This document shows positions 1 to 64,000 of a stretch of 64,000 nt of DNA, one piece after another. Location: positions 353,164 through 417,163 of the forward strand of contig OZ253463.1 in assembly GCA_965261635.1 (NCBI GenBank). Direction: 5' to 3'. Made by a program: the position numbers and the translations under genes. The notes beneath the pieces are model-generated. The model worked only from the letters and a program-made list of their open reading frames with translations. It was not told the origin of the DNA and searched no databases. The stretch comes from Chloroflexota bacterium (GTDB lineage: Bacteria > Chloroflexota > UBA11872 > VXOZ01). Every line of letters starts with the position of its first letter. Within the stretch, counting starts at the first letter, position 1.

Positions 1-14
1 TGCAATCAGTGTAG

Positions 15-626
15 TCATTCTTCGCCCCTCTCTTCTGCCCAGGACTGTCCCCAAGCGTCGCTGAATACAAATGCGCTTAGCGGCTTGCGTTCGCGGGGTT
101 GGAGTTCCCGTGCCTTCGTCTCTTCCGGCAATTCCTCAGGATCACCCGGATAACCCACAGCAATTGCGGTGAGCGCTTCGTAGCCCTCCGGAATACCGAA
201 AGTCTCACGTGCTCTGTCCGGAAAGAATCCCGCCATTTGGTGTGCAACCAGCCCCAACGCCACCGCTTGGAGAACGAGATTCTCATTGGCCAGACCCACG
301 TCGTGAAAAGCGTGGCGGTTGGGCCCGCGCTCCGGCGACATGGATAGCTGTGCTACCGCAATGATCAGCACCGGCGCGTGCTGCGCCCATTGGATATTCT
401 GGGGGCGCAAGCAATTCAGGAGCCGCGCGAACGCCGCCTCATCGTCTTTGGCGGCAACGATGTAGTGCCAGGGCTGTCCATTAAACGATGACGGCGCCCA
501 GCGCGCAGCCTCGAAGAGGCTCGCGAGCTTCCCTGCCTCCACCGGACGCGCCGCAAAGGCCCGCGGACTCCAGCGCCGTCGGATCAAGTCATGTATCGGA
601 TGGTCTGTAATCGCCGGTTTCTCCAT
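15..626 (-). CDS. Nitroreductase family protein
   Basis: The 203-aa ORF has a typical nitroreductase fold signature (RRSxRAF N-terminus, conserved G-P-N and dimer-interface residues). Confidence 0.8.
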   Translation of the reverse strand: MEKPAITDHPIHDLIRRRWSPRAFAARPVEAGKLASLFEAARWAPSSFNGQPWHYIVAAKDDEAAFARLLNCLRPQNIQWAQHAPVLIIAVAQLSMSPERGPNRHAFHDVGLANENLVLQAVALGLVAHQMAGFFPDRARETFGIPEGYEALTAIAVGYPGDPEELPEETKARELQPRERKPLSAFVFSDAWGQSWAEERGEE

Positions 627-905
627 GAAATAACTACCTCGTGTGCTTACTCTTGGATCGGAGCGTTTTTACCATACCCTACTCGGTATTCGCCTGCCCT
701 CTGCACATAGGTTGATCGCTTTGCCAAGGATTGCTCCCTATGCCCAAGATGTCCCGGCAATCGCAGAAGTGTACCATTCTACAACTGCCAAGTTAGTTTC
801 GCAATTGCAGCGCATCTTCTCATGTACAAGCGAACGGGGTATCGTCCCGAGTGCGGGATTCTCCCCGTGGACCCAGGAGTGCGAGGATAGCATGCCAATT
901 GGCGC

Positions 906-1340
906 TCAGATTTGGTGGCACATGTGAATGAGCGGAGATTCGTAGTAGGTCGCCGCGCTGATACTCGCCAGCACTGTGCCGTCGCTCTGTTCCACAAACC
1001 AGATGACGTACGGTATGTGGAGGTCTCCCGCAAAACCCACCTCCCATACCGGACTTAGCGACCGAATCGAATACGCCGAGGTCAAGCGCGCATCGAAGCT
1101 ATCTTCGGCGAAGTCTTGTTGCAAGTTATCACGCGCCGTTCGACAAGAGGTGATGTGGGAGAGATGCGCCCGGACCGCCGCGATTGCTGCCTCTTCGGTA
1201 TCGACCGGCGTACCGGATCCGTCCTGCACACTAAGCTGCCCTCCTGACTCGGGGCCAGCGGAATCCAGGCCGCTGCCGCACGCAGCCAGGAGCAAGACTA
1301 GCAATGTAATCCATAGCACACGGGTCAAGCGTTGGGCCAC
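906..1340 (-). CDS. Hypothetical lipoprotein
   Basis: An internal in-frame GTG at 1340 precedes a hydrophobic stretch with a lipobox-like LLAAC|GS. The longer 192-aa ORF reaching 1484 would place the signal peptide internally, so the shorter start is preferred. Confidence 0.4.
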   Translation of the reverse strand: MAQRLTRVLWITLLVLLLAACGSGLDSAGPESGGQLSVQDGSGTPVDTEEAAIAAVRAHLSHITSCRTARDNLQQDFAEDSFDARLTSAYSIRSLSPVWEVGFAGDLHIPYVIWFVEQSDGTVLASISAATYYESPLIHMCHQI

Positions 1341-1708
1341 TTCATGCACGGCGCTTCTCCAATTTCTCTTGCTTCCCGTTTTGTAGTGCGTTTCTGCAGT
1401 GTAGAGTGCGTGGCCAGCACTCTCTATTGCGGCGAAAAGCAAGACCGCGTCTTGAAAGGCTGGTATGCTTATGGGAACGCGCAAGAGCCTTTTATCGGTT
1501 CACCGCTATTGTCGCATGAAGAGCCGATGCGCCTCTAGTGGATTGCGTGGAAGCGGAGTAGGTTGACGAAGTCCAGGTGGCATGCCGGGACGCGAAATCT
1601 CCCAACTCTTGCAGGCAGAAGGGGTTGCCTAGAGTGCTCGAAATGTACTATTTTAGGTGTATAGATACGTAGAATTCAAGCACTTTCGATGACAAGGAAC
1701 AGTACGCC

Positions 1709-2677
1709 ATGGCCGGCTTGACGCAAGCGCAACTCAATCAGCTCGATGAGCAAGGATACGTGGTCGTAGACAACGTGCTCAATCAGGAGCGCGACCTGGC
1801 GCCGGTGATGGCAGAATACGGCGACGTGCTGGACGGCATCGCCCGTGACCTCCACGCGGAGGGCGTCCTCGCCTCGACGTACGCCGACCTTCCGTTTGCC
1901 CAGCGTCTCATCCAAGTCTGCGACGAAAGCGGCCAACTCTTCACCCAGGCTTTCGACATCTCACTGCCGCAGAAAGCCGAGGGAGCCGACGCGCCCATGC
2001 ACACGGGGGAGGCCGTCTTCAATCTCCTCGTGAACCCGCGCCTGCTCGATTGCGCTGAGAGCATTCTGGGTCCTGAAGTTCTTTCTAACCCGATACAGCA
2101 CGTGCGGATGAAGTTGCCTCTCCACGCGGTGCACACGGAGGGGCCGTCCGGACTCGCTGGCGCCACGCCCTGGCACCAGGATAACGGCGTGGTGGTGGAA
2201 GAGGCGGATGAGACCGAGATGCTGACGGTGTGGCTGCCCTTGAACGATGCCACAATCGAGAATAGCTGCATGAACGTGGTGCCGTACTCGCACCGGGACG
2301 ACATGGCCGTACACTGCCCGGGCGTCGGCGGCCTCCGGATCCCGGAAAAGCTTGTGGACCTGGCGAATGCCGTGCCGCTGCCCATGCAGGCCGGCAGCGT
2401 TCTCTTTATGCACCGCAGGACCATGCACTGCTCCTACGACAATACAACCCAGGACGAGGTGCGCTGGAGTTTCGATCTACGCTACCAGCCCATCGGCCAA
2501 CCCACCGGTCGCCCGCTCTTCCCCGATTTTGTGGCCCGCAACCGGGCCAACCCAGAGTCGGAACTCCGTGACGCAGCCACGTGGGCTCAGCTTTGGGAAA
2601 ATGTCCGCCCTCGCTTGGCCGCTTCCTCCAAGGGGAACTTCAACCGCTGGTCCGCCGACCATCCCGTATGCGCTTAG
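1709..2677 (+). CDS. Phytanoyl-CoA dioxygenase (PhyH) family Fe(II)/2-oxoglutarate-dependent oxygenase, copy 1
   Basis: The 322-aa ORF is PhyH-like (HQDxxxxxE context, C-terminal RWSFDLRYQP). It is about 85% identical at protein level to the downstream paralog. Confidence 0.75.
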   Translation: MAGLTQAQLNQLDEQGYVVVDNVLNQERDLAPVMAEYGDVLDGIARDLHAEGVLASTYADLPFAQRLIQVCDESGQLFTQAFDISLPQKAEGADAPMHTGEAVFNLLVNPRLLDCAESILGPEVLSNPIQHVRMKLPLHAVHTEGPSGLAGATPWHQDNGVVVEEADETEMLTVWLPLNDATIENSCMNVVPYSHRDDMAVHCPGVGGLRIPEKLVDLANAVPLPMQAGSVLFMHRRTMHCSYDNTTQDEVRWSFDLRYQPIGQPTGRPLFPDFVARNRANPESELRDAATWAQLWENVRPRLAASSKGNFNRWSADHPVCA

Positions 2678-2891
2678 GTAGTTTGACTGGCGTGCGGACG
2701 TTCTTAACGGCGGTTTCTGTATTTACGTGATCTGGGCGTAGAGCGGGGGCTTCTTCCCCGCTCCCAACGAGGGCCGCGCAACTCGTGAAGATGGATTCCT
2801 GCTTGCGCGGGAATTGTAGGTGTCAGGTAATTCGTTGACAGATTTTCAATAAAGAGAAGATAAGCAACGCGTCGTGCATGCCTTGTACACA

Positions 2892-3019
2892 TGTCATTCC
2901 GAACGGAGCGCAGCGCAGAGAGAAATCTAAAGTGCTGAGCCTATTGGACTTGGTGCGACACGGACTCCAGATTCCTCCCCGTGTTTCGCACGGGGCCGCT
3001 GCCCGCTCGGAATGACACA
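2892..3019. repeat. MITE-like element with terminal inverted repeats TGTCATTCCGA...TCGGAATGACA, copy 1
   Basis: Perfect ~11-bp TIRs flank an internal inverted repeat (gagaaatct...agattcctc) and the hairpin ccccgtgtttcgcacgggg. A second copy lies at 22662-22768 and a terminal fragment at 12893-12909. Confidence 0.55.
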
Positions 3020-3284
3020 ATCGGTCAACACTGCCTGGTGGAAAGCGAATTCTGTCAACGAATTTTTCAACATTTACAGGAATGACGATAGCGTTAGTCC
3101 GATTCGCGTCTTGGGTATCACTACCAATTGTTGCTAATGCAGGTACCGTAGCGTGGGGGCTTGCCTAGAATGCTCCGGATGTATTATTTTGGTACAAGAC
3201 AGGGAGAAGAATGCGAATAGATTCGGATTTGGCATCTATCGCAATTTCATACGGTTCACTGTGGAAGATTAGGAGCAGCAAGAA

Positions 3285-4256
3285 ATGGCCGGCTTGACGC
3301 GAGTACAGCTCGATCACCTCGATGAACAAGGGTACGTGGTCGTAGACAACGTCCTCGATCCGGAGGAAGACCTAGCGCCGGTGATAGCGGAATACGCCGA
3401 CGTGCTGGACGGCATCGCCCGTGACCTCCATGCGGAGGGCGTCCTTGCCTCGACGTACGCAGACTTACCGTTTGATCAACGCCTCATTCAAGTATGTGAT
3501 GAGAGCGGCCAAATCTTCACCCAGGCATTCGACATCTCACTGCCGCAGAAAGCCGAGGGAGCCGACGCTCCCATGCACACGGGCGAGGCCGTCTTCAATC
3601 TGCTCGTGAACTCTCGTCTGCTTGACTGCGCCGAGAGCATTCTGGGGCCTGAGATTCTCTCCAACCCCGTACAGCATGTCCGCATGAAGCTGCCGCGTCA
3701 CGTCGTCCACGTGAAGAATCCTTCTAACCTCGCCGTAGCCGTGCCCTGGCACCAGGACAACGGCGTGGTGGTGGAAGAGGCGGACGAGACCGAGATGCTG
3801 ACGGTGTGGCTGCCCTTGAACGATGCCACCATCGAGAATAGCTGCATGAACGTCGTGCCCTACTCGCACCGGGACGACGAACTCGCAGTACACTGCCCGG
3901 GCGTCGGCGGCGTCTGGATACCGGAAAAGCTTGTGGACATTGCGAACGCCGTGCCGCTGCCCATGCAGGCGGGAAGCATTCTGCTCATGCACAGCAAGAC
4001 CATGCACTGCTCGTACGACAATAAGACCCAGGACGAGGTGCGCTGGAGCTTCGACCTGCGCTACCAGCCGATCGGTCAACCCACCGGTCGCCCAGTCTTC
4101 CCCGGGTTCGCGGCCCGCAGCCGCGCCAATCCTGAGTTAGAACTCCGCGATTCCACAACGTGGACCCAAATGTGGGAGGACGCCCGCCCGAAACTGGCCG
4201 TCTCTTCTACCGAGAACTTCAACCGCTGGTCCGCCGACCATCCGGTGTGTGCCTAA
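3285..4256 (+). CDS. PhyH family Fe(II)/2OG oxygenase, copy 2 (tandem paralog)
   Basis: The 323-aa ORF is collinear with copy 1. Its upstream ~80 bp and the downstream REP elements are duplicated as well. Confidence 0.75.
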   Translation: MAGLTRVQLDHLDEQGYVVVDNVLDPEEDLAPVIAEYADVLDGIARDLHAEGVLASTYADLPFDQRLIQVCDESGQIFTQAFDISLPQKAEGADAPMHTGEAVFNLLVNSRLLDCAESILGPEILSNPVQHVRMKLPRHVVHVKNPSNLAVAVPWHQDNGVVVEEADETEMLTVWLPLNDATIENSCMNVVPYSHRDDELAVHCPGVGGVWIPEKLVDIANAVPLPMQAGSILLMHSKTMHCSYDNKTQDEVRWSFDLRYQPIGQPTGRPVFPGFAARSRANPELELRDSTTWTQMWEDARPKLAVSSTENFNRWSADHPVCA

Positions 4257-4847
4257 GCAGGTTGGCGCTTACCTAGGGGCTCTTGCCGTATGGGACCGCG
4301 CATTCGCGGTTAGAAAATCCGCAGCGCGGAGGCTCGTCCCCCGGTTGAGACGCAAACTACGCAGTGTAGGAAGTTGGATTACCGCTTGCGCGGGAATAAA
4401 GGCATTGGATGCACGTGATTCTTGGCATTCACGCCACCCCAATATGCCTATTCCGCATCTGTAGCGCGGGGGCTTCTCCCCCGCTCCGGACCCGGACGCA
4501 AATCACGCGGCGCATGGAAGTTAGATTACCGCTTGCGCGGGAGTGACGAGCTTGTGCACACGGTTGGGAATGATGGCATCGGGCGCATCCGTCTGTCGGA
4601 TCTCATCACCATTAATTAGCGCGCACTCCGCAAGCGCATACGCCGTGCGTTTCCCGGTGCCTCGTCCCCGGCTCTGCGAATTCCTCATGCGGCCAAAGAC
4701 TTTGGATTCCGGGTCTGGGAAGCCATAGTATACACTTTGGGTAGCAGAATCATCCCCTCTCCCCGTGTGAGAGGGCTAGGGTGAGGGCAACAACAGCTTT
4801 CCGTGTCCTCTTCCTCCATGCACACCACGCTACGGGAGTAATACGCA

Positions 4848-5990
4848 ATGAAGATCACGTCTGTCGAGACCTTTGCCGCGCCGATCACATCGCGCGACGT
4901 GCTTATAGTGAAAATAAACACCTCCGAAGGCATCAGCGGCATTGGCGAAGCGTATCCGGTGGGGCCAAATCAGGCAGTGGCGGCCGCGATCGCTGATTTC
5001 GCCGACTGGATCGTGGGCAAAGATCCCCGCGACATCAACGGCATTTGGTACCATATGTACCTGCACTCGCGCTTTCCGGGCGGCTCTGTGATCAACGCCG
5101 CTATTAGCGGCATCGACCATGCCCTATGGGACATCAGCGGCAAGGCGGCCGGGCAGCCGGTGTACCGCATGCTCGGCGGCAAGTGCCGCGACCGCATTCG
5201 CGTGTACCAGGGTTGCGGCGGGCCGACACCGGAAGCCTGCGCGGAGAGCGCGAAAGCGCTCGTCGAGAAATACGGCTACACAGCGCTCAAGATGGCGCCG
5301 CATCCGCCGAACGCGAGCCAGATGTCTTGGAATGCCGTGGTAGCTGCGGCCGGTGATCGCATCGCGGCAGTGCGGGAAGCCGTGGGCCCGGACGTGGACA
5401 TTGGGCTCGATCCCCACGCCCGCATCTTCGAGCCGGCCCGCGCCCTGGAGATGGCGGCAGCAGTCGCGCCTTCCCAGCCGTTTTTCTTCGAGGAGCCGCT
5501 GCGCCCTGAGAACATCGATGCCCTCGCGTGGTTTGCGCAGAAGTCGCCGGTGCCCGTTGCCACGGGCGAGATGCTCTACACGTCGTTCGGCTTCCGTGAG
5601 CTTCTGGAAAAGCAGGCCGCGACTATAATCCAGCCGGACATTTGTGTCTGCGGCGGCCTGACCGAGATGCGCAAGATTGCCGCGCTCGCCGAAGCGCACT
5701 ACGTCAAAGTTGCGCCGCACAATCCGCTGGGGCCGGTAGCGACTGCCGTAAACGTCCACTTTGCCGCGGCGACACATAATTTCATCATCTTGGAGTACCA
5801 CGCCGACGACGAGTCGCCGCGCCGCGACATGCTAGAGGAGCCGGTCAAGCTTAAGGACGGTTACCTGGAGATTCCCGAAACTCCCGGCTGGGGCATTACG
5901 TTGAATGAGGATTACGTTCGCGACCGGCCCATCCGCTCCTGGCACCGCCCGTTCGACGTGAACCCCGACGGTTCTACGGCGTTCATCTAG
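4848..5990 (+). CDS. Enolase-superfamily enzyme (mandelate racemase/muconate lactonizing family; sugar-acid dehydratase-like)
   Basis: The 380-aa ORF has the MR/MLE N-terminal capping domain and C-terminal barrel with metal-ligand acidic residues (the QPD...E...D pattern). Confidence 0.8.
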   Translation: MKITSVETFAAPITSRDVLIVKINTSEGISGIGEAYPVGPNQAVAAAIADFADWIVGKDPRDINGIWYHMYLHSRFPGGSVINAAISGIDHALWDISGKAAGQPVYRMLGGKCRDRIRVYQGCGGPTPEACAESAKALVEKYGYTALKMAPHPPNASQMSWNAVVAAAGDRIAAVREAVGPDVDIGLDPHARIFEPARALEMAAAVAPSQPFFFEEPLRPENIDALAWFAQKSPVPVATGEMLYTSFGFRELLEKQAATIIQPDICVCGGLTEMRKIAALAEAHYVKVAPHNPLGPVATAVNVHFAAATHNFIILEYHADDESPRRDMLEEPVKLKDGYLEIPETPGWGITLNEDYVRDRPIRSWHRPFDVNPDGSTAFI

Positions 5991-6045
5991 GCCGGCCTGC
6001 AAACCCTATGCAGACGGGTGCCAGCGTCCACTTGAGGAAAGGAAT

Positions 6046-6324
6046 CTAGCGCGGGGTTAGCGTGTGGACAAGGACACGTGGGTGTTCGGCAAGCCAGTCA
6101 CTGAGCGGGGGCCTCACTTCTTCTTCCGACAGAGCGCTGTCACCAAAGAGAGAAATCAGATTGCACGCTCGTGCCCACAGTCTGGCATCATAAGACTGAT
6201 GCGGTGTATCGGCGAAGTACGCAGTCTTGGACAGTAGCCACGCAGACAGCGCCTGTAAAGAGAGTGCCTCGTCAAGATAGGCTTGCACCCTTTCGCCAAC
6301 TGTCTCAGGTGAATTCACATTCAT
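6046..6324 (-). CDS. Hypothetical small protein
   Basis: A 92-aa ORF in a short region of ambiguous coding, overlapped by an opposite-strand ORF (6171-6662). I recognise no family. Confidence 0.2.
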   Translation of the reverse strand: MNVNSPETVGERVQAYLDEALSLQALSAWLLSKTAYFADTPHQSYDARLWARACNLISLFGDSALSEEEVRPPLSDWLAEHPRVLVHTLTPR

Positions 6325-6782
6325 GCCTACTACCCGCCTGGATGAACCTGACCGTTTCGTGTCAAAGGCTGAAATCCGACTTCACTTTAATACTGCGTTT
6401 ATACCAGAAAGCTGCAACAGGTGAATTGGTCGCGATAGTGCGAGATGAACACCTAGCTCCAAGAGCCGCTCGCCAGCCTGCAGACACCGTTACTCAAATG
6501 GTAATCTACTACGACGACCTACAAAGTGGAAATCTTCGTCCGGTTGCGCTCGTCCATCAGTACTTGCAGCCGGATGGGAAAATCGGCGGCAGTGGCCGAC
6601 CGGACCCGAAATGGCTGCGACTTCCCGATGGCTCGATTATTGCGGCAACGGAGTCTTCGTGAAGTGTCCGTTCGACCGCTTAGGTTAGTAGGGCGGGGCC
6701 TTGTGCCCCGCCTACGCGGTATCGTTCACCTACGCAATGCAACCGCATTCCGTGTTCGTGAGTGCGTTAGCGAGGCCACCTG

Positions 6783-7532
6783 CTAGTACGTCGCGCGGCC
6801 GCCGCTGAGATCGAAGACGGCGCCGGTGCTAAACGAGCACTCAGCCGACGCCAGCCAGGCCGCCAGCGCGGCTACCTCGGCAATTTCGCCGCTGCGCTTC
6901 ATGGGAATGCGCGCCAGCAGCATGTCCATCTGCGCCGGCGTGGTCTGCTCCCAAATCGGGGTACGGACGACCGCCGGCGTGATGCAGTTTACGCGAATGC
7001 CGGTCTCCGCCAGCTCCTTGCCGAGTGATTTTGTAAGGCCAATTATTGCGGCCTTAGTTGCTGAGTACGGCACCATGTTGGGGTTGCCCTCTTTGCCCGC
7101 AATCGACGCCATGTTCACGATGCGGCCGTAGTCCCGGGCGAGCATGTGGAGAATCGCCTGCTGGCAGAATAGATACGTACCGCGCAGATTCACCCCATAG
7201 ACGCGGTCCAACTCGCTCACCGGCAGTTCCCACAGCGGCGCCGTTTGGCCGATGATGCCGGTGTTGTTTACGAGTATATTGATGCGGTCCCACGCCGCCA
7301 TTGCCTGGTCAACAGCGCGTTCAGCCGTCGACTCCTCTGCGGTGTCACCGCAAACAGCCAGCGCGGTTATGCCCTGCGTGGTGAGCGTTGCCGCGGCCCG
7401 GTCTGCTGTAGAACCGTCAATGTCTGTGATGAGCACCTTTGCACCCTCGCTCCCGAGCCGCTCCGCTATGCCCAAGCCAATGCCGCTGCCAGCGCCGGTG
7501 ACTATTGCTACTTGATCTTCAAATCGCCCCAC
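6783..7532 (-). CDS. SDR family NAD(P)-dependent oxidoreductase
   Basis: TGAGSGIG glycine-rich motif, NNAG, and an S...YxxxK catalytic tetrad. Confidence 0.85.
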   Translation of the reverse strand: MGRFEDQVAIVTGAGSGIGLGIAERLGSEGAKVLITDIDGSTADRAAATLTTQGITALAVCGDTAEESTAERAVDQAMAAWDRINILVNNTGIIGQTAPLWELPVSELDRVYGVNLRGTYLFCQQAILHMLARDYGRIVNMASIAGKEGNPNMVPYSATKAAIIGLTKSLGKELAETGIRVNCITPAVVRTPIWEQTTPAQMDMLLARIPMKRSGEIAEVAALAAWLASAECSFSTGAVFDLSGGRATY

Positions 7533-7744
7533 GTGCTTATTCCTTCCTGTAAACCCCTACCGTAACTTCGCCGTAATCCGCCCGATTCGCCACACCCCTT
7601 CTGTGCCGTCTCCCCCGTCCAATATTGTAGCGAAGGCGAGCACGGCATTCCCATTCCCACCAATGTCTTTGACTCAGAGGCATGATTAGTCAAAGGGGCG
7701 TCTTTTCACCAAGCGGAGACATTTACAAGACACAATGTGCCGAA

Positions 7745-8030
7745 AAGTCCGTTCATGCTGAAACCGCTTCACCAATTTCCCACTGGACCGTTCGCGCTAA
7801 GGCCGCCTCGCTAAGTCTCCGGTAGTCCGTTCGTGCTGAAACCACTTCACCACGTTCCCACTGGACCGTTCGTGCTGAGGCCGCTACGCTAGGTTTCCGC
7901 TAGTCCGTCCGTGCCGAGGCCGCTACGCCAAGTTTCCGCTGGACCGTTCGTGCTAAGGCCGCCACGCTAAGTCTCCGCTAGTCCGTTCGTGCTGAGCTTG
8001 TCGAAGCATGAACGGACGGCTTTGTACACT
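7745..8030. repeat. Tandem array of ~40-bp degenerate repeats of the CGTTCGTGCTGAG...GTCGAAG REP family
   Basis: About 7 head-to-tail units each begin GTTCGTGCTGAGG/AAGGCCGC. The units are contiguous with no unique spacers, so this is not CRISPR. Confidence 0.6.
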
Positions 8031-8361
8031 CGTCACATTCGAGTAAGGCATAACGCGGCGCCAAACTTGTAACCAGCGTACACCGCATGGCCGACGAACG
8101 AGCCGTCGTACGTGATCGCATGTCATGGCCGCAGGTTTCAAACCTGCGCTACTGGAAATAGCGGGCATGGCAGTTTTCGGTTCCCTGTCGCCGTGGACAA
8201 TGTGAGGGAACTAGCATGCCGCTCTGCCTGTCGCTCTTGATGGCAAGGAATTAAGGGCTCTCGTGGGACGGACAATTGCAGAGCACGGCACCGCGCCAAC
8301 AGTTGACGCGAGTCAGAGCAGCTTAGTACCATGAAATTGGTCGCGCATGCGGCGACCGCTT

Positions 8362-8436
8362 TGGGGAATCGTCTAATGGTAGGACAGTGGATTCTGGATC
8401 CATAAGTCCAGGTTCGAATCCTGGTTCCCCAGCCAC
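8362..8436 (+). tRNA. tRNA-Gln (anticodon CTG)
   Basis: Cloverleaf with a 7-bp acceptor stem TGGGGAA/TTCCCCA, anticodon loop TTCTGGA, T-arm GGTTCGAATCC, discriminator G and an encoded CCA. Close to canonical bacterial tRNA-Gln. Confidence 0.8.
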
Positions 8437-8745
8437 ATTTAAAGATCTTACGCCTAGTCCGGCGCCCGAGCAGCCATCATACCTTCCCTCGGCTCTAGCC
8501 CCTTCGGGAATGCCTTTCATTTAGATTCCAAATCTGCCGCCCAATATTCTTAGGCCGGTCTCCAGCTTGGAAAGGGAACGGCCTAACTACGTGGGTGTCA
8601 TGGAATCCACCTACGGTAATTCAACAACAGAGAATCGAGATGCGACTGATTCGCTGGAGACGTACCACTGGGTAAGGGAACACGGACACAAGAGACGCCG
8701 CACGAGCGTGCAGTCTCCATTCTTGAGACCCACATCAGAGAGAAC

Positions 8746-9651
8746 TTGGGCAGAAGCCTGCCAGCTACCGCAATGTGCAATGAATGTAGAGAAGAGCTAT
8801 CCATAAACCTAGTTGAGAATGCGGCAACTGTTGAAAGAAACAAGAGAGTAGGAACAGTTCGCCCCGATCTATCTGAATTTGATATGGAAGGGAAACCAGT
8901 CAGATTCATAGAGATAGTTGACAAGCACACCCCCGAAAGTAATGCCCACGAATTCGCAGTGGATAACAACATTGAGGTAGTTGAGTTCCACTTGAATGTG
9001 CAGCGAGAATTCGTTGGAGACAGACGCAACCGCGCTCTTGATGCCTCGCTAACCGTAAAGGCAAGGCTTGAGGATCTTGCCGCAAAGCGGTTAGATATCG
9101 ACGCACACAATTTGCTTTGCCAGCGATCTAAATGCGAAGTCTGCTCAACCCCGCTACCGCTGCGAACGATAGTTGTCAGTGTGAAAGACTGTTGGAAGTG
9201 TGACCAGAACGTCAGTGTTGCTATCGGTGACAAAGATGGCCAAGCCTTAGAGCAGGATGACTTCACCAACGACGAACTAGCATTCGCCCGGGCGCATGGT
9301 GTGACCCTAGAACGCAGATTCAGTGCCACTGTCGGAGCAAAATACTTGGCTAACGTGTGTACCAGTTGTGACCAGATACAAGGAAACTGGTATCTATACC
9401 AGGACCCATTTCACGACAGGTATAACCTGCCTAAGGCAGAGAAGAGAGCATACGGTCCATGCGACAAATGTGCAACACGGATTTGCTTGACCCACGGTGA
9501 TTTTCTTGACTACGACGGTGAAAGGGAATGCCCTCGCTGCATGGAAGAAGCGGAAAGAGTAATGTGCCCGCATAACCCAGAAAGGGAGTGCTTCTTCCCA
9601 AACAAGTGCAACGAAGGCGGGTGTTACTTCATGAACCGGGCGAGGTTCTAA
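8746..9651 (+). CDS. Hypothetical multi-zinc-ribbon (CxxC-rich) protein, possibly nuclease-like
   Basis: A 301-aa ORF in a lower-GC islet just downstream of tRNA-Gln. It has at least 7 CxxC/Cx4C pairs and an N-terminal acidic/His-containing segment (EIVDKH...HEF). The true start may be an internal Met. Confidence 0.5.
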   Translation: MGRSLPATAMCNECREELSINLVENAATVERNKRVGTVRPDLSEFDMEGKPVRFIEIVDKHTPESNAHEFAVDNNIEVVEFHLNVQREFVGDRRNRALDASLTVKARLEDLAAKRLDIDAHNLLCQRSKCEVCSTPLPLRTIVVSVKDCWKCDQNVSVAIGDKDGQALEQDDFTNDELAFARAHGVTLERRFSATVGAKYLANVCTSCDQIQGNWYLYQDPFHDRYNLPKAEKRAYGPCDKCATRICLTHGDFLDYDGERECPRCMEEAERVMCPHNPERECFFPNKCNEGGCYFMNRARF

Positions 9652-9727
9652 AGTCATGGCAATCCGGGAAGTGATGCGAAGAGCTACCAAGTCCGCGCTG
9701 TAAGGGCCGCGCTCAAGGAGGCCGGGA

Positions 9728-9982
9728 GTGAAAGATAGTGCTCGGTACGCCAAAGTCGTCGAATGGTCCGAGGACGATCAGTGTTACGTGGGCAGCGCTC
9801 CGGGCCTGCTATACGGTGGGTGTCATGGAGAGGACGAGCGGCAAGTGTTCGAAGAGCTTTGCCACATCGTAGACGAAGTGATTGAGCTCTATCGAGTTGA
9901 CGGTAAGCCGTTGCCACCAGCCACCTCCGGTTGCGACATTGCAAACAGGGTGGAAGCCTTGGCTAGTTCTGTCGAACCGTGA
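9728..9982 (+). CDS. HicB-like (UPF0150) type II antitoxin-family protein, apparently orphan
   Basis: The 84-aa ORF has the HicB-N pattern Y..VEWSEDDQCYV..PGL.GC...G...EE.........ELY. No intact HicA is adjacent. Confidence 0.55.
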   Translation: MKDSARYAKVVEWSEDDQCYVGSAPGLLYGGCHGEDERQVFEELCHIVDEVIELYRVDGKPLPPATSGCDIANRVEALASSVEP

Positions 9983-10170
9983 TGTTCGCCCCGGCTACAA
10001 CTGCAACAGTGCTGTCAGCGCAATAATCCGGACACCATACGCGACATCTCGCCCTGACTACCAATCACCGATAGCATTCGACACTTCAGTTTCGATTGTG
10101 TTGGGAACCGCAATTCAAATTCTCAAATACCCTCAGCTACCTCATTGATGGCTCAAGACCTAGCACATCA

Positions 10171-10893
10171 CTACCCGCGGGCGATGTCTGTCGGCAGTAG
10201 GGGCACGGTGGTGGTGCGGCCCCAGACGCGCACTTGGCGGAACCCTTCGGCGTAGGGCGTGCCGACCTGCAGGCCGCGATACTTTGCCACCGTGACCATA
10301 GAATCGATGTAGTCGATGTTGTCGTGCTCCTTCAGCCACGCGTATTGGCTCTCGTGGCACGCCAGCATCTGTCGCTTGGTTTCGATGGTATCGCTGATAT
10401 CCACCCAGAATTCCGGCAGGAAGTCGACGCCCATCAGGGTATCCATGTAGAAAATGGGCACGAGCTGCGCCGGTGTCTCCTGATTCGAGACGAGATGGGG
10501 AATCGTGGCGTCAAAGCTCGCTTTCAGCACCAACTCGCCCACCAGGCGATGATCGTCCATATAGTCGTTTGGCGAATGGGTGATGATTACGTCCGGCTGG
10601 GCCTCGCGCACCGCATCGATCAACCGCGCAATCGCCTCGTTCGTGCTCTGGCGCACGTCGGCGTCATCGATGTCGAGCCATTGAAAGTGCGCGCCGATCA
10701 CGTTGGCGCTGTCTATCGACTCTTGCTTACGCACCTCTTTCAGTTCGGGCGGCATGATCTCCACGTGACCCAGACCGCCGTTACACACGTAGCACATCGT
10801 CACCTGATGTCCCTGCTGCGCATATTTGGCCAGCGTGCCCGCGCAGAGCAGCTCGATGTCGTCAGGATGTGCGCCAATTGCCATCACCCGCAT
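10171..10893 (-). CDS. PIG-L/LmbE family N-acetylglucosaminyl deacetylase
   Basis: N-terminal AHPDDxE motif with HxxH and D residues typical of LmbE-like deacetylases. Confidence 0.85.
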   Translation of the reverse strand: MRVMAIGAHPDDIELLCAGTLAKYAQQGHQVTMCYVCNGGLGHVEIMPPELKEVRKQESIDSANVIGAHFQWLDIDDADVRQSTNEAIARLIDAVREAQPDVIITHSPNDYMDDHRLVGELVLKASFDATIPHLVSNQETPAQLVPIFYMDTLMGVDFLPEFWVDISDTIETKRQMLACHESQYAWLKEHDNIDYIDSMVTVAKYRGLQVGTPYAEGFRQVRVWGRTTTVPLLPTDIARG

Positions 10894-11117
10894 GGTTTCA
10901 CTCCTTAGTCGTTAGTCATGCCCTTAAGCTCTCTACGGTATTATAAGAACTAAGGGCGTTCTGCACTATAGGCACCATGCACCACACTATAATCAACGCG
11001 ACGCAGGTTACAAACCTGCGCTACCGGGTGCTACTTACCACGTAGATTTGAAAGATGCTTGACTCAAAAGTTGAATCCTTCCCTGCACAGGCGCGTGACC
11101 TGTGCAAACCGAGCACG

Positions 11118-11948
11118 ATGCGGGCGTTGCTGCGGCGCGTGGACTTGCGCCTAAGCCGCAAGCTGGGCCAACACATGCTGGCCGACCCCGCGGTGCTGCG
11201 CAGTATCATGCAACACGTGCAGAGCACGGACCACGACCATATCTTGGAGATTGGGCCCGGTCTCGGCAGCCTGACCGTCTGCCTGGCGGCGGTGGCGCGG
11301 CGCGTGGTGACCGTGGAGCTCGATGCCCGCATGATCGCCCTCCTGGACTCTACCCTCGCGTTTCATTCGAATGTCGAAACGGTGCACCAGGATGCCGTCG
11401 CGTTCGATCCGTACCCATACTTTGGAGAGACGCCGTACATGCTGGCGGCGAACTTGCCTTACAGTGTTGCAACCCCCGTGATGCGGCGTCTGGCGGCGCA
11501 TCCGTTTGGCCCGCAGCGCATGGTCGTGATGCTGCAACGCGAAGTCGCGGCGCGGGTCTGCGCGGCTCCGGGCGAGATGAGCTACCTCTCCCTGCTCATG
11601 CAGACTTATTCGGAGGCTAGGCACTTGCTCGCCGTTCCTGCGCAAGCGTTCTTTCCGCCGCCGAAGGTGGACTCCGCCGTGGTGGAAATGGTCAAACGCG
11701 AGCAGCCGTACTTCCCGGCAGAGGCGATAGAGGGCGTATTGCGGCTGGCGCGCGCAGGCTTCTCCCAGCGACGCAAGCAGGTGCACAATTCCGTGCGGTC
11801 AATTCTGCGCATTGAGGACGACCACATGCGCGCGCTCCTTGAAGAAGCGGACATAGCCCCGCAGTGCCGCCCGCAGGAACTTTCGCTCGATGAATGGTAT
11901 GCGCTGTACAAGGCCGTGCGCGCCGACGGACTGCTCATTGGAGGCTGA
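11118..11948 (+). CDS. rsmA: 16S rRNA (adenine1518/1519-N6)-dimethyltransferase
   Basis: LGQHML(F)xD N-terminal motif, SAM-binding EIGPGLG, and NLPY. An alternative upstream start exists at 11055. Confidence 0.85.
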   Translation: MRALLRRVDLRLSRKLGQHMLADPAVLRSIMQHVQSTDHDHILEIGPGLGSLTVCLAAVARRVVTVELDARMIALLDSTLAFHSNVETVHQDAVAFDPYPYFGETPYMLAANLPYSVATPVMRRLAAHPFGPQRMVVMLQREVAARVCAAPGEMSYLSLLMQTYSEARHLLAVPAQAFFPPPKVDSAVVEMVKREQPYFPAEAIEGVLRLARAGFSQRRKQVHNSVRSILRIEDDHMRALLEEADIAPQCRPQELSLDEWYALYKAVRADGLLIGG

Positions 11949-12100
11949 ATTTCGTGCTCGAGATGGTGTGTATTGGTGGGGCAAAACAGCGGGGGACAAG
12001 CCCCCGCGCTACGGCTTCTGGTTCCCTCTCCCAAGGGAGAGGGTTAGGGTGGGGGGACTCCTCAAAACAAGGATGATGAACCATTGATCCAGGTACTCAG

Positions 12101-12754
12101 ATGACTCTCACACCGGAAGATCCCACTCGCTGGCTCATCGTCGGGCTGGGCAATCCAGAGAAGAAGTATACCGCTAATCGCCACAATGTCGGCTTTCACG
12201 TGCTCGACCGGCTCGCGGCCAAGACCGGCGTGTCCATCACGGATCGGCGCTTTCAGGGCAGGTTCGGTAAGGCGGCGGTGGGGCAACACGCAATGTTGCT
12301 CCTCAAGCCGACCACATTCATGAATGCCAGCGGCGCCGCCGTAGCCAAGGCCGCAAACTACTACAAGATTCCTTTTGAAAACGTTGCCGTGGTCTACGAC
12401 GACATAGACCTGGAGTTCGCCCGGCTGCGCATCCGCGCCGGTGGCAGCCACGGCGGACATCGCGGCGTGGAATCGGTTATAGAAGCGCTCGGTACCCGCA
12501 CATTTCCGCGCCTGCGCATCGGCGTGGGTCGTCCGCCGGGCGGCATGGACCCAATTGACTACGTGCTCAGCGACTTCTCGCCTGATGAGCAGCCTGCGAT
12601 AGAAAAGACGATTGAACAGGGCGTTGATGCTGCGTTGAGCCTTGTTACCGAGGGGTTAGAAAGGACCATGACGCGCTTCAACAGCCGCGCGACCGCACCC
12701 GCTCGGCCGGACGCTCCCAAGGAGCCGCAAACGGCAGCGTCGCCGGAGGTGTAG
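12101..12754 (+). CDS. pth: Peptidyl-tRNA hydrolase
   Basis: LIVGLGNPxxxYxxxRHNxGF signature, with the catalytic His and Asp in place. Confidence 0.9.
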   Translation: MTLTPEDPTRWLIVGLGNPEKKYTANRHNVGFHVLDRLAAKTGVSITDRRFQGRFGKAAVGQHAMLLLKPTTFMNASGAAVAKAANYYKIPFENVAVVYDDIDLEFARLRIRAGGSHGGHRGVESVIEALGTRTFPRLRIGVGRPPGGMDPIDYVLSDFSPDEQPAIEKTIEQGVDAALSLVTEGLERTMTRFNSRATAPARPDAPKEPQTAASPEV

Positions 12755-12785
12755 CGGCACTTAACGTAACACCGGCTAGAAAGTA

Positions 12786-12815
12786 TTGGCTCTTGCGATG
12801 AGAGTCATCTATAAT
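12786..12815 (+). promoter_or_regulatory. Candidate sigma70-type promoter (TTGGCT-N18-TATAAT) upstream of mfd
   Basis: A consensus -10 TATAAT lies in the lower-GC intergenic region between pth and mfd. The -35 is imperfect. Confidence 0.3.
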
Positions 12816-13011
12816 CAAACGTCTCTCGGCCTGATCGTCTGCCGGACACAATGGCACAAGTTCAAGGGCTAACATCTCTTGACTTCTCGCTTCGCTCGAA
12901 ATGACACAAAAGAGCTCGCACAAGGCATGATCCGGCATCAGATTAATTCAGTCAGCAACCAACGCTTGAAACTTACATAGGATAGTGGTGTGAATTCAGG
13001 AAAACCCTTCA

Positions 13012-16000
13012 ATGAATCTTGACGGCATCCGGGCGCTCCTCGCCCCTCTGCCATGGGCGGAGGCGGCACAGCGCTGGACAAGAGCGCAACAATCGCAGCA
13101 GGTAGCCGCACGCGCGGGCGCGCGTCCGGTGCTGGCTGCCGTGGCCCAGCAGCAAGCGACGCAGCCGCTGCTCATTCTCTGCGCCGATCGCGACCGCGCA
13201 CACCGCTTCTACCAGGAACTTTGCTCGTGGTCGCCGCAAGCGGCAAACGTGCTTTTCTACCCGGAGCTTGACTACCTGCCGTACGAAAACCTGCCTCATT
13301 TTTCCACTACGCTCAGCGCGCGCATTGCGGTGCTCGGCGCTTTGCTGGCGGGGCAGAACGCCAAGTTGCCGCCTGGAGACTACCCGGTAGTCGTTACCTC
13401 TGTGCGGGCGTTGTTCGAGCGGCTGCCGTCCCCAGCGGAGTTACGTGAACACGTGCTCGTGCTCGCGCCGGGCCAGCGCACCGATCCGGCGGCGCTCAAG
13501 AACCGTCTGCTCCGATTCGGCTATGAACCCATGCCGCAAGTAGAAGAGCCCGGTACTTTCACCGGTCGCGGCGGCATCGTGGACATTTTCCCACCCTCGG
13601 AAGACCAGCCCATTCGCATCGAATTCTTTGGCGACGAGATCGATTCGGTGCGCCCCTTCAACGTGTCTACCCAGCGCAGCACGGCCCAACATACTTCACT
13701 TGCTATCCTCCCCGCCAACGAAGTACCCACTTGGCGCAGCACCGAATTCGCTGCCGCCGTCCGTGGGCTCGACCACAGCGGCCTGCGGCGGGAAGTGCGC
13801 GAACAGTGGCAACGCCATCTTCGCCTCCTGGAAGAGGGCGTATACTTCGAGCACGCCTCGTTCTACGCCATGCCCTTTCTCAATCACAACCTGCTCCACT
13901 TCCTGCCGCACGGCCTGGTGCTCGCGGAAGACACCGAGCACTTGCAGGACGTTGCCCACGCCCTGGAGACGCAGACCGCTGAACGGAAAAGTCGACTGGT
14001 TGCGGGCGGCGAGCTCTCCGCCGACTGGCCGGAGTCCTACCATGCCGCCGCTACAGTTCAGGAGCAGACGAGCGCGTACGCCGTGCTGGACGTGCGAGAC
14101 CAAGCTGACGGCGAAAGTGACGGACTTGACGTGCTGCCCGTCTACGCGGGCCGTCCGGGGCGGCTGGCCAAAGGCATTGAGCACTTCAGCGAGCAGGGGA
14201 TGCGCGTCGTCCTAGCAACGACCCAAGTGGAGCGCGTGACCGAGATTCTCCTGGAATACGACCTCAGACCCACTGTGCACTCCGCGCTTCCAGCGCCGCC
14301 GCCAGCGGGCAGTACTAGCGTCGTGCCGCTCGCCTTGGCGGAAGGTCTGCGCTGCGAGCAAGCGGGTCTGCTCGTGCTTTCGGATGCCGAGATCTTCGGT
14401 TGGAAGCGGCCGCCAACTGCCGCACGCCTGCGGCCCTCCGTGCGCGGCCAGCGGCTCTTGGATGAACTGCAGGTCGGTGATCACGTTGTCCACGTCGACC
14501 ACGGCATTGGACGTTTCTCAGGCATAAGTCGCATGCCCGGCCCCTCCGGCGAGCGCGAGTACCTGGTGCTGGAATTCGCCCGCGACGACCGTATCTATGT
14601 GCCCACCGACCACATGGACCGGGTGGAAAAGTATGTCGGCATGGGCGAACGCGTGCCGACACTCTCGCGCTTAGGCACCCAGGAGTGGACTCGCGCCAAG
14701 CAACGCGCGCAGCAATCGGTCGTGGACATGGCGCAAGACCTCGTTGACATCGCCGTCGCCCGCGAGTCCGAACCGGGGCACGCCTTTGCTGCCGACACCG
14801 ACTGGCAGCGACAGCTTGAACAGGCCTTCCCCTACGCCGAGACACCGGACCAGGAGAAAGCGATCGCCGACGTAAAGCTCGACATGGAGCAGCCGCGTCC
14901 CACGGACCGGCTCATCTGCGGCGACGTGGGCTTCGGCAAGACCGAGGTGGCAATTCGGGCCGCTTTCAAAGCGGTCGCGGACGGCAAGCAAGTCGCCGTG
15001 CTGGTGCCCACCACCGTGCTCGCGCTCCAGCATTACGAGACATTGAGCAGCCGCCTGCGGCCGTTTCCCGTCCGGGTGGGTCTGGTCAGCCGCTTTCGCA
15101 CGCCGAAAGAGATCCAGAAACATCTGGCGGACCTCAGCGCAGGCACGCTCGATATTGCTGTGGGCACCCACCGTTTGCTCTCCAAAGACGTGCAATTCAA
15201 AGACCTGGGGCTCGTCATCGTCGACGAGGAGCAACGGTTCGGTGTAGCTCAGAAAGAGCACTTCAAGCAACTGCGCAAGCAGGTGGACGTGATTGCGCTC
15301 TCCGCCACGCCCATTCCGCGCACGCTACACATGGCGTTGGCAGGCATCCGCGACCTCAGCGTTATCGAGACGCCGCCACCCAACCGCCTAGCAGTCAAGA
15401 CCTACGTCACCACGTTCAACGACGATCTGGTCAAAGACGCCATCCAACGTGAACTCAATCGCGGCGGACAGGTCTTCATGGTGCACAACGACATCGAGAC
15501 GATTTATTCGCTGGCGTACCATGTGCGCGAACTGGTGCCCACGGCGCGCGTTACCGTCGGCCACGGCCAGATGGAATCGGACCGCCTGGAGAAGGTGATG
15601 CACGCCTTCGTGCAAGGCGAGTTCGACATCCTGGTCAGCACGACTATCATCGAAAACGGTCTGGATATTCCCCGTGTGAATACCCTCATCGTCAACGACG
15701 CCTGGCGCTTTGGGCTGGCGCAGCTCTACCAACTGCGGGGTCGGGTCGGCCGCGCCGACGTACAGGCCTATTCCTACTTTCTCTATAACCCGGTGAAGCA
15801 GCTCTCGGAAGAGGCTGAGAAACGGCTGGACGCCATCATGGAAGCTACGGAATTGGGTGCGGGCTTCAAGATCGCGCTGCGCGACCTGGAAATTCGCGGC
15901 GCCGGCAACTTGCTGGGTTCCGAGCAGCATGGCTTCGTAAACGCCGTGGGTCTCAACCTCTACACCAAAATGCTCCAACAGACGGTGCAGTCCATGCTCG

Positions 16001-16488
16001 GCCGGCAACCCGAGGTCGATCTGCCGCCGGAGCAGGCGTTGGAAACCGTGGTGGACCTGCCTCTTGCCGCGTACATACCGGATGAGTACGTGGGAGGCGT
16101 CGGCGCCAAGATGAAGCTCTACCAACGGGCGGCAGCGCTGAAGGGACGTGAGGAGACCGAGTCTTTCGCCGAAGAGCTTCGCGACCGGTTTGGCCCGCCG
16201 CCACCGGCAGTGAAGAGTCTTCTGGCGCTGCTGCGGCTGCGCGCGCGGGCGGCGGAGAACGGCATTCTCTCGCTGGCCTTCGAGGATGATGTGCTCGTCA
16301 TCCGCTTCCGCGATGAACGCGTCTTCGACCGCATGCGCATATTCAAGGAGTTCGGCTCCGACGTGCGCCTGACCCGCAACGTGGTGCGCTGGCACGTGGC
16401 ACGCCAGGAAGAGAAATGGCGCGACGGATTGGAGACGCTCTTAGAAGTGCTACTGGAATCCAAGGTGCTGGTGGGATCGCAGCGATAG
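13012..16488 (+). CDS. mfd: Transcription-repair coupling factor
   Basis: The 1158-aa ORF has UvrB-homology N-domains, an RNAP-interaction domain, a superfamily-2 helicase core (GDVGFGKTEVA Walker A, DEEQRFG DExx-type box) and a TRG motif region. Confidence 0.9.
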   Translation: MNLDGIRALLAPLPWAEAAQRWTRAQQSQQVAARAGARPVLAAVAQQQATQPLLILCADRDRAHRFYQELCSWSPQAANVLFYPELDYLPYENLPHFSTTLSARIAVLGALLAGQNAKLPPGDYPVVVTSVRALFERLPSPAELREHVLVLAPGQRTDPAALKNRLLRFGYEPMPQVEEPGTFTGRGGIVDIFPPSEDQPIRIEFFGDEIDSVRPFNVSTQRSTAQHTSLAILPANEVPTWRSTEFAAAVRGLDHSGLRREVREQWQRHLRLLEEGVYFEHASFYAMPFLNHNLLHFLPHGLVLAEDTEHLQDVAHALETQTAERKSRLVAGGELSADWPESYHAAATVQEQTSAYAVLDVRDQADGESDGLDVLPVYAGRPGRLAKGIEHFSEQGMRVVLATTQVERVTEILLEYDLRPTVHSALPAPPPAGSTSVVPLALAEGLRCEQAGLLVLSDAEIFGWKRPPTAARLRPSVRGQRLLDELQVGDHVVHVDHGIGRFSGISRMPGPSGEREYLVLEFARDDRIYVPTDHMDRVEKYVGMGERVPTLSRLGTQEWTRAKQRAQQSVVDMAQDLVDIAVARESEPGHAFAADTDWQRQLEQAFPYAETPDQEKAIADVKLDMEQPRPTDRLICGDVGFGKTEVAIRAAFKAVADGKQVAVLVPTTVLALQHYETLSSRLRPFPVRVGLVSRFRTPKEIQKHLADLSAGTLDIAVGTHRLLSKDVQFKDLGLVIVDEEQRFGVAQKEHFKQLRKQVDVIALSATPIPRTLHMALAGIRDLSVIETPPPNRLAVKTYVTTFNDDLVKDAIQRELNRGGQVFMVHNDIETIYSLAYHVRELVPTARVTVGHGQMESDRLEKVMHAFVQGEFDILVSTTIIENGLDIPRVNTLIVNDAWRFGLAQLYQLRGRVGRADVQAYSYFLYNPVKQLSEEAEKRLDAIMEATELGAGFKIALRDLEIRGAGNLLGSEQHGFVNAVGLNLYTKMLQQTVQSMLGRQPEVDLPPEQALETVVDLPLAAYIPDEYVGGVGAKMKLYQRAAALKGREETESFAEELRDRFGPPPPAVKSLLALLRLRARAAENGILSLAFEDDVLVIRFRDERVFDRMRIFKEFGSDVRLTRNVVRWHVARQEEKWRDGLETLLEVLLESKVLVGSQR

Positions 16489-16522
16489 ATCTGGCTGTAT
16501 ATTAGACTCCGATCGGGAACAC

Positions 16523-16563
16523 AAGAAGAGGAGCCTTGGTACCAAACCAGGGCTCCTCTTCTT
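16523..16563 (+). terminator. Stem-loop terminator candidate after mfd
   Basis: A perfect 13-bp stem aagaagaggagcc/ggctcctcttctt with a 15-nt loop lies 35 nt past the mfd stop. The downstream U-tract is weak. Confidence 0.4.
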
Positions 16564-16839
16564 GTCACGTCAGAATTGGTGCTGCACTACAGCCTATCTC
16601 TTTCGTGTTAACAGTATACCATCTTGACGGTTAGCGTACACATTTGCCGCAAGAACGGTGTATTTGTGTGGGTTTCTTTACTGAATTTACCGAGAAGGTA
16701 TACTTGCCGCTTGGTAAACTATGCACCCATCTGCCGCACCCAGCCGCCCTGTGCTTCGCCCTTGATACCAATGCGAGCGCTGCTTTGCTGCTGGGGAAGT
16801 CGGATCCAGGTGGGGCTTTGCATCCCTACTGGAGGTAGT

Positions 16840-18768
16840 ATGACCGGACCAAACCGCACGACTTACCACGTTGTCATGCGGCAACTGCGCGCGCACGTGC
16901 ACCTCATCGCGGGCATCATTGCGCTCGTCATTGTGAGCACCGGCGTGAGTCTCGTCTCTCCGCTGCTCGTCAAACGTCTGATTGACGACGCGATTTCGGC
17001 ACAGGATGTGGCGCTGATCGTGCTGCTGCTTGTCGGCATCATTGCCTTTCCGCTGATCGCCATGGCGCTGGGGGCAGTGCAGAACTATCTGCGCGCCAGC
17101 ATCGGCGAAGCGGTATCGCAATCGCTCCGGCAGGCGCTCTTCAATCACATCATGTACGTGCGCATGCAAGACCTGGAGCGTGTCGCAAGCGGACGCATCA
17201 TTCGGACGATTACGAAAGTCTGCGGTGAGATTGGTGAAGTGTACGTGAGCAATGAGTTGCTCCCCATGTTCACGAACGCCGTGCTTTTGCTCGGCACGTT
17301 GGGCGTCATGTTCTTTCTCAACGGCCGCTTGTTGCTGGTCAGCCTGATCGCCTTTCCGCTCTCTTACCTTTTTGCGCGAAGGATGCAGAACTATGCAGAA
17401 AGTCTCGATCGGGAGTTCATTCAGGTCTTAGAACAAGGCATGAATTATCTGCAAGATGCAATACCGGGCATGCGCACCGTGCGCGCCCACACCGCCGAGC
17501 CCTATGAAGCAAAGCGGTGGCTGGAATGGCTCAAGACCCACTGGCGTATCAAGGCAGAGAGTATTATCTTCCATAATCTAGCGCGGACGCTCCCGCTGGG
17601 CCTAATCCAGAGCGTGGCCGTTGGACTGGTGTACGGCTACGGCGCATACGAGGTAATTAACGGCCGGCTGAGCATCGGCGGCTTGGTGGCCTTCATCATC
17701 TACGTACCGCGCGCCTATTTCGCTTTGGAAGGAATTTTGGACGGCCACATCAGCACCGGCCAGGCAAAGGCCGCTGCCGAGCGCATTGACTCTCTTCTCG
17801 CTCTGCCTTTTGAAGAGAATTCGAATGCTGCGCAAGACACCGCACAGACTTTAGCACGTACCGCGGGACAGGCAGGGCAAGGAGCTGACCGCGGTGAGCT
17901 AGGCATTAGGCAGATGGAGCAATCTAAACAGTCATCTACGGAGTCTTCACTAGAGTCGGGTGGTTCCGTTCATGCTTCGACAGGCTCAGCACGAACGGAA
18001 AAGAGTGCAGCCAGATACGCGGGTACCGATGTCGGTTCAGGCGGCGCTGCTATCGAATTCGCCGATGTCTCTTTCGATTACGGACGCGACGGTTTCGGTC
18101 TGGAAGACGTGTCTTTTCGGATCGAGCCCGGTAGCTTTGTCGGTGTCGTTGGTCTGAGCGGCGGCGGCAAGAGTACCGTCATCGATCTCCTAATGCGCTT
18201 CTACGAACCTCTCTCGGGCGCAATTCGCGTAGACGGCACGGCCATCGACACGTTACCGCTTACAGACCTGCGCGGGATGATCGGGCTCGTGCCGCAGGAC
18301 GTCTTCCTCTGGAACGACAGCATCTACGCGAATCTCGTGTATCCTGCCCGTGAGGTGTCGCGGGAGCGCGTCATCGCAGCCGCCAAAGCGGCACAACTCC
18401 ATGATTTCGTTGAGACGCTGCCGGAAGGCTATGATACGCAGGTCGGCGAGCGCGGCCTGGCGCTTTCGGGTGGCGAACGCCAGCGCCTAGCGCTCTGCCG
18501 GGCTATTCTCGAACAGCCGCGCATTCTCTTGCTGGACGAAGCGACGTCCGCCCTGGACGCACTGACCGACCGGAAAGTAAGAGACGCCCTCGAGACGGCA
18601 CGGCGCGGGCGGACCACCATGGTCGTGGCGCACCGGCTGGTTACTGTGATGCACGCCGACAAGATTCTCGTGCTCGACGAAGGGAGATTGGTCCAAGAAG
18701 GTACGCCTCAGGAGCTCCTCTCCCAGCCGGGCCTCTTCCAGGACCTCTATGAGGCACAGAGGCTGTGA
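16840..18768 (+). CDS. ABC transporter, fused permease/ATP-binding exporter (MsbA/type I exporter-like)
   Basis: Start chosen at the ATG after a GGAGG RBS (16831-16835). It has 6 TM segments followed by an NBD with Walker A GLSGGGKST, the signature LSGGERQR and Walker B ILLLDEATS. An unusual ~90-aa low-complexity linker sits between the TMD and NBD. Confidence 0.8.
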   Translation: MTGPNRTTYHVVMRQLRAHVHLIAGIIALVIVSTGVSLVSPLLVKRLIDDAISAQDVALIVLLLVGIIAFPLIAMALGAVQNYLRASIGEAVSQSLRQALFNHIMYVRMQDLERVASGRIIRTITKVCGEIGEVYVSNELLPMFTNAVLLLGTLGVMFFLNGRLLLVSLIAFPLSYLFARRMQNYAESLDREFIQVLEQGMNYLQDAIPGMRTVRAHTAEPYEAKRWLEWLKTHWRIKAESIIFHNLARTLPLGLIQSVAVGLVYGYGAYEVINGRLSIGGLVAFIIYVPRAYFALEGILDGHISTGQAKAAAERIDSLLALPFEENSNAAQDTAQTLARTAGQAGQGADRGELGIRQMEQSKQSSTESSLESGGSVHASTGSARTEKSAARYAGTDVGSGGAAIEFADVSFDYGRDGFGLEDVSFRIEPGSFVGVVGLSGGGKSTVIDLLMRFYEPLSGAIRVDGTAIDTLPLTDLRGMIGLVPQDVFLWNDSIYANLVYPAREVSRERVIAAAKAAQLHDFVETLPEGYDTQVGERGLALSGGERQRLALCRAILEQPRILLLDEATSALDALTDRKVRDALETARRGRTTMVVAHRLVTVMHADKILVLDEGRLVQEGTPQELLSQPGLFQDLYEAQRL

Positions 18769-18985
18769 ACGCCCGGATACGAAGAGAGAAGAGGGCAATC
18801 ACAAGGATTGCCCCTACACCACAACATCAGGTGAGAACTGATTTTGAACCTGCGCCACTCGGGGTGCGGCAGCACGTGCATCACGGGCTCCGATTCTCCC
18901 GCCGCGCGGTTGCCGCAGGCAATCAGAGCCGCGTATAATCGCCACAGGATCCCACCGCTTCACATGATTCGAGAAGCCGCTCCCC

Positions 18986-19948
18986 ATGCGCGTACTCATT
19001 ACCGGAATCACCGGGTTTGCGGGTAGTCATTTGGCGGATACGTGCCTGGCGCGGGGCGCCAAGGTGTGGGGTCTGACTCAAGCGCCGGGGCCGCATCCAA
19101 ACCTTGTGCACCTCGGCGATCGCGTGCAACTCCACGTTGCGAACATCACTGACGAAGCCGGCATGCATGCCGCGCTTGCCGCGATCAAGCCGGATAGGAT
19201 ATTCCATCTCGCGGCCCAAGCCCACGTGCCGACGGCGTGGAGCGACCCGGCCGCGACCCTCACCACCAACATCCTCGGGCAACTGAACGTGATCCTGGCA
19301 ATGCAGCGGCACGTGCCGGAGGCGCGGCTGCTCGTGGTGAGTTCGAGCAACGTCTACGGCATGGTGGACGAGAAAGACCTGCCCGTGAGCGAAACAACGC
19401 CGTTTCGTCCCGCCGATCCGTACGCGGTGAGCAAGGTGGGGCAGGACATGCTGGCATTGCAGTACTGGCAGAGCCACGGGTTGCCCATCGTGCGTGTGCG
19501 CCCGTTCAACCACATCGGACCGCGCCAAGCGCCGGACTTCGTCATCGCCCGCTTTGCGCAGCAACTGGCACAGATGGAGGCAGGAGCAATTCCGCCGACG
19601 TTGAAAGTGGGCAACATGAGCGCTAAGCGCGACTTCACCGACGTGCGCGACGTGGCCCACGCCTACTGGCTGGCGCTGGATAAGGGCACGCCCGGCGCAG
19701 TCTATACCATCGGTTCCGGCAACGCGCGCTCGATTGATGAGATGCTGCAGATTATGCTGGGCCTAACGCGGGTAAACGTAGCGGTGGAAACGGATCCGGC
19801 GCTCTTCCGGCCGGGCGACTTGCCGATACTCCAGGCGGATCCGCGCGCGATCCAGGAGCAGACCGGCTGGCGGGCCGAGATTCCCCTGGAACAGACCTTG
19901 GAGGACACACTCGACTACTGGCGGGACCGCCTGCGCGCTACTACATGA
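18986..19948 (+). CDS. NAD-dependent epimerase/dehydratase family protein (GDP-sugar reductase/dehydratase-like)
   Basis: N-terminal Rossmann GxTGFxG (ITGITGFAGSHL) and YxxxK (YAVSK). A TATAAT box is 50 bp upstream. Confidence 0.8.
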   Translation: MRVLITGITGFAGSHLADTCLARGAKVWGLTQAPGPHPNLVHLGDRVQLHVANITDEAGMHAALAAIKPDRIFHLAAQAHVPTAWSDPAATLTTNILGQLNVILAMQRHVPEARLLVVSSSNVYGMVDEKDLPVSETTPFRPADPYAVSKVGQDMLALQYWQSHGLPIVRVRPFNHIGPRQAPDFVIARFAQQLAQMEAGAIPPTLKVGNMSAKRDFTDVRDVAHAYWLALDKGTPGAVYTIGSGNARSIDEMLQIMLGLTRVNVAVETDPALFRPGDLPILQADPRAIQEQTGWRAEIPLEQTLEDTLDYWRDRLRATT

Positions 19949-19982
19949 GTTCATTGCCAATGCATGGCTTCACGCAACTAAA

Positions 19983-21181
19983 TTCTAGGAACACTCTGAA
20001 CAAGTCTCTGGCATAGTATCATAGCAAGAAAGCAGCATATGGCGAGGAGTTGGGTAATGGAGCAGCCGACGTTTGCCGACCTGGAGTACGCGCACAAGAA
20101 GCGCAAGACGCGGCGGGAGAAGTTCTTGGAGCGCATGGAGGAGTTGATCCCGTGGGCGGAGTTGGAGGCGCGCATTGCGCCGTACTATCCCAAGGCGGGG
20201 CGTGGGCGGCGGCCGTATCCCTTGTCGGTGATGTTGCGGGTACACTGCGTGCAGTTGTTCTACAACCTGAGCGATCCTGGGATGGAGGACATGCTGTACG
20301 AGGTGGAACCGGTGCGGCGGTTCGTGGGGCTGCGGCTGTCAGAGGCGCTGCCGGACGAGACGACTATTCTGCACTTTCGGCATATGCTGGAGCGGCACAA
20401 GTTGGGAGAGGGATTGCTGGAGGCGATCAACGCGCATCTGGCGTCGCAAGGCTTGCGGCTGCGAGAAGGGACGGTAGTGGACGCGACCATCATCGCGGCG
20501 CCAACGTCGACCAAGAACCGCGAGGGGGAGCGAGACCCGGAGATGCGGCAGGTGAAGAAGGGGAACCAGTATTACTTTGGGATGAAGCTGCACATTGGGG
20601 CCGACGCAGAGACGGGGCTCGTGCACAGCTTCACCACGACGCCGGCCAACGTGCACGACGTGACCCAAGCGGCGGCGTTGCTGCACGGCGCGGAGAAAGC
20701 GGTGTGGGGAGACGCGGGGTACGTGGGGGTGCAGAAGCGACCGGAGCATCAGGGGCGCGCCGTAGCGTGGCAGGTGGCGTTGAAGCCTGGGCAGCGGCGG
20801 AAACTGGCGCCTGAGAGCGCGGCGGCGCTGGCAGAGCGGCGCAAAGCGTCGGTCAGGGCCAAGGTAGAGCATCCGTTCCTGTGGGTGAAGCGGCACTTCG
20901 GCTACGCCACGGTGCGCTACCGGGGTCTGGCCAAGAACAGGCAACGGCTGGCCTTGCTGCTGGGGCTGACCAATGTGGTGACGGCCGCACGCCAGTTGGC
21001 AGCTTGACACGGGAGCAGTGCGCCCAAAACACGAGTGGGAGCAAAAAACGCTCCCAGCAGCGCCGAAACACGGGCAAAACAGCCCCTCCCAAACGCCAAA
21101 ACACACCCCAAAACGCCCCCACAATCCTGCACACACCAATAACGCCACGCTTGCACCGAGTTGTTCAGACCCTTCCTAGAA
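19983..21181. mobile_element. IS5-family insertion sequence (~1.2 kb)
   Basis: Imperfect terminal inverted repeats TTCTAGGAACACTCTGAACAAGTC (19983-20006) and GAGTTGTTCAGACCCTTCCTAGAA (21158-21181) flank the transposase. The left end closely resembles the E. coli IS5 terminus GGAAGGTGCGAACAAGTC. No clear target-site duplication is visible. Confidence 0.75.
20039..21007 (+). CDS. IS5-family DDE transposase
   Basis: The 322-aa ORF is collinear with the canonical IS5 transposase (FADxEY..KRxxTRxExFL..ME...PW, RRPYPL..MLR..C.Q..YNLSD..MED.LYE, DATII.AP.STKN, VEHPF). Confidence 0.9.
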   Translation: MARSWVMEQPTFADLEYAHKKRKTRREKFLERMEELIPWAELEARIAPYYPKAGRGRRPYPLSVMLRVHCVQLFYNLSDPGMEDMLYEVEPVRRFVGLRLSEALPDETTILHFRHMLERHKLGEGLLEAINAHLASQGLRLREGTVVDATIIAAPTSTKNREGERDPEMRQVKKGNQYYFGMKLHIGADAETGLVHSFTTTPANVHDVTQAAALLHGAEKAVWGDAGYVGVQKRPEHQGRAVAWQVALKPGQRRKLAPESAAALAERRKASVRAKVEHPFLWVKRHFGYATVRYRGLAKNRQRLALLLGLTNVVTAARQLAA

Positions 21182-21219
21182 ACGCATTGCCTTTATTCAC
21201 AAGGAGCACCTGAACCAGG

Positions 21220-22653
21220 ATGGAGTCATCACCGATAACGTTTGGCACCGACGGCTGGCGCGCCATCATCGGCGCCGACTACACCGTCGCCAACGTCCGC
21301 CTGCTCACGCAGGCCATAGCCCAGTACTGGCAAAGTGAGCATACGGAAGAAGCCGCTAGAGGCTTCGTCGTGGCCTACGACACCCGCTTCAACGCCGAAA
21401 TGTTTGCTGAGGCGGCGGCCGAGGTACTGGCCGGCAACAACATTCCCGTGGCCCTCACTGTGGCACCGACTCCAACACCGGTCTTCGCCCACGCCATCGT
21501 CAATCGGCAGGCCGGCGGCGGCATTACGCTCACGGCGAGCCATAACCCCTTCGATTACCAGGGGTATAAGGTGCGGTCCGCATATGGCGGCGCCACGCCG
21601 CCGGAGGAACTGGCGAAGATAGAGAACATCGTCAACGCGCTGCATCCGCGAGACGTGCGCGCTACTCCCATTGCTCAAGCCGAGAAAGCAGGACTGTGCG
21701 AGCGGTTCGACCCCGCGTCTGCGTACCTGGCGCACATCGGCCGGATGCTCGATCTCGAAGCTCTGCGGGCTTGGGACGGCACGCTGGTAGTAGACGCAAT
21801 GTATGGAGCCGGATTGGATTGGTTCAGCAATATTCTCCAGGGCGGCTCTTTGGAGGTATACGATCTCCACAACGAGCGCAATCCCATGTTCCCCAACATG
21901 CATAACCCGGAGCCGATTCCGGGTAATTTGCAGGACCTCTTCAGTATCGTGCGCCAGATGGGGGCACAGTTGGGCCTGGCGACCGACGGCGATGCCGACC
22001 GCCTCGGCGCGTGTGACGAAAGTGGAGCGTTCCTCAATCAGCTTACGGTGATGTCGCTGTTGGCACTCTATCTGCTTGAGGTGCGGGGTCAGCGCGGACC
22101 GATTGTCAAGACATTTACCTCCAGCACCATGCTCAACCGCCTCGGCGAGCAATTCAACGTACCTGTGCACGAAACGCCGGTGGGCTTTAAGTTTGTCGCA
22201 CCGAAGATGCTGGAAGTCGATGCGCTGCTGGGCGGCGAGGAGAGCGGCGGCTATGCCTTTCGCGGGCACGTGCCTGAACGCGACGGTATACTGGCGGGGC
22301 TCTTTCTGCTGGACTACGTGGTGCAGTCCGGCCGTACGCCGACTCAACTCGTGGAGCACCTCTTTAGCCTGGTAGGTCCGCACCACTACGACCGACTTGA
22401 CCTGGACTTCCCACCGGAGGAACGTGAAAATATCACGGCGCGCATGCAGGCGCACGTGCCGACGACACTCGCCGATAGTGCAGTGGTCCGGTGCCGCGCC
22501 CAGGACGGCTTCCACTACACACTGCAAGACGACGCTTGGGTGTGTGTCCGCTTCTCCGGCACGGAGCCCATCATGCGCATCTACGCCGAGGCGAATAGTC
22601 CTGCACGCGTACAGTCCCTCATCCAGGTCGCGCGTGCGCTGGCGGGAGTGTAG
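21220..22653 (+). CDS. Phosphoglucomutase/phosphomannomutase (alpha-D-phosphohexomutase)
   Basis: FGTDGWR N-terminus, phosphoserine-loop TASHNP, and the metal-binding DGDADR motif. Confidence 0.85.
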   Translation: MESSPITFGTDGWRAIIGADYTVANVRLLTQAIAQYWQSEHTEEAARGFVVAYDTRFNAEMFAEAAAEVLAGNNIPVALTVAPTPTPVFAHAIVNRQAGGGITLTASHNPFDYQGYKVRSAYGGATPPEELAKIENIVNALHPRDVRATPIAQAEKAGLCERFDPASAYLAHIGRMLDLEALRAWDGTLVVDAMYGAGLDWFSNILQGGSLEVYDLHNERNPMFPNMHNPEPIPGNLQDLFSIVRQMGAQLGLATDGDADRLGACDESGAFLNQLTVMSLLALYLLEVRGQRGPIVKTFTSSTMLNRLGEQFNVPVHETPVGFKFVAPKMLEVDALLGGEESGGYAFRGHVPERDGILAGLFLLDYVVQSGRTPTQLVEHLFSLVGPHHYDRLDLDFPPEERENITARMQAHVPTTLADSAVVRCRAQDGFHYTLQDDAWVCVRFSGTEPIMRIYAEANSPARVQSLIQVARALAGV

Positions 22654-22661
22654 AGTAGGGC

Positions 22662-22768
22662 GTCCGATTCATGTCATTCCGAGGAGCAGAGCGACGAGGA
22701 ATCTGAAGTGCCAGAACTCTAGATTCCTCCCCGTGTCTCGCACGGGGCCGCTACGCTCGGAATGACAC
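22662..22768. repeat. MITE-like element TGTCATTCCGA...TCGGAATGACA, copy 2
   Basis: Same TIRs and internal hairpin as copy 1, with a shorter core. It lies immediately after the phosphohexomutase stop. Confidence 0.55.
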
Positions 22769-22820
22769 CAAAAGGCAATATACAAATGACAGTCCAAAGG
22801 GTACGTGTGTTGGAGATCGT

Positions 22821-23471
22821 ATGGTAGGTACCTCGGCGGGATTCTTCATTACGTTCGAGGGCGTGGAGGGTTCCGGCAAGACCACCCAAGTAGAATTGCT
22901 TGCCGACCGTCTGCGGCAAGCGGGGTATCCGGTGATTGCGACGCGCGAGCCGGGCGGTACGCCCATCAGCGACCGCATCCGCGCCGTCGTGCTCGATCAG
23001 TCACGGGTAGAGATCCATCCGCACACCGAAGCGCTGCTCATGTGCGCTGCCCGCGCGCAACTGGTCAATGAGCTGATCCTGCCGTCCCTCGCACGTGGGC
23101 ACGTCGTCATCTGCGACCGCTACAGCGATTCGACCTTCGCCTACCAGGGCTTTGCCCGCGGACAGGACTTAGCGACGCTGCGCGCTCTCAACGACTTTGC
23201 TACCGGCGGCCTCGTGCCGCACCTCACGCTTCTCCTTGATCTGCCCGCAGAGGTCGGTCTGGAGCGGCGCTTTAGCCCCGGCAACTCAGCCGCGACGACC
23301 AATCGCATGGACCGCCTCGACCTCGCCTTCCATAAAAGGGTCGCCGCCGGATACCATTCTCTCGCCCGCGCAGAGCCTGATCGCTGGCGCATTGTAGACG
23401 CACAGCGTGAAGCTAATGAGGTGGCCGCTGAAATCTGGCATATCGCCGCCGTACAACTGCGGACTTCGTGA
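22821..23471 (+). CDS. tmk: Thymidylate kinase
   Basis: FITFEGVEGSGKTTQ P-loop, DRY motif and LID region. Confidence 0.9.
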   Translation: MVGTSAGFFITFEGVEGSGKTTQVELLADRLRQAGYPVIATREPGGTPISDRIRAVVLDQSRVEIHPHTEALLMCAARAQLVNELILPSLARGHVVICDRYSDSTFAYQGFARGQDLATLRALNDFATGGLVPHLTLLLDLPAEVGLERRFSPGNSAATTNRMDRLDLAFHKRVAAGYHSLARAEPDRWRIVDAQREANEVAAEIWHIAAVQLRTS

Positions 23472-23512
23472 TAGAGTCAACGCAGTAGGGTGTCCGGCCC
23501 TGCATGGCTGTT

Positions 23513-23763
23513 CCCTCTCCTGAGGAGGCTGTCTCATAATTCCGCTACAGAGCACGATAGGTCAAATGAGGAACGCAGCCAAGTGGCGTATTGTATTGAC
23601 AGAGTGGTAAAAGTGATGGAAACGGTATTTTGAAGGCTTGATGCGACGCCCAGAAAGCAACACAAGTCTATCTCAAGACCTCACTTAGCTTCTCTGCACG
23701 GCAGTATACCTCGGTAAGGGCAATTATGAGACAGCCTCTGAGGGAGAGGGTTAGGGTGAGGGG
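23513..23763. repeat. Composite repeat: REP core (ccctctcc...gggagagggttagggtgaggg) split by a ~180-bp insert bounded by perfect 17-bp inverted repeats GAGGCTGTCTCATAATT/AATTATGAGACAGCCTC
   Basis: Other copies of this REP family (4757-4795, 12018-12060, 28870-28930) have only a short loop between the two half-sites. Here the loop holds an AT-richer ~180-bp segment with its own IRs. Confidence 0.4.
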
Positions 23764-23898
23764 TCACAAACTCCTTTGTAGCGCGGGGCTTGTCCCCCGC
23801 CTCCTAGAACGCTTTGCACGCGGTAAACGAGCAATGCATAGCACAGGGGGGTCTTGGCGACGATCTATACCACACGACGCACGCAATAGAAGCCAAAG

Positions 23899-24962
23899 GA
23901 TGGATTCGCTAGACTCACAAACGAAGTGCAACACCATGCTAAGGTGTTGCCATGGGAACACACTATCGTCAACTTTCCATTGAAGAGCGGTGTGAAGTGG
24001 CCCGACTTCACACCGCGGGGCACTCGTACCGGCAAATCGCTGCAGCTCTGGATCGCGCGCCATCGACCATTATGCGGGAGGTGAAACGGAATGGGTCTCG
24101 TACGCAGGGCTACAGAGCGACGTATGCCGCTGAACAGGCGTGGGCGCGGCGCTGGGTTGGCGGCAAGTTGGAGCGGGATGCTGCGTTGCGCAAGACCGTG
24201 CTGGAGTACTTGCAATGCGGCTGGTCGCCGGAGCAGGTGGCGGGACACATGGCGCAGAAAGCGGGAGCACCGGTCATCTCCCACGAGACCATCTATCGCT
24301 TCATATACGGACAGGTGGCGCGCACCAAGGACTATAGTTGGCGGCACTACCTGCCGCGAGGCAAGACGCAACGGCGACCCCATCGGCGCAGTGGGCGCAG
24401 TCCGGCCTCCTTCATTGCCAAGCGCCGTCCACTGGCGGAACGGCCCCAGGCGGCGGCCGACCGCCAAACCCCCGGCCACTGGGAGGCTGACCTGATGCTC
24501 TTTGGCAGAGGCGGCCACGCGGTGCTCGCCCTGCACGAGCGCCACTCGCGCTTGCTCATCGCTGCGCGCCAGCCCGGCAAGGCGGCAGACCCCATCGCCA
24601 GCACCATGTACGATCTGCTCGCGGTCTTGCCTGAAGCCTGGCGACAGACCGTCACCTTCGACAACGGCACCGAGTTCGCGCGTCATTACCGCCTCCATGA
24701 CTTGGGCATCCAGACCTTCTTCTGCGATACCCACGCCCCCTGGCAGAAAGGAGGCATCGAGAACGCTATCGGACGCATGCGGCGCATGCTGCCGCGCAAG
24801 ACCGACCTGGCGGAGATGTCTGCAGAGCGCTTTGCGCAACTTATCCAAGCCTACAATCACACCCCGCGCAAGTGCCTTGACTATCAAACCCCAGCCGAAG
24901 TATTTCTCAAACAAACGTTGCACTTGAAATGTGAATCCACCCTCCCGCTTTCGCGGGAATGA
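23899..24962. mobile_element. IS30-family insertion sequence (boundaries approximate)
   Basis: The transposase gene fills the element. Candidate imperfect TIRs are TGGATTC...AAGTGCAAC (23899-) and GTTGCACTT...GAATCCA (-24942). Adjacent REP copies obscure the exact end. Confidence 0.45.
23952..24962 (+). CDS. IS30-family DDE transposase
   Basis: N-terminal HTH (LSIEERxEI..L...G.S.R.IA..L.R..STI.RE..RN) and DDE region (HWEADLM, TFDNGTEF, PWQKG..EN.NG.LR). Confidence 0.85.
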   Translation: MGTHYRQLSIEERCEVARLHTAGHSYRQIAAALDRAPSTIMREVKRNGSRTQGYRATYAAEQAWARRWVGGKLERDAALRKTVLEYLQCGWSPEQVAGHMAQKAGAPVISHETIYRFIYGQVARTKDYSWRHYLPRGKTQRRPHRRSGRSPASFIAKRRPLAERPQAAADRQTPGHWEADLMLFGRGGHAVLALHERHSRLLIAARQPGKAADPIASTMYDLLAVLPEAWRQTVTFDNGTEFARHYRLHDLGIQTFFCDTHAPWQKGGIENAIGRMRRMLPRKTDLAEMSAERFAQLIQAYNHTPRKCLDYQTPAEVFLKQTLHLKCESTLPLSRE

Positions 24963-25200
24963 CGGGACAATGCTCGACCGGCGAGGGGCAATGACGTACT
25001 GCATTACGGCAGGTAACATCCACCGTGGGCAAAGGAGAATTAACGTAGCGTGGGGGCTTGTCCCCTGCCTCCTTACACGCTCATTAAAAGGGAAAGGCCT
25101 GCAAGATAGATTCCCGCTTTTTCGGGAATGACGGACCTACACGAAACCCTTTAGCGGATGAGGATGCCCCGCCGCACGAAGGGCAAAGGAGAATGCGCAC

Positions 25201-26064
25201 ATGAGTGAGGACGCTATCCGCGTAGACGGAATCAGCTATGCCTATGGCGACGTAAAGGCGGTGGATAATGTCAGCTTTACCGTTGCTCCGGGCGAAGTGC
25301 TGGGCTTCCTGGGTCCAAACGGCGCGGGTAAGTCCACCACCATCAAGCTGCTTACCGGCCAAATGCGACCCCAAAGCGGCGAAATCTCAATTCTGGGTAT
25401 GAACGTGGCGAAAGAGCGTGACAAAATTCAAGGTCGCATCGGCGTCTGCTTTGAGGAAAAGAACCTCTATCTCAATCTCTCCGCACGGGAGAACCTGCAC
25501 TTCTTCGCCAGGCTATTTGGCATACGCGACTTCGATGCCGCGCCTCTGCTGCAGCGGGTGGGTCTGGCCGATCGGGCCGAAGACCGCGTGAAAGGCTACT
25601 CCAAAGGCATGCAGCAGCGGCTCATGGTTGCCCGTTGCCTGCTAAACACCCCTGACATTCTCTTCCTCGACGAGCCTACCGACGGGCTCGATCCGGTATC
25701 TTCGCAGGCCATTCGGCGCGTGATAGAGGAAGAAGCAGAGCGCGGTGCCGCGATTCTGCTCACCACCCACGACATGGACGAGGCGGACAAACTCTCAGAC
25801 CGTGTGGCATTCATCAATGACGGCAAAATCGCGGCCCTGGACACGCCGGAGAACCTCAAGCTCGCCCACGGCCAGCGGTCGGTGCGGGTGCGCACCCGCG
25901 AGAATGATGAGGTACGCGAGCAGGTGGTGCTGCTCGACGCCAGCGACACCGGTGACCGCCTGAAAGACGTGGTGGGCGCGGAGGGCTTGCTGACTATCCA
26001 CACCGAAGAGGCGACTCTAGAAGCCGTCTTCATTACGCTGACGGGCAGGGGACTGCAAGAATGA
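25201..26064 (+). CDS. ABC transporter ATP-binding protein (ABC-2/DrrA-like)
   Basis: Walker A GPNGAGKST, signature YSKGMQQR, Walker B ILFLDEPT. Confidence 0.85.
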   Translation: MSEDAIRVDGISYAYGDVKAVDNVSFTVAPGEVLGFLGPNGAGKSTTIKLLTGQMRPQSGEISILGMNVAKERDKIQGRIGVCFEEKNLYLNLSARENLHFFARLFGIRDFDAAPLLQRVGLADRAEDRVKGYSKGMQQRLMVARCLLNTPDILFLDEPTDGLDPVSSQAIRRVIEEEAERGAAILLTTHDMDEADKLSDRVAFINDGKIAALDTPENLKLAHGQRSVRVRTRENDEVREQVVLLDASDTGDRLKDVVGAEGLLTIHTEEATLEAVFITLTGRGLQE

Positions 26065-26083
26065 TGGGCAGAGGACTGCAAGA

Positions 26084-27196
26084 ATGAGCACCCAAGTGTC
26101 ACGCACTGCCATCCTTTGGGCGATTGTGCGCAAGGATATGCTGGAATACAGCCGTGAGCGGTTCTTTGTGGTGATAACCGTGATTGGCATCTTATTCTAC
26201 GCCCTCGCCTTCTGGCTGCTGCCGAGCAGCGTGAATGAGTCGTTTGCGGTGGGCGTACGCCAGACGGGCATGGACGCAATCTTCACGGAGGCCATGGGCG
26301 ACCAGAGCGCAGGCATCGAGATCGTGCAGTTTGAGTCGATAGAGGCGCTGGAGGCAGCGCTGGGTGTGGGCGATGCTAAGCCGGAAATGCCGCTTGCGAT
26401 TGGGCTGGCCTTCCCCGACGACTTCCTCCAGAGCGTCGCCGCCGGACAAAAAACAACGGTGCGCGTGTATGTGGACGCCAACGTGCCGGTGGAGATGCGC
26501 CGCGCTATGACGAGCTTTGTACGCGAGATTGCCTACGCCTTGTCGGGCAATCCCCTGCCGGTGGCGGAACCGGACCGCGAGGTGATCGTCCTCGGTGAAG
26601 ACCGGGTGGGCGATCAAGTACCGTTCCGCGAGAAGATTCGCCCGCTCTTCGCAATTCTGGCGCTCGTCATCGAGACCTTTGCGCTCAGTTCGCTGATAGC
26701 CACCGAGATTCAAGCCCGCACCGTGACCGCCGTGCTCGTCTCGCCGACCCGCGTCTCGGACTTTCTGGCAGCCAAAGGCATCTTGGGCACGGCGATGGCC
26801 TTCGCCCAAGCCGTGCTTCTGCTGCTGATCATCGGCTCGTTCGCCAACCAACCGCTCATCCTGCTGTGCGCGCTCTTGTTGGGCGCAGTGCTGGTGACCG
26901 GCTTCGGTCTAATTGCGGGCGCCGCCGGCAAGGACTTCATCGAAACGCTCTTCTACGGCATGGCCTTCATGATCCCGCTGATGATTCCGGCGATTGCGGT
27001 GCTCTTCCCCGGTTCCGCCGCAGTGTGGGTGAAGATCTTGCCTTCCTATGGCTTGATACAAGCAGTCGTGCAGACCAGCGCTTACAACGCCGGTTGGCTG
27101 GAGGTCTTGCCGTATCTCGGCATGTTACTGGTATGGTGCCTGGTCGCATTCGCGGCGGGGCTGGTCGTGTTGAAGCGAAAAGTGGAAACGCTCTAG
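26084..27196 (+). CDS. ABC-2 family transporter permease
   Basis: A 370-aa polytopic membrane protein following the ATPase, with N-terminal TM1, a large loop, and 5 C-terminal TMs. Confidence 0.7.
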   Translation: MSTQVSRTAILWAIVRKDMLEYSRERFFVVITVIGILFYALAFWLLPSSVNESFAVGVRQTGMDAIFTEAMGDQSAGIEIVQFESIEALEAALGVGDAKPEMPLAIGLAFPDDFLQSVAAGQKTTVRVYVDANVPVEMRRAMTSFVREIAYALSGNPLPVAEPDREVIVLGEDRVGDQVPFREKIRPLFAILALVIETFALSSLIATEIQARTVTAVLVSPTRVSDFLAAKGILGTAMAFAQAVLLLLIIGSFANQPLILLCALLLGAVLVTGFGLIAGAAGKDFIETLFYGMAFMIPLMIPAIAVLFPGSAAVWVKILPSYGLIQAVVQTSAYNAGWLEVLPYLGMLLVWCLVAFAAGLVVLKRKVETL

Positions 27197-27574
27197 GGCA
27201 AGAGTTAAGGAAATGCTACAAGTCTAATGCCATGAGCTTTACCCGAACCGTTCGCCCTGAGCTTGTCGAAGGGCCGAAGGGCGAACTGGTAGTAAGACCA
27301 AGTCTGAGTAGAGGCGCTCAACTCCCCGTTCGTGCTTAGACAGGTGACTTGGCGTAGCTACCCCGGCACGAACGGGATAACAAAACCCAACCACTACAAT
27401 GCAACTAGAATTGGCAAAGGCTCCCATGCACCCGCAGGTAGCGCAGGTTTGTAACCTGCGCAAAGCCAAGGAATGAGCAATCCAGGTAATCACCTTTAGA
27501 CAACCGGGCGAATGTGTTGGGGAATCGCCCGCACATTCCATGTCGCTAGCGCCAACGAGAGAGGGAGAAATGTC

Positions 27575-28642
27575 ATGACCGGAGTAAACGCGTGGCACTT
27601 GTTGCGCAAGGACTTGGGCGTCGGGCCGCGCTCGCCAATCTTTCTGTACGCCATAGTCCTGCCCGTGATCCTCACGCTCTTGATTCGCGTGGTGTTTGGC
27701 AGCCTCTTTGATCCCGTCCCCCGGCTCGGCATCGTTGACGAAGGCGAATCGCAGGTCGTGCAGAACGTCCGCGACGTCGAGGGTATCCAGGTGACGTTTC
27801 CGGAGTCCGCCACCGCCTTGAAAACGCTGGTAGAAAACAACGATCTGGACGCGGGTCTGGTGCTGCCGGCGGGTTTCGACGGCGCCCTGCAGGCCGGCCA
27901 GATGCCCAACGTCCAGTTCTTCTTTGGCGGCCAGAGCCTGGCGTCAAACCGCGTTGTGCTGGGGGTGACCATGGTAGACCTCATCCGCGAAATCGCGGGT
28001 TCACCTGCGCCCATTGAAGTTGAAACCATCACCGTGGGCGAGGGCGAGGCCGTGCCTATCGTCTCCCGCTTGCTGCCGTTGATCGTGCTCATGGCGGTGC
28101 TTATCGCCGGCGCGCTGACCCCGGCCACGAGCCTGGTGGAGGAGAAAGAAAAGCGCACGCTCACGGCGCTGCTCGTGACACCGACCCGGCTGGGCGACGT
28201 CCTGCTCGGCAAGGGCGCGTTGGGCTTCATCCTGGCAATGGCAACCGGCGTCGTGACGCTGGCGCTGAACGGCGCGCTCGGCGCGAATCCCGCCGCCCTG
28301 CTTTTGGTGCTCGTGCTGGCAACGCTCATGGCGGCAGAGGTCGGCCTGATGCTCGGCTCATTCGCCAAAGATACCAAGGCGCTCTATACCATCTGGAAGT
28401 CCGGGGCCATCGTGCTTGTGGCCCCCGTCGTCTTCTTCATCTGGCCGAACCTGCCCCAGTGGATCGCAAAAATCTTCCCCACCTACTACTTCCTCTCGCC
28501 CCTCTTCGAGATCGCCATCCGCGGCGCGGGCCTCGCCGACGTGTGGCTGGAACTCGCCATCGGCTTCGCCATCTGCGCCGTGCTCCTCCTCGGCGTCTAC
28601 ACCCTCGGCCGCCGCATGGAAGCCACTCTGGCGGCGACGTAA
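27575..28642 (+). CDS. ABC-2 family transporter permease (second permease)
   Basis: Start chosen at the ATG after the GAGGGAGA RBS (27561-27568). Its topology parallels the preceding permease. Confidence 0.7.
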   Translation: MTGVNAWHLLRKDLGVGPRSPIFLYAIVLPVILTLLIRVVFGSLFDPVPRLGIVDEGESQVVQNVRDVEGIQVTFPESATALKTLVENNDLDAGLVLPAGFDGALQAGQMPNVQFFFGGQSLASNRVVLGVTMVDLIREIAGSPAPIEVETITVGEGEAVPIVSRLLPLIVLMAVLIAGALTPATSLVEEKEKRTLTALLVTPTRLGDVLLGKGALGFILAMATGVVTLALNGALGANPAALLLVLVLATLMAAEVGLMLGSFAKDTKALYTIWKSGAIVLVAPVVFFIWPNLPQWIAKIFPTYYFLSPLFEIAIRGAGLADVWLELAIGFAICAVLLLGVYTLGRRMEATLAAT

Positions 28643-29080
28643 GTGAGCCTTAGTAGAACCTGCATACTTGCTCACAGTTCGCTAACACGAGCCAAGTTCC
28701 TTTCTTTTGCAGCGGGAATTTACGGGAGACCCTCGCACTCACTCGTCCCGCTCCAATTACTCCCTTTCCTAAGAGTGGGAGATGACCAGGGCGAAGGTTG
28801 AATCCGCACATTCTTACAAGCCCCGCCACACTCGCTGAGGCAATACGCGAGGGGTGCCCACATTCCCTATATCCGCACCATATTCTCCCTCTCCCAAAAC
28901 TGGGAGAGGGCCGGGGTGAGGGTTGAATCCGCCTTTTCCAGGTGTACTGAGGTGCAAGGGCACGACATGTCGTGCCCCTACGGGTCAATTGTCTCACTCA
29001 TGCGGAAACACCAACGGCAGACGGGGATCCCCAGCAAGGCACACTGGACCTATCACTTTGGGGGTGGCAGACAAAGTTGC

Positions 29081-30601
29081 CTATTCCCACTCGATGGTCG
29101 CTGGGGGTTTGTTGGTGATGTCGTAGACCACGCGGTTGACGTGGGGGACTTCGTTGACGATGCGGCTGGAGATGCGCGCCAGCACGTCGTGGGGGATGTG
29201 GGCCCAGTTGGCGGTCATGGCGTCATGGCTCTCAATGGCGCGCAGGGCGACCAGGTGGTCGTACGTGCGTTCGTCGCCCATCACGCCGACGCTCTGCACG
29301 TTAGGCAGCACGGCAAGAACCTGCCAAAGTTTTTCATAAAGCCCGGCGGCGCGGAGTTCCTCGGTAAGAATTGCGTCCGCCAGGCGCACGATTTCCAGTT
29401 TCGCGGCGGTCACCGCGCCCAGCACGCGCACGGCCAGACCCGGCCCCGGAAACGGGTGCCGCCAGACAAGCTCGTGTGGCAGCCCCAACTCCTCGCCCAC
29501 ATTGCGCACCTCGTCTTTGAAGAGCGTGCGCAGCGGCTCGACGAGTTGCAGGCGCATGGTTTCCGGCAAGCCGCCCACGTTGTGGTGGCTTTTGATGCGG
29601 GATGCGGCTTTCGAATCCGGCGCGCGGCTCTCAATCACGTCGGAATAGATCGTGCCCTGGGCCAGGAAGTCCACCGGCGCGTGGCGCGTAGCCTCTTCCT
29701 CGAACACGTCAATGAACGTCTCGCCGATGATGCGCCGCTTCTTTTCCGGATCGGTGACATCCGCTAACGCTCCTAAAAAAAGCTCGCGGGCATCCACGCG
29801 CCGGACCGGAATGCCGAGTTGTGTGAGGCTTTCTTCCACCTGCTCCGGTTCGTTGAGCCGCAATAGGCCGTTGTCCACGAACACGTTAATGAGCCGGTCG
29901 CCAATAGCGCGGTGCAGGAGCACCGCCGCCACGGTGGAATCGACGCCACCGGAAAGCGCCAGGATAACCCGCTGCGCGCCCACCTGGCTTTGAATCTGCG
30001 CCACGGCTTCATCGATGAAAGCGGCAGGGGTCCAATCCCCGCGCAGGCCGCAGACCTCAAAGAGGAAGTTGCGCAGAATTTCCATTCCTTGGGGCGTGTG
30101 CGCCACCTCCGGGTGAAACTGAATGCCGATCATGCCTTGCGCGTTTCCCATGGCGGCGATAGGCGAATTGGCCGACGATGCCAGCACGTCAAAGCCCGGC
30201 GGCAGTGCCGTAATATGGTCGCCGTGACTCATCCACACGTCCTGTTCGCGCGCGATGTCGGCAAAGACACCGGCTGACTGCTGCGCATGGATCATAGCGT
30301 GCCCGTATTCGCGCCTGTCGGCGGGGGCCACACTGCCGCCCAACGCCTGGGCCATGAGCTGCATGCCGTAGCAGATTCCCAAGACCGGCAGCTTGCCCTG
30401 CCAGACGAAGGGCTGCGGGCGCGGCGCGCCCGGCGCGTAGGCGCTGGCCGGCCCGCCGGAGAGCACCAAGGCCCGCGGATTGAGGGCACGCACGGATTCC
30501 TCGTCGGCGTCGTAGGGCATGAGTTCCGCGTAGACGCCGCACTCGCGGATGCGGCGCACGATCAGCGGGCTGTACTGTGAACCAAAGTCGAGCACGACCA
30601 C
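29081..30601 (-). CDS. guaA: GMP synthase (glutamine-hydrolysing)
   Basis: N-terminal GATase (VLDFGSQY, catalytic Cys in GICYGMQ, HPE), ATP-PPase SGGVDS P-loop, and a C-terminal dimerisation domain ending PATIEWE. Start placed at the GTG at 30601; the 582-aa ORF reaching 30829 adds a low-complexity S/E/P-rich extension encoded by REP repeats. Confidence 0.85.
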
Positions 30602-31021
30602 GCACTCGCGGGTCTTGGCGGCAGGAGAAGATGGATGCCGCGCCCCCGCAGGGGGCGAGCTTTCGCGGGAATGACGGAGGGAGGACGCTTCGCTGGAGTT
30701 ACGGAGTGAGGACTCCTCGCTGGAATGGCAAGGTACGGACTTTTCGCCAGGATGACGGGGCAGGAGTCCTTCGCCGGATTCAGGGGAAAAGGGCTCTGCC
30801 GGGGTCTCGGAAGATGCAGAGGTCTTCAAATGACGGTACTCCTTGTATCAATGCAGTTTACCCGCGTAGGCACCAGTCTTGTCCCCGCGGCACCGAAAGC
30901 GCGTCGGAGGCACGGGCTACTGCTAGCGAATTCGGCAGACATCCAAGCGGGGGACACTACAGTTCTAAGCCGAAGCGCGCCGCAATCGCGGGCTTACGAT
31001 CGGATACGGCGCAGGCCGTTT

Positions 31022-31849
31022 CTAGTGGTGGTCGACGCGCGGGTTAATCTCAAGCTCCCGCAGGTCGCGTACCATCTGGGCCAGGCCGCGCGCGCCGGCA
31101 TCCAGAAACTTGCGACCTTTCTCAGCAGTCGCTACCGTGGGATCGCCGCGCACGCCGGTCTTGGAGAAGGTGCTCCAGTACGGCATCGCCGCCACGTGGT
31201 TGGCATCGGGATGGCGGCCTGCGACCAGGTCGTTCCACCCGCCCAAGCTCATCGGCACATCGTCCGGAATCTCCTCTGCCGCCAGGTCCATGTAGACGTT
31301 ATCCGGATCGATGGCGAGGTAGAGGCTTGTTTCCAACTCGCCGCCGTGGGACATGCCGCCATGAGGTGAGTCGCGCAATTCGGCCACCACACGGCGCACC
31401 TCGGCGATGCCCCAGTGGTTGAGCGCATAGACCAGCCCCACGCCCTCGGTCTCGATTACCGCCAGGCGGGCGGCCACCTCGGTAAAGGCGGTATTGCTGC
31501 CGTGACCGTTGAGCATGATGATGCGCGTGAAGCCATGATGAATAAGCGACTTGCAGATGTCCACGAGGTAGCGCACGAAGACATGGCCGTCCACGTGGAT
31601 CACGCCGGGGAAGTCCAGGTGGTGCGGATCGTAGCCGTGGGCAACCGCCGGTACTACGACGCACTGATCGGGTACTATTTCTGCCGCGCGTTCGCAGATG
31701 GTAGTGGGCAAAAGCACGTCCACGTCCAAGGGCAAGTGCGGGCCGTGGTCCTCGATGCACCCCGTAGGCAACAGGGCTACTCGCTTTTGCGCCGCCGCTT
31801 CTTTGATCTCCGGCCACGTCATCTTGCCGTATAGGTACTTCGTCGTCAT
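31022..31849 (-). CDS. Creatininase (creatinine amidohydrolase) family protein
   Basis: Metal-ligand pattern EDHGPHLP...HGY...D...NGHGSN...E, typical of the creatininase fold. Confidence 0.8.
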   Translation of the reverse strand: MTTKYLYGKMTWPEIKEAAAQKRVALLPTGCIEDHGPHLPLDVDVLLPTTICERAAEIVPDQCVVVPAVAHGYDPHHLDFPGVIHVDGHVFVRYLVDICKSLIHHGFTRIIMLNGHGSNTAFTEVAARLAVIETEGVGLVYALNHWGIAEVRRVVAELRDSPHGGMSHGGELETSLYLAIDPDNVYMDLAAEEIPDDVPMSLGGWNDLVAGRHPDANHVAAMPYWSTFSKTGVRGDPTVATAEKGRKFLDAGARGLAQMVRDLRELEINPRVDHH

Positions 31850-32444
31850 GCGCCGATCTCTCCTCTTCTTTTTATCGTTCGTGTAATGATCAAAAGCACG
31901 TTATTCTCATTCGATTATAGACTCCGCGGGGTGTGACGTGCTTCAAGCGCGCGGCCTCTGAATGACTTTGTCTGCCCGTACGTCCTATTCTGTAGCTTCT
32001 CGGTCATGCTAATACGCCAGGTAGGGCACCATCGACGATACGAGGGTCCAGCGGCAACGAGACTCTTCTGTCTTACGCACAACATGCCCACAATTAGATT
32101 CGGAGCGGGGGACAAGCCCCCGCGCTACGGTAAAGCGGTCAAATGGAATGCGCGATTGAGAGTGCGAGTGAAGCCGATACCGTGCATGCTTCGACAGAGC
32201 CTTGGTGAAACCACCTCAGCACGAATGGCTTGTGGGCACAGGTTGGCACAGCTTGCAGAAAGATGCGCGCGAAGCGGAACCTTTTGTGCTTCGACAAGGG
32301 CTTCGCGCAGCACTCAGCACGAACGGATTCTTGCCTTTTCCGTTCGTGCTGAGCCTGTCGAAGGGCAGGTCTACACAGAGCGATGTATTTATGAGACAAG
32401 TTCTAGCGACTTTCGGAGAAAAACTTCACGGCCGAAGAATCGCA

Positions 32445-32469
32445 GAGGGCTGGCGCGTTGCCAGCCCTC
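32445..32469 (-). terminator. Hairpin terminator candidate downstream of the SBP gene
   Basis: Stem gagggctggc / gccagccctc with loop gcgtt, 34 nt past the stop of the minus-strand SBP gene. The following tract is only modestly U-rich. Confidence 0.35.
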
Positions 32470-32502
32470 CGATTGCATGACTCCAATTGGCTCAATAGGG
32501 GT

Positions 32503-33792
32503 TTACTCTAACGTGACCTCTTCCGTGCGCACACTCTCGATGGTGCCGCCGGCATAGCGCCAGACCTCGATTGGGGTGACCACGTCACCGCTCGCATCGA
32601 AGTCGTGCGCGCCCGCCGCGCCTTCGTAGTTGATGCTGCCGCCTGCCCGCAGCGCATCAATGGCTGCCTTTACTCCGGCCGCGCCTGCCACTGCCACGTC
32701 TCCGTCAGGATTGGAAACCGTACGCAGCATGTCACGCACCGCAGCGGGCGTAACCTCTGCACCGGAAACCTCTGCTGCTAGTGCCGCCAAGGCCGCAATC
32801 ACAATGGAGTCGTAGACGTTGGTCATGAACGGCAGCGGAGGCAACTCGCCGTACTTTGCCTGGTAGTCTGCCGTGAAGAACTCAAGCGACTGAGTTTCGG
32901 CAGAGCCGGGCGCCGTACCCATCATTCCTTCAAGGTTTGCCGCCCCAACTGCCTCAATGATCTGCTCCGATCTGGTGCCGTCCACGAAGAGAAAGTTCGT
33001 GATGAAGTCGTTCTCGATGGCTTCCCGCAGGTAAATAGTGGCGTGGCCCGCGTAACTCAGCGCCAGCAGCACTTCCGGCTCACCCTCGATCGCTTTGCGC
33101 AGCTCCGCAACATAGGTGGTAGCTACCGCTTCATCGTGGGGCACGGCGGCGCTCACCGTTCCTCCCGCAGCCTCGAACGCGGCCTGGAAGTTATCCTTCA
33201 AACCCTGGCCGTACGGGTTGTTGACGTAAATGATCGCAACGTTCTTGTATCCTTGCTCGACCGCCACGCCGGCAAGCACCACCCCTTGGAGCGCATCCGA
33301 CGGCACGGTGCGGAAGAGGAAATCTTGGCCCTCATCAGCGGGCAGTATCGTGAGCAGTGGTGACGTAGAGGCGTAAGAAATCTGGGGTACGCCCTTCGGA
33401 ATCGTCACAGACTCAGCGACGGCCAGGCTGGAGCTACTGGCCGCGGCGCCAATCACCACGTGCACCTGGTCCACGTCTACCAGTTTGCGGGCCGCCCCGA
33501 CGGCAGCCGTCGGGTTCGTCTCAGTATCGCCGTACACAATCTCGACCGGATAGCCGCCTTGCGCTAGGTGTTCTTCGGCGAGGGCTGCCGCCTTCTGGAA
33601 CGCCGCGCCAAACTCGCCCAGCGGTCCGGTAAAGGGAAGCAGCACGCCAATCTTTACGGTTGGCGCTGCTGCCATTTCTTCCTTCTCTGTAGCTTCCGGC
33701 TCTGCGTCCGGCGTAGAAGCGCACGCAGCCGTAAACAGCATCAGCACGACTGCTGTTATGGATAGAATCAACACTTGCAAGAACCGCGACAT
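32503..33792 (-). CDS. ABC transporter substrate-binding protein (branched-chain amino acid/LivK-like), lipoprotein
   Basis: Signal peptide with lipobox (LFTAAC|AS), then a periplasmic binding protein type-I fold (KIGVLLPFTG...). Confidence 0.8.
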   Translation of the reverse strand: MSRFLQVLILSITAVVLMLFTAACASTPDAEPEATEKEEMAAAPTVKIGVLLPFTGPLGEFGAAFQKAAALAEEHLAQGGYPVEIVYGDTETNPTAAVGAARKLVDVDQVHVVIGAAASSSSLAVAESVTIPKGVPQISYASTSPLLTILPADEGQDFLFRTVPSDALQGVVLAGVAVEQGYKNVAIIYVNNPYGQGLKDNFQAAFEAAGGTVSAAVPHDEAVATTYVAELRKAIEGEPEVLLALSYAGHATIYLREAIENDFITNFLFVDGTRSEQIIEAVGAANLEGMMGTAPGSAETQSLEFFTADYQAKYGELPPLPFMTNVYDSIVIAALAALAAEVSGAEVTPAAVRDMLRTVSNPDGDVAVAGAAGVKAAIDALRAGGSINYEGAAGAHDFDASGDVVTPIEVWRYAGGTIESVRTEEVTLE

Positions 33793-33827
33793 TGCGAATT
33801 CCTCCTCGCTTCCGTGTAGACGCCTAT

Positions 33828-33856
33828 TTGACAGTCACATGGCAGTAGCATATAAG
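33828..33856 (+). promoter_or_regulatory. Candidate sigma70 promoter TTGACA-N17-TATAAG
   Basis: A near-consensus -35/-10 pair in the divergent intergenic region. It would give a ~260-nt leader for the downstream dehydrogenase gene. Confidence 0.3.
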
Positions 33857-34123
33857 AGGTCATTGGTGTAGTCAAGGAGTTTGCGGGCCAATTGCTAGCG
33901 TAGAAATACACGCTAGGCCCAGCGCAGCGGCAACGAGTAGGGGCACGGCAGGCCGTGCTCCTAACGGTGATCCACGATTAAACCGAACGCTACACTTCCC
34001 ACCCGGCAGGCAACCCGACACGAAATCGGAAGAGCTGCGGGCATCCCTATCACGATTCCTTTCTGGTAGCATACGGTAGAGTTCACGAGATTCGTACCTC
34101 GCTGCACCACAGGGAGCAATCCA

Positions 34124-35128
34124 GTGCCAAAACCGGAAGTATTCATCGCCATCACCAAAACGCTGCGGACAAGCCTCTTTTCGGCTGCAAGTGAGGAGCG
34201 CCTCGCCACAACCTTCACCGTGCGCGGCGGCGACCATGACGGAAAGCTAACGAGTGCGGACTTGACAGAGCAAATCACCGGATGCACAGCCTTAATCACG
34301 GGCTGGGGGTCGCCGGAGATTACACCGGAGGTCTTGGCTGCCGCAACCGATTTGCGCATCATCGCCCACAGCGCCGGTAGCATCCGGCGACTCATTCCCA
34401 AAGCGGCGCTCACGCAAGGGATCGCTTTAACCCACGCCGCGCCGATGATTGCGGAGGCCGTCGCCGAGTTTACCGTGCTCGGCATGCTGCTGGGCCTGCG
34501 CTGGCCCCACCGGCAAAATGCGTTGATGCATGAGGGTAAATCCTGGTCGGAGTCGCGCGCTATCGGCGGCAATCTCTTGGAAGCGCAGCGCGTCGGCCTC
34601 ATAGGCTGCGGTTACGTGGCGCAGCGCGTAATCAAGAAGCTGCAGGGCTTTGGCATGCCGATCGCGGTCTACGATCCCTATCTTCCTGACGATCGCGCCG
34701 CCGCGCTCAACGTAACCCGCGTCTCGCTGGAAGAGCTCTTCAGCACGTGCCGTGTCATTGCGAATCACGCGCCCACGACCCCGGAGACGGACGGCATGGT
34801 GCAGGCCGCGCACTTCAAGGCATTGCAAGACGGGGCTGTATTCATCAACAATGCGCGGGCGCGGGCGGTTGACCAGGATGCCATGATCGCCGAGCTGGCT
34901 ACCGGCCGCATTCGCGCCGTGCTCGATGTGTTCAACCCGGAGCCATTACGCGAGGATAGCCCGCTGCGTGGGATGGAAAACGTCTTCCTGACGCCCCACA
35001 TGGCCGGTCTCTCCGACGATACGCGCCTGCGCCAGGGCGCGGCCATGGTGGATGAGTTGGAACGCTCCCTTAGCAGCGAGCCGCTGCTCTACCCCATCAC
35101 GTTGGAAACCTACGATCGCATGGCATAA
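34124..35128 (+). CDS. D-isomer-specific 2-hydroxyacid dehydrogenase family protein
   Basis: NAD-binding GxGxxG (GLIGCGYVAQ) and the catalytic R/E/H triad region. Confidence 0.8.
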   Translation: MPKPEVFIAITKTLRTSLFSAASEERLATTFTVRGGDHDGKLTSADLTEQITGCTALITGWGSPEITPEVLAAATDLRIIAHSAGSIRRLIPKAALTQGIALTHAAPMIAEAVAEFTVLGMLLGLRWPHRQNALMHEGKSWSESRAIGGNLLEAQRVGLIGCGYVAQRVIKKLQGFGMPIAVYDPYLPDDRAAALNVTRVSLEELFSTCRVIANHAPTTPETDGMVQAAHFKALQDGAVFINNARARAVDQDAMIAELATGRIRAVLDVFNPEPLREDSPLRGMENVFLTPHMAGLSDDTRLRQGAAMVDELERSLSSEPLLYPITLETYDRMA

Positions 35129-35144
35129 GAGCGCCGAATGAGAG

Positions 35145-35197
35145 GCACTCTCCGTTCACCCTTCGACAAGCTCAGGGCGAACGGAGAGTGCTTTTTT
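35145..35197 (+). terminator. Rho-independent terminator (REP-derived hairpin plus T6)
   Basis: The stem-loop gcactctccgttcaccc...gggcgaacggagagtgc is followed immediately by TTTTTT, 17 nt after the dehydrogenase stop. It sits between convergent genes. Confidence 0.6.
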
Positions 35198-35336
35198 CTA
35201 TAATGCATCGTTGGCTGAGCGCTCTTTATAGAGCGTGTTATGGCGAGTGTGATAGGCGCACCGCTTCGTGACCGCACACGCTCTCCGACGGACTGCGATC
35301 CGGCCGATAGGAAGCCCCTGGGCGCCATCTTGAGGA

Positions 35337-36350
35337 TCAGTCGGGCGGGCCGTCGGTGGAGGTGCGCCTCTGTGCGTGCCTGACCAGCAGCGCAGTCAAG
35401 TCATTCACTGTGCGAGGCACGGCGGCTGAAGACGGGAGCAGTCCTGCAGTACACAATTGGCGATAGGCCTCAACCACGAGGGGCTGCAGCAGTCCGGCCT
35501 CACGTAGCAGCGGGTCATCCGCAAGCACGGAATCGGGAGGGCCTTCCGCAAGGAGCCGGCCTTTATCCAGCACGATCACATGGTCTGCCCAGGCCAATGC
35601 CAATTCTACGTCGTGCGTCGAGATGACGATGCTCCGGCCGTTGCGGTGCAGCGAATCGAGCAGGTCGAGGACGCGTCCAGTCGTCTCCGGATCAAGGCCG
35701 GCGGTCGGTTCGTCGGCAATAACGACCTCCGGCTCCATCACGAGCACACCGGCAATCGCGACCCGCTTTTTCTGACCGTAGCTCAGCATGTGGGTGGGCC
35801 GTTCCGCCAGTTCCACCAAATTGGTGTCCGCAATTACCTGTTCTACCTTGGCGCGTACATGCTCTTCAGACCACCCCAAGTTCAGCGGCCCAAAGGAGAC
35901 GTCTTGCCGGACGCTGGCAGCAAAGAGCTGAGAATCGGGATCCTGAAACACCAGACCCACGCGGCGGCGCAATTCACGGAGCGCATCACGGTTGTAGCGT
36001 ATAGGATCGCCATTATGGGAAACCGTCCCGGCAGAGGGCTGCAGAATGCCATTAAAGTGTAGAAATAACGTTGTCTTACCGCAGCCGTTCGCGCCCAAGA
36101 GGGCAATCCGGCGGCCTTGCGGCAGTGTCAGAGAAAGGTCGCGCAGGGCCACGGTACCGTCGGGATACGCAAACGTAACGCCCTCAACCGCCAGCACGGG
36201 AGGCGCGGCACTTGCCGCAGTTGCCACGGTCTTGTGCGCCGCGAGTTTGCCGTCGTTGCGTCCGGCCGCAACCAACTCCTCCGGTTCCTGCAAGCCGGTG
36301 GGGAGCGCAACGTTGGGTGAATGCGTATCAGCAGTATCACCGAGACTCAT
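35337..36350 (-). CDS. cbiO: ECF transporter ATPase (cobalt/nickel CbiO-like)
   Basis: Walker A GANGCGKTT, Q-loop, signature LSYGQKKR and Walker B VVIADEPTAGLD. The start ATG overlaps the cbiQ stop as ATGA. Confidence 0.85.
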   Translation of the reverse strand: MSLGDTADTHSPNVALPTGLQEPEELVAAGRNDGKLAAHKTVATAASAAPPVLAVEGVTFAYPDGTVALRDLSLTLPQGRRIALLGANGCGKTTLFLHFNGILQPSAGTVSHNGDPIRYNRDALRELRRRVGLVFQDPDSQLFAASVRQDVSFGPLNLGWSEEHVRAKVEQVIADTNLVELAERPTHMLSYGQKKRVAIAGVLVMEPEVVIADEPTAGLDPETTGRVLDLLDSLHRNGRSIVISTHDVELALAWADHVIVLDKGRLLAEGPPDSVLADDPLLREAGLLQPLVVEAYRQLCTAGLLPSSAAVPRTVNDLTALLVRHAQRRTSTDGPPD

Positions 36351-37141
36351 GCAATTCCCCCAAACCAGGGTGCGATAGTTGCCAAGACCAGCACGCTTTC
36401 GACACCGGCGATTAATGCGAGGTTGCGGCGCGACCACGTGGGTTGCGCCGTGAGCACGCGCAACTCACCGTTATAGCCCCGGGCCGTCAGCGCGGTATAC
36501 AGCGCCGCTGCCCGCGTCTGCGAACGCAAGTAGAGATTGGCGGCGAGCATGCCCACCGAATGCAGCGACCGCCGCCAGTTGCTGTAGCCGAGGCGGGCAT
36601 TCTGAGCGATATACATCGCCTGCGCGGTTTCGATGAAAACGAAGATGAACCGATACATCAGCACCATTAGTTCGATGAACAACTGGGGTACGCGCCACTT
36701 CCGCAGTTGATCGGTGATGTCCACCATCGGAGTCGTAAGCGCCAGCGCCAACATACTTGCAACGCACGCAAAGGACACCGACGTGACCTGCACGGCGCGC
36801 GCCAAACTGCTCTCCATCACGCCGACGTGCCACGGGCCGACAGGCAGCGCCACCAGTGTCTCTGGGTTGGCCGGGTCTACCGACGTAATCGCCAAGGTCA
36901 GCACGCCGAGCAGGATGAAGCCGGTCGGCAGGCGTACGAAGAACCAGAAAGCCCGCAGGGGAATACCGGCTACGCGGACTACGGCGACCGTCACGAAGGC
37001 GAGCGCCAGTAGCGCTACCACCGGCGAGCTGGCGATGAGGCAGACAAGCATGGTGAGGCCGGCAAATAACATCTTCTCCGCCGGGTGTGCGTCCCGCAGC
37101 CTATTGTGATAGGCGTACATATCGATGGGAAAAGGATGCAT
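36347..37141 (-). CDS. cbiQ: ECF transporter transmembrane component CbiQ
   Basis: A 264-aa polytopic protein in a conserved operon position with typical CbiQ topology. Confidence 0.75.
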   Translation of the reverse strand: MHPFPIDMYAYHNRLRDAHPAEKMLFAGLTMLVCLIASSPVVALLALAFVTVAVVRVAGIPLRAFWFFVRLPTGFILLGVLTLAITSVDPANPETLVALPVGPWHVGVMESSLARAVQVTSVSFACVASMLALALTTPMVDITDQLRKWRVPQLFIELMVLMYRFIFVFIETAQAMYIAQNARLGYSNWRRSLHSVGMLAANLYLRSQTRAAALYTALTARGYNGELRVLTAQPTWSRRNLALIAGVESVLVLATIAPWFGGIA

Positions 37142-37210
37142 CGCTTGCTCCTCAACCGCCGAGACCGGCCGGTCACGTCCATGCGCGAGCGGAACGATAG
37201 CGGCCGCTGC

Positions 37211-37711
37211 CTACTGTGTGCTCATTTCTCCCCCGGCGCGCCGGCCCAAGGGATAACCGATGAAGAACGCCAAGAGCCCAAGACCAATGCCTTGTGAGGC
37301 GGAAATCGTCGCCTGAAGCTCGCCAAATTCCGTCTCCACGAAGAACAGCGCGATAGCCAATACCACGCCTATGGCGCAGAGCACACCTGCAATCGCCATA
37401 TCGGTCCCGCTTTCCATTCCTTGCCGGGCACGAGAGCGGCCCAGTATCCAGCCGACTATGCCGGCCACAAAGAGCGTGCCCAGCAACGCCTGCAACCCAA
37501 AAAAGTAGCGTTCTAGGTCTTTAGGGGAAAAGATTGGCTCAAACCATGGCTCGAAGTCTTCTCCGGCCAACTCTTCCACGACCGCAACGCCTTGCATGTC
37601 CGCCCCGCCCCATTCCGTGCCTTCCGCTACCCAACCCCGGTAGGCCAAGGGCACGACAACCAAGAGAATGAGGATAACCGCCAATAGCCAATTGCGTCTT
37701 GCTTGTGACAT
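37211..37711 (-). CDS. cbiN: Cobalt ECF transporter small subunit CbiN-like (extended)
   Basis: N-terminal TM (LLAVILILLVVVPLAY), then a G.EW.GAD periplasmic motif and a C-terminal TM. Start placed at the internal Met MSQARR. The protein is longer than typical CbiN. Confidence 0.55.
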   Translation of the reverse strand: MSQARRNWLLAVILILLVVVPLAYRGWVAEGTEWGGADMQGVAVVEELAGEDFEPWFEPIFSPKDLERYFFGLQALLGTLFVAGIVGWILGRSRARQGMESGTDMAIAGVLCAIGVVLAIALFFVETEFGELQATISASQGIGLGLLAFFIGYPLGRRAGGEMSTQ

Positions 37712-37764
37712 ATGCTGACTCCTGCACGTTCCCTTCCAGTACGACGTTGCCACGAAGAGAACCG

Positions 37765-38565
37765 TCAACTCGTGGCAGCGGTGGGACCGGGGGCGGGCTC
37801 CGGAGCTTCCTCAGAGATAATGCCCTGTTCGACGAGCACCTCGCGGCTATGCTGCAAGAGCAGGTTGAAAACGATTACCGTAAGGATGCCCTCCGCGATA
37901 GCCAGCGGAATCTGCGTAATGGAAAAGATGCCGAGGAATTTGACGAACGACTCAAGCACGCCGCCAGTCGCCGCCGGCCACGCCAGCGCCAATTGCCCGG
38001 CCGTGACGATGTAGGTGGCCCAGTCTGCAAGAGCGGCCGCTAGAAAGACGGCCCACGCCAATCCAAAACCACGACAGACCCGGAAGACGCCATACGCAAC
38101 GAACGGTCCGATCACAGCCATGGAGAAGACGTTTGCGCCGAGGGTGGTCAGGCCGCCATGCGCCAGGACAATGGCCTGGAACAAGAGCACGATGGTGCCA
38201 AGCACCACCATGGTGGTGGGGCCGAAGAGAATTGCGCCCAGGGCAATGCCGGTCGGATGTGAGCAACTACCGGTAACGGACGGCAGCTTCAATCCCGATA
38301 GTACAAACGAATAGGCCCCCGACATGCCAAGTGTGATCTTGCTCTGCGGGGAGCGGTTGACCTGCCTGGCAATGGAACGCAATCCCCAAAGAAAGAACGG
38401 AATCACGGCAATGAACCAAAGTATCGCCCACGCGGGGGGCAGGAACCCTTCTGAAATGTGCATGGCGTGCGCCGAACGCACTGTGCCAAATGCCAGTAAC
38501 AGCCCGGCCACTACAATCATAGCCACGCGCTGCTTCGTCTTGGAAGGCGTGACAATAGCGGACAT
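37765..38565 (-). CDS. cbiM: Cobalt/nickel ECF transporter substrate-capture component CbiM
   Basis: A signal-peptide-like N-terminus precedes the conserved MHIxEGxLP start of mature CbiM. Seven TM segments. Confidence 0.85.
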   Translation of the reverse strand: MSAIVTPSKTKQRVAMIVVAGLLLAFGTVRSAHAMHISEGFLPPAWAILWFIAVIPFFLWGLRSIARQVNRSPQSKITLGMSGAYSFVLSGLKLPSVTGSCSHPTGIALGAILFGPTTMVVLGTIVLLFQAIVLAHGGLTTLGANVFSMAVIGPFVAYGVFRVCRGFGLAWAVFLAAALADWATYIVTAGQLALAWPAATGGVLESFVKFLGIFSITQIPLAIAEGILTVIVFNLLLQHSREVLVEQGIISEEAPEPAPGPTAATS

Positions 38566-38599
38566 TGCGTTCCCCCTTCGCCAAGAAACCTAGGGCCTT

Positions 38600-38860
38600 T
38601 AGCTAATGCGAATGATTAGCAATACCGTGTGGAAAATATTATACACGCGGCAGATGGCGATTGCAAGACCCTCAAGCGCGATTTCTGTGCGTTTTTTGGG
38701 AATAGTTGTCAGCAACCCGCGGCGAGGTCTACTTGGGTATAAGTACCGTTTCTACGGGGAGGACGCAGTCCACAGGAATACCACTGATCCTGTACCTGAC
38801 TTTGTTCGATCTACCCTGAATCGGGAGACGCAAGAGTGACAGGGAATTCGCGTGACGGTC
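38600..38860 (-). promoter_or_regulatory. Candidate cis-regulatory leader (possible cobalamin or Ni/Co riboswitch) upstream of cbiMNQO
   Basis: A ~545-bp non-coding gap lies upstream of cbiM. On the minus strand it has GGTGgtATTCCtgtgGaCTGcgtCC...GtAgaaACgGTA and a B12-box-like AGTAGACCTCGCC, which partially match the cobalamin riboswitch core. The match is imperfect. Confidence 0.3.
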
Positions 38861-39110
38861 CGGATGGGCTGAGAGTATCGCCGTAGGGCGCTGTGCCGGC
38901 TGAGTGGCCCCAGCCAAATGCTCAGGCTACGATTCCGGCGACCGAGAGGAGCAACTGCGGGGGGATCGCGAGTATCTGCACGGACCGGCAGCCGTTTACG
39001 AACCACAGCGCGGTCTTGGGGAGAAACGAGGCACTTCGTACTCAGGCGCGTTGCTGATTGTGAGACCCGCACAAGCTTAGTGTGCACACCGTGGTCACGC
39101 CCACCGCAGC

Positions 39111-40097
39111 TCACACGAGCGCCCTGCCGCTCATCCAGTATTCGCGCCAGACCGTATAGCCGAGCTTGCCGTAGAAGTCGACGATGCGCGTCCAGTCGAT
39201 GTGGCAATTACCGATGCCACGATCCCGCAGAACCTGCGAGCCGACTGCCACCATGCCGATGCCGCGCCCCCGTTCGCTCGCCGCTACGCCTACGGCGCTG
39301 ATGCCGCCGAGGTTGTCCCCCAGCAACGTCTTCCACGTGATGTTCGCCCCCAGCCAGCGGGATGTCGGCGTGTGCAGCATGAGCGTGCTGACAATGCTCT
39401 TCCGTTCGTCGACTGCGATTAGCATATTCTGGAAATCGCCGAGCTCTGCCGTGTAGACGAATGCTGCGGCCCAACCGGGAAAGTGCTCCGCTTCAAAGGC
39501 AAGCACGTCCGCTACCTCGTCCTCCCGGGCCGGGCGTATTATCACCTGCTCCTGCGCCAAGCGCGCGCTCATCGCCGCAGGCATCTGAAAATCGCTAAGG
39601 TCGCGCACCAGGTCGCACGACCGCTGTTCCGGGTCAAGCGGCCAGCCGCAGGAGGCAAAGAACGGGTACGCCCCGGGCAAGTCGGTGGGGATCCCCGGCC
39701 AGAAGCGGTACGCGCCCCCACCGCCGAGACGCAGCGCGCCCACGCCCGCCTGCCGCAGATGGCCGAGCGCGGCCTCGTGCAGCCGCGTGCCGATGCCCTG
39801 CCGCTGCCGCTCCGGATGCACGAGCACCACGGATATCCCGCCGCTGCGCTCCTGCACGTCTGGCTCGCTCCGGTCAATCTGCGTGCCCACGAAGCCAACG
39901 ATCCGCTCGTCCGCGACCGCCACCAAGTGATCGTCCCCGCGATAGAAGCGATGATCGGTCAATTGCCGCCGCAAGAGGTCATCGCGCATGGGCCACGTCT
40001 CACCCAACACCGCCTGCCAAAGCGCAAGCAGCGATGCCGCGTCACCCTGCGGATCGTAGGTTTGGATTGTCATTTTGTTAATGGCTGATGCTCGCAA
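39111..40097 (-). CDS. GNAT family N-acetyltransferase (tandem GNAT domains)
   Basis: Two acetyl-CoA binding motifs, RQGIGTRL and RGRGIGMV. Confidence 0.8.
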   Translation of the reverse strand: MRASAINKMTIQTYDPQGDAASLLALWQAVLGETWPMRDDLLRRQLTDHRFYRGDDHLVAVADERIVGFVGTQIDRSEPDVQERSGGISVVLVHPERQRQGIGTRLHEAALGHLRQAGVGALRLGGGGAYRFWPGIPTDLPGAYPFFASCGWPLDPEQRSCDLVRDLSDFQMPAAMSARLAQEQVIIRPAREDEVADVLAFEAEHFPGWAAAFVYTAELGDFQNMLIAVDERKSIVSTLMLHTPTSRWLGANITWKTLLGDNLGGISAVGVAASERGRGIGMVAVGSQVLRDRGIGNCHIDWTRIVDFYGKLGYTVWREYWMSGRALV

Positions 40098-40205
40098 CGC
40101 AATTGCGCTGAGCGGTCATGAGTTGACACCACGCACTCCCCATCGTTTTCACACGATTTAGGCAAGTGTCATGAATGTAAAGAGAAGACCAAAGGAATTA
40201 GCGCG

Positions 40206-41006
40206 CTACATGTAATTGTATCGAACCTTATTATACAGATTGTCAAATACAGCAACTATTTCTTCGTCACTGCCTAGCATTCGCAAATAGCGGTCAATCT
40301 CGTCAAAAGGGATTTCGAAGTATTGGTCGAACAACTGGGCACCACGATAGATATTGCTCGAAGGAACATAAATCGGTCCGTAACGCTTAACTGGGTTGAG
40401 GTAATACAGAACGGGTCTTAACGCATGAACGTCGGTCACCTCAAGGCGGTTTATCAGTCCAGCATAGGTCTTGATGAATTTGCGGTTAATGTCCACAAAT
40501 TTGCCTGTATCATGGTCGTCGTTGTACTTAATCTCGACATATACGCTTTGCTTGCCTCCTACTTGGAATAGTGCATCCACATCCTTTGTAATGGTTTGCT
40601 TCGGCGCAGGTGAATCGCGTTCAATTGACAGTATTCGGTTGAGGAGTTCTTGGAACACCTCGTCGCAACCATCTGGACTATCTGGAAGCTGCCGAGAAGT
40701 AATGTATTCGTCGATCAAGCTATCCGTTTCTGCGGTCATAGAGAGAGGGATCTTCTTGCCTGATTCCGGCAGTGCCGAAACCTTCGTATCGTAGTCAACC
40801 ACAAGAGCAATGAGTTTTTCAATGAAGTTCCCGAACTTAATGTTGAGAGATTGGAGCAAACCGCCCAGCACACGATATTGCGGAGGAATAAAGTGAATTT
40901 TCTCTTTGTGTAGTGCGACACTCCTTTGAATATTCCTCTCTGATATAGTTTGGTCGATGATCGTCCGGATAGCGGTACGGACTATAGCACGGACATCCTC
41001 ATCCAT
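40206..41006 (-). CDS. Putative Type II restriction endonuclease (HinfI-like partner of the adjacent CcrM-type MTase)
   Basis: A 266-aa ORF immediately downstream of the MTase in a lower-GC islet. It has a PD-(D/E)xK-like D...EIK core (VYVEIKYNDDHD). Its size matches R.HinfI-class enzymes. Confidence 0.5.
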   Translation of the reverse strand: MDEDVRAIVRTAIRTIIDQTISERNIQRSVALHKEKIHFIPPQYRVLGGLLQSLNIKFGNFIEKLIALVVDYDTKVSALPESGKKIPLSMTAETDSLIDEYITSRQLPDSPDGCDEVFQELLNRILSIERDSPAPKQTITKDVDALFQVGGKQSVYVEIKYNDDHDTGKFVDINRKFIKTYAGLINRLEVTDVHALRPVLYYLNPVKRYGPIYVPSSNIYRGAQLFDQYFEIPFDEIDRYLRMLGSDEEIVAVFDNLYNKVRYNYM

Positions 41007-41015
41007 TAACCGCGC

Positions 41016-42140
41016 CTATCCTTTCAGGCCGTGTTCCTCACGGTACTTTTCCCTCAATCGGTCGATACTCATACGTTCGCCGTTGGCACTCTCGAAGTAC
41101 CAAAAATCCCATCCGTTAAAGGCGGTCTGCCCAAGCAGGCTAGCCGCAACTTTATGAATTGAGCCCTTTACATTTCCTGACGAAAGTGTACCATCCGCAT
41201 GAATGATAGCTTCACACTCTCGACTCTGGGCGTAGAGAACCTGCCCTACCGACAAGTACCCTGCTTCGACGAGCGCGCTAAAACGTACGCGTGGCTGATT
41301 ACGTCTAGAGTTCGTGATTAACACACTGTCATCGTAAGGTAGGGGACAGATACTCTCGATGCGCTGGCGAGCAATCCGCACATAATTCACTTCCCGCTCA
41401 ATCCCAACGTAGTTTCGTTTAAGCTTTTTGGCAACTGCTCCGGTTGTACCGGAACCAAAAAATGGATCAAGCACGGTATCACCGGGATTGCTCGAAGCGA
41501 GTATCACTCGGTACAGCAAGGATTCCGGCTTTTGTGTGGAGTGTGCCTTTTCCCCATTTACCTTGATCCGCTCCGCGCCTGTGCAGAGCGGAATGTGCCA
41601 CACATTTGGCATCTGTTTTTCTTCGTTTATGTTTTTCATAGCGTGGTAATTGAACGTATATCGTCTTTGGCCCTCCGTCTTTTTTGCCCAGATTAACGTT
41701 TCCGTGGCATTCGTAAAGCGAGTACCGCGGAAATTCGGCATGGGGTTGGACTTGTGCCAAATTACGTTATTCAGTATCCAAAATCCCAAGTCCTGCATAA
41801 TGCTGCCCACGCGGAAGATATTGTGATACGTTCCGATGACCCAGATTGTGCCATCGTCCTTTAGCACACGCCGACAAGCTTCCAGCCATGCACGCGTGAA
41901 TTTGTCGTACTCTTGAAAACCAGAGAACTTGTCCCAGTTGTCATCTACCGCGTCTACAAGTGTTTGATTTGGGCGTATGAGTTCATTTTGCAACTGCAAG
42001 TTATAAGGAGGGTCAGCAAAAATCAAGTCTGCACTTCTTTCCGGCAACACCTGCAAGATGCGGATACAATCACCTTGGATGACTTCATTCAGGGGAAGTA
42101 CACTTCTTGTCGCTACCACGTTGGTTTCACGTTCAACCAC
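41016..42140 (-). CDS. Beta-class N6-adenine DNA methyltransferase, CcrM/M.HinfI family (GANTC-type)
   Basis: Near collinear with CcrM: IQGDCI...LPE.S.DLIFADPPYNLQL...L.RP....VDAVDD.WD.F.....YD.FTR.WL...RRVLKDDG.IWVIG.YHNIFRVG...QDLGFWILN...W.KSNPMPNF.GTRF.NA.ETLIWA, motif I DPFFGSGTTGA, and the CcrM-type C-terminal domain. Confidence 0.85.
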   Translation of the reverse strand: MVERETNVVATRSVLPLNEVIQGDCIRILQVLPERSADLIFADPPYNLQLQNELIRPNQTLVDAVDDNWDKFSGFQEYDKFTRAWLEACRRVLKDDGTIWVIGTYHNIFRVGSIMQDLGFWILNNVIWHKSNPMPNFRGTRFTNATETLIWAKKTEGQRRYTFNYHAMKNINEEKQMPNVWHIPLCTGAERIKVNGEKAHSTQKPESLLYRVILASSNPGDTVLDPFFGSGTTGAVAKKLKRNYVGIEREVNYVRIARQRIESICPLPYDDSVLITNSRRNQPRVRFSALVEAGYLSVGQVLYAQSRECEAIIHADGTLSSGNVKGSIHKVAASLLGQTAFNGWDFWYFESANGERMSIDRLREKYREEHGLKG

Positions 42141-42209
42141 TTGTATACCCTTCTATTGTTAACCATTCTGATGGACACACGATCAGGTGCATGCGTAATA
42201 GCATCTGGC

Positions 42210-42983
42210 TTACGACAGCCGCATTGGGATTCCCTTAGCGGCCAAGTATTCTTTTACCTCGCGCACGGTGAAGTGCTCGTAGTGGAAGATGGAGGCGGCG
42301 AGCACGGCGTGGGCGTGGCCCTGATCGAGGGCCTCAAAGAGGTGTTCCAGAGTGCCGCCGCCGCCACTGGCAATCACCGGCACGTCCACGGCGGCGCACA
42401 CGGCAGCGAGGAGTTCCAGGTCGTAGCCGGCCAACGTGCCGTCGGCATCGATGCTGTTGACCACGATCTCGCCCGCGCCGCGTGCCACGCCCTCGATCGC
42501 CCACGGCACCGCCTCGCCATCTGTCTGGCGGCGGCCGCCGTGGGTAAAGACATGCCACTTGATGGTGCCGTCAGCTTGGGGCACGCGCTTGACGTCCATG
42601 GAGAGCACGGTGCACTGGCTGCCGAAGCCCTCGGCCCCGGCGTTGATCAGATCGGGATTCTCCACCGCCGCCGTATTGATGGAGACCTTGTCCGCGCCCG
42701 CCATGAGCATGCGACGCATGTCCGGCGCCGTGCGAATGCCGCCGCCGACTGTGAGCGGAATGAAGAGCTGGTCGGCGGTGCGCTCTACGAGGTCTTGGAA
42801 GATACCGCGCTCTTCCGCCGAGGCGGTGATGTCGTAGTAGACCAGTTCGTCGGCGCTCTGCTCGTTGTAGCGCAGAGCCAGCTCGATGGGGTCGCCGGCG
42901 TCCTTGTCAGCGGAGAATTGCACGCCGCGCACCACGCGGCCGCGATGCACGTCGAGACAGGGGATTATGCGTGTTGTGAGCAT
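42210..42983 (-). CDS. hisF: Imidazole glycerol phosphate synthase cyclase subunit
   Basis: RIIPCLDV...G..V.GV.F, and full-length TIM-barrel HisF conservation. Start placed at MLTTRIIP. Confidence 0.9.
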
Positions 42984-43274
42984 ACGGTTTACGTCGAAGA
43001 CCTTGAGAAACAATCCACAATTCGTGAACCGCTCGTCCCACACTTGGAACGGCGCACTTGAACACCTGGCACTCTTGTCGCCACCACCATGATAATTGAC
43101 GACATATCGCAGCGTCACGCTGGCAAGGGCTGTTGTCTGGTCAAAATAGTCTGTGCGTTGCTGGCAGGATCTTTGCTACTCATGCATCACGACTAAGCGC
43201 AAATAAACCACGTTCGTATCCAAGACAATCGCCCCTTGAAAGTACGGTATATTCTTTGCCCCAGCAGCTATTTC

Positions 43275-43970
43275 TTATTCCGTGCTCCCCCAGCTAGGCG
43301 GTTTCCTGATCGTGCCGTGCACGTCTGTCTGCGTGTTCGGGAATTGGCTCCGCCGCAGATGGCTCTTTCGAAGCCTCTTGACATAGGTTGCCGCATCTAC
43401 CAAGTCCCTGTGGGTGACATTGTTGGAGTCTGGATTTACCACTGCAACACGAAGGTGCAATCCTTCTCGCACGTACTGTATCGCGCTCGCAAAGTCCGAA
43501 TCGTTCTATACTATCACAGCATGCTCGTACTCGTGATTGAATCCGTCAACCAGAAGCCTGGTTACGAGGTTCACGTCTGAGCCCTTTTCCTCCGCCTCTC
43601 TAATTTGCACGTAATCCGGCAATCCCGCTATTGGGCTGACCAGCGGACGACGTTTGGTGCGCAACCGGAACGTGCCAAAATGGGCCTCGAAGTTCGGCAA
43701 AGTTGCTAGCGCCCTCAGATACACCTGTTGGCGCTGGGGCTGACCAGGGTCATTTGGACGCGCATCGAGCATCGCGGTAAAGTAACAGATTTGATTGATA
43801 GTATCTTTCGGAAAGAGCACCTCAGCGAGTTTGCGCAAATTTAGCCATTTGAAGGGAGTGTCCCTTAGAGCACGATAATATAGATTGAAACCGTCTACGT
43901 AGACGTTGGTCTTCACTTGACACTCCATCTGACCACTTAAAGACAGAGACCGCTCTGAGAGCGGCCTCAA
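43275..43970 (-). pseudogene. NYN/LabA-like (PIN-like nuclease) domain gene disrupted by frameshift
   Basis: Frame A (43506-43970) has the NYN N-terminus VYVDGFNLYY...EKGSDVNL. The adjacent frame B (43275-43472) continues with VAVVNPDSNNVTHRDLV, typical of the NYN C-terminal half. It lies in a lower-GC islet between hisA and hisF. Confidence 0.45.
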
Positions 43971-44168
43971 CCCTACCGCCTAAGCGATAGGGGCTGTATC
44001 TAGATATTAGCAAGTAGCCGAAAAGGTGTCAAGGGATTGTAGGCAGCAAGCCGGGGCCTTTTTCGTGCGCCTCTGTAGTTCACTCAGGCTGTTAGTTCCA
44101 ACAAAGGTCCCACGTCCCGATTGCCCGCCCTAGCACAATAAGAGTCAAACGAGGAGTCCCCGATTCGC

Positions 44169-44894
44169 TTATTGCCCCTGAATGCCCACCACATTCAGTG
44201 CTTCGGGCAGCGTGAACGCGCCCTTATAGAGCGCGGAGCCGACGATCGAGCCCTCAACGCCGAGGGTTGCCAGCCGCGTGAGGTGTTCGAGAGTCGCGAC
44301 CCCGCCGGAAGCAATCACCGGCGCGCTCACGGCCCGCGCCAGTGCCGCTGTTGCCTCGAAGTTGGGTTGGGAGAGCGTGCCGTCGCGCTCCACGTCGGTG
44401 TAGAGGAAGCGGCTCACACCGTTGGCGACCATCTGCTGCGCCAGGTCGAACATATCAACGCTGCTTTCCTGCTGCCAGCCGTGGGTCATCACCTTGCCGT
44501 TGCGGGCGTCCAGCGCCACCACCACCCGACCGGGGTAGCGTGCGCACGTTTCCGCCACCAGCGCGGGCTCCTCCAACGCCACCGTACCCAAGACAACCCG
44601 CGCCACACCCGCCGCGATCACCTCCTCGATGGCCGTCAGGTCGCGCAACCCGCCGCCCATCTGCACGGGTATCGACAGCGCTTCCGCCACGGCAGCCACC
44701 ACCGGCAGATTCCGGCTGCTGCCCTTCTCGGTGCCGTCCAGGTCTACCACGTGGAGCAGCGCCGCGCCCTGGGTCTCCCAGCCGCGGGCGGTCTCCACGG
44801 GATCGTGGGAAAATACCGTCCGCTGGGCGAAATCGCCTTTATAGAGGCGCACGACCACGCCGTCCTTGATGTCAATCGCGGGAATAACTTGCAT
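44169..44894 (-). CDS. hisA: Phosphoribosylformimino-5-aminoimidazole carboxamide ribotide isomerase
   Basis: MQVIPAIDIKDG...V.L.KGD N-terminus and the C-terminal phosphate-binding GG..IASGGV motif. Confidence 0.9.
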   Translation of the reverse strand: MQVIPAIDIKDGVVVRLYKGDFAQRTVFSHDPVETARGWETQGAALLHVVDLDGTEKGSSRNLPVVAAVAEALSIPVQMGGGLRDLTAIEEVIAAGVARVVLGTVALEEPALVAETCARYPGRVVVALDARNGKVMTHGWQQESSVDMFDLAQQMVANGVSRFLYTDVERDGTLSQPNFEATAALARAVSAPVIASGGVATLEHLTRLATLGVEGSIVGSALYKGAFTLPEALNVVGIQGQ

Positions 44895-45016
44895 ATCTAC
44901 TAAACCTACCGTGAACGCCGCTTGCCCGGGGAAATTCCACGAATCTTATCACCTGAACTCAATTTATGTTCCCTTGGCTGCGCAAGCGCATTCTTAATTG
45001 GCGTCTCATTTCGAGG

Positions 45017-45310
45017 TTGCTTGTCCCCCGCCTCTCCGGCATTGTGTCGTGGCGGCGGAACAGTAACCGTTCGTTCTGAGCCTGTCGAAGGATGAACAGG
45101 GGCTTGTCCCCCGCCTCTCCGGCATTGTGTCATGGCAGCGAAATAGTATCCGTTCGTCCTGAGCCTGTCGAAGGATGAACGGGAGGCTTGTCCCCCGCTC
45201 CTCAGCACCGTGTCATGGCGGCTGAACAGTATCCGTTCGTCCTGAGCATGCCTATCCTGAGCATGCCGAAGGGTCGAAGGATGAACGGGGCTTGTCCCCG
45301 CTTCTTGGCA
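45017..45310. repeat. Tandem array of three ~85-bp composite REP units in the hisA-hisH intergenic region
   Basis: Each unit is gcttgtcccccgcctctccggcattgtgtcatggcggc...ccgttcgtcctgagcctgtcgaaggatgaacgg. The second half is a palindrome (CCGTTC...GAACGG) of the dispersed CGTTCGTGCTGAG/GTCGAAG family. Confidence 0.55.
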
Positions 45311-45365
45311 CTTAGATAGCTACCATACCAGGCCATGCACTCGCAGACCCCAGCCCCACTTGACC

Positions 45366-46013
45366 TCAAGATTTAGCGTGCAGACCACTCGATGCACATG
45401 CCGTCGCGCCCGTTGCCCAGGCCACGAAATTCGCATAGAGCCGCAGGCCCATGGCGGCGCTCTTTTCCGGATGGAACTGGGTAGCAAAGACGTTCTCGCG
45501 CGCCAGCACGCTGGGAAAGGTCACGCCATAGTCGGTCGTACCGGCCGTAAGCGCGGCGTCGTCCGGATCGGTGTAGTACGAGTGCACGAAGTAGAAGTAG
45601 GCGTCGTCCGGGATACCGGCGAACATGGGATGCTCCTGCGCCTGGCGCACCTGGTTCCAGCCCATGTGCGGCACGGTAAGCCCTTTGGGGAAGCGCCGCA
45701 CCACGCCGGGATAGATATCCAGGCAAGGCGTGCCGCCATCCTCTTCACTCGCCGTCAGCAAGACCTGCAACCCCATGCAAATGCCGAAATAGGGCTTGCC
45801 GGACGCAATCGTCGCCTTCACCAGGTCGGTCATGCCGTGCCGCGCCAGCCCGCGAATAGTATCTCCCGCCGCCCCCACGCCGGGCAAAATCACAGCAGCA
45901 GAGCGCTCCACCACCGCCGGGTCCTGCGTCACCACATAGTCCTGCGTATACAACGCCACCGCGCGGCTAACACTTCGCAAATTCCCGGCACCGTAGTCAA
46001 TAATCGCAATCAT
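45366..46013 (-). CDS. hisH: Imidazole glycerol phosphate synthase glutaminase subunit
   Basis: MIAIIDYGAGNL N-terminus, catalytic Cys in GICMGLQ, and the C-terminal HPE. Confidence 0.9.
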   Translation of the reverse strand: MIAIIDYGAGNLRSVSRAVALYTQDYVVTQDPAVVERSAAVILPGVGAAGDTIRGLARHGMTDLVKATIASGKPYFGICMGLQVLLTASEEDGGTPCLDIYPGVVRRFPKGLTVPHMGWNQVRQAQEHPMFAGIPDDAYFYFVHSYYTDPDDAALTAGTTDYGVTFPSVLARENVFATQFHPEKSAAMGLRLYANFVAWATGATACASSGLHAKS

Positions 46014-46061
46014 GATAAAACGTCCACACCTATACGAAAGATCCACCAAAGTACGATACGC

Positions 46062-47576
46062 CTAAACGAACTTTCTTACACTCCTAATCTTACTTAACTC
46101 GTTGACGAGGAATTCTTGAGGCCGGTCGCCTTTTGTGCGATTACAATGCCCACAAAGTAATTGGAGGTTTTCCATATGGTCTGTACCGCCGCGTGAGCGT
46201 GGAATGACATGGTCAACTTCAAATATCTTGAACGGAAACTCCATTTTGCAGCCATTGCACTGCCCTTCTTGTTTGCCAAAGAGAACGTGCTTGTTCTGGC
46301 GATAGGGAACGGGCGTGTCGATGTCGGTTCGCTTTGGCGTATCGGAACGGGACACGACTAGTCGGTCGTGAAACAACCCGCCCATTGCGTCTGCAAGCCG
46401 AAATTTCACAAGTTCAACCGCTTTTGGCGACAGGTCAATACCAACCCACCTACGTCCCAGCGACTCGGCGGCGACGCAAGCAGTGGCGCAACCACAGAAC
46501 GGATCCAATACCAAGTCTCCAGGGTTGCTGCTCGCCGAGATGATGCGTTCCAACAGCGCCAATGGCTTTTGCGTCGGATAACCGATGCGCTCCTTGGCTT
46601 GTGCCTGCACGGGCAGTATATCGCTCATGAAATTGTTGCACTTCTGACCCGGCGTGGATGCTAGGTATCGCTTCAAAGCTGGCATGCCACCTTTCTTCTG
46701 CGGCCAGTAGAGCATCCCAGCATCGTCCAACGCATTCAGTCGGTCATGTACCCCTTTGATGCTCTTGTAACCCGGTATTACGTTTTCCTCAATCCAATCG
46801 GCGTAGGACCCAATGCTCGGAACTGCCCAGTGCCGTCCGCTGTTGTTCGGATCTGCATCCCTCCACGGCTCGCCGCTCTCCCCGGTTCTTGTTTCCGCTG
46901 CGGTTAGATCGGACAATCTGAACCGTCCGCGCTCTTCCTCGTGGCGGTAAAACTTGCGGATGTATTCGGGATCGTGAGGGACATATACATTGTTCCATGT
47001 CGCCCCTTGGCCCGCATAATAGAGCAATACATCGTAGACTCGCCCAAACCGCTCTCCGTCTGACCGTCCAGTCGTCCGCTTCCACGCTATTTCGTTCCTG
47101 AAGTCTGCCGCGCCAAAGACACTATCCAGCAGCAGCTTTAGGTAGTGGCTTGCCGTGGGGTCGCAGTGGAGGTAGATGCTTCCATTTTCTTTCAGTACGC
47201 GCTTCATTTCCATCAGCCGTACGGTCATCATGCATAGGTACGATTGCATTCCCTTGCCGTGCGTTAGGCCGGCCGTCTCAATGACTTTGTACACGGCGGG
47301 TTGCTCATCGGCGATCAAGCCCATCCAGGCAACATCGAGATCGGAGAGCGTCCATGTGTCCTTGAAGGCGGCGCCCGCCGCCACGCTCCCTACCGGCGCC
47401 GCATAAGTTCGGTTGGAATTGAATGGCGGGTCAAGGTAGATGAGATCGACACAACTGCTATTCAGACCTCTTAGGATGTCGAGGTTATCGCCTGTCCAGA
47501 TCGTTCTGTTCGCAAAGTTGGGGTCAGTGTTCATGCCAATTGTTCCATGCGCTACTGTAATTGCGGGAGTTGGCAA
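46062..47576 (-). CDS. Beta-class (N4C/N6A) DNA methyltransferase fused to a C-terminal HNH endonuclease domain
   Basis: The 504-aa ORF has motif IV LDPPFNS near the N-terminus and motif I DPFCGCATACVAAESLGRRWVGIDL late in the protein. It ends in an HNH module (CNGCK...DHVIPRSRGGTDHMENLQLLCGHCN). It lies in a lower-GC islet. Confidence 0.8.
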   Translation of the reverse strand: MPTPAITVAHGTIGMNTDPNFANRTIWTGDNLDILRGLNSSCVDLIYLDPPFNSNRTYAAPVGSVAAGAAFKDTWTLSDLDVAWMGLIADEQPAVYKVIETAGLTHGKGMQSYLCMMTVRLMEMKRVLKENGSIYLHCDPTASHYLKLLLDSVFGAADFRNEIAWKRTTGRSDGERFGRVYDVLLYYAGQGATWNNVYVPHDPEYIRKFYRHEEERGRFRLSDLTAAETRTGESGEPWRDADPNNSGRHWAVPSIGSYADWIEENVIPGYKSIKGVHDRLNALDDAGMLYWPQKKGGMPALKRYLASTPGQKCNNFMSDILPVQAQAKERIGYPTQKPLALLERIISASSNPGDLVLDPFCGCATACVAAESLGRRWVGIDLSPKAVELVKFRLADAMGGLFHDRLVVSRSDTPKRTDIDTPVPYRQNKHVLFGKQEGQCNGCKMEFPFKIFEVDHVIPRSRGGTDHMENLQLLCGHCNRTKGDRPQEFLVNELSKIRSVRKFV

Positions 47577-47713
47577 ATAAAGTATACTGCACGCTCTATT
47601 GACTGTGCTAAGCCTGCGAAAGCAACGACCAAGTGACTGGCACTCGTATTGTATGATTTAAGTAGTAGAGTCTCGCTCTCACAAGAAGCATATGGGGGAA
47701 GTTTGCTGTTATC

Positions 47714-49537
47714 ATGTATTTTCTAAAGCCCTCACCTAGAATCTCAGACTTTGACAATTGCGCCTGGGAAGAGGCGGTTGATTCAGCCTATGCGAAGAAG
47801 TGCTCAGCCTACTTTGAGTCTTTTAGAGACAAGATTACAGAAACAGCTGAAAGAGGAGATGAGCAACAGCAAAACGTATTCACGGTAATGTGGGCTGCTA
47901 CTTCACTTCATCTCAACAATCCTTCCGACGAATCTAACCCGTTTTGTCCAATTGCGACTGGTACTGGTTTCCGGTTTGCAGAAGTGGATGATTTTACGGA
48001 TGAGCATCTAGAGGTCTTTGGTAAGCTAATCTCAAGAATCAAGGATCCAGAACTACGTGCGCGCATCGCGGACATCGTATGGGTACGGAACCGCAGTCAC
48101 AAGGTAGCAGAGCAGGCAGTTGGCGCGTACTTGGAATCTGCAGGAAGATTAGAAGACACGGATGTGCCCGAGCCACCGTGCATAGACAGAATAAAACGTG
48201 CCGTTACCCTAGCGGTGTTGCACGGAAGAAAAACGCAGATGTTCAAGCAGGTCATAGCACACATTGAAGATACCCTCGAAAGACACAAAGAGAACGACCC
48301 CTCGTATTTGTCCGCAGAATTAATGAAAATGTTGCTAGAAAAGAAGGTGGGAGATGGTGCGACGTACGCGCAGCTTGCAGAAAGGCATGCCATCGCCGCA
48401 GAAAGTGACGAGGACTGGTATAGACCTAAGACTTACTTGGAGTTGCAAGCTCGCTGGCTCGAACGTGCGAAGGACAATACGGGCAGCAGAGCAGCACACA
48501 TTAGAGTGGCAGAGCAATACGAGCACGCGGCAAGAGATCTAGCAAACCGAGCACGACCAGACTACCTAACGGCAGCGGAGCTCCTCAAGAGCGCCATTCA
48601 AGCCTATCAGCGCATTGGCGGAGAAGAGGAACGTATAGAGAAACTGCATCGAGAACTCCTGGAATACCAGCGCAAGGGAACAGGCCAAATGGGACGAGTC
48701 TCTGCGGAGATCCCGATAGACGACTTGAGTGCATCTGCGATTAACGCAGTGAAGGAAAAGCCAAAAAGTGAAGCAATTCGTGCACTGGCTTTGATTGATG
48801 ACCCTTCTTACCTTGGTTTTCTGCGCCAGCACGTTGAACAGGAGAAGGAAGATTTTCCTTTGCTACATATTCTGCCCTGGATTCAGCAAGATGCATCAGG
48901 GCGAACACTCGGTTCTGTTCCATCGTCACTCTCGGATAGCGCGGAAGATAAAGCGGCTGCAACCCATTCTCACTTACTGAGACATGCAAGTCTAATGCGC
49001 TCGCTGATGGTACAAGCTCGCATTGAACCAGCACGGCGACAGATTCATCAAGAACACAGTATGTGCGAGCAAGACTTTGCACCATTCGTTGCTGACAATC
49101 CCTTCGTGCCGGAGGGCAGAGAAACGCAGTATGTCCGCGGTCTCCACGCTGGCCTAGAGGGCGACTTCGAAATTGCAGTCCCTCTTCTGATCCCGGAAGT
49201 GGAGAACTCTATAAGGCATGTTCTGTCTCTACGCGGAGTGGTCACTTCAGGCCTGGATTCAAAAGGTATTCAAAGAGTTTACGGATTGGGGAAATTGCTC
49301 CATCGTCCTGAATTGAAGAAAATCTTGGGCAACGACATAGCTTTTGACCTACAGGGCCTACTGGTTAAGTCGGAGACAGGGGTGGGAGACAATCTTCGGA
49401 ATCGAATGGCGCATGGCCTGATGGACGACAAGGATTTCTTTAGAACAGACGCAATCTACCTTTGGTGGCTGGCGCTTCACCTGCTCGTTCGCTTTCAAAT
49501 TGCACGTGATTCTCGTGTTGGTCAGAGCCAGAGCTAG
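47714..49537 (+). CDS. Large hypothetical protein with a C-terminal HEPN-like Rx4H motif (GDNLRNRMAHG)
   Basis: A 607-aa, mostly alpha-helical ORF transcribed divergently from the MTase-HNH gene. The C-terminal ~120 aa carry an R-N-x-x-A-H-G motif, characteristic of HEPN RNase active sites in Abi-type proteins. Confidence 0.5.
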   Translation: MYFLKPSPRISDFDNCAWEEAVDSAYAKKCSAYFESFRDKITETAERGDEQQQNVFTVMWAATSLHLNNPSDESNPFCPIATGTGFRFAEVDDFTDEHLEVFGKLISRIKDPELRARIADIVWVRNRSHKVAEQAVGAYLESAGRLEDTDVPEPPCIDRIKRAVTLAVLHGRKTQMFKQVIAHIEDTLERHKENDPSYLSAELMKMLLEKKVGDGATYAQLAERHAIAAESDEDWYRPKTYLELQARWLERAKDNTGSRAAHIRVAEQYEHAARDLANRARPDYLTAAELLKSAIQAYQRIGGEEERIEKLHRELLEYQRKGTGQMGRVSAEIPIDDLSASAINAVKEKPKSEAIRALALIDDPSYLGFLRQHVEQEKEDFPLLHILPWIQQDASGRTLGSVPSSLSDSAEDKAAATHSHLLRHASLMRSLMVQARIEPARRQIHQEHSMCEQDFAPFVADNPFVPEGRETQYVRGLHAGLEGDFEIAVPLLIPEVENSIRHVLSLRGVVTSGLDSKGIQRVYGLGKLLHRPELKKILGNDIAFDLQGLLVKSETGVGDNLRNRMAHGLMDDKDFFRTDAIYLWWLALHLLVRFQIARDSRVGQSQS

Positions 49538-49585
49538 CAGATCAAGACCTAAAGATCGAAACCTTAGTTGCTAGCCAGCCGATGC

Positions 49586-51343
49586 TCAACCCACTTCAGA
49601 ATTCGCGCGGTCGTCTCTAGCAAAGAACAGCAGCACGAACACGGCTAAGAATGTGCCGAGGAGCCAGAGGCGGGGGATTTCCGCAGTGACCCAGAGCAGG
49701 CCGGGGACGAGGTAGAGCAGGCGGCGGCGGTGGGGGAGCGCGAAGAGGAAGAGCGCGGCCCAGCCGAACAGGAGGTAGCGGACGTGGATAACCGGCAGCG
49801 TGAGGATGTAGAAGAGCCCGGCTTTGGCCAGCGCGCGGCGGTGGCTGGGATCGAACATCACCAGGATTGCGAAGAGCGCGTTCGCCAGGCCCACGTAGCG
49901 GTTGTCGAGCGCATTTAGCCACGCGGGGGCAGACGCGCCGAATGCTTGGTACATCTCCTGCACGAGGAGCAGCGGCTCGCCGCGGTCCAGCAGGTGTCCG
50001 CCGAGCGCCCAGCGGAAAGCCGTCAAGTCAACGGCGGCGTACGGTACTGCGATCAGTCCCAACAGACCGAGCGACGTGAGCGCGTAGAGGCCGGCGTCCT
50101 GCACGCCGCGCCAGCGCAGGTACCAGAAGAACGCCACAATGCCGGCAATGCCGAACTCCAGGCGCGTGGAAGCGGCGAGGGCCAGGAAGATGCCGGCCAG
50201 CCAGGGCTTCTCCCACCGGGCCACGGCCAGCACGAAGAAGAGCAGGGCGACGGCGTGGCTCTGCGCGTTATCGATGGTGGCGGTCAGCAGCCAGGGGTGC
50301 AGGTACCAGACGGCCGCGGCGACCAGCGCCACAAGCAACCCCAGCCGGGGCGCAGACAGTGAAGCTTCACCATCGGATTCGCTATCCGCGTTACCGGCAA
50401 CTCCCCCTGAGAAATGCCGTTGCGCTTGCAAAGCCAGCGCATAGATGACAATCGTGCTCAGCACGTCTGCGGTGTAGGTAGGAATCTTGATGGAGAGAAT
50501 CTGCGGCCAGTCGAAGTGGTACGCCGCGCGCCAAATGGGCGCCATAATCAAATTGAACGTTGCCAGTTGGTCCTGCGGCCAGGGCAGGTCGCGGGCCAGG
50601 TGGTAGTAAAGGAAGTGAGTCTTCGTGAAGACCATGCCAGCGTAGAAATAGAAGTGCTGCACGTCGCCGCCCTCGAGGAGAAGATCACGCAGGCGCAGCG
50701 CCAGACCCGCCACAAGCAGCACCACGAAAGCGCTATGCAAGCGTAAGAACTGCCCTACCCGATGCCAACTCACCAAGAGTGGATTTCCGCTTTCGCGGGA
50801 ATGACGGAATGGCGTTGTCCGGCGGAAAAGCGTCGCCAGGCGGAAAGGCGTCGCTTGACGAAGGAGCATTGCCAGGCGCAAGGGCGGCCAGCGGTCGAGC
50901 GCAGGCGCCGTATCGAGCACCCATACCTGCAGAGCGAGCGTAATTCCCACGATCACGTATGCGGCAAGCATTTTCGGCAACGCAACTTGCCAGAGCAGGT
51001 AGTGGGTGAAGTCGGTGAGATAGAACAGTGCCAGACCCGGTGCTCCCAGCCAAAAGGGCGCAAGAGACGAGTTGAATGCGCGCCCAAGCGCGGGGCCCTG
51101 CGCTCCCATGCGTCGGAGCACCCACCAATAGGCCCACTGCCAGCAGATAACGCCAACCGGTGCAAGCGCAATCGCCAACAACCACGGCAGCGACGCTTGC
51201 CACGGCCAGGCGCGACCCACAAAGAGCATTGCGAGAAAAGGGCCCGCGCAGACTCCGCGCAGAATAGCGAGAACCCCTTCTCGCCCTAATAGGAAGGCTT
51301 GAGGCTGCAAAAACTCGGAACTCTGGAGGCGAGAATCACTCAT
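49586..51343 (-). CDS. Polytopic integral membrane protein (DUF2029/glycosyltransferase-like), with an in-frame REP insertion
   Basis: The 585-aa ORF has more than 12 predicted TM segments. Codons around 50780-50880 (LRQATPFRLATLFRRTTPFRHSRESGNPL) are encoded by a dispersed REP copy plus an 18-bp tandem duplication, so the ORF may be two genes or carry an inserted segment. Confidence 0.55.
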   Translation of the reverse strand: MSDSRLQSSEFLQPQAFLLGREGVLAILRGVCAGPFLAMLFVGRAWPWQASLPWLLAIALAPVGVICWQWAYWWVLRRMGAQGPALGRAFNSSLAPFWLGAPGLALFYLTDFTHYLLWQVALPKMLAAYVIVGITLALQVWVLDTAPALDRWPPLRLAMLLRQATPFRLATLFRRTTPFRHSRESGNPLLVSWHRVGQFLRLHSAFVVLLVAGLALRLRDLLLEGGDVQHFYFYAGMVFTKTHFLYYHLARDLPWPQDQLATFNLIMAPIWRAAYHFDWPQILSIKIPTYTADVLSTIVIYALALQAQRHFSGGVAGNADSESDGEASLSAPRLGLLVALVAAAVWYLHPWLLTATIDNAQSHAVALLFFVLAVARWEKPWLAGIFLALAASTRLEFGIAGIVAFFWYLRWRGVQDAGLYALTSLGLLGLIAVPYAAVDLTAFRWALGGHLLDRGEPLLLVQEMYQAFGASAPAWLNALDNRYVGLANALFAILVMFDPSHRRALAKAGLFYILTLPVIHVRYLLFGWAALFLFALPHRRRLLYLVPGLLWVTAEIPRLWLLGTFLAVFVLLFFARDDRANSEVG

Positions 51344-51866
51344 GTGTATAAGATTACGGAAATAGCAGGTTTGGACTTAGGCCGTCCGGATATGCGAGAT
51401 AGCATACGTATCCGCACTCTGACGGGCCCCTCAATCTGTCACTCTGAGGAGCCCTTCGGCAAGCTCAGGATAAACTCAGGCGACGAAGAATCTCGTGTGC
51501 ACTGATTCTCGATTCCTCGAACTCCGGTTCGCCGAACTCTGGTTCGCCGCTGCGCTCGGAAATACAGGAAACGCAACCCAGCGAAAGGATCACGTTTAAG
51601 TCTACTAAATTCGTAGGATCGTTGCGTTTGGGACGGCTGCCAGCCGGACCACTGCCCACAATCTTAGCAAAAGCCTGCCTGCAGGGGTCTTCCTATTGCA
51701 CCCGGCCAGTTCGGCGATCAGCATCCCGCACGCAGCCGGATGAATGATCTAACTAATAGAGCTGCATTTAGAAGGATACGCGGAGGTAAGGCCACGCCGC
51801 GGCGGGCCGCCCCTGCCTCTCCCTGCACACTTTGCCGGGACCATAAACAGTCGCGATCCCAATTAC

Positions 51867-52685
51867 CTATGACACATCATCCCGCTTGCGATTTGGCACA
51901 GGCGGCGCCGCGAATGTCGCCCTCCGCGCAGCGGGACGCTCCAGCATAATCCAGCCAAAGCCTGCCTTCACATGCGCCCGTTCCCAGCCGGCTTGGAGCG
52001 CAAGGCGGTGGGTTTCAGAGGCAGTATATGATGCGGCAACGGACGCCGACGGCTCGCCGTCCTCGCATAGCTGTATCTGATCGCTGACAGATTGGCCCGC
52101 CTTGAGCACCGTCCAAAGCCAGGGATGAACATCGCGGCGCGTATCGAAGACAACGATCCGGCCCGCGGGCTGCGCAACACGCCGCAACTCCTCTAGGACT
52201 GCTACCGGGTCTTGCCAATGATGGAGCGCCAGCGTGCTGACGATGAGGTCGAACGCGCCGTCTGCGAACGGCAAGGTCTCACCTCGAGCCTGCGCAAAGA
52301 GCACGCGCTGCTTCTCATGGCTCAATTCCGCGTGGCCAACCGCCTCCGCAATCATCGGATATGAAAGGTCTACGCCAATGACCACGGCGTCGGGGGCCTG
52401 GCCCGCCAACTCGAGCGGAAACCACCCCGGCCCGCACCCCACGTCGAGGACACGCCATTGCACTGAACCGGCAGCAGCGTAGTGCGCCAGGTAGCCGCGA
52501 ATCAGCCGCAACGGCAGCAGCCCCATGAAGCGGCTGTAACTTGCTACGTTTTCCGGCCGCTCAATTGCCTCTTTATGCGAGGTGCGTTGCAGGGGCGGAT
52601 CGCCAGCCCACTGCCGCAACCAACGCACGAGCAGGATGCCGGCCCCGGCAATGAGCGCAATTGCCCCGAGACGCCGTGCGTTCAC
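51867..52685 (-). CDS. Class I SAM-dependent methyltransferase (Methyltransf_11/UbiE-like) with an N-terminal TM anchor
   Basis: Motif I VLDVGCGPG and a post-I acidic DLS. N-terminal hydrophobic helix. Confidence 0.75.
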   Translation of the reverse strand: MNARRLGAIALIAGAGILLVRWLRQWAGDPPLQRTSHKEAIERPENVASYSRFMGLLPLRLIRGYLAHYAAAGSVQWRVLDVGCGPGWFPLELAGQAPDAVVIGVDLSYPMIAEAVGHAELSHEKQRVLFAQARGETLPFADGAFDLIVSTLALHHWQDPVAVLEELRRVAQPAGRIVVFDTRRDVHPWLWTVLKAGQSVSDQIQLCEDGEPSASVAASYTASETHRLALQAGWERAHVKAGFGWIMLERPAARRATFAAPPVPNRKRDDVS

Positions 52686-52809
52686 AAGAGTCGCTCCTCA
52701 GTTTCAAACAGTGACAGCCCTACCGCTACCATAGCCCTGCGGCTTGCGTGGCGGACCCCGGACACGTGGTGTCGCCGCAATGCGGCGCGATGGCGGGCAG
52801 CACGTAACA

Positions 52810-53772
52810 CTATGATTCCGCTTCCTGCACGTTTAGGACACGCACGTGCGCCTGCTCTGCTGCCGACTGCGCCGGACCGGAAAGCGGCCCGTTCACTACC
52901 AGCACGCCAACCTTGTGCGTATCTCCCTCCAATGCCGCCACAAGCTGCTCGACTTCGCTTGCGGGCACCGGCAGTTCCGGCACCACGCGCACGGCCAGGA
53001 AGCGTGCGCCTCTCTCCAGAGTAAGAGAGGCGGCCCCTTCATCCTGGCTGTCAGCCAGGGCCACCGCATATCCCTGTCGGCGCAGCCCGCGCACCGCAGC
53101 TTCCAGCAGCGAGGCACGCAACGACGCTTGGGGAGTCTTCGCAACCGGTGTCAGCGCCTTCAGCACGTCCTGGTGAATCCAGTGTTCTTGCGGCGTGGGG
53201 CCGATGTGCACCGGAGGATTCTCCAGAAACCGGTCCGCCCGGGAGTTCGCGCCACAGTAACACATAATAGCGTACCCAATAGGAATGCCGACCACACTGC
53301 CCACCGACGTAAAGAAGGCGAGCCAGAGCCAAAGGCCCTTCACGCGCATACCTTGGGCCACATACCAGCCACCGGTAAGCAAGAATGCCCCCCACTGCCA
53401 CTGTGTCGGCACAAGCGGCATTTGTCCGTTTGCCTCGCACCAGTGGCGATAGGCATCACCCCGAAACGACGCGGCACAATAGCAACCAAAGAACGACCAG
53501 AGTATGAGCGAACCGACGATCGCGGGAGGCACGGCCGCCGGAAATGAGAGCTGGCGGATGAGGAACAGCGTGTTGATAATCGCGAGTACAGTCACGGCGA
53601 CTTGGGGCACAAGCAGCACACGCCCCTTTTCACTTATTCCCTGCCGCAGATACCAGATCGCGCCGAGCGCAAACGCGGGCCAACTCCAGCCGTTGGGCGG
53701 CAGAGTGGGCCAAGCGGGAGATTGGACTGTCGAGGAAAGCTCCACTTGCAAGGCCTTTACGTCTGGTAGCAC
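52810..53772 (-). CDS. Membrane protein with a C-terminal restriction-endonuclease-like (Mrr-cat-like, possibly degenerate) domain
   Basis: Four or more N-terminal TM helices. The C-terminal ~110 aa (LEAAVRGLRRQGYAVALADS.DEG...LAVRVV...VGVLVV) resemble the Mrr catalytic fold but lack a clear D-(D/E)xK motif. Confidence 0.4.
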   Translation of the reverse strand: MLPDVKALQVELSSTVQSPAWPTLPPNGWSWPAFALGAIWYLRQGISEKGRVLLVPQVAVTVLAIINTLFLIRQLSFPAAVPPAIVGSLILWSFFGCYCAASFRGDAYRHWCEANGQMPLVPTQWQWGAFLLTGGWYVAQGMRVKGLWLWLAFFTSVGSVVGIPIGYAIMCYCGANSRADRFLENPPVHIGPTPQEHWIHQDVLKALTPVAKTPQASLRASLLEAAVRGLRRQGYAVALADSQDEGAASLTLERGARFLAVRVVPELPVPASEVEQLVAALEGDTHKVGVLVVNGPLSGPAQSAAEQAHVRVLNVQEAES

Positions 53773-54390
53773 AGAAATTCCAGGTCAGAGAGCACGAGCA
53801 TTCCCGTGCCTACACCGGTCATTGCAGGATTATTACCTTGTGTTGAACAAACACTCAAGCTGCTTAGAAACCGGCTTGTGATAGTTGTAACAGCCGTAGC
53901 AATCGGCGGAGAGCATGTCAATGCCACATAACGCCAAAACCGCGCATACAGATAAGAAGGGTGATTTGGCCGTATCTACCGCCCATTGTGGAGAGCAATC
54001 ATTAAATTGTCAATTTCGCCCACATTGTAGTATGCGACAATCGAGCGATGCGGTCTATCGGTGCTCTATATGGTGTAACCCAGCAACGAGCTACACTGCC
54101 GCCCAAGAGCAGTTTCTTATCAAGCTCTTAGGAAACTTCGCGGAAGAGATTTGGGCGGAAGGCCACTTTTCCCTGCAATAGCGCGCATCAATCGTTTTTC
54201 CATAAGCTTGACAGCAGCAGCCATTCTTAGATATCCTGGAAATGCATGTGAAAGTGCACACAAAGTAGTAGTACGAGGAATTTCAGAAGAAGGAAATTAC
54301 TGCCTTAGTAGGTACACTTGCGTACCGCGTCCGTGTGCTGCATGCATTTGGTATTCGGGTACTAGTGTTCAGTTTTCGCTGGAGGATCTG

Positions 54391-54861
54391 ATGGAGGCAA
54401 CAGTTCAAGTTCTAACGTGTGCGCGCTGTGACACTGACATTTCCGGTCAGCGTGACGGCAAATCCAAGCGTGCCGGCCTGTGTGCGCGCTGTGGCCGCGC
54501 GGAGCGGCTCTCTACCTATTTCAAGCGTTACTACCAGCGCAACAAAGACAAGATTCTTGAAAAGAATCGCAGGTGGGCGCGGGAGAATAAAGAGCGCGTG
54601 GCGGAGTTGCGCCGCATCCGCTTGAGCAAGCAGCCCAAGAAGCCCAAGGAACCACAATTCTGCACCGATTGCGGTACCGTTGTCCAGCGTGCGCTGCGCT
54701 GTCGTAAGTGCTACGTGCGCAACAAGTACCACACCGATGCCGAATATCGCCGCAAGCGCCTCATCACGACCAAGCGCTGGGCCCAGAAGAAGCGCGAGGA
54801 AGCACGCGTGCGCAAGATGATCGATTCTACCGAGACTGCAGCCCAGCCGGTAGGACGTTAG
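54391..54861 (+). CDS. Hypothetical basic zinc-ribbon protein
   Basis: A GGAGG RBS lies 6 nt upstream of the ATG. It has paired CxxC motifs (CARC...CARC; CTDC...CRKC) and is Lys/Arg-rich. It sits in a lower-GC islet abutting the 3' end of tRNA-Asp. Confidence 0.45.
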   Translation: MEATVQVLTCARCDTDISGQRDGKSKRAGLCARCGRAERLSTYFKRYYQRNKDKILEKNRRWARENKERVAELRRIRLSKQPKKPKEPQFCTDCGTVVQRALRCRKCYVRNKYHTDAEYRRKRLITTKRWAQKKREEARVRKMIDSTETAAQPVGR

Positions 54862-54915
54862 AAGCGCGTAGCAAGCCCTGTCTTCGGTCACGCACCGAAA
54901 CAGTGCACGGAATTG

Positions 54916-54951
54916 AAGAAGCCGCGAGCCCAACTGCTCGCGGCTTCTTCT
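54916..54951 (+). terminator. Perfect 15-bp stem hairpin terminator candidate
   Basis: gaagaagccgcgagc-ccaact-gctcgcggcttcttc, then tgtct, 55 nt after the zinc-ribbon ORF stop. Confidence 0.5.
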
Positions 54952-55114
54952 GTCTAAAGGATTGGCCTGGCAGGAACACCATACTCTAGCCGTGAAAGTG
55001 CAGTAGTAGCAGGTGCCTTACTCAGACAAATAAAGAGGAGGACCGTGAAATCACGATCCTCACACGTTGTTGCGTATAGTGAAAGCCGCTGCCCGGATAT
55101 TGTATTCAGGGGGC

Positions 55115-55188
55115 GGTCCCGACCGGATTCGAACCGGCGATCTCAGCCTTGACAGGGCCGTGTGTTGGGCCAACTACACCACGGGACC
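55115..55188 (-). tRNA. tRNA-Asp (anticodon GTC)
   Basis: Reverse complement gives the acceptor GGTCCCG/CGGGACC, anticodon loop CTGTCAA, and T-arm GGTTCGAATCC. Confidence 0.8.
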
Positions 55189-55220
55189 AATACGTTCTCA
55201 CATACGCGGAGAACCGTCGC

Positions 55221-55306
55221 GGTGGGCCGGGGAGGATTCGAACCTCCGTAGCCATTACAGCGCCAGATTTACAGTCTGGTGGTTTTGACCGCTCGCCCAC
55301 CGACCC
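55221..55306 (-). tRNA. tRNA-Tyr (anticodon GTA), class II with a long variable arm
   Basis: Reverse complement gives the acceptor GGGTCGG/CCGGCCC (one G-U pair), anticodon loop CTGTAAA, a long variable arm, and T-arm GGAGGTTCGAATCCTCC. Length is 86 nt. Confidence 0.8.
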
Positions 55307-55533
55307 ATAAATTAGGCAGCAAGCAGGTATTCGCTTCCTAAAAATCAGTATAGCAGTGAAAGCCCCCTTTGTCACCACCCCCAGTCGTCCGTACGTGTTC
55401 AACGCATAGGTTCCCACTGATAGCTTGCAAGCATAGCAGGGGCACCAATGCGATACGGCCGCACGGCGCCTGCAGGTGCCTAGTCAAAGCGCAAAGTAAG
55501 GGCGGAGCGGCGGTGCAAGCGTGATGCCTTGCC

Positions 55534-56433
55534 TCATTCCTTCGTACGATTGACGAGATAGATCCCGGCTGCTACCAGCACCGCGCCCGAAATTAGCTCA
55601 AGGCCGAGCGGCTCGTCCAACAGCAGGTTGCTCAGCACAACGCCAAAGAGCGGCGTTACAAAGAATAGCACTACCAGTCGACTCGCGCGGTAGTGCCGCA
55701 GCACTGACGTCCATGCCACAAAGCAGAAACCGGCCACCACAAGGCCCTGGTACAGAATGGCAGCGACGCTGGAAAGTGTTAGCTGATACTCCCAGCCCTG
55801 CTCGAAGATAAGGCTCAACAGAAAGAACCAAGGCAGGCTGAAGAGCATGGTCCAGATCAAGAGTCGATACGGGTGGATGCTCTGCACCAGCCGCTTGGTT
55901 GCGACTACCCGCAAACCCAGGAGAGCGCCGCTTGCCAATACGATAGCATCGCCAATCAAGAGTTCACGTGTGCCAAGATTCAAACTCTCCATAAACGTCA
56001 CGGTGACACCGCCAAAGGCAAGCAGGATGCCCGTAGTTTTCAGGACGGTCAGCCGGTCACCCTGAATCAGGTAGTGTGCAAAGAGGGTAGTAAAGAGCGG
56101 ATAGGTGCTGTTGAGCACGACAGAGCGAGATGAGGTAGTGAAGTGCGTACCCACGTTGAGGGCAATGATCTGGAGCAGAAAAATCAGCGAGAGATAGATG
56201 AGGGGTACCAGTTCGCCCGGTTCCAGTCGGATCCGGACCCGCTGCCACCTGGCCCAGCCCGTAACCGCTGCCAGTCCGATGATGAAACGGAAGCCGGCCA
56301 GCGCCAACGGCGGAATGTCCTGCAATCCGATTTTGATGGCAACGGAGTTGCCGCCCCACAGTAACGCCAAGAGTAGAACAAGCGCTACGATGCTGGCATC
56401 GGGATTGCGGTTCGATCCTTGAGTAGACTCCAT
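55534..56433 (-). CDS. DMT superfamily (EamA-like) transporter
   Basis: A 299-aa protein with 10 TMs and two EamA repeats. Confidence 0.8.
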   Translation of the reverse strand: MESTQGSNRNPDASIVALVLLLALLWGGNSVAIKIGLQDIPPLALAGFRFIIGLAAVTGWARWQRVRIRLEPGELVPLIYLSLIFLLQIIALNVGTHFTTSSRSVVLNSTYPLFTTLFAHYLIQGDRLTVLKTTGILLAFGGVTVTFMESLNLGTRELLIGDAIVLASGALLGLRVVATKRLVQSIHPYRLLIWTMLFSLPWFFLLSLIFEQGWEYQLTLSSVAAILYQGLVVAGFCFVAWTSVLRHYRASRLVVLFFVTPLFGVVLSNLLLDEPLGLELISGAVLVAAGIYLVNRTKE

Positions 56434-56643
56434 AGCGGCGGATCAAGCGGAAAGGGAGGAGCGGAAACTATCCGCTCCCCGCGCAGCGCACATGGTCTCG
56501 TACACGCGTTACGCCATGGTACTTTCTAGAGTTTCTCACCCTAAAACCGGACCGGAAACACCCCTGCAATCGCCTCCGTTGCAACAGCGTAGTCGCTATC
56601 CGGGTCAATTCACGCCGCCTCCCCAGCCAACGCCGGTATCCAA

Positions 56644-56718
56644 TGGAGCCGACGGCCGGATTTGAACCGGCGGCCTATGGTTTACGAAACCATTGCTCTA
56701 CCACTGAGCTACGTCGGC
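56644..56718 (-). tRNA. tRNA-Thr (anticodon CGT)
   Basis: Reverse complement is GCCGACGTAGCTCAGTGGTAGAGC...anticodon loop TTCGTAA...GGTTCAAATCCGGCCGTCGGCTCCA. Confidence 0.8.
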
Positions 56719-56974
56719 AGGGAGATGCCTTTTCAATTGTAGCATACACACCATACGCCACTGTCCGGTCACTATGCGCGGCGGCTATGGCCTCTCGATT
56801 GGGCGGCTGGCGCAGATTCGAGTCCGGGTCTCTCTTGGGGAGGCACTGTCAGTCGCATGGTTGCACACTATCAGACGCGTGTGACTAGAGACTCCGTTCG
56901 TGGTGAGCCTGCCCTGAGCTTAACGGAGTGTCGAAGCACATCTTGAAGGCTGGGCCTATTGACCCCTGAATCTT

Positions 56975-57150
56975 TAGTAGCGCAGGTTTGTAACCTGCGT
57001 CCATTGCCCATACGGTAGCTTTGCAACCTGCGACCATTCCCCGTACAGCAGCTTTGCAACTTTGATCTGCAGTAGTTCAGTTTTGCAGCTTGTGTCCATC
57101 CTCGTAGCGCAGGTTTGTAACCTGTGCCTGCCGGTTGCAGGCGCGATCCT
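56975..57150. repeat. Tandem array of four GCAGGTTTGTAACCTGC-type palindromic units
   Basis: tagcgcaggtttgtaacctgcg / tagctttgcaacctgcg / agctttgcaactttgatctgc / tagcgcaggtttgtaacctgtg. Single copies of the same palindrome occur at 8131-8147, 11003-11019 and 27443-27459. Confidence 0.55.
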
Positions 57151-57211
57151 TGGGCGAACCCTCTTCCCTCAGTGCCCTACCGTCGCACGCCAACCCTCAT
57201 CCCAACGCGGA

Positions 57212-59164
57212 TTATTGCAACGCTTCTGCAGGCGCCGGCCCATCTTCGCGCCTCGCTTGCGGCGGGCCTCCCAACTCGAGGTCCGGCAGAAGCAGGGCCG
57301 CAAGGAGGCAAAAGAACATATAAGCTGTAGCGAAGGTGTAGACGCGTTGCAAGGCAGTGGTGATGCCGGTTTGAATTGCGCGCGTGACCACGGCCGCAAC
57401 CTCTGCCGCCCGACTGCGTAACTCTGCCTGGATTTGGGAGACTATCTGAGTCTGCGCATCGCTGACAATTGCCTCTTCCTGCGCCAGAAAACGCGCTTGG
57501 ATCGTCTTCAGAAGCTCATCTCGGGCAGAAACGGCGGCAGGCGGGTTTGCGAGCACAGTCTTTACCTCTTGCGGGATGAGCGGATTCTGCAACGCCGCGT
57601 CGCGGGCAGTTGTGTCACCGGCGAGCGCGGCCTCGATTTGCTCAAGCGACTGCGCCAACCCCATCCGTACCTGATCGCCAATGCTGCCTGCCTGTAGCCG
57701 AGACTCGAATTCCTTCGGCAAAGCCGGGTCTGCCAGCAACGCTTGGCGAGCGCTCTCATCTCCGATCAGCGCCGCGACCACCTGTTGCTCCAGAGCCGCA
57801 AAGCGCGCCTCTACCGCTGCGGCTAGGTTGCCGATGCTGCTCCCATCTTCCACTGCCAGTCCTCCCATTTGCTCGCGCAATTCCAGCGGCACATTCTCAG
57901 TAGCCGATGCAGTGACGGTCGCGGCGAGCACGGTGCCCATGAGGGCGACGGAAGCTGTGGAGCCCACCTGGCGCACGAACTGCAGCGTGCTCGTGGCAGT
58001 GCCGAGGCGGTTGCGGGGCACGGCATTCTGCACGGCAAGCGTATAGAGCGGCAGCGACGGTCCCAGGCTGAGGCCGATCACTACCATGAGCGGGAGCACC
58101 TGCCACAACGGCGTATCGACACGCAGATTGAAGGCAAAGGCCGCAAAGGCGATGATGCCGAAGCAGATCGACACCAAGAGCGGCTTCTTGTAGCGGCCGA
58201 AGCGGCTGGCCAACTGGCCGCCCAGCATGCTGCCCGCCACCACGCCCAATACGAGGGGAGTAATTGAAAGGCCGGAATTCGTCGCCGAAAATCCCTTCAC
58301 GTGCACCAGATAGAGCGGCAGAAAAACAACGGAGCCGAGGAACGCGCCGCCAAAGAAGAAACTTCCCACCACCGCCCAGCGGAAGACCTTGATCTGGAAG
58401 AGCTTCAGTTGAATCAATGGATCAACGCTGCGCCGTTGCCACCACAGGAAGAGAAGCAAACCGACGAGTGCAAGTGCAGCCAGGCCGAAAACCTGTCCGG
58501 AGAGCCAGGGGTACGTTGAGCCGCCAAGGGAGAGCGCAAGCACGAGCGGCACGACCCAAAGGGCAAGCATGATCACTCCCAGCAGGTCGAAGCGGCCGCG
58601 CTGTTCGGACTGGAGCCGGGGCATGAAGCCCACGAGAAAGATGATGGCAACGACACCGAGCGGCAGATTGATATAGAAAATCCAGCGCCAGGAGAGCAGG
58701 TCGGTCAGGAAACCGCCGAGCCAGGGCCCCGCCACACTGGAGATTCCGAAGACGCCGCCCAGCATGCCTTGCATCCGTCCCCGCTCGCGGGGCGAAAAGA
58801 GCAGGCCAATCAACGAAAAAGCCAGGGCGAATATGCCGCCGCCGCCAAAGCCCTGCAAGGCACGAAAGGCAATCAGCGCCTCGATGCCCGGCGCCAGACC
58901 GGAAAGCGCGGAGCCGGCAAGAAAGACACTCACAGCGGCAAGCAGCACCCATTTTGCGGGGAATAGCTCCACAAGACGCCCGAAGAGCGGCAACCCAATC
59001 ACCGAGGCAAGGAGGTACGCCGTCACCACCCAGGCGTAGTAGTTCAGCCCGCCGAGTTCTTCCGTAATGCGCGGCAACGCCGTGGTGACAATCGTCTGAT
59101 CGAGCGCCCCCAGGAAGAGCGCCAAAGCAATGCCAATAGAACTCAGCCGCTGTACTCTGGTCAA
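57212..59164 (-). CDS. MFS transporter, DHA2 (EmrB/QacA) drug:H+ antiporter family, with a ~200-aa C-terminal soluble extension
   Basis: Fourteen TMs with MFS motif A (G.LaDr.GRk-like). The C-terminal tail has repeated A/Q/L-rich segments. Confidence 0.85.
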   Translation of the reverse strand: MTRVQRLSSIGIALALFLGALDQTIVTTALPRITEELGGLNYYAWVVTAYLLASVIGLPLFGRLVELFPAKWVLLAAVSVFLAGSALSGLAPGIEALIAFRALQGFGGGGIFALAFSLIGLLFSPRERGRMQGMLGGVFGISSVAGPWLGGFLTDLLSWRWIFYINLPLGVVAIIFLVGFMPRLQSEQRGRFDLLGVIMLALWVVPLVLALSLGGSTYPWLSGQVFGLAALALVGLLLFLWWQRRSVDPLIQLKLFQIKVFRWAVVGSFFFGGAFLGSVVFLPLYLVHVKGFSATNSGLSITPLVLGVVAGSMLGGQLASRFGRYKKPLLVSICFGIIAFAAFAFNLRVDTPLWQVLPLMVVIGLSLGPSLPLYTLAVQNAVPRNRLGTATSTLQFVRQVGSTASVALMGTVLAATVTASATENVPLELREQMGGLAVEDGSSIGNLAAAVEARFAALEQQVVAALIGDESARQALLADPALPKEFESRLQAGSIGDQVRMGLAQSLEQIEAALAGDTTARDAALQNPLIPQEVKTVLANPPAAVSARDELLKTIQARFLAQEEAIVSDAQTQIVSQIQAELRSRAAEVAAVVTRAIQTGITTALQRVYTFATAYMFFCLLAALLLPDLELGGPPQARREDGPAPAEALQ

Positions 59165-59446
59165 TGTGTTCGCTCCTGGGACAGCACAACCATGTAATCC
59201 ATCTGTCTAGCTCAAATAAGGTGCGCCAATCAGCAAGAGGGCACACGTGGGAGGGGGTAACTACACAAGGAGACTAACACTTGGCAAATGACCAAGCAAT
59301 TCATGTGCGGGACTATGTCACAGATATGAAGTTCCCACATCACTAGGGTTTTCGTTGACCTCGGCACCAAATGCGCAGAGTTCGGCTCCGACAATGTCCG
59401 CCTAGACCAGGACAAGAAGGGGGGAGGAACTCCCGAGTTTCCCGTA

Positions 59447-59635
59447 TTGAGCAAGGATGGCAGAATTGTCTCGTCATTAACACAATCACAGGTCTTGGGG
59501 AATCTTCCAGAGGCTGCAATTGACTACGTCTTTGTTGAACCAAGCAACCGGGAAAGGGCTACCAAGTGGCTCAATGAGAATAGGGAGGATATTATAGAAA
59601 GAGCAAAGGAGGAGGACCGTGGGTCAATTGAATAG
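59447..59635 (+). CDS. Small hypothetical ORF (candidate partner of the Panacea-domain gene)
   Basis: A 62-aa hydrophilic ORF with only a TTG start and an RBS 18 nt upstream. It overlaps the downstream gene start by 17 nt in a lower-GC islet. The existence of this ORF is uncertain. Confidence 0.2.
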   Translation: MSKDGRIVSSLTQSQVLGNLPEAAIDYVFVEPSNRERATKWLNENREDIIERAKEEDRGSIE

Positions 59636-60170
59636 ACTTGGAAGAAACGCAATAGTGCTGTCGCTTGCGGATGAACTAAAATCCGCTGGAAGCTGGTGTG
59701 GCGAGACTCACTTGCAGAAAGCCGTCTATCTTCTTCAAGAGCTCACTCGTGTGCCGCTTGGATTTGACTTCATCCTCTACAAACATGGGCCATTCTCATT
59801 TGACTTGCGAGACGCTCTAACTGCAATGCGGGCAGACTATCAGCTCAGGCTACTTATACACCCTGTCCCCTACGGGCCCAGTCTTGTTACCACTGAGACG
59901 GGGCAAAAACTCCAAGAGCGCTTGTCTTCTGTTGTAGAATTGCATCGCAAACAGATCGCTTTTGTTGCAAAGCAACTTGGTTCCAAATCGGTGAAAGATT
60001 TGGAGCAACTCGGAACTGCTTTATACGTGAATAAGGAAGACGATTCAAGATCCATAGAGCAAGTAGCACAAAGAGTTAATGAGCTAAAACCGCACATCCC
60101 TATGGACGTTGCTAGAGAAGCCGCAGATGGGATAGATAAGATCATTGCGGCGTATAGCTCTCCCGATTAG
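59619..60170 (+). CDS. Panacea/DUF4065 (SocA-like) antitoxin-domain protein
   Basis: GTG start with a strong AAGGAGGAGG RBS. Motif THLQKAVYLLQ...G..F.ILYKHGPFSFDL matches the conserved Panacea core (KLQKLLYfaq...f.AW.hGPV.pevY). Confidence 0.5.
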   Translation: MGQLNRLGRNAIVLSLADELKSAGSWCGETHLQKAVYLLQELTRVPLGFDFILYKHGPFSFDLRDALTAMRADYQLRLLIHPVPYGPSLVTTETGQKLQERLSSVVELHRKQIAFVAKQLGSKSVKDLEQLGTALYVNKEDDSRSIEQVAQRVNELKPHIPMDVAREAADGIDKIIAAYSSPD

Positions 60171-60217
60171 CTACTAGAAGCTCTTTCCTCTCTCACCATT
60201 CACTGCAGATTACTGCA

Positions 60218-61366
60218 TTGCGGAGTCTTCCAACCATGACAGACTGGCGCGACGAGTTTCCGGGGCTGCGGGGGCGAGTCTATCTCAACACCGCGGCGGG
60301 GTCGTGCATGGGGCGCACGGTGGCCGCTGCTTTACAGCAGTACGCCGATGAGAAATTGCAGGGCGCGATCACGCCCACGGAAATGCAGGTGGTCGAGGCC
60401 GACTGCCGTCAGCGCGTGGCGGATTTCCTGGCGTGCAGCACCGCGGAAATTGCGTTGCTGTCGAGCACCACCGAGTGCGTGAACGCCATCCTGTTCGGTC
60501 TGCCCTGGGAAGCCGGTGACAACCTGATCGTAACGGACCTGGAGTTTCCCAGCTCGATCATTGCATGCTTGCACCTTGGCCGGCGCTTCGGCGTCGACGT
60601 ACGCTTGGTGCGGCATACCGGCGGTGCGGTTACTCCGGCGGCCATTGCCGAGCACGTAGACGATCACACGCGGCTGGTGGTCATTAGTCACGTTAGCTAT
60701 CGCTCGGGCTACCGGGCAGACCTCGAGGCCGTGGCAGACTGCGCTCACGATCACGGCGCGCTGCTGCTCGTAGATGCCTCACAGTCGGTGGGGGCAGTGC
60801 CGGTGGAGGTTGGCGCCGTTGACTTCATCGCCGCCTGCACCCGCAAGTGGCTGCTCGCGACCCACGGACTGGCCTTCCTCTACTGCCGACAAGAGAGTCT
60901 CGACGCCGTGCAGCCCTATTACGCCGGGTGGCGCGGCACTGTGGATCCTCCTTCTGTGGTGAACACCCTCGACTATACCTTCCATGATGATGCCCGCCGT
61001 TTCGAGACCGGGTTGCTCGATTACACCGCGGTCTACACACTGCACGCGGCGCTGGGTTTCTTGAATCAAGTTGGGATGCCATACATCGCGGAGCGTGTGC
61101 TTGAGCTTTCGGGCCAGGTGCACGACGGTCTGGAGCGGCTGGGAATTACGCCGCTGACTCCGCGCGACCCCACGCAGCGCGCAGGCATCGTCTCGTTCGA
61201 AACGCCGCACTACCAGCAAATCGGGGAGGCCCTGCACACTGCCGGCGTGCACGTCTGGTACAAAGATGGGCGGGTGCGCATTTCACCGCACTTCTACAAC
61301 ACGAGCGCGGATGTAGAGTCCTGTCAAGCGGCGTTGGCAGCAGCGGTTGCCGCTGATAGCGGTTAA
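60218..61366 (+). CDS. Aminotransferase class V-fold PLP-dependent enzyme (cysteine desulfurase/epimerase-like)
   Basis: LNTAA N-terminus, PLP-lysine region (SYRSGY context) and the class V fold pattern. An alternative start at MTDWRD exists. Confidence 0.8.
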   Translation: MRSLPTMTDWRDEFPGLRGRVYLNTAAGSCMGRTVAAALQQYADEKLQGAITPTEMQVVEADCRQRVADFLACSTAEIALLSSTTECVNAILFGLPWEAGDNLIVTDLEFPSSIIACLHLGRRFGVDVRLVRHTGGAVTPAAIAEHVDDHTRLVVISHVSYRSGYRADLEAVADCAHDHGALLLVDASQSVGAVPVEVGAVDFIAACTRKWLLATHGLAFLYCRQESLDAVQPYYAGWRGTVDPPSVVNTLDYTFHDDARRFETGLLDYTAVYTLHAALGFLNQVGMPYIAERVLELSGQVHDGLERLGITPLTPRDPTQRAGIVSFETPHYQQIGEALHTAGVHVWYKDGRVRISPHFYNTSADVESCQAALAAAVAADSG

Positions 61367-61387
61367 AGGGGCGCTCACCTACCCCAA

Positions 61388-61440
61388 CGTTGTCGCAGGA
61401 AAGAAAAGAGCAATCACGAGGATTGCCCTTACAGCAGGCA
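61388..61440 (+). terminator. Conserved terminator-like module (gaaaagaGCAATCACgAGGATTGCCC...)
   Basis: The hairpin gggcaatc/gattgccc lies 25-40 nt after a plus-strand stop codon. A near-identical module sits after the ABC exporter at 18781-18830. Confidence 0.35.
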
Positions 61441-61640
61441 GGGTCTTTCGTTTATCACAGTCTGCTGGGAAGTCCGTTCATGGTTCGACAGGGGCTTGGC
61501 GTCTTTGACGAAGTCAGCGTGGCCACCTCAGCATGAACGGATTTCACTTCGTCAAGCTCAGGACAGGCCAAACTCAGAGCGAACGTTGAAACTGGCGCCA
61601 GCCGCATAGTCGAAATGTCCTGGTCTCCGGGTGGACTCTA

Positions 61641-62063
61641 TTAGCGCCGCCGCATGCCGCGCAGCATCAAAAACACACCGCCCAGCATGGTAATGAAGGC
61701 AAGACCGATTTTCGTGCGGTCTATGACCGGTGCAACGCTCACGCCGTGAGGCCCGATGCTGATGACGGCAACCGGGCGGCCGCTCGCCCTGCCCCCGCCG
61801 CCTCCGCCTCCGCCCCCGCCGCCACCACTCGCTTCGGTTTCTTCATCCACCGCGGCGCTTGAAGAGCCGCTGCCCATACCAAAGCCGAAGCCGAGCCCCA
61901 CCGTCACTTCAGAAGCAGTGATTACCGCGTACTCACCGTGCGTTACCGGCTCACCGAACACTGAGCGTGCCTGCGCGGCGGCGATCAAGTCTTGGAGAAC
62001 GCGCTGACTCTGCTCCTGCGAGCTCATCGCGCCGCGTAGTACACTGTCCTTTTCTTTACTCAT
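61641..62063 (-). CDS. YtfJ/GerW family protein
   Basis: Start placed at the internal Met MSKEKD. Has the VGLGFGFGMGSG motif, a poly-Gly tract, and C-terminal AVISIGP..V. Its ATG overlaps the upstream gene stop as ATGA. Confidence 0.6.
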   Translation of the reverse strand: MSKEKDSVLRGAMSSQEQSQRVLQDLIAAAQARSVFGEPVTHGEYAVITASEVTVGLGFGFGMGSGSSSAAVDEETEASGGGGGGGGGGGGRASGRPVAVISIGPHGVSVAPVIDRTKIGLAFITMLGGVFLMLRGMRRR

Positions 62064-62350
62064 GGGCGTGCTCCCCTCTCTCGGATTAACCGAATGATAG
62101 CGATACTGACACATAGCACACCGATCCCGAATAGGACCCGACATATCGTCGCGCTCACATCCGTAATCGATATGCGGCGAGTCTCCGCGCCACGCTTGAT
62201 GAGGACGCCGACCGGCCGGTTCCACAGGACACCACCGAAGGGCAAACGCACACCGATGGCCTGGGATTGCGGCACGACCGTCACGCCGCTTACCGTGACC
62301 GGTTCACCTGTGCCGGTTTCGCGCCGTATGACCCCCTTGCGCCAGACCAT
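62060..62350 (-). CDS. Hypothetical membrane-anchored protein upstream of the ytfJ-like gene
   Basis: A ~97-aa ORF with a C-terminal TM, translationally coupled (ATGA overlap) to the downstream YtfJ-like gene. Confidence 0.35.
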   Translation of the reverse strand: MVWRKGVIRRETGTGEPVTVSGVTVVPQSQAIGVRLPFGGVLWNRPVGVLIKRGAETRRISITDVSATICRVLFGIGVLCVSIAIIRLIRERGARP

Positions 62351-63176
62351 AGCCACTCTCTCACTCCGTACCAAGCATGCCCTCTGTTCTGAGAGTATCA
62401 CAGGTTTGGCCGTATAGGACGCTGGAATAGGACAGGGAAATCGCGTCCTATTTTTGGTTGGTTTCACAGCACCTTTGTCACAAGAAACCGTGATATCATC
62501 CGACTTTCAATAGATTTAGGTGCTCTGGTTGGCGCAGTCGCACCGTAGACAGGCTAAAGACGAGCGCGCTTAGAGGTACAGTCAGCCGGTGTCAATAAAT
62601 AAACCTCATTTAGACGCGATTGCCCTGGGGATAGGGTCTAGGCGTGAAGCAGCGACACTATTAGGCAGATAGGCGACCAAAAAACAGGTACACCGCCCCC
62701 TATCCTTTGCCTCTTGACCATACACAAAAGCATGCACCAGGAATATGACACGCTGGGGAGCATGCCCGCGCGTTGAGGCGCGCTCAGCGCAATGCCGCAA
62801 TGCCCATAACACCTCCAGCCACAATGCAGCGATCAAAGTCTGGCAATCTCTCGCTAGTCTTGGTAGGTTAATGTTGTGCGAAGGCCCGTTTCGCGTCAGG
62901 ATCTGGTAGGTGAATACACGCCAAATGGAGTAGTCGCCACTGCGCCGGTCACGCGGTTAATCCCACCCTGGCTCGTTAGCCCAGCACTGGGCAGGCACCG
63001 CCAAATCACGCGAATCAGAGCCAAGCCAAACACTACCGCAGCCTTCTACCACCATTGAAGAGAGAGCCATCACCACTCCATCCGATCTCAAGCGATCGCC
63101 CAAACGTCCGGGTATAGGGCGGCACGACACTGTTTCAGATGCCGCACGCAAGACCCTGCGCTTTCACTTCAGCCGC

Positions 63177-64000
63177 ATGCTGAGACACGAAGCCGGCTCC
63201 ATCGACGGCAGTGACATTGAAGAGTTGCACGATATGCGTGTTGCCGTGCGCCGGATGCGGGCGGCGGTACAGTTGTTTCGACCCTACCTCCCTAGGAAGC
63301 ACGCCGCCTACCTGCGCCGGGACCTGCGCCGTTTGGGGCGCGCCCTCGGTCCGGCACGCGACTGCGACGTCATGCTTGCGAATCTAGAAGCGTACCGGGC
63401 GGCTTTGCCGGCGCCCACACAGGATGCGTTCGCGCCGCTGGTGCGGCGGTGGCAGAGACAGCGAGAACGATTCCACAATGCAATGGTGAGGTATCTGGCA
63501 GGCAAACGCTATCGCCTGCTGAAGCAACGGATTGGCCCACTCCTAGAGTTGGTGGGTCAGCCGGTAGCGGCTTCAGGAACGCTGAACGGCCAAGCGGCGG
63601 CTCCGCAAGAACCGCTCATTGCCACCGTGACACCGCGCCTCATCGCAAAGCGCTATCAGAAGCTCCTCGCCTACGGGCCTTCTCTGCACGGAGCGTCGAT
63701 TGAGACGCTGCACACCCTGCGTATCGACTGTAAGCGCCTGCGGTACGCCTTGGAATTCCTGAACGAAACTCTTTCCCCGCAGGCAGAAGCCGCCATCGAA
63801 GACTTCAAGCATGCTCAAGACCACCTGGGCGAAACAAACGACGCGTACGTAGCCGGTAAAGACCTGCGTAAGCTCATGAAAAAGTGGCAGCACGCAACGG
63901 ACGACGCGCGTTACCCGGCCGCAGCCAGGGAAGCGCTTGCCGGATACCTCGCGTATTGCGATGACCGCGTGCGGACGAACGCCCATACGTTCCCGGCCGC
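63177..64000 (+). CDS. CHAD domain-containing protein (partial; runs off the window end)
   Basis: CHAD signatures HDMRVAVRRMRA and LHTLRIDCKRLRYALEF. The open frame extends upstream to 62961 with protein-like sequence but no ATG/GTG/TTG, so the true start is unresolved. Confidence 0.65.
   Translation, partial: MLRHEAGSIDGSDIEELHDMRVAVRRMRAAVQLFRPYLPRKHAAYLRRDLRRLGRALGPARDCDVMLANLEAYRAALPAPTQDAFAPLVRRWQRQRERFHNAMVRYLAGKRYRLLKQRIGPLLELVGQPVAASGTLNGQAAAPQEPLIATVTPRLIAKRYQKLLAYGPSLHGASIETLHTLRIDCKRLRYALEFLNETLSPQAEAAIEDFKHAQDHLGETNDAYVAGKDLRKLMKKWQHATDDARYPAAAREALAGYLAYCDDRVRTNAHTFPA

Follow-up and report, generated by a model that had tools for sequence, protein, structure and literature searches.

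Two palindromic elements in a 64-kb stretch of Chloroflexota DNA (the whole stretch analysed, hereafter the window) each consist of two independent hairpin units arranged head to head. The elements are probably tags-outward dimers of hairpin units from the CGTC/TGTC-tagged REP superfamily, alongside dRS3/NTS and the Ssn-related motifs, and putative targets of Ssn-type nucleases. Each unit comprises an unpaired YGTC tag, a basal stem (A-T, T-A and three further pairs that covary), an internal loop of tandem G·A, a top that varies and is often a GCGNAGC mini-hairpin, and an unpaired CT tail.

Two hairpin doublets and a solo unit in the window

An earlier note on this DNA had described an element resembling a miniature inverted-repeat transposable element (MITE) in two full copies and a fragment. 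Both palindromic elements are real (copy 1, 2892-3017; copy 2, 22672-22767) and share perfect TGTCATTCCGA ends, located at 2892-2902(+) and 3007-3017(-) in copy 1 and at 22672-22682(+) and 22757-22767(-) in copy 2. A match with one mismatch lies at 12896-12906(-). When up to one mismatch was allowed, TGTCATTCCGA was found six times in the window against 0.77 expected, a number reached in 0 of 100 shuffles; the match at 34753 (TGTCATTGCGA), inside a dehydrogenase ORF, is probably due to chance. The composite pattern TGTCATTCCGA-N10-40-GAGGAATCT has three matches in the window where none is expected. The other features in the note's description were likewise present: an inverted repeat further inside (GAGGAATCT/AGATTCCTC), the hairpin CCCCGTGTYTCGCACGGGG at 2977-2995 and 22729-22747 (two matches versus 0.03 expected) and the internal indel by which the two copies differ.

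Copy 1 is a heterodimer of two TGTC-tagged units with their tags pointing outward. Its left unit (TGTCATTCCGAACGGAGCGCAGCGCAGAGAGAAATCT, 2892-2928, +) has a degenerate 3′ arm, with GAAAT in place of GGAAT, and is separated by a 40-nt spacer (2929-2968) from the right unit (TGTCATTCCGA-N29-GAGGAATCT, 2969-3017, -), whose top is formed by the nested hairpin CCCCGTGTTTCGCACGGGG (2977-2995). Copy 2 lies between the PGM and thymidylate kinase genes and consists of a left unit (TGTCATTCCGAGGAGCAGAGCGACGAGGAATCT, 22672-22704, +), a 16-nt spacer (22705-22720) and a right unit (TGTCATTCCGA-N27-GAGGAATCT, 22721-22767, -) with a nested hairpin at 22729-22747. Folding of either strand gives a three-way junction for both copies (z = -4.3 to -7.2). 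As RNA, they form very stable folds, with z about -5 to -7 and energies of -52 to -68 kcal/mol.

The supposed terminal fragment near 12900 turned out to be a complete, minimal 26-nt solo unit (TGTCATTTCGAGCGAAGCGAGAAGTC, 12881-12906, -), a TTC/GAA stem variant with a GCGAAGC mini-hairpin, whose orthologue in a related locus (L207, 274-299) has a perfect stem. All five units of the window carry GTC directly 5′ and C directly 3′ of the palindrome. All copies had also been placed in intergenic DNA immediately 3′ of genes. They are indeed intergenic and lie between same-strand genes, but only copy 2, 19 nt past the PGM stop codon, immediately follows a gene; the distance is 215 nt from the PhyH stop for copy 1 and 127 nt from the Pth stop for the solo unit.

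Stem covariation and dimer geometry of the tandem-GA unit

The basal stem of the unit comprises 5 bp before the tandem G·A, while the top ranges from 10 to 40 nt and accepts nested hairpins. Among matches to GTCAT-N3-GA...GA-N3-ATC, 254 of 278 have Watson-Crick triplets, of seven types. Where the 5′ triplet differed from the TCC used for selection, the two triplets were complementary in 66 of 83 cases, against an expectation of 1 in 64. A set of 36 distinct 26-nt units from loci selected by protein gave the same picture, with 95.6% pairing cells versus 77.9% in shuffles and 55 compensatory cells versus 14, values reached by 0 of 500 shuffles. The stem of these units starts with AU in 32/36 and continues with UA in 34/36.

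The flanks are conserved as well. When hairpins were collected with flanks unconstrained (n = 187), GTC preceded the stem in 167 and T stood at -4 in 161, while the tail read C (174), T (143), C (133), that is CTC, in contrast to the CCA consensus of CGTC REPs. A generic finder for GTC followed by a 6-bp stem returned 44 hairpins versus 38 ± 6 in shuffles, no excess. Across phyla, adjacent units are mostly paired with tags outward (44 head-to-head pairs, versus nine tail-to-tail with tags inward and nine head-to-tail in tandem), with dimer spacers mostly of 15-52 nt, and 125 units occur alone.

Distribution across genomes and history of the copies

The TGTCATTCCGA-N10-40-GAGGAATCT pattern was found in at least 120 stretches, from genomes that belong to at least 15 phyla. 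For its 20 bases, the whole 596-Gb collection is expected to yield about 34 matches by chance (an estimate for uniform composition), so a few of the cross-phylum matches listed could be of this kind. Related units in other genomes number in the hundreds.

The two doublets differ in age. Copy 2 is old and vertically inherited, with no recent insertion: it is orthologous at the same locus in five relatives, down to 82% Tmk identity. Two of these orthologues (L205 and L206) lack the 20-nt nested hairpin of the right unit. Directly outside the right tag lies a 24-nt indel (22768-22791), bounded by the direct repeat AATGACA and ambiguous in placement by 7 nt; the segment is present in the window and in L202 and absent from L203-L206. 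Copy 1 is a lineage-specific gain. It lies within a block of about 378 nt (2768-3146) that relatives with PhyH identities of 95%, 87% and 86% lack in their PhyH1-PhyH2 spacer, and is surrounded by a 17-nt outer inverted repeat (2829-2845, +; partner 3048-3064, -).

A copy-1-type element, 93% identical including the spacer, occupies a non-orthologous site in a related Chloroflexota genome (L106). There GAGGAATCT of the left unit is intact and the nested hairpin of the right unit is missing. Between the mobile family and the local duplication that the earlier note had set against each other, this copy and the absence of the copy 1 block from relatives bear out a dispersed, non-coding, palindromic repeat and not a local segmental duplication. 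No clean doublet-sized empty site was found, so that mobility of the doublet itself is unproven.

An NTS-type sister family in the window

The note had also linked the elements to the dispersed CCGCTTTCGCGGGAATGACGG repeat family through a common GGAATGAC end. This link is real: GGAATGAC is over-represented in the window, with 10 matches versus 1.9 expected. Since the tandem-GA units and the CCGCTTTCGCGGGAATGACGG family have the same tag, an AT-start stem and a C after the palindrome, their kinship as CGTC/TGTC-tagged hairpins stands and a shared protein-recognition end is plausible; a transposase as the recogniser is not supported.

All seven members of the sister family in the window lie on the reverse strand. 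The NTS-type units CGTCATTCCCGAAAAAGCGGGAATC (25109-25133, also given as 25106-25133), CGTCATTCCCGCGAAAGCGGAAATC (50782-50806) and CGTCACTCCCGCGCAAGCGGTAATC (4524-4548) are accompanied by CGTCATTCCCGCGAAAGCGGGAGG (24941-24964), which has a degenerate 3′ arm, by a unit with a degenerate tag (CTTTATTCCCGCGCAAGCGGTAATC, 4377-4401) and by a unit with a GC-rich hairpin nested in its loop (30633-30676). A further NTS-type hairpin, lacking an intact tag, lies inside the 378-nt block (2795-2822). The GC skew of the window was too weak for relating unit orientation to replication. While CGTCATTCCCGAAAAAGCGGGAATC matches the published SRM consensus HGTCWYN(0-2)YYVSBRHN(0-5)WNVSBRGN(0-2)RNCYNB, none of four tandem-GA units tested does, and the tandem-GA units are thus a variant distinct from the published SRM.

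Association with GIY-YIG nuclease genes

The Neisseria NTS, CGTCATTCCCGCGMAVGCGGGAATCYRG, is bound solely as single-stranded DNA by SsnA, a 94-aa GIY-YIG protein that cuts it upstream and does not bind RNA; mutagenesis showed that cutting depends critically on the three nucleotides 5′ of the palindrome and binding on the C 3′ of it (Chenal et al., Nat Commun 2025, PMC11893778).

GIY-YIG ORFs adjoin tandem-GA units in three loci (L078, L009 and L034). In 80 metagenomic loci picked by GIY-YIG homology alone, as relatives of two unit-adjacent query proteins, the density of tagged units was 3.36 per kb (193 units) up to 400 nt from the gene and 0.12 per kb (26 units) beyond, a 28-fold enrichment, and a GA-type unit was near the gene in at least 51 of the 80. 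Because the proteins of these loci are related to two queries that are themselves beside units, the association is shown for one clade. The neighbouring protein is a single domain of about 100 aa that matches Pfam PF01541 (E = 4e-16); no NCBIfam model matched, and UPF0213 structures matched weakly. By association in other genomes, a GIY-YIG single-strand nuclease is the candidate cognate protein.

GIY-YIG genes were absent from the 64-kb window, from 105 kb of loci of close relatives and from all the sampled Chloroflexota loci, and so the cognate nuclease is assumed for this lineage. A search of viral contigs for GIY-YIG genes found none, and the remaining repeat families of the window, taken as markers of Chloroflexota, did not occur in the GIY-YIG metagenome loci.

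Discussion

These results favour a model in which each unit would fold when the DNA is single-stranded, during replication, repair or transformation, and an Ssn-type GIY-YIG nuclease, with its gene elsewhere in the genome, would bind the tag-bearing strand. By analogy with SsnA and NTS, the predicted nick would fall a few nucleotides 5′ of the tag, and a tags-outward dimer would present one cleavable unit per strand. Spread may proceed via the nuclease, in an IS-like units-gene-units arrangement of which the dimer would be the gene-less miniature, or via recombination; both routes are unproven. A tentative extension, to which we give only a minority chance, is that the dimers are miniatures of unit-ssn-unit elements that have no gene of their own, and that the GIY-YIG nuclease of about 100 aa copies or moves them in trans by way of single-stranded DNA. 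Such elements, spreading horizontally, would account for the 20 nt of unit termini that at least 15 phyla share without a difference. If so, they would constitute a bacterial mobile element driven by a GIY-YIG protein, of a kind previously uncharacterised, and the tandem-GA units would form a separate specificity class of nuclease/motif pairs.

The original interpretation was a MITE-like element. A classical MITE would be derived by deletion from an insertion sequence (IS) that encodes a DDE transposase and has TGTCA...TGACA terminal inverted repeats (TIRs), and would be mobilised in trans. The elements do have perfect 11-nt terminal inverted repeats that start with TG and end with CA, as is common in DDE elements, and they are small, non-coding and intergenic, with one copy being an insertion polymorphism. 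Nevertheless each presumed TIR is the tag and 5′ arm of a separate unit, in which it pairs with an inner partner; as this arm belongs to a hairpin that also stands alone (in the 125 singletons and at 12881-12906), the element is not a TIR-bounded MITE. Covariation of the basal stem points the same way, since a protein-read TIR need not covary. The 45 dimers have no target-site duplication (TSD) of fixed length, with 0 nt in 34 of them and at most 2 nt, which is the chance level. The window itself illustrates how a DDE insertion looks here, since its only IS, an IS5-like element, has a clean CTAG TSD and an empty site in relatives; it was rejected as the autonomous partner because its GAACACTCTGAACAA ends are unrelated. 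No IS with ends matching TGTCATTCCGA was seen among 214 loci, and the ORFs between distant unit pairs in L060 and L014 are ordinary genes, with no transposase. An IS-derived MITE is accordingly very unlikely. It is harder still to credit chance similarity or a local segmental duplication without any family: while the window holds only two full copies, the shuffle controls, the hundreds of related units in other genomes and the 93% identical copy in another genome leave next to no room for it.

Two other mechanisms share features with hairpin dimers. In a REPIN, two inverted REPs form a single-stranded hairpin that is mobilised by the RAYT, a Y1 (HUH) transposase present in single copy. The architecture is the same: hairpin repeats are inverted around a spacer, TSDs are lacking, the elements persist vertically over long times and singletons remain as remnants; the window also holds GTAG-tagged REP families, and a RAYT may exist in the genome. 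Mobilisation by a RAYT is nonetheless quite unlikely, because the tag is TGTC or CGTC and not the GTAG (GTRG) guide that RAYTs recognise, and because the units cluster around GIY-YIG genes. An unsystematic look at sampled loci saw no Y1 transposase beside the units, and Di Nocera et al. (PMC3733652) report no tyrosine transposase flanked by CGTC repeats. The elements could instead act primarily as RNA, with a co-transcribed three-way junction that stabilises the mRNA 3′ end, terminates transcription or yields a small RNA. In favour are the position of all three sites downstream of same-strand genes, the high stability of the RNA folds and the influence on mRNA stability known for REPs (PMC3733652). 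Against this stand the absence of an Rfam family (searches at gathering thresholds over the whole window and at E up to 10 for copy 2 gave tRNAs and noise), the lack of a T-tract terminator and of a promoter, the equal folding of both strands and the symmetry of the dimers. Moreover, both the GCGNAGC mini-hairpin and tandem mismatches of the Y-GA-R type are motifs classically associated with DNA, and the unpaired tag and tail, both conserved, correspond to the determinants of a nuclease that acts on single-stranded DNA only and does not bind RNA. A primary role as RNA is thus unlikely, and a secondary RNA effect may exist.

CGTC-type palindromic repeats were catalogued in 2013 without a partner protein (PMC3733652), and in 2025 a new class of site-specific nucleases for single-strand DNA was shown to target one subtype of them, Neisseria NTS (PMC11893778). 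Added here is a structurally distinct subtype that keeps the recognition nucleotides on a stem broken by tandem G·A with an expandable top, that clusters around GIY-YIG genes and that is spread over many phyla, Chloroflexota included. If the model is confirmed, the set of nuclease/motif pairs would be wider, which would be useful for single-stranded DNA tools, and the published SRM search consensus would miss part of the family. The filled and empty loci, nested insertions and 5′-half duplications provide material for studying how repeats multiply. For annotation of the window, the elements are REP-like hairpin dimers, not transposon remnants.

Comparison with known systems

A literature search for the literal sequence returned primers and unrelated matches only. 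Like the classical MITEs (Correia elements, Chunjie and Coxiella QMITEs), the doublets are small, non-coding and intergenic, with terminal inverted repeats and strong secondary structure; unlike them, they show neither TSDs nor an IS with matching ends, and their TIR arms belong to self-contained hairpins. REPINs (Bertels & Rainey 2011; Nunvar 2010) are closer, being inverted REP doublets with a spacer that form a long hairpin, lack TSDs and persist vertically, with singletons as decayed doublets. They differ in their GTAG tag and Y1 HUH transposase, where the tandem-GA units have a TGTC tag and a GIY-YIG gene.

On sequence grounds, the units appear to fit the CGTC/TGTC-tagged REP superfamily, which includes Neisseria NTS/dRS3. 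The survey by Di Nocera et al. (BMC Genomics 2013, PMC3733652) divides this superfamily into families CGTC-1 to -4, including Neisseria dRS3 and Rickettsia RPE-4/-6, and describes repeats whose tag is often TGTC, whose stems begin with AT, which occur predominantly as head-to-head dimers and which have no dedicated transposase; CGTC repeats were reported there in five phyla, Chloroflexi not among them. The unpaired tag of the superfamily is CGTC, or else TGTC or CCTC. Measured against that description, the tandem-GA units share the TGTC/CGTC tag, the AT first stem pairs, apparently a short unpaired tail, the formation of heterodimers, the dominance of head-to-head pairs (with spacers of 20-100 nt in CGTC REPs and mostly 15-52 nt here) and intergenic sites mostly downstream of genes. 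By the same textual description, CGTC REPs have 8-9 uninterrupted bp, a 4-5-nt loop and a CCA tail, in contrast to the 5 bp, G·A·G·A loop, variable top and CT(C) tail of the tandem-GA units.

The NTS/SRM system differs in that its stem is not broken by tandem G·A after 5 bp and lacks the variable 10-40-nt top with nested hairpins. The host here is a Chloroflexota metagenome-assembled genome with no ssn gene in the sequence examined, for which binding and cleavage are predicted by analogy. The unpaired 5′ YGTC tag, the AT-start stem and the C right after the palindrome are shared at the positions that mutagenesis found critical, as are small single-domain GIY-YIG genes flanked by units (in other genomes) and hundreds of intergenic copies, and the sister family in the window is almost identical to NTS in sequence.

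Results

The sequence TGTCATTCCGA was found as perfect matches at 2892(+), 3007-3017(-), 22672(+) and 22757-22767(-), while the match at 12896-12906(-) carries one mismatch; allowing up to one mismatch, the window holds six matches versus 0.77 expected. Two doublets are bounded in this way, copy 1 (2892-3017) and copy 2 (22672-22767), which can be aligned at their ends, at the inner repeat GAGGAATCT/AGATTCCTC and at the hairpin CCCCGTGTYTCGCACGGGG, and which are distinguished by an indel in the spacer. Either strand of both copies folds into a three-way junction (z = -4.3 to -7.2 versus shuffles). Coordinates, alignment and folding confirm the repeats described in an earlier note, comprising two copies with shared terminal repeats, an internal inverted repeat, a conserved hairpin and an internal indel. 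The ends, which that note took for the terminal inverted repeats of a transposon, each belong to their own hairpin unit: TGTCATTCCGA-N-GAGGAATCT occurs once per strand in each copy with the tags pointing outward (three matches in the window, none expected), with one substitution in the left unit of copy 1.

Copy 1 lies between genes for a PhyH protein and a PhyH paralogue, copy 2 between phosphoglucomutase (PGM) and thymidylate kinase (Tmk) genes, and a third site near 12900 between peptidyl-tRNA hydrolase and Mfd genes, all on the plus strand. The third site, previously read as a terminal fragment, is a complete minimal unit whose stem is TTC/GAA (12881-12906, minus strand); in a close relative, the orthologous unit forms a perfect stem. 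The closest named relatives of the window are Chloroflexota MAGs. The PhyH-family dioxygenase paralogues stand in tandem (1709-2677 and 3285-4256, ~85% nucleotide identity), and the pair is kept in relatives.

This 20-base unit pattern, TGTCATTCCGA-N-GAGGAATCT, was scanned over one genome per species and matched at least 120 stretches. Hosts among the matches listed were Chloroflexota (Dehalococcoidia, Anaerolineae, Chloroflexia), Acidobacteriota, Bacteroidota, Planctomycetota, Alpha-, Beta- and Gammaproteobacteria, Desulfobacterota, Nitrospirota, Verrucomicrobiota, Gemmatimonadota, Ignavibacteriota, Omnitrophota, Calditrichota, Marinimicrobia, FCPU426, Actinomycetota (Thermoleophilia) and Bacillota (Oscillospiraceae, Clostridiales). 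By a uniform-composition estimate, chance alone should yield ~34 matches across all 596 Gb. The matches were judged non-random because their inner segments are self-complementary (mean MFE -13.1 versus -9.4 kcal/mol when the inner part alone was shuffled) and because many loci carry several units.

The unit is laid out as YGTC, a stem of A-T, T-A and three further pairs, tandem G·A and A·G, a variable top, and CT after the stem; the conserved tag and tail are unpaired. Within GTCAT-N3-GA...GA-N3-ATC the triplets were complementary in 254 of 278 matches (TCC 188, TCT 22, CCT 13, TTC 13, CCC 10, GTT 4, GCT 4), and in 66 of 83 when the 5' triplet differed from the selected TCC. Covariation was assessed on 26-nt units from loci picked by protein alone, with TGTC, both GA and the final C fixed. 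The structure ....(((((..((...))..))))). was paired in 95.6% of cells versus 77.9% in shuffles, with 55 compensatory cells versus 14.1 and double changes at all seven pairs; none of 500 shuffles attained the observed pairing or compensation, and slid registers paired in 14-51% of cells. The three stem pairs that follow A-T and T-A covary. Y-GA-R tandem mismatches are stable in DNA, and the commonest top, GCGNAGC, corresponds to d(GCGAAGC), a DNA mini-hairpin of very high stability.

Adjacent units in the sampled loci (no more than 150 nt apart) formed 44 tags-outward, 9 tags-inward and 9 tandem pairs, with spacers clustered near 25 nt, and 125 units were singletons. In a Dehalococcoidia MAG (L060), a 557-aa ORF (5539-7212; ...CHSERSAAEPRNL...STSLNMT...) runs through one doublet, as if units had been inserted in frame within the gene.

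The two copies were compared with relatives. Copy 2 occupies the same PGM-Tmk site in five of them (94, 92, 92, 86 and 82% Tmk identity) and, judged by this conserved position, is old and vertically inherited. Among these orthologues, the window's clade alone carries an inserted 20-nt hairpin, CCCCGTGTCTCGCACGGGGC, in the right unit's top. Immediately beyond the right tag lies a 24-nt indel (22768-22791) with the direct repeat AATGACA at its borders, filled only in the window and in the orthologous locus L202. The left unit of L202 has been rebuilt, with a stray TGTCATT 75 nt upstream, a TTC/GAA stem and a hairpin of another family nested in its loop. Foreign hairpins are likewise nested in unit tops at 30633-30676 of the window and at 2097-2145 of the locus L208; unit loops therefore seem to be insertion hot spots. 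A further pattern recurs in unrelated phyla (L003, L013, L024, L029, L048, L092, L093): a duplicate of the tag and 5' arm (13-19 nt) precedes a complete unit, with a C/T-rich spacer of 7-8 nt between the two. This duplication, like the stray TGTCATT, may be a footprint of unit copying or repair.

Copy 1 is newly gained, lying within a ~378-nt block (2768-3146), with a 17-nt outer inverted repeat, that is missing from the PhyH1-PhyH2 spacer of relatives (95, 87 and 86% PhyH identity). In the loci compared, no empty site had exactly the size of a doublet. In the related Chloroflexota genome OZ244922.1, a 93% identical copy-1-type doublet sits between unrelated genes, the match taking in the left unit, ~16 nt left of the tag and much the greater part of the 40-nt spacer. 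On this comparison the doublet type is dispersed. The 20-nt hairpin occupies the same right-unit position in both unlinked doublets (2977-2995 and 22729-22747); the sequences available contain it elsewhere only at the orthologous locus of copy 2, and both corresponding doublets of OZ244922.1, a more distant relative, lack it. This distribution suggests that dispersed doublets underwent gene conversion or that copy 1 has a chimeric origin.

A GIY-YIG ORF (~100 aa; Pfam PF01541, E = 4e-16) was found no more than a few hundred nucleotides from units in three of the 120 unit-selected loci listed: in Bacteroidales (L078, units on both sides), Acidobacteriota (L009) and Flavobacteriales (L034, frameshifted). 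Using an alignment of two such unit-adjacent proteins as query, 80 metagenomic loci were fetched by protein similarity alone. In these loci, which hold relatives of proteins first met beside units and bound the scope of the association accordingly, tagged units were 28-fold denser within 400 nt of the gene (193, 3.36 per kb) than farther away (26, 0.12 per kb). A GA-type unit lay near the gene in at least 51 of the 80. With flanks left free, GTC preceded 167 of 187 AT-N3-GA...GA-N3'-AT hairpins and C followed 174. The nearest upstream unit was oriented like the gene in 34 of 42 loci, and the commonest arrangement had tags outward around the gene, the layout of a doublet whose spacer holds a gene. 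Tandem-GA units are associated with GIY-YIG genes in other genomes; searches of the 64-kb window, of 105 kb of sequence from close relatives and of viral contigs revealed no such gene.

SsnA is a 94-aa single-domain GIY-YIG protein that binds its target, the NTS CGTCATTCCCGCGMAVGCGGGAATCYRG, solely as single-stranded DNA and cuts a few nucleotides upstream of it; RNA and duplex DNA are non-substrates, and "SRM" hairpins flank ssn genes across phyla (Chenal et al. 2025, PMC11893778). A second hairpin family of the window is nearly identical to the NTS, and the SRM consensus fits one of its members. All seven NTS-type solo units lie on the minus strand (2795-2822, 4377-4401, 4524-4548, 24941-24964, 25109-25133, 30633-30676, 50782-50806); the GC skew of the window is too weak to tie this strand to replication direction. 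At least three further hairpin families, GTAG-tagged GTAGCGCGGGGGCTTGTCCCCCGC, GTAGCGCAGGTTTGTAACCTGCGC and TCCGTTCGTGCTGAGCCTGTCGAAGG, fill its intergenic regions, in three coordinate groups (2738, 4461, 6688, 25045, 11988, 32101; 8126, 10998, 27438, 56977, 57104; 7982, 17965, 27247, 32339, 35151, 45066, 45149, 56893). Tandem arrays of a TCCGTTCGTGCTGAG-type hairpin repeat, with 39-nt and 83-nt periods, occupy 7746-7995 and 45019-45267.

Discussion

Taken together, these results suggest a model in which the unit would fold when its DNA is single-stranded, and the tag strand would be recognised by a putative Ssn-type nuclease and nicked just 5' of the tag. A dimer would supply one nickable site per strand, and tag indels and insertions nested in tops would be by-products of single-strandedness and cutting. 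By analogy with SsnA, 22768-22791 is the zone where minus-strand cutting of copy 2 by such an enzyme would be expected.

The earlier note proposed a MITE, a reading that holds only in part: the doublets are dispersed palindromic repeats with inverted ends. Derivation from a DDE transposon, however, would predict target-site duplications (TSDs) and an IS with matching ends, and neither was found: the window and the sampled loci yielded no IS with matching ends, and no border direct repeat longer than 2 nt was seen in 45 tags-outward dimers, 34 of which had none at all. An IS5-family element at 19989-21175 (DDE_Tnp_1 ORF 20039-21007), between epimerase and PGM genes, serves as an internal control for DDE insertion. 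It has its own inverted ends and a 4-bp TSD, CTAG, at 19985-19988 and 21176-21179, and in every relative examined the site is empty and has one CTAG. The doublets display none of these signs.

A REPIN driven by a RAYT would carry a different tag, and CGTC repeats are not reported in the literature to be associated with a RAYT; Di Nocera et al. (2013, PMC3733652) report no dedicated transposase for them. A role mainly at the RNA level accords poorly with the absence of both terminator and promoter, with the symmetric folding and with conserved determinants that fit an enzyme acting on ssDNA only; a secondary RNA effect is possible.

Each doublet pairs, head to head, two TGTC-tagged hairpin repeats of the CGTC-REP/NTS/SRM kind; no Rfam family matches it. 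Di Nocera et al. split REPs into GTAG- and CGTC-tagged superfamilies, the latter including Neisseria dRS3 and Rickettsia RPE-4/-6. CGTC repeats frequently have TGTC as the tag, AT at the stem start and a short tail; their dimers are predominantly "HH", with tags outside and spacers of 20-100 nt, and heterodimers are common. Tandem-GA units share the tag, AT start and 3' C of the NTS, in which cutting depends most on the three nucleotides preceding the palindrome and binding most on the C directly after it (PMC11893778), but they do not match the published SRM consensus. While the repeat class is known, the tandem-GA variant escapes that consensus; it is carried by a Chloroflexota genome, and its unit occurs in many phyla, whereas Di Nocera et al. 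(PMC3733652) list Chloroflexi for GTAG repeats only.

Follow-up and report, generated by a model that had tools for sequence, protein, structure and literature searches.

Variable candidate defence cassettes in the spacers adjoining hisH, hisA and hisF of an uncultured Chloroflexota lineage

We analysed a 64,000-nt stretch of DNA (hereafter, the window) from an uncultured Chloroflexota lineage (UBA11872; VXOZ01) and compared it with 17 related genomes or contigs, each representing a separate species-level cluster. All relatives were metagenome-assembled genomes (MAGs), several of them single-contig chromosomes of ~3.5 Mb. The closest genome was L001, with ~96–97% nucleotide identity to the window across the backbone. 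L001 and L002 are sisters of the window; L166 is outgroup-like and falls outside the L001–L015 group by hisA and hisH identity. A search of a metagenome collection for close relatives found none.

Three intact his genes lie on the reverse strand: hisF, for the cyclase subunit of imidazole glycerol phosphate synthase (42210..42983; TIGR00735, 345 bits, positions 1–254 of 254), hisA, for ProFAR isomerase (44169..44894; TIGR00007, 260 bits, positions 1–230 of 231), and hisH, for the glutamine amidotransferase subunit (45366..46013; TIGR01855, 205 bits). Each matched its own TIGR model end to end. Identity to L001 was 98% (amino acids) for hisF and 97% (amino acids and nucleotides alike) for hisA. 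An earlier note on this DNA had stated that the rest of the his pathway is missing from the window, and indeed Pfam or NCBIfam scans of ~50 window ORFs revealed no further his genes. Its premise that hisF, hisA and hisH are normally adjacent fails for the phylum: in other Chloroflexota, small unrelated genes separate hisA from hisF.

The site-variability comparison with L001 spanned ~25 kb of aligned sequence. Every major difference, comprising all large indels and the sole divergent tract, fell in the four spacers adjoining the his genes. The genes on the far flanks, a GNAT acetyltransferase gene beyond hisF and orf585 beyond hisH, were more diverged from L001 (90% and 88% amino acid identity, respectively) than the remaining backbone genes (96–98%).

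The GNAT gene (39111..40097, reverse strand; Pfam Acetyltransf_1) is a conserved backbone gene whose true start probably lies ~50 nt inside the listed ORF. It follows hisF directly or nearly directly in L001, L002, L004, L007, L009, L010 and L161. In the window, a restriction–modification (R-M) pair on the reverse strand lies between the two. It consists of a full-length HinfI-family type II restriction endonuclease (40206..41006; NCBIfam NF045831, 260.5 bits against a cutoff of 175, positions 1–263 of 264; called REase_II by PADLOC) and a CcrM/M.HinfI-like beta-class N6-adenine DNA methyltransferase (MTase) with a C-terminal RAMA domain (41016..42140; Pfam N6_N4_Mtase 231 bits, RAMA 55 bits), whose gene begins 69 nt downstream of the hisF stop codon. 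The pair does have the low GC content ascribed to it (0.449, z −4.2, for the endonuclease; 0.488, z −3.5, for the MTase) and does sit beside hisF, but its place between hisF and the GNAT gene means that it does not split hisHAF, contrary to what had been proposed. L166 carries the same hisF–MTase–endonuclease order, with a homologous hisF–MTase spacer. Nucleotide identity between the window and L166 was 84–88% for the R-M pair (88.5% for the endonuclease, at the equal position) and only 78–79% for hisH and hisA. The higher identity of the R-M genes could stem from constraint rather than transfer. The site is empty in L002, L004, L009, L010 and L161, and holds DUF5677-like ORFs in L001 and L007. 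The observed/expected ratio of GANTC in the host was 0.91, inside the 0.81–1.11 range of control motifs, so there was no clear avoidance, a result compatible with recent acquisition of the R-M pair.

The site upstream of hisH is bounded on its far side by the backbone gene orf585 (49586..51343, reverse strand), recognized by synteny and found in L001, L002, L004, L007, L009, L010 and L166. As the earlier note had it, an islet with MTase-HNH and HEPN genes lies just beyond hisH. The first gene (46062..47576, reverse strand) encodes an N6/N4 DNA MTase fused to a C-terminal HNH nuclease (Pfam N6_N4_Mtase 137 bits, HNH 53 bits), with a target-recognition region inserted in the MTase part; hisH follows 48 nt after its end, and its PDB matches were only MTases and Cas9 HNH domains. 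The second, divergently oriented (47714..49537, forward strand), encodes a protein with DUF7380 (Pfam, 143 bits) and DUF4209 (45 bits), called PDC-S39 by PADLOC (638 bits); DUF4209 is classed as a HEPN family (PMC3710099). GC content was 0.50 for the PDC-S39 gene (z −3.8; tetranucleotide z +5.2) and marginally low for MTase-HNH (0.54, z −2.1). Sequence shared with L001 and L002 begins just 4 nt upstream of the hisH ATG, and homology to L001 stops at 49623, in orf585. L007 has the same two-gene layout at this site. The site is empty in L001, L002, L004, L009 and L166, and holds PDC-S19 (with DUF3644) in L010 and PDC-S39 alone, 51% identical in amino acids to that of the window, in L011.

Between hisA and hisF lies a divergent allele of a gene for an NYN-domain (HEC-09-like) RNase (43285..43916, reverse strand), recognized by tblastn to its intact L001 orthologue, which matched Pfam NYN (43 bits) and PADLOC HEC-09 (126 bits over the full model length). 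The window copy aligns in one frame across 213 codons (76% identity to L001) with a lone TAG at 43506–43508, just before the conserved NDSDF motif, where ten homologues show serine (TCA/TCC). A lower-GC islet with a frameshifted NYN gene had been described here; the location holds, whereas the GC dip is marginal (0.53, z −1.8) and the lesion is an in-frame stop codon instead of a frameshift. Eight relatives, L166 included, keep hisA and hisF adjacent, and all of them have NYN between the two; hisA-NYN-hisF is therefore the ancestral order. Where hisA and hisF became separated, NYN stays attached to one or the other. The window allele shares only 75% nucleotide identity with that of L001, compared with 97% for hisA next to it, and its nearly equal distances to all relatives do not follow a tree-like pattern. 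It looks as though the allele has been swapped.

A conserved 55-nt leader RNA (43939..43993, reverse strand) precedes the NYN gene and is predicted to form two hairpins (minimum free energy −39.4 kcal/mol, z −4.85), the second followed by UGUCUUU and hence terminator-like. Folding predictions agreed for 18 copies of the leader, taken from 17 loci; in hairpin 2, three positions of the stem carry compensatory changes. Mean pairwise identity was 0.88 for the leader compared to 0.725 for the NYN coding sequence. The leader occurs once within the window and had no match in Rfam; L170 has two leader units, each with its own promoter. A strong predicted sigma-70-type promoter (TTGACA-17-TAATAT with an upstream TG; 44004..44032, reverse strand) was the best match of the region in the consensus scan (10/12). 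All 17 loci have its −35 and −10 elements at the same spacing from hairpin 1, in surroundings that are only 58% identical. Wherever this NYN family was examined (17 loci), promoter and two-hairpin leader went with it.

The spacer between hisH and hisA holds the repeat array that had been reported there. It is built of an 83-nt REP-like unit (45019..45310; TRF score 353), with 2.8 copies by TRF (45019–45247) and a degenerate extra copy to 45310. The hairpin core GTTCGnnCTGAGCnnGTCGAAGnnnGAAC also occurs at 7985, 17968 and 35154, where stem variants remain complementary, and had five matches elsewhere in the window against zero expected. One copy falls inside a predicted ORF (17968–17996). The core or an associated GGGGGACAAGCCCCC element was present in the hisH–hisA spacer of most relatives inspected, and REP-like elements also occupy that of L166, so they are old in this gap. 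In L002, an IS110-family transposase is embedded between repeat copies of the spacer.

Promoter calls were consensus matches or phylogenetic footprints, and the scan returned six sites compared to 6.2 expected from shuffled sequence, so there was no excess. A promoter-like site ~105 nt upstream of hisF (GTGACG-18-TATCAT; 43089..43118, reverse strand; consensus scan) is kept in place in eight of nine genomes, including L001, L002, L004, L007, L009, L010 and L161, within a spacer that is otherwise unalignable; it was not seen in L166. The native hisH promoter motif was found in L001, L002, L003, L008, L009, L011, L012 and L166, and is missing in the window and L007. Judging from sequence, the native hisH promoter region of the window was replaced by MTase-HNH, so that hisH would most likely be cotranscribed with the MTase-HNH gene or have its transcript start inside it. 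A separate promoter for every his gene is probable, as suggested by the conserved promoter-like elements of hisF, of hisH (in relatives) and also of NYN. The arrangement may be tolerated because the his genes would not form an obligate operon here.

The best reading, to which we give as a whole a probability of about 0.7, is that this lineage has normal, intact housekeeping genes in hisH, hisA and hisF, that each adjoining spacer is a permissive soft spot, and that the region amounts to several small defence hotspots flanked by core genes, with homologous recombination exchanging their cargo. The orf585–hisH and hisF–GNAT sites, which show three or four alternative cargo states each among the relatives, would be the defence hotspots, either empty or occupied by differing low-GC cassettes: the HinfI-type R-M pair, the MTase-HNH and HEPN/PDC-S39 islet, HEPN/PDC-S19, or DUF5677-like ORFs. 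Half of this cargo counts only as candidate defence, with PDC-S39 and PDC-S19 as predicted systems. Cassettes would be gained, lost and exchanged through the flanking genes. NYN would be an old, self-contained resident of the hisA–hisF spacer, with its own promoter and structured leader, whose allele here would have been exchanged and later disabled by a nonsense mutation. The hisH–hisA spacer would be a long-standing site for REP-like hairpin repeats and, in one relative, for an IS110 element too.

Because the R-M junction is shared with L166 and the islet layout with L007, both are shared polymorphic cassettes and not private events. With NYN ancestral and the repeats old as well, the "three independent insertions" of the earlier note do not stand. 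The recurrent integration hotspot that it envisaged holds as gene-content turnover, seen in the four spacers relative to L001, and finds no support as site-specific integration. Synteny with relatives likewise gave a divided answer, with an ancestral hisA-NYN-hisF order and variable cargo at the two outer sites. Computed GC and k-mer composition confirmed the suspected low GC for the endonuclease, its MTase and PDC-S39, was marginal for MTase-HNH and NYN, and showed no deviation for the repeat spacer. From the absence of mobile-element scars and the mosaic of identities, we infer homologous recombination with the conserved flanking genes as anchors, instead of site-specific integration.

A purely ancestral layout (MTase-HNH/HEPN-hisH-REP-hisA-NYN-hisF-M-R-GNAT) eroded by differential loss, with no recurrent acquisition, is unlikely. 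Such an ancestor would explain why L166, from outside the group, has hisF-M-R with a homologous junction, why MTase-HNH in L007 is 90% identical in amino acids to that of the window, near the 91% of hisH, and why NYN and REP-like elements are common to most relatives. Loss alone is, however, insufficient for the unrelated cargo at the same sites (PDC-S19/DUF3644 in L010; DUF5677-like ORFs in L001 and L007), and the tree pattern would require at least three to four independent losses per site, with both cassettes in the window and neither in its sisters L001 and L002. Loss also fits poorly with the window resembling L166 more in the R-M genes than in hisH or hisA, with PDC-S39 being only 56% identical to that of L007 next to a 90% identical MTase-HNH, and with cargo that is not ameliorated, as its GC content is still strongly atypical.

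Site-specific integration or transposition of mobile elements, with preferred targets (REP hairpins or att sites) in the his spacers, seems improbable. IS110-family elements target REP-type repeats, in line with the transposase inside the REP-like array of L002, and NYN homologues elsewhere adjoin large serine recombinases. Against this, no integrase, transposase, recombinase or tRNA gene was found in the window at 39–51 kb (the nearest tRNA is at 55111), and cassette boundaries showed no target-site duplication and no terminal, direct or inverted repeats beyond chance-sized matches. The two cassette sites yielded no REP-like copies, and the cassettes occupy precisely the interval between one core gene's stop codon and the beginning of the following core gene. 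That the low-GC segments are foreign contigs misjoined in assembly or binning is very improbable: the relatives are all MAGs and the compositional contrast is sharp, yet the L166 and L007 layouts recur in independent assemblies from different samples, NYN junctions recur in at least eight genomes, several of them single-contig chromosomes, and coding frames and spacers run unbroken through the junctions.

Read as small defence hotspots, the his region is a small example of a known pattern of defence genes between core genes. Its closest known counterparts are the core defence hotspots cDHS1 and cDHS2 of Pseudomonas aeruginosa (PMC10250203) and the defence-island integration hotspots of E. coli (PMC10121019), which likewise hold variable, lower-GC defence cargo between the same core genes, are empty in some genomes, lack obvious mobile-element machinery and have been proposed to recombine homologously via their flanks. 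The his sites differ in size (1–2 genes, 2–3.6 kb each, against a known median of 26 kb), in being several adjacent micro-sites that alternate with three genes from a single biosynthetic pathway, in their uncultured Chloroflexota host, in having no flanking tRNA or tmRNA, and in that their variability was compared within ~25 kb.

The R-M pair resembles HinfI/CcrM-type GANTC systems in its end-to-end HinfI-family endonuclease, its beta-class N6-adenine MTase with CcrM-like core and RAMA domain, and the adjacency of both genes on one strand, its specificity and activity being predicted; its host shows no clear GANTC depletion. The MTase scored 556 bits against the NCBIfam CcrM model, below the equivalog cutoff of 830, and is thus not an orthologue of the cell-cycle CcrM. 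The repeats resemble REP/BIME palindromes as short, GC-rich, dispersed intergenic hairpins, sometimes tandem, with complementary stem variants and an IS110-family element within one such array (L002); in sequence they are unrelated to the REPs of enterobacteria or pseudomonads, and one copy lies in a predicted ORF.

Like HEC-09, as described in the available part of Payne et al. (bioRxiv 10.1101/2024.01.29.577857), the NYN gene is a single-gene NYN/PIN-like RNase; that part places HEC-09 in the Hma system, mentions no conserved promoter and two-hairpin leader, and includes one test in which it gave no anti-phage protection. The window gene is embedded between hisA and hisF and is a nonsense pseudogene. 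In architecture, the NYN module may be likened to type III toxin–antitoxin systems (ToxIN, CptIN, TenpIN), where a promoter, a short structured RNA and a terminator-like hairpin precede an endoribonuclease gene; as with these, the module is found on mobile elements and in defence contexts. Its nuclease is of the NYN and not the ToxN/AbiQ type, toxicity and RNA–protein pairing are hypothetical, and its RNA is a single unit (two with separate promoters in L170) instead of a tandem array of 2–6 repeats. Whereas the hotspot pattern is already known, the conserved structured RNA ahead of NYN is the more unusual part of these findings.

The three histidine biosynthesis genes in this region, all on the minus strand, were identified by end-to-end equivalog matches: hisH (45366-46013), hisA (44169-44894), and hisF (42210-42983). 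They did not form a contiguous hisHAF operon, being separated by spacers of 471 nt (hisH-hisA, with a tandem repeat) and 1185 nt (hisA-hisF). The longer spacer contained the NYN gene (43285-43916, minus), which encodes a HEC-09-like RNase. Upstream of hisH lay a gene for an N6/N4-MTase fused to an HNH nuclease (MTase-HNH; 46062-47576, minus), preceded by a DUF7380+DUF4209 gene (PDC-S39; 47714-49537, plus) and by orf585 (49586-51343, minus). Beyond hisF were genes for a CcrM-like MTase with a RAMA domain (41016-42140, minus) and a HinfI-family REase (40206-41006, minus), followed by a GNAT gene (39111-40097, minus) and then cbiMNQO. The remainder of the his pathway was missing from the window, as the earlier note had reported: no further his gene was found among the ~50 ORFs scanned.

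The GC content of the window is 0.59 and dropped to 0.44-0.52 at 40.0-42.2 kb, 43.0-44.1 kb, and 46.0-49.5 kb. We calculated composition z-scores using length-matched windows from the remaining sequence as the reference. Clear outliers were the REase (z -4.2), the MTase paired with it (z -3.5), and the DUF4209 gene (z -3.8), which also had a tetranucleotide z of +5.2; MTase-HNH (z -2.1) and the NYN gene (z -1.8) were borderline. The impression of lower GC was thus borne out by computation for the first three genes and only marginally for the other two. The repeat spacer was not atypical compared to length-matched windows.

The nearest relatives were Chloroflexota MAGs with HisA 83-97% identical (loci L001-L015). 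A Pseudomonas-type origin, which the GC content and the REP label had suggested, was rejected in view of these relatives. A metagenome scan with HisA yielded a best match of 55% identity, that is, no close relatives, and did not enlarge the census. Synteny was assessed by mapping 20 window proteins onto L001-L015 and then onto two further his loci, L161 and L166. In a rough tree built from hisH and hisA, the window grouped with L001 and L002 (95-96% nucleotide identity), with L007+L010 and L009 adjoining this group, and a second branch comprised most of the others (L003, L005, L006, L008, L011-L015). L004 fell on the second branch in this two-gene tree, yet its gene order was that of the first group. 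L166 was about equally distant from all relatives (hisA 75-78% nucleotide identity) and therefore acts as an outgroup. The core flanks of the two outer sites, orf585|hisH and hisF|GNAT, were present in L001, L002, L004, L007, L009, and L010, and partly in L161 and L166. Between genomes, the same sites carried different cargo or none.

Three cargo states of the hisF|GNAT site were detected across the related genomes. It was empty, with a spacer of ~60 nt, in L002, L004, L009, L010, and L161. L007 carried one to two ORFs, with a DUF5677 match that was weak and below threshold (20 bits), and homologous ORFs were present in L001, where they had no PADLOC match; this alternative cargo of one to two low-GC ORFs spans 12753-14488 in L001 and 12666-13541 in L007. 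The window and L166, an informative relative reached via an NYN homologue, carried a HinfI-type M-R pair. The earlier note had counted this pair among the elements splitting hisHAF; its actual position is between hisF and GNAT. The window REase belongs to the HinfI family (NF045831, 260.5 bits against a cutoff of 175, positions 1-263 of 264) and matched PADLOC REase_II (195 bits); an exact-protein look-up returned no record for it. The adjacent MTase, on the same strand after a gap of ~9 nt, matched N6_N4_Mtase (231 bits) and RAMA. Unlike the orphan CcrM, it is paired with a REase, and an assignment as a CcrM orthologue was rejected (NF050803, 556 bits against an equivalog cutoff of 830). The pair was the same in L166, and the spacer between hisF and the MTase gene was homologous in the two genomes. 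Nucleotide identity between the window and L166 was 84% for the MTase and 88.5% for the REase, exceeding the values for hisH (79%) and hisA (78%) and close to that for hisF (86%).

At the site upstream of hisH, four cargo states were found. The site was empty (~170-280 nt) in L001, L002, L004, L009, and L166; it held MTase-HNH and PDC-S39 in the window and L007, PDC-S39 alone in L011, and a DUF3644/HEPN gene (PADLOC PDC-S19, 462 bits) in L010. The MTase-HNH proteins of the window and L007 were 90% identical, the PDC-S39 proteins only 56%. The window PDC-S39 gene matched PDLC05011 in PADLOC (638 bits) and PF13910 (DUF4209; 45 bits, threshold 22.3). The label "HEPN" previously given to it is right because DUF4209 is a HEPN family (PMC3710099). 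PDB sequence searches returned only generic MTase and HNH matches for MTase-HNH and no match for PDC-S39. Within the 20-kb loci, the R-M pair is of a bona fide defence class, PDC-S39 and PDC-S19 are PADLOC candidates, and the DUF5677-like cargo had no PADLOC match.

Compared to L001, 25 kb of aligned backbone was ~96-97% identical, and the sole large differences were the cassettes at 49623-46017 and 42216-40030, a divergent NYN tract, and the repeat array. Genes adjoining the cassettes were more diverged (orf585 88% and GNAT 90% amino acid identity) than the others (95-99%). Each cassette occupies its spacer from one core-gene stop codon to within 4 nt of the start codon that follows. The 39-51 kb stretch has no gene for an integrase, recombinase, or transposase, and the nearest tRNA is at 55111. 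A search for direct or inverted repeats at the boundaries found only imperfect matches of 12-25 nt; these were of chance size and were rejected as att sites or target-site duplications. Nor was there a clear depletion of GANTC in the window (O/E 0.91, similar in relatives without the R-M pair) that could mark long residence of the R-M pair. The lack of mobile-element machinery and boundary repeats, the spacer-filling cassettes, the undepleted GANTC, and the mosaic identity together make homologous recombination the most economical model, and we infer that cassettes would be exchanged between related genomes by recombination for which the conserved his genes and adjacent genes serve as anchors.

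Pure differential loss from an ancestral layout is an unlikely alternative to such exchange, as it does not account for sites that are filled with unrelated cargo in different genomes. An assembly artefact is excluded, since identical junctions are found again in independent assemblies. The picture of a hisHAF operon split by three private insertions does not hold. Judged by synteny, the four spacers adjoining the his genes are instead long-standing plastic sites. Two of them appear to act as miniature defence hotspots whose cassettes are shared and exchangeable; a third harbours an ancient NYN module, and the fourth is occupied by REP-like repeats. The earlier observations were thus largely correct in their parts, and the interpretation right only in part.

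Synteny also argued against the NYN gene being a recent insertion. The order hisA-NYN-hisF was found in all genomes with hisA beside hisF (the window, L001, L002, L004, L007, L009, L010, and L166). In the L011 genome, to which locus L161 belongs, hisA and hisF are ~85 kb apart, and the order is nitroreductase | NYN-hisF-GNAT. The nitroreductase gene adjoins orf192-PhyH-PhyH in the window, and these three genes follow hisA in the L011 genome. A single inversion would thus relate the two genomes; one of its breakpoints falls in the hisA|NYN spacer, and the other lies between the nitroreductase gene and orf192-PhyH-PhyH (window 15-4256; L011 10800-14300; L161 4025-7746). In L003, NYN remains with hisA, which implies a second breakpoint, in the NYN|hisF spacer. 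Since NYN is present wherever hisA and hisF are adjacent and is kept with either when they are parted, hisA-NYN-hisF is ancestral. In distant Chloroflexota, inspection of translated ORFs found unrelated small genes between hisA and hisF (SAM-MTase-like, nuclease-like, and thioesterase-like), so that a gene in this spacer is common in the phylum.

The window NYN allele was only 75% identical to that of L001 at the nucleotide level, as against 97% for the adjacent hisA, and was about equally distant (73-76%) from all relatives; the NYN-hisF spacer of the window did not align to L001 or L002. The gene had been described as frameshifted. Compared to the intact 214-aa orthologue of L001, it keeps one frame throughout, and the reading frame is interrupted by a single in-frame TAG (43506-43508) that replaces a Ser codon kept in ten homologues, directly before the NDSDF motif. 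This looks like an allele replacement by recombination followed by a nonsense mutation. A predicted gene on the plus strand, orf114 (43236-43580), was rejected as an antisense shadow of the 3' part of NYN. The intact L001 orthologue matched PF01936 (43.3 bits, threshold 24.2) and PADLOC HEC-09 (PDLC04163, 126 bits, positions 4-203 of 203), and a PDB sequence search with NYN gave only spurious TCR matches. For HEC-09, a candidate defence gene, a preprint reports that its test showed no protection (bioRxiv 10.1101/2024.01.29.577857).

The position of MTase-HNH has a probable bearing on the transcription of hisH. A promoter-like element (TTGTnn, ~17 nt, then gcGATAnnAT) lies ~40 nt upstream of hisH in L001, L002, L003, L008, L009, L011, L012, and L166, and this native motif was absent from the window and L007. 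In both of these, MTase-HNH stops 48 nt upstream of hisH, and homology with the empty site starts 4 nt before the ATG. The 48-nt gap (window 46014-46061; L007 8852-8903) is common to both genomes and lacks the native motif. With the native motif gone and the MTase-HNH stop so near, window hisH would most likely depend on transcription through or out of MTase-HNH; on the sequence evidence, an essential-pathway gene appears to have been captured transcriptionally by a defence-type gene. A simple insertion of MTase-HNH downstream of the native hisH promoter was rejected, the native motif being absent from the PDC-S39/MTase-HNH spacer.

The earlier note had asked whether the three his genes are still co-transcribed. 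A conserved promoter and a terminator-like hairpin lie between hisA and hisF: among the promoter matches of the region, the best (TTGACA-17-TAATAT, preceded by a TG; 44032-44004) is in the hisA-NYN gap, and the hairpin follows it. In addition, GTGACG-18-TATCAT was kept ~105 nt upstream of hisF in eight of nine genomes, in a spacer that was otherwise unalignable. The his genes are thus probably separate transcription units, which would explain the tolerance of insertions between them. The promoter scan overall detected six sites against 6.2 expected from shuffled sequence, and the promoter argument therefore rests on conservation across genomes and not on the scan.

The tandem array in the hisH|hisA spacer was confirmed, with 2.8 copies of an 83-nt unit at 45019-45247. 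Its hairpin core is also present at 7985, 17968, and 35154, and the stem variants remain complementary. The window has five matches to the core versus none expected, and more copies were found in relatives; "REP-like" is therefore a fair description. Like REP-type repeats, the window repeats are short imperfect palindromes with dispersed extragenic copies and some tandem clusters. The spacer measures 200-560 nt in close relatives other than L002, and in many relatives, including L166, it contains the same hairpin core or an associated GGGGGACAAGCCCCC element. In more distant Chloroflexota, hisH and hisA nearly abut. The L002 spacer is 2 kb long, with an IS110-family transposase gene between two repeat groups (DEDD_Tnp_IS110 + Transposase_20, 8435-9370, minus; repeats 8235-8345 and 9633-9827). 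IS110-type elements prefer REP-type targets, and an IS110 gene inside the REP-like array of L002 fits this preference. An Rfam search of 38.5-52 kb (E<=1) gave three chance-level matches, none at the array or the NYN leader.

Several features outside the his region were also recorded. The core copy at 17968-17996 falls within a predicted 714-aa ABC-transporter ORF (16624-18768), between the membrane and ATPase domains; either a repeat may have been inserted in frame, or two genes may have been fused in the ORF call. A second tandem array (7746-7996; period 39/78 nt, 3.2-6.4 copies) ends in the hairpin core at 7985-8013, just upstream of tRNA-Gln (8362-8435) and then a low-GC ORF (8746-9651, GC 0.49); this stretch is possibly a further small island. 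A DDE transposase gene (DDE_Tnp_1 + DUF772; 20039-21007, plus) with backbone-like GC (0.65) lies between sugar-nucleotide genes. A 320-aa protein (52810-53772, minus) has a C-terminal Mrr_cat restriction-endonuclease-like domain (23 bits); it is 95% conserved in L001 and L002 and thus belongs to the backbone, not to the variable cargo. Two short low-GC ORFs (59619-60170 and 53915-54181, both plus; GC 0.47-0.48) had no family match, and the one at 53915 lies within a stretch aligning to L001 and L002 at ~92-96% nucleotide identity.

The NYN family is very large, with 7,225 matches at E<1e-5 and more than 120 at at least 69% identity. Its contexts included the his cluster (L161, L166), unrelated chromosomal neighbourhoods (L162, L167, L169, L170), and mobile-element-like regions where NYN adjoins large serine recombinases (L163, L164/L165, L171-L173). 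Such neighbourhoods of NYN and recombinase genes lie at L163 1-7897, L164 3845-5167, and L171 91-1683; the L163 neighbours also include TrwB-like and relaxase-like genes. Judging from these neighbours, integrative or mobilisable elements appear to carry the NYN module. A DUF772/DDE pair similar to the DDE transposase gene of the window was seen beside the module in L164. Scans of a viral-contig collection with the NYN protein and the leader pattern found nothing, and thus gave no sign of a phage-borne module in that collection.

In all 17 NYN loci examined, the gene is preceded by a promoter (TTGACA-17-T(G/A)nTAnnnT) and a two-hairpin leader RNA (window 43939-44032, minus; L001 10856-10962; in L161-L171 upstream of each NYN gene). 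Hairpin 1 (CCCCUAUCG-loop-CGGUAGGG) begins ~6 nt after the promoter and is followed by hairpin 2 (GAGACCGnnn-loop-nnnCGGUCUC), UGUCUUU, a Shine-Dalgarno sequence, and the start codon. All 18 leader copies are predicted to fold into the same two hairpins (-26 to -36 kcal/mol; z -4.85 versus shuffles for the window copy, which is the only one in the window). In hairpin 2, three positions carry compensatory double changes, and two others carry G-U changes. Mean pairwise identity was 0.88 for the leader (55-57 nt), 0.725 for the CDS, and 0.58 for the promoter spacer. L170 has an extra promoter and leader unit (2750-2860) that lies 136 nt upstream of the normal unit and is not followed by an ORF, which suggests that the RNA may also act on its own. 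The leader had no match in Rfam. We conclude from its conservation and predicted folding that the NYN module includes the leader as a functional RNA element.

The proposed module combines a strong promoter, an RNA of ~56 nt with two hairpins and a terminator-like stem at its end, and an NYN endoribonuclease. With low confidence, we suggest that the NYN gene belongs to a large family (>7,000 homologues) of RNA-protein modules in which the RNA is a functional partner of the nuclease, possibly as a type III-TA-like RNA antitoxin or as an autoregulatory leader bound or cleaved by the RNase. Alternatively, the leader may be no more than a conserved attenuator or terminator that is not specifically linked to the NYN protein. 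A partner RNA fits the leader being the most conserved part of the module (0.88 versus 0.725 for the CDS), its travelling with the NYN gene into mobile elements, and the extra promoter-driven copy without an ORF in one genome. As far as we checked, no earlier description of such NYN-RNA modules was found. A conserved structured RNA on a huge NYN family offers a testable handle on HEC-09, a candidate defence or addiction gene without a phenotype so far; this side observation may outweigh the hotspot finding in value, and the leader is the element most worth following.

Compared to known systems, the NYN module resembles type III TA systems in having a terminator between the RNA and the nuclease gene, here a predicted 9-11-bp GC-rich hairpin followed by UGUCUUU in 18 of 18 copies. 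It lacks the two features that define type III systems, namely a toxin of the ToxN type and RNA repeats in tandem. Type III toxins belong to the ToxN/AbiQ family, whereas the protein here is of the NYN type, and its Pfam/PADLOC output contained no ToxN-type family. Type III antitoxin RNAs are tandem repeats, whereas a single leader unit was present in 16 of 17 loci; in the exception, L170, the two units are 136 nt apart and each has its own promoter. The region as a whole is a further example of core-gene-flanked defence hotspots, a known phenomenon, and in P. aeruginosa, a homologous-recombination route has likewise been suggested for core defence hotspots (PMC10250203). It indicates that hisHAF adjacency is not the default in Chloroflexota. 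With the hisH promoter lost to a defence cassette, MTase-HNH is coupled physically, and probably transcriptionally, to histidine biosynthesis, and this coupling could make the cassette less prone to being lost. The principle of such hotspots, variable immune cargo between fixed core genes without mobile-element scars, would operate also at the scale of a single spacer, inside a biosynthetic gene cluster of a poorly studied phylum.

Follow-up and report, generated by a model that had tools for sequence, protein, structure and literature searches.

A probable two-gene restriction-modification system of the HinfI family inserted between hisF and a GNAT gene in a Chloroflexota bacterium

We analysed a 64,000-nt stretch of DNA from a Chloroflexota bacterium (hereafter the window), in which two adjacent genes, M and R, lie between hisF and a gene for a GNAT acetyltransferase (Table 1). 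The initial annotation had described the pair as a CcrM/M.HinfI-like methyltransferase gene followed, within 10 bp and on the same strand, by a 266-aa ORF; both ORFs were recovered, both on the minus strand and 9 nt apart. Read directly on that strand, the TAG stop codon of M is followed by GCGCGGTTA and then by the ATG of R, and an AAAGGA Shine-Dalgarno-like motif lies within the final codons of M; from this layout, translational coupling of the two genes would be expected. The GTG start of M pairs with ATG in the alignment with two orthologues, and the GNAT gene probably starts with the ATG at 40073. The 69-nt spacer upstream of M is too short for a controller (C) protein gene. Further upstream of hisF lie hisH, hisA and an NYN-domain gene, and an Rfam search of the window returned four tRNAs only, none of them near the cassette. 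The lower-GC islet reported by the initial annotation is real: measured in 500-nt windows, the GC content is 0.46–0.51 within about 40000–42250 versus 0.58–0.69 on both sides, and the pair as a whole has 47% GC versus about 65% for the flanking genes.

Table 1. Features of the hisF–M–R–GNAT locus, in window coordinates, with base composition
Feature	Coordinates	Strand	Assignment or basis	GC	Third-position GC
M gene, 374 aa, GTG start	41016-42140	minus	beta-class N6-adenine DNA methyltransferase, M.HinfI/CcrM type	0.488	0.53
R gene, 266 aa, ATG start	40206-41006	minus	HinfI-family Type IIP restriction endonuclease, PD-(D/E)xK fold (predicted)	0.449	0.50
M-R spacer, 9 nt	41007-41015	minus	direct sequence reading		
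hisF-M spacer, 69 nt (left cassette junction)	42141-42209	minus	AAGGG ribosome-binding site within		
R-GNAT spacer, 132 nt (right cassette junction)	40074-40205	minus	alignment with occupied relatives		
hisF, upstream flank, host gene outside the system	42210-42983	minus	PF00977, 1e-76	0.655	
GNAT acetyltransferase, two-domain, downstream flank, host gene outside the system	39111-40073	minus	PF00583 and related GNAT families	0.652	0.81

The Pfam scan assigned residues 38–258 of M to the N6_N4_Mtase family (PF01555, 2.5e-68) and residues 276–370 to a C-terminal RAMA domain (PF18755, 7e-15). Motif IV, DPPY (D43–Y46), precedes motif I, DPFFGSGTTG, which is the order of the beta class. M aligns with the CcrM structure chain 6PBD over residues 19–367 with 464 bits and just two single-residue gaps, so that the likeness to CcrM and M.HinfI claimed by the initial annotation extends, as it had said, through the C-terminal extension. 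CcrM reads the G of GANTC by R44, the target A by its DPPY motif and K193, the T by R129 and W109, and the C by N124 and the backbone of loop-45; the two DNA strands are kept apart by L42 and F125, its activity requires S315 and W332 of the C-terminal segment, and this segment and strand separation are common to M.HinfI and CcrM (PMC13092597, PMC7672430). In the 6PBD alignment, L38, L42, R44, W109, N124 and F125 of CcrM correspond to L50, L54, R56, W121, N136 and F137 of M, and R129, R179, K187, K193, S315 and W332 to R141, R191, K198, K204, S327 and W344. The base-contact and strand-separation residues of CcrM, including D43, P44, P45 and Y46 in the numbering of M, are thus all kept. By analogy with the two known enzymes, M probably uses CcrM-like, strand-separating recognition of GANTC.

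A more specific identity, CcrM proper, the orphan cell-cycle methyltransferase of Alphaproteobacteria, was considered for M and rejected. M is not CcrM proper, since it scores 556.4 bits against the NCBIfam CcrM equivalog NF050803, under its cutoff of 830. It is not an orphan, since an intact gene for a HinfI-family R lies 9 nt downstream. Nor is it a core gene of an alphaproteobacterial genome, the host being a member of the Chloroflexota and the site lacking M in three sibling lineages; the named hisF homologues are all from Chloroflexota, as are the nearest R homologues outside the clade. The PADLOC models give close scores, 554 bits for MTase_II and 542 bits for the orphan-methylase model.

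R matches the NCBIfam equivalog NF045831, 'HinfI family type II restriction enzyme', with 260.5 bits against a cutoff of 175, residues 1–261 of its 266 aligning with positions 1–263 of the 264-position profile. This bears out the suggestion that the 266-aa ORF encodes a restriction endonuclease. R also matches PADLOC REase_II (194.6 bits), and the related GANTC enzyme family HpyAIV with 25.6 bits only. A local Pfam scan of R returned no family, even at E <= 1; we treated this miss as a quirk of the library, because the NCBIfam and PADLOC matches are clear and PF09520 is among the precomputed annotations of a protein identical to R (P0001). A large protein collection holds 1112 R homologues, and among the matches listed all carry a precomputed PF09520 annotation and a few are named 'HinfI family type II restriction enzyme' by their sources. 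Identity to R is 36–42% for the homologues sampled from Helicobacter, Brachyspira and Mycoplasma genomes.

R is full length, with neither frameshift nor stop codon. In an alignment with 21 homologues (55–91% identity) 69 columns are invariant, all of them present in R by construction, as R served as the reference sequence; they include E129, D142, D144, E158, K160 and the block YNDDHDTGKF. We propose E129, D144, E158 and K160 as the catalytic residues. The D...EIK core that the initial annotation had pointed out corresponds to D144...E158-I-K160, its three catalytic positions being invariant in the 21 members. An AlphaFold2 model built from the same alignment (mean pLDDT 85.9, pTM 0.81) places D144 at the opening of the strand 145–149, E158 and K160 in the strand 153–160, and E129 in the preceding helix. 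In the model, this is the canonical PD-(D/E)xK layout, an intact core on a restriction-endonuclease-like fold. A comparison of the R sequence with PDB chains gave nothing meaningful (best E-value 0.72). The best structural match is the Type IIP PD-(D/E)xK enzyme EcoO109I (PDB 1WTD), with 12% sequence identity; it shows no sequence-level match to R, and its recognition sequence, RGGNCCY, differs from the GANTC predicted here.

Like the HinfI system of Haemophilus influenzae Rf, the pair in the window has both genes on a single strand, M preceding R, which is also the gene order of the HinfI operon. The HinfI methylase and endonuclease have about 359 and 262 aa and the NF045831 profile has a length of 264, similar to the 374 and 266 aa found here; R.HinfI cleaves G^ANTC. 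M shares with M.HinfI and CcrM the beta-class motif order and a C-terminal segment of roughly 80 residues. The two systems differ in host, Chloroflexota here and Gammaproteobacteria for HinfI, and in the chromosomal site, which is here downstream of hisF; the likeness of R to HinfI rests on the family profile, the sampled homologues with 36–42% identity making it divergent. Caulobacter crescentus CcrM is an orphan, whereas M is paired with an endonuclease and, unlike CcrM, is dispensable, as sibling lineages have the site without it. By sequence, the pair is an uncharacterised, fairly divergent Chloroflexota addition to the HinfI restriction-modification family. Automated NCBIfam annotation would name both M and R.

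We searched 82 loci encoding an R homologue by tblastn with M and R; these loci come from Chloroflexota, Patescibacteria, Spirochaetes, Clostridia, Mycoplasmatota, Campylobacterota and others. In about 73 of the 82, R is directly preceded on its own strand by a homologue of M, mostly 1–50 nt away and in the majority of loci 1–30 nt away, and contig ends explain most of the loci without an upstream M. M is 53–75% identical to the methylases paired with other family members (L001 to L014). In the wider family, 61 of 68 loci show a lower GC content in the M-R pair than in the flanking sequence, and the pair adjoins hisF or GNAT in this clade only; both observations, drawn from sequence comparison, count as evidence for mobility of the cassette. 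R homologues were absent from the plasmid and phage collections, so that these identified no vehicle.

The order hisF–M–R–GNAT is found in the window and in two metagenomic relatives (L080/L081 and L082), whose orthologues are 88–91% identical to the window protein for R and 85–86% for M. In three other relatives hisF is followed directly by GNAT, with a spacer of 343 nt in L083, 59 nt in L090 (on a 3.53-Mb contig) and 62 nt in L091. Because hisF directly precedes GNAT in these three, we conclude that the cassette is accessory and polymorphic at the hisF–GNAT site. HisF is 92–96% identical to that of the window at the amino-acid level in L080, L082, L083, L090 and L091; at the nucleotide level, hisF of the empty lineages is 88–89% identical to that of the window versus 86–90% for the occupied ones. 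The six lineages are roughly equidistant, with occupied and empty sites interleaved, the lineages closest to L080 being the empty L083 and L091. Alignment of the window with the empty L083 shows similarity up to about 3 nt past the hisF stop codon and then again from within the start of the GNAT gene. The R-GNAT spacer of 132 nt in the window measures 38 nt in L080 and 122 nt in L082, and the hisF-M spacer is partly conserved among the three occupied lineages, as seen in the alignment with L080 and L082. The cassette junctions show neither a target-site duplication nor terminal repeats nor mobile-element genes, and we found no clear similarity between the spacers of the empty sites (59–62 nt in L090/L091, 343 nt in L083) and those of the filled sites. 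The 343-nt spacer (L083 5632–5974) contains G/C-rich inverted repeats, for example CCCCCTCTCCTTGGGGAGAGGG, and could represent a small repeat element or a scar left at this junction.

When the window is compared with each orthologue, dN/dS is 0.08–0.09 for R (dS 0.51–0.67), 0.11–0.12 for M (dS 0.70–0.81) and 0.12–0.27 for GNAT (dS 0.61–0.78); between L080 and L082, dS is 1.10 for R, 0.92 for M and 1.19 for GNAT. By these estimates from coding sequence, purifying selection on both M and R is strong, and their divergence roughly matches that of the flanking genes. Since the cassette occupies the same site in three lineages, with dS values of 0.5–1.1 similar to those of the flanking genes, it was acquired before the three occupied lineages diverged and is not a recent arrival. 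The horizontal acquisition proposed by the initial annotation thus stands as far as an accessory insert is concerned, with empty sites in three close relatives. Later, the cassette was either lost repeatedly or transferred among relatives through recombination in its flanks. The window is nearest to L082 in R and M (91.4% and 85.8% amino-acid identity) and to L080 in hisF and GNAT (96.1% and 80%). This mild tree incongruence, in three taxa only, is a hint that relatives may have exchanged the cassette by recombination.

The surroundings of hisF hold other foreign-looking sequence. Over 39111–49537, the hisH-hisA-hisF segment is interrupted and flanked by three lower-GC pieces. The upstream one is a methylase-HNH/DUF4209 islet, the NYN gene separates hisA from hisF, and the HinfI-type cassette follows on the downstream side. 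The NYN-domain gene (43275–43931, minus strand; PADLOC HEC-09, 2.2e-23) carries an in-frame TAG at 43506–43508 in place of the serine of a conserved VI(S)NDSDF, beyond which the frame runs for 77 more codons; its orthologue in L082 is intact (212 aa), and the copy in the window is probably a nonsense-mutated pseudogene or the product of a sequencing error. Just upstream of hisH, in a lower-GC stretch, a second methyltransferase gene (46062–47576, minus strand) encodes a 504-aa fusion protein that combines an N6_N4_Mtase domain (DPPF motif, 1.1e-39) with an HNH nuclease domain at its C terminus (4.8e-14). The C-terminal methylase motif region of this protein is 39.5% identical to the HinfI-type M over 86 aa, and the protein could be a single-chain methylase-nuclease for defence. 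The divergently oriented gene at 47714–49537 (plus strand; 607 aa, with DUF7380, 8.5e-42, and DUF4209, 9.1e-12) shares with it an islet of 45–52% GC (about 46000–49500), and its product possibly acts as a partner within a defence locus. Upstream of hisF, L080, L090 and L091 carry different genes (a nitroreductase or a GFO/IDH/MocA oxidoreductase), which argues that the hisF neighbourhood is prone to rearrangement.

Neither the hisF-M spacer nor the sequence following R yielded a minus-strand sigma-70-like promoter or intrinsic terminator, the counts of both being those expected from shuffled sequence. An AAGGG/AAAGAG ribosome-binding site precedes the M start in the occupied lineages, and the cassette comes immediately after hisF and shares the orientation of hisH-hisA-hisF. 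From this arrangement, M and R could be transcribed by read-through from the his operon or from a non-consensus promoter. A more elaborate proposal, that the cassette is read through from the histidine operon and that, rather than being simply lost, it is exchanged as a whole by homologous recombination in the flanking housekeeping genes, seems to us unlikely. If his-operon read-through did occur, the levels of restriction and modification would be tied to amino-acid supply.

As all the CcrM contact residues are kept in M and R matches the HinfI equivalog, GANTC is by far the most likely specificity to be predicted for the pair. We also examined whether this site is avoided, as the initial annotation had anticipated for active restriction. 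The window contains 221 GANTC sites, versus 234 expected from base composition, 240 +/- 14 from dinucleotide shuffles (z about -1.3) and 244 from a maximal-order Markov model. With observed/expected ratios of 0.91 (Markov) and 0.94 (base composition), GANTC is not avoided in the window, and the Markov ratios are similar, 0.84–0.94, in the fragments of relatives with the cassette or without it. The anticipated under-representation was therefore not found; at this sample size its absence gives no support for a working system, yet no argument against one. The initial annotation had set against its own reading the combination of an R unlike known endonucleases with undepleted GANTC; the counts agree with the second part, and R does match the HinfI equivalog.

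Taken together, we consider it highly probable that M and R are the two genes of a HinfI-family Type IIP restriction-modification system, present as an accessory insert between hisF and GNAT. In such a system, M would be transcribed and translated before R, which lies 9 nt downstream on what would be the same mRNA. M would methylate the adenine of GANTC on both strands of the host DNA, an M dimer probably separating the DNA strands with the aid of the C-terminal segment, by analogy with CcrM and M.HinfI. R, probably as a homodimer, would cut unmethylated GANTC in incoming DNA. The cassette has been kept under purifying selection since its acquisition, and three sibling lineages are without it. 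Gene structure, profile-based family membership, the conserved catalytic and DNA-contact residues, the predicted fold, the gene order, purifying selection and the presence or absence of the cassette come directly from the sequence analysis; from these we infer the GANTC specificity, the cleavage position, the oligomeric state, co-transcription and activity.

Could M instead act alone, as a de facto orphan that methylates GANTC for epigenetic or regulatory ends like CcrM, next to an inactivated remnant of R? The lack of GANTC depletion in the window would suit such a state, as would the 464-bit similarity of M to CcrM and the nearness of the two PADLOC scores (542 bits orphan, 554 bits Type II), and the nearby NYN gene shows that gene decay occurs in the region. 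R is nevertheless full length and has all 69 invariant residues of its family, catalytic positions included, and its dN/dS of 0.08–0.09 with the two orthologues is below that of M and of the flanking GNAT. M falls under the CcrM equivalog cutoff, its host belongs to the Chloroflexota and not to the Alphaproteobacteria, and its absence from the site in three sibling lineages argues that it is not an essential regulator. We regard an orphan M beside a dead R as very improbable, and the preference of the initial annotation for a restriction-modification system over a cell-cycle methyltransferase is upheld by the failed CcrM equivalog, the intact R and the siblings without M.

That the pair works as a restriction-modification system of the same fold and family but on a target other than GANTC is also very unlikely. 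The family PF09520 is named for TdeIII as well, an enzyme that cuts GGNCC, and a homologue of R with 60% identity (P0069) is named 'TdeIII family' by one source; EcoO109I, the best structural match, has a different target, and specificity may drift within restriction-enzyme families. Against this, R exceeds the NF045831 cutoff by 85 bits and reaches just 25.6 bits with the HpyAIV family, M keeps the CcrM base contacts R56, K204, W121, R141 and N136, and the 53–75% identity of M to the partner methylases of the family members L001 to L014 speaks for the HinfI-type, GANTC-specific system that we favour.

Under this preferred reading, the CcrM-like gene of this genome is to be annotated as a restriction-linked methylase and not as a cell-cycle regulator. 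The pair is possibly the source of a HinfI isoschizomer, a point of small importance. The locus offers a clean example of a restriction-modification cassette that some sibling lineages carry at one fixed chromosomal site and others lack, its low GC content having been kept despite substantial divergence.

Follow-up and report, generated by a model that had tools for sequence, protein, structure and literature searches.

Among the described systems closest to this locus, the characterised Type IIG and Type IIL enzymes have an N-terminal PD-(D/E)XK nuclease and a gamma-class methyltransferase, and in Type III mod genes and Type IIG enzymes the recognition domain varies among otherwise near-identical alleles. 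PrrC serves as a back-up once a phage blocks restriction. It occurs almost exclusively within Type I restriction-modification (R-M) systems and is listed among the ABC-ATPase defence proteins (bioRxiv 10.1101/2024.01.29.577857). PDC-S39, one of 145 PDC candidates, was given a putative anti-phage role and was nominated for its embedding in Type I R-M, BREX or DISARM operons (bioRxiv 10.1101/2024.01.29.577857). In addition, bacterial HEPN members of the C6orf70 type were found in R-M related operons, and their eukaryotic relatives are ER-membrane proteins with a transmembrane helix, for which RNA degradation at the ER membrane was predicted (Anantharaman et al., 2013).

The locus described here lies on a Chloroflexota chromosome, in a window of 64,000 nucleotides (the whole stretch of DNA that was analysed). 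An earlier note, made from the sequence alone, had read it as a compact two-gene defence cassette composed of a DNA methyltransferase-HNH (MTase-HNH) fusion and a 607-aa protein with a HEPN-like motif. Both genes are real, and the ORF list has each of them where that note had placed it. The features are as follows.

45366..46013, minus strand: hisH, the backbone gene that directly follows the fusion downstream on the same strand; its start was read off the sequence
46062..47534, minus strand: MTase-HNH fusion gene (ORF list; Pfam N6_N4_Mtase and HNH)
46122..46259, minus strand: HNH (beta-beta-alpha-metal) nuclease domain with two CxxC pairs, DH and N (Pfam)
46404..47450, minus strand: beta-class N6/N4 DNA methyltransferase domain, residues 43-391 of the 504-aa ORF (Pfam)
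46635..47129, minus strand: variable middle segment, presumed target-recognition domain (TRD), residues ~136-300 in the 490-aa numbering
47535..47713, no strand: divergent intergenic region between both genes, read from the sequence
47714..49537, plus strand: 607-aa protein, PDC-S39 member, with DUF7380, a TPR-like solenoid and DUF4209/HEPN (PADLOC, Pfam)
47741..48241, plus strand: DUF7380 N-terminal domain, residues 10-176, with the invariant patch DPELRARIADxxW (Pfam)
47999..48703, plus strand: TPR-like alpha-helical repeat region, residues ~96-330
49109..49534, plus strand: C-terminal HEPN domain, residues ~466-607
49397..49414, plus strand: Rx4H catalytic motif R562-N-R-M-A-H567, with R562, N563 and H567 invariant

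The mechanical ORF of the fusion (46062..47576, minus strand) encodes 504 aa from a TTG. Since its homologues were 480-490 aa long and their alignments began at residue ~15, translation probably begins at the ATG at 47534, so that the product has 490 aa and the intergenic region 179 bp instead of the ~140 bp estimated before. Scans of the islet found no standout sigma-70-like promoter, terminator or repeat above background in this region, and no Rfam match. Downstream of the fusion, 48 bp separate its stop codon from the ATG at 46013, the probable start of hisH; this hisH is 87-97% identical to hisH at syntenic loci. The two genes form a low-GC islet upstream of hisH, as had been noticed (GC 0.50-0.56 vs 0.62-0.68 in the flanks). 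The GC3 of the fusion (0.63) and of the 607-aa gene (0.49) were both below the 0.69-0.83 of the backbone genes, which gives both the appearance of horizontal acquisition and, at 0.49, marks the 607-aa gene as foreign. A classical Type II R-M pair is present elsewhere in the window (40206..42140).

Pfam matched residues 43-391 of the fusion to N6_N4_Mtase (E 1.1e-39). In the 504-aa ORF, DPPF occupies residues 49-52 and the SAM motif, DPFCGCATA, lies near residue 360, so that motif IV precedes motif I and the enzyme is of the beta class. The motif order given in the earlier note was thus right, but its FxGxG is not strict, the letters being FCGCA. Sequence matches of the MTase in the PDB were CcrM, M.MboIIA, M.RsrI and Type III Mod, and the conventions for the DPPF motif suggest a predicted N6-adenine enzyme. 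The C-terminal HNH had been called complete, and it indeed has both CxxC pairs, DH and N, with the catalytic His/Asn and the zinc-binding cysteines intact (Pfam HNH, E 4.8e-14, residues 440-485; HNH_5, E 5.2e-13). Across the fusion family the SAM motif was invariant, and so were DPPF and the CxxC..DH..N..CxxCN residues in 121/121 proteins (C426, C429, D441, H442, N456, C461, C464 and N465). With MTase and nuclease domains in one chain, the fusion has the architecture of a single-polypeptide R-M enzyme.

The middle segment of the fusion behaved differently from the rest of the protein. Between the window fusion and its syntenic orthologue (P0074), the differences were almost confined to the presumed TRD, with 20-60% identity in the middle segment vs 90-100% on either side. 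Among pairs with a core identity of >= 90%, the TRD identity ranged from 0.32 to 0.98 with a median of 0.44, and core and TRD identity were uncorrelated family-wide (r = 0.05). The presumed TRD is shuffled independently of the core, and together with the invariant catalytic residues this is why a self-contained R-M enzyme fits. The sequence variation of the family is that to be expected of a restriction enzyme whose specificity switches during evolution.

The 607-aa protein had been described as belonging to no recognised named system, but it is a full-length member of the PADLOC candidate PDC-S39. Its residues 4-597 matched positions 4-584 of the 595 in profile PDLC05011 (E 2.9e-192), and a second profile, PDLC05012, matched with E 2.6e-130. 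Pfam assigned DUF7380 (E 8.5e-42) and DUF4209 (E 9.1e-12; residues 496-589, 45.3 bits vs a gathering threshold of 22.3), and no ATPase domain. In the homologue alignment, D111, E113, R117, D120 and W123 of DUF7380 were invariant. The C-terminal RNxxAHG motif was found as RNRMAHG at residues 562-568, R562-x4-H567 conforms to the HEPN pattern Rx4-6H, and N560, R562, N563, H567 and G568 were invariant in 25 homologues with identities down to 29%. No PDB sequence was matched when the C-terminal domain was searched as a profile. The AlphaFold model of the whole protein, a monomer, had a pLDDT of 89; fold searches with it returned TPR and alpha-solenoid matches only, which masked the HEPN domain, and residues 405-607 were therefore modelled separately. 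The protein has the helical HEPN fold, a point that the earlier note had left to a structural check. Our literature searches found no experiments with DUF7380, DUF4209 or PDC-S39.

The relation between the two genes was then compared across genomes. The syntenic set comprised 10 hisH ... UbiE-MT loci, the window included and L081/L082 entered as one. Both genes, in the same divergent arrangement, were present at four of them (the window, L001, L081/L082 and L084), and PDC-S39 stood without the fusion at another four (L002, L083, L255 and L256). At L254 PDC-S39 adjoins decayed fusion fragments, and at L253 the fusion is present and the PDC-S39 slot is filled by a QatC-like gene (PADLOC QatC, 1.3e-51) and a 261-aa ORF. 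Moreover, the fusion, PDC-S39 and the flanks have discordant histories: relative to the window, L081 is 92-98% identical in the flanks, 78% in the fusion and 74% in PDC-S39, and L001 is 72-91, 90 and 56% identical, respectively. Comparison of occupied (window, L001, L081, L084) with empty (L083, L002) sites revealed no target-site duplication or clear junction of the fusion; the intergenic DNA is too diverged between them.

Beyond the hotspot the genes were found apart. PDC-S39 is a patchily distributed family of many phyla, archaea included, with 1353 clusters at 50% identity and E <= 1e-30 that keep a single ~600-aa architecture. In a neighbour census of 80 species-level bacterial and archaeal loci, based on crude ORF calls, the fusion adjoined PDC-S39 in only one (L001, from the window's own Chloroflexota lineage). 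The neighbours included MTase_I in up to 10 ORFs, Specificity_I in 6 and REase_I in 5, with the order hsdM/hsdS - PDC-S39 - hsdR in roughly 5-10 of the 80 loci; integrases and resolvases were also nearby. No neighbour family occurred in more than about 10 ORFs, as is expected of a single-gene unit. Homologues were carried by 31 plasmids, some of them conjugative, and the two plasmid regions that were read had no adjoining fusion. In the reverse direction, close homologues of the fusion (69-88% identity) at unrelated loci outside the hotspot (L085, L086, L087 and L252) were solitary among housekeeping genes and lacked PDC-S39, which was also absent at about 10 distant fusion loci. The proposed two-gene cassette and its expected co-occurrence are not supported by these counts.

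The MTase-HNH fusion is a common and widespread methylase-nuclease type, abundant in metagenome assemblies, where all members with a named source are labelled Chloroflexota. Scans of JGI metagenomes and IMG/VR returned mostly methyltransferases without HNH, 40-50% identical to the fusion, and the reverse co-occurrence test therefore depends on few true fusion loci. A prophage-encoded orphan enzyme class, which the earlier note had considered, does not describe the fusion, as the HNH was present in only 1/80 of its viral-contig relatives. Prophage origin was rejected on the same rarity and on the lack of nearby phage genes. A Type III R-M system was rejected since no Res helicase-nuclease gene is adjacent in the window or at other fusion loci, and a classical Type II system since there is no separate endonuclease gene, the neighbours of the fusion being hisH and PDC-S39.

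We consider it quite probable that the locus holds two independent single-gene defence-type modules, neighbours in a variable hotspot that is bounded by hisH on one side and by a conserved membrane-protein/UbiE-methyltransferase block on the other. Between near-identical flanks this slot carries variable cargo, namely PDC-S39, MTase-HNH, the QatC-like gene, an NYN gene or a Type II R-M pair. The reading starts from the observed domain content, invariant catalytic residues, HEPN fold, shuffled TRD, horizontal origin and occurrence of either gene without the other, and the defence-type character first proposed for both genes is supported. From it we infer enzymatic activities, a trigger and a defence phenotype for the two modules. 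The first, the fusion, would act as a one-polypeptide R-M enzyme with an exchangeable middle TRD: its MTase would methylate those host sites that the enzyme itself recognises, and the same TRD would direct the zinc-stabilised HNH to unmethylated incoming DNA. In the second, PDC-S39, the TPR-like scaffold and DUF7380 would be a sensor or autoinhibitor; upon infection the HEPN domains would pair, as is usual in this superfamily of metal-independent RNases, their Rx4H motifs would build the active site, and the cleavage of RNA would halt phage growth while sacrificing the cell. The PDC-S39 members within Type I R-M operons leave room for a HEPN protein that could monitor an adjacent R-M enzyme.

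A more specific reading of the fusion is put forward tentatively. It would be a biochemically undescribed one-polypeptide R-M enzyme, made of a Type III-Mod/CcrM-like beta-class adenine MTase, a swappable TRD and an HNH, in which the C-terminal HNH may substitute for a separate restriction subunit. By analogy with PrrC/EcoprrI, the PDC-S39 HEPN protein of this lineage might sense the state of the fusion. Literature searches, with REBASE outside their scope, found no characterised enzyme combining a beta-class MTase with HNH, and to our knowledge a one-polypeptide R-M enzyme composed of a Mod-like beta-class MTase and HNH has no biochemical description.

An actual PrrC/EcoprrI-type pair specific to this lineage, with the HEPN protein latent under or monitoring the fusion and released as a back-up suicide RNase when a phage disables it, seems unlikely; in essence this is the model of the earlier note. 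The nomination of PDC-S39 for Type I R-M, BREX and DISARM embedding (bioRxiv 10.1101/2024.01.29.577857), the hsd-flanked loci of the census and the R-M operon association of this HEPN family in Anantharaman et al. speak for it, and the divergent arrangement kept in 4/10 syntenic genomes would allow a lineage-specific functional link. Nevertheless, PDC-S39 stands without the fusion in four syntenic genomes and next to a decayed copy of it in a fifth, in a sixth another gene takes the place of PDC-S39 beside the fusion, the fusion is solitary at unrelated loci, and it is missing from 79/80 PDC-S39 loci. Moreover, the divergent genes are not co-transcribed, the PDC-S39 gene of the window has no hsd neighbours, and its protein lacks the ABC-ATPase domain listed for PrrC (bioRxiv 10.1101/2024.01.29.577857).

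It is also quite unlikely that the fusion is a selfish mobile gene, with an HNH for homing or nicking, a protective or orphan epigenetic MTase, and PDC-S39 as a mere neighbour. This would agree with solitary fusions among housekeeping genes at different loci, with a fusion phylogeny at odds with the flanks, with the frequency of HNH domains in homing endonucleases, and with the close HNH-less MTase relatives that are common on phages and plasmids as lone methylases. However, TRD shuffling against a near-invariant core is expected under selection for target change and not under site-tied homing, neither flanking repeats nor a conserved insertion site was found, and the fusion shares its hotspot with other defence cargo. 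A housekeeping RNA-processing or regulatory role of the 607-aa protein is very improbable: the gene is kept at the same site in 9/10 related genomes, its family is one of defence candidates only (bioRxiv 10.1101/2024.01.29.577857) and Anantharaman et al. predict ER-membrane RNA degradation, not defence, for eukaryotic C6orf70, but its GC3 is that of a foreign gene, it diverges faster than the flanks (74% vs 92-98%), a QatC-like gene takes its place in one close relative, its homologues occur on conjugative plasmids, beside integrases and within R-M operons, and the family is patchy across many phyla and archaea.

The proposed new two-gene immune system fails, and in its place stand PDC-S39, a candidate already catalogued, and a fusion of wide occurrence as chance neighbours. 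The lesson is one of caution against inferring function from adjacency inside defence hotspots, and the hisH-proximal slot of this Chloroflexota lineage offers a clean natural case of cargo turnover.

Compared with known systems, the fusion resembles the Type IIC/IIG/IIL enzymes (MmeI, BpuSI) in having MTase, recognition domain and nuclease in one chain, and Type III mod and Type IIG in the variation of the TRD between near-identical alleles. Unlike Type IIG/IIL, it has a beta-class (Mod/CcrM-like) MTase followed by a C-terminal HNH, and its cleavage is only predicted. Matches to Type III Mod structures cover its N-terminal part and its core, but it has no Res helicase subunit. Lone N6_N4 methyltransferases of phages and plasmids, such as Streptomyces phages and rhizobial plasmids, are 40-48% identical to it over residues ~10-400, the middle domain included, and stop at residue ~400 without the HNH. 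As for the 607-aa protein, it shares the DUF4209 match, the conserved Rx4H and the HEPN fold with the C6orf70/ERMARD family; in its model, the part before the HEPN consists only of DUF7380 and TPR-like helices, in contrast to the transmembrane helix of eukaryotic C6orf70. Like PDC-S39 members from different phyla, it is a single-gene unit of ~600 aa with their architecture, and the Type I R-M embedding for which the family was nominated was recovered here, whereas the window copy lies outside Type I R-M, BREX and DISARM operons and adjoins the hisH-side MTase-HNH gene. PrrC is likewise an RNase effector genetically tied to R-M, and some PDC-S39 members are similarly embedded; the window protein differs from it in its DUF7380 and TPR-like repeats and in being divergent and separable from its R-M-like neighbour.

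Two divergent open reading frames (ORFs) were found beside hisH in a low-GC islet, as an earlier note on this DNA had reported, and this was borne out by the ORF list and the GC profile.

46062-47576, minus strand: fusion of a DNA methyltransferase with a C-terminal HNH domain (hereafter the fusion), 504 aa when read from TTG, with Pfam matches
46635-47129, minus strand: variable middle domain of the fusion, exchanged independently of the almost invariant catalytic core (alignment with the family members P0071-P0190)
47714-49537, plus strand: member of the PADLOC phage defence candidate family PDC-S39, 607 aa, carrying RNRMAHG (residues 562-568)

The GC content was 0.50-0.56 over both genes compared to 0.62-0.68 outside, and the GC3 was 0.63 in the fusion and 0.49 in the 607-aa gene compared to 0.69-0.83 in hisF, hisA, hisH and the far-side genes. 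Both genes are foreign in composition. The ATG of hisH lies 48 bp downstream of the fusion stop codon on the same strand. Since the homologues of the fusion are 480-490 aa long and align from about residue 15, translation probably begins at the ATG at 47534, and the divergent spacer would then measure 179 bp.

A complete Type II R-M pair (40206-42140, minus strand) occupies a second islet of low GC (0.45-0.49), immediately downstream of hisF. Its nuclease has 266 aa and matched PADLOC REase_II (E 5.2e-58) with no Pfam match, and its methyltransferase (PADLOC MTase_II, E 2.5e-167) is CcrM/HinfI-like and carries a RAMA domain. At this position the syntenic relative L081 had no CcrM-like methyltransferase and instead a different 284-aa gene with no Pfam match. 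Between hisA and hisF lies a NYN-domain gene (43287-43970, minus strand; PADLOC HEC-09, E 2.2e-23), of which L255 and L256 have intact 210-aa copies and which is missing from L081. The window sequence can be aligned in this frame along the full 210 residues, but its ORF ends after 154 aa, and the gene appears to have a premature stop. The tested representative of HEC-09 gave no phage protection (bioRxiv 10.1101/2024.01.29.577857).

The 607-aa protein belongs to a catalogued family, as it gave a full-length PADLOC match to PDC-S39 (PDLC05011, E 2.9e-192). The Pfam search placed DUF7380 at residues 10-176 (E 8.5e-42) and DUF4209 at residues 496-589 (E 9.1e-12). When 25 homologues were aligned, down to 29% identity, N560, R562, N563, H567 and G568 were invariant, and so was the N-terminal patch DPELRARIADxxW. 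The HEPN call made from the sequence was thus correct. According to Anantharaman et al. 2013 (PMC3710099), their C6orf70 HEPN family overlaps DUF4209 and "occurs in R-M related operons". The AlphaFold model was all-helical (pLDDT 89), and a fold search with the whole model returned TPR and alpha-solenoid proteins, which reflects the middle third. The 145 "phage defence candidates" that include PDC-S39 are untested according to their authors, who nominated them because members are located inside operons of the BREX, DISARM or Type I R-M kind (bioRxiv 10.1101/2024.01.29.577857). The PDC-S39 family comprised 1353 clusters at 50% identity (E <= 1e-30), nearly all of about 600 aa.

In the 504-aa ORF of the fusion, Pfam matched N6_N4_Mtase at residues 43-391 (E 1.1e-39) and HNH at residues 440-485 (E 4.8e-14). 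The motifs stand in the beta-class order that the earlier note had described, DPPF coming before the SAM-binding motif; the latter reads DPFCGCATA and not the strict FxGxG of that note. The family is very abundant: at least 8000 candidates were found at E <= 1e-10, and the best 120 of them were 63-92% identical to the fusion and had the same two-domain architecture, the few with a source name among these being called 'DNA methyltransferase [Chloroflexota]'. Relatives at 40-50% identity from plasmid, phage, IMG/VR and JGI sequences mostly end near residue 400, without the HNH. No published biochemistry for the methylase-HNH architecture was found in a literature search, REBASE being outside its scope.

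The earlier note had proposed an unnamed two-gene cassette, and the distribution of the two genes did not support co-occurrence across genomes. A scan limited to a single genome for each species yielded 80 PDC-S39 loci, distributed over archaea and many bacterial phyla, and tblastn with the fusion located it next to PDC-S39 in only one of them (L001, on a Chloroflexota MAG that shares synteny with the window). When the ORFs lying no more than 2.5 kb from these 80 genes were searched with Pfam and PADLOC, the upstream neighbours included Type I specificity subunits (6 ORFs) and methyltransferases (up to 10), and the downstream ones Type I restriction subunits (5); integrases, resolvases and HTH/M78 pairs were present too. 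Copies on plasmids were annotated solely as 'DUF4209 domain-containing protein', and in the two plasmid regions read their neighbours included recombinases, an IS110 transposase and an antirestriction gene. Among 160 loci, just one further case of a methylase near PDC-S39 was seen, on a viral contig (L109, 8001-13154), where a related methyltransferase without HNH has a 24%-identical PDC-S39-like gene 2.4 kb downstream.

Solitary homologues of the fusion were present at four unrelated loci (L085, 84% identity; L086, 69%; L087, 69%; L252, 88%), amid transport or metabolic genes and with no PDC-S39 at any of the four; nor was PDC-S39 found near about ten true fusions that are more distantly related. 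The L252 fusion has a HigB toxin and a Dsr1-like protein as neighbours. At both L252 (5380-11036) and L085 (7777-11035) the fusion is flanked by a HigB-type toxin pair on one side and by a 967-aa protein on the other. The similarity of this protein is confined to the C-terminal part of Dsr1 (E 1.7e-16), and an ORF of 127-223 aa precedes it. Possibly the fusion belongs here to a second, small defence cluster.

The order hisA, hisH, slot, (membrane protein), UbiE-type methyltransferase and Mrr_cat protein was syntenic in ten assemblies. Both genes occupied the slot in the window, L001, L081/L082 and L084, while PDC-S39 faced hisH directly, without the fusion, in L002, L083, L255 and L256. In L254, an intact PDC-S39 gene stood beside decayed fusion fragments (4171-4825) that cover residues 15-109 and 310-417 only and lack the middle domain and the HNH; hisH no longer neighbours this site, which indicates a local rearrangement. 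In L253, with flanks 89-98% and a fusion 92% identical to the window, the PDC-S39 slot (3068-5717) was filled by a 623-aa QatC-like protein (PADLOC QatC, 1.3e-51; DpnII-MboI nuclease domain) together with an ORF of 261 aa that matched no family. The QatC-like gene may be an unusual Qat-like variant lacking other Qat genes. Relative to the window, the identities were 92-98% (flanks), 78% (fusion) and 74% (PDC-S39) in L081, and 72-91%, 90% and 56%, respectively, in L001. These identities are discordant with the flanks, and together with the patterns of presence and absence they show that the fusion and PDC-S39 have had separate histories of gain, loss and exchange at the hisH slot. On the far side, the gene at 52810-53772 (minus strand) has backbone GC and is conserved in all syntenic genomes; its 320-aa product ends in a weakly matching restriction-endonuclease domain, Mrr_cat (E 6.7e-5).

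These results indicated that the islet is a small defence hotspot with two independent single-gene modules, the first from a widespread, uncharacterised methylase-HNH family and the second a new member of the catalogued candidate family PDC-S39. The defence-type interpretation of the earlier note was therefore retained for each gene singly, and its new two-gene system was given up in view of the independent distribution. A PrrC-like guard model could apply in this lineage, and we consider it unlikely because either gene is maintained in the absence of the other and transcription of the two is divergent.

Between the fusion of the window and its syntenic orthologue P0074, identity was 97-100% at residues 16-120 and 90-100% at residues 301-490, and only 20-60% at residues 136-300. 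Among 121 family members (7260 pairs), core and middle-domain identities were uncorrelated (r = 0.05), and in the 198 pairs with a core identity of at least 90% the middle-domain identity had a median of 0.44 (range 0.32-0.98). DPPF and every catalytic or zinc-binding residue of the HNH were invariant in all 121 members.

What the analysis shows for the two modules are their domains, fold, invariant residues, foreign composition and independent distribution, and from these features we inferred the activities, trigger and phenotype. In the PDC-S39 protein, DUF7380 and the TPR-like part would keep the HEPN domain inactive and sense an infection cue, upon which pairing of HEPN domains would form the Rx4H active site and RNA cleavage would abort the infection. 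The fusion would methylate the copies of its motif in host DNA, and the same recognition domain would place the HNH on unmethylated incoming DNA. In a housekeeping orphan methylase one would not expect recognition domains to be exchanged as modules. Such exchange on a conserved catalytic chassis is known from Type III mod and Type IIG alleles, and since the middle domain of the fusion, presumably its recognition domain, is swapped on a conserved core in the same way, its sequence reads as that of a self-contained methylase-nuclease with specificity under diversifying pressure, most likely a one-polypeptide R-M enzyme.
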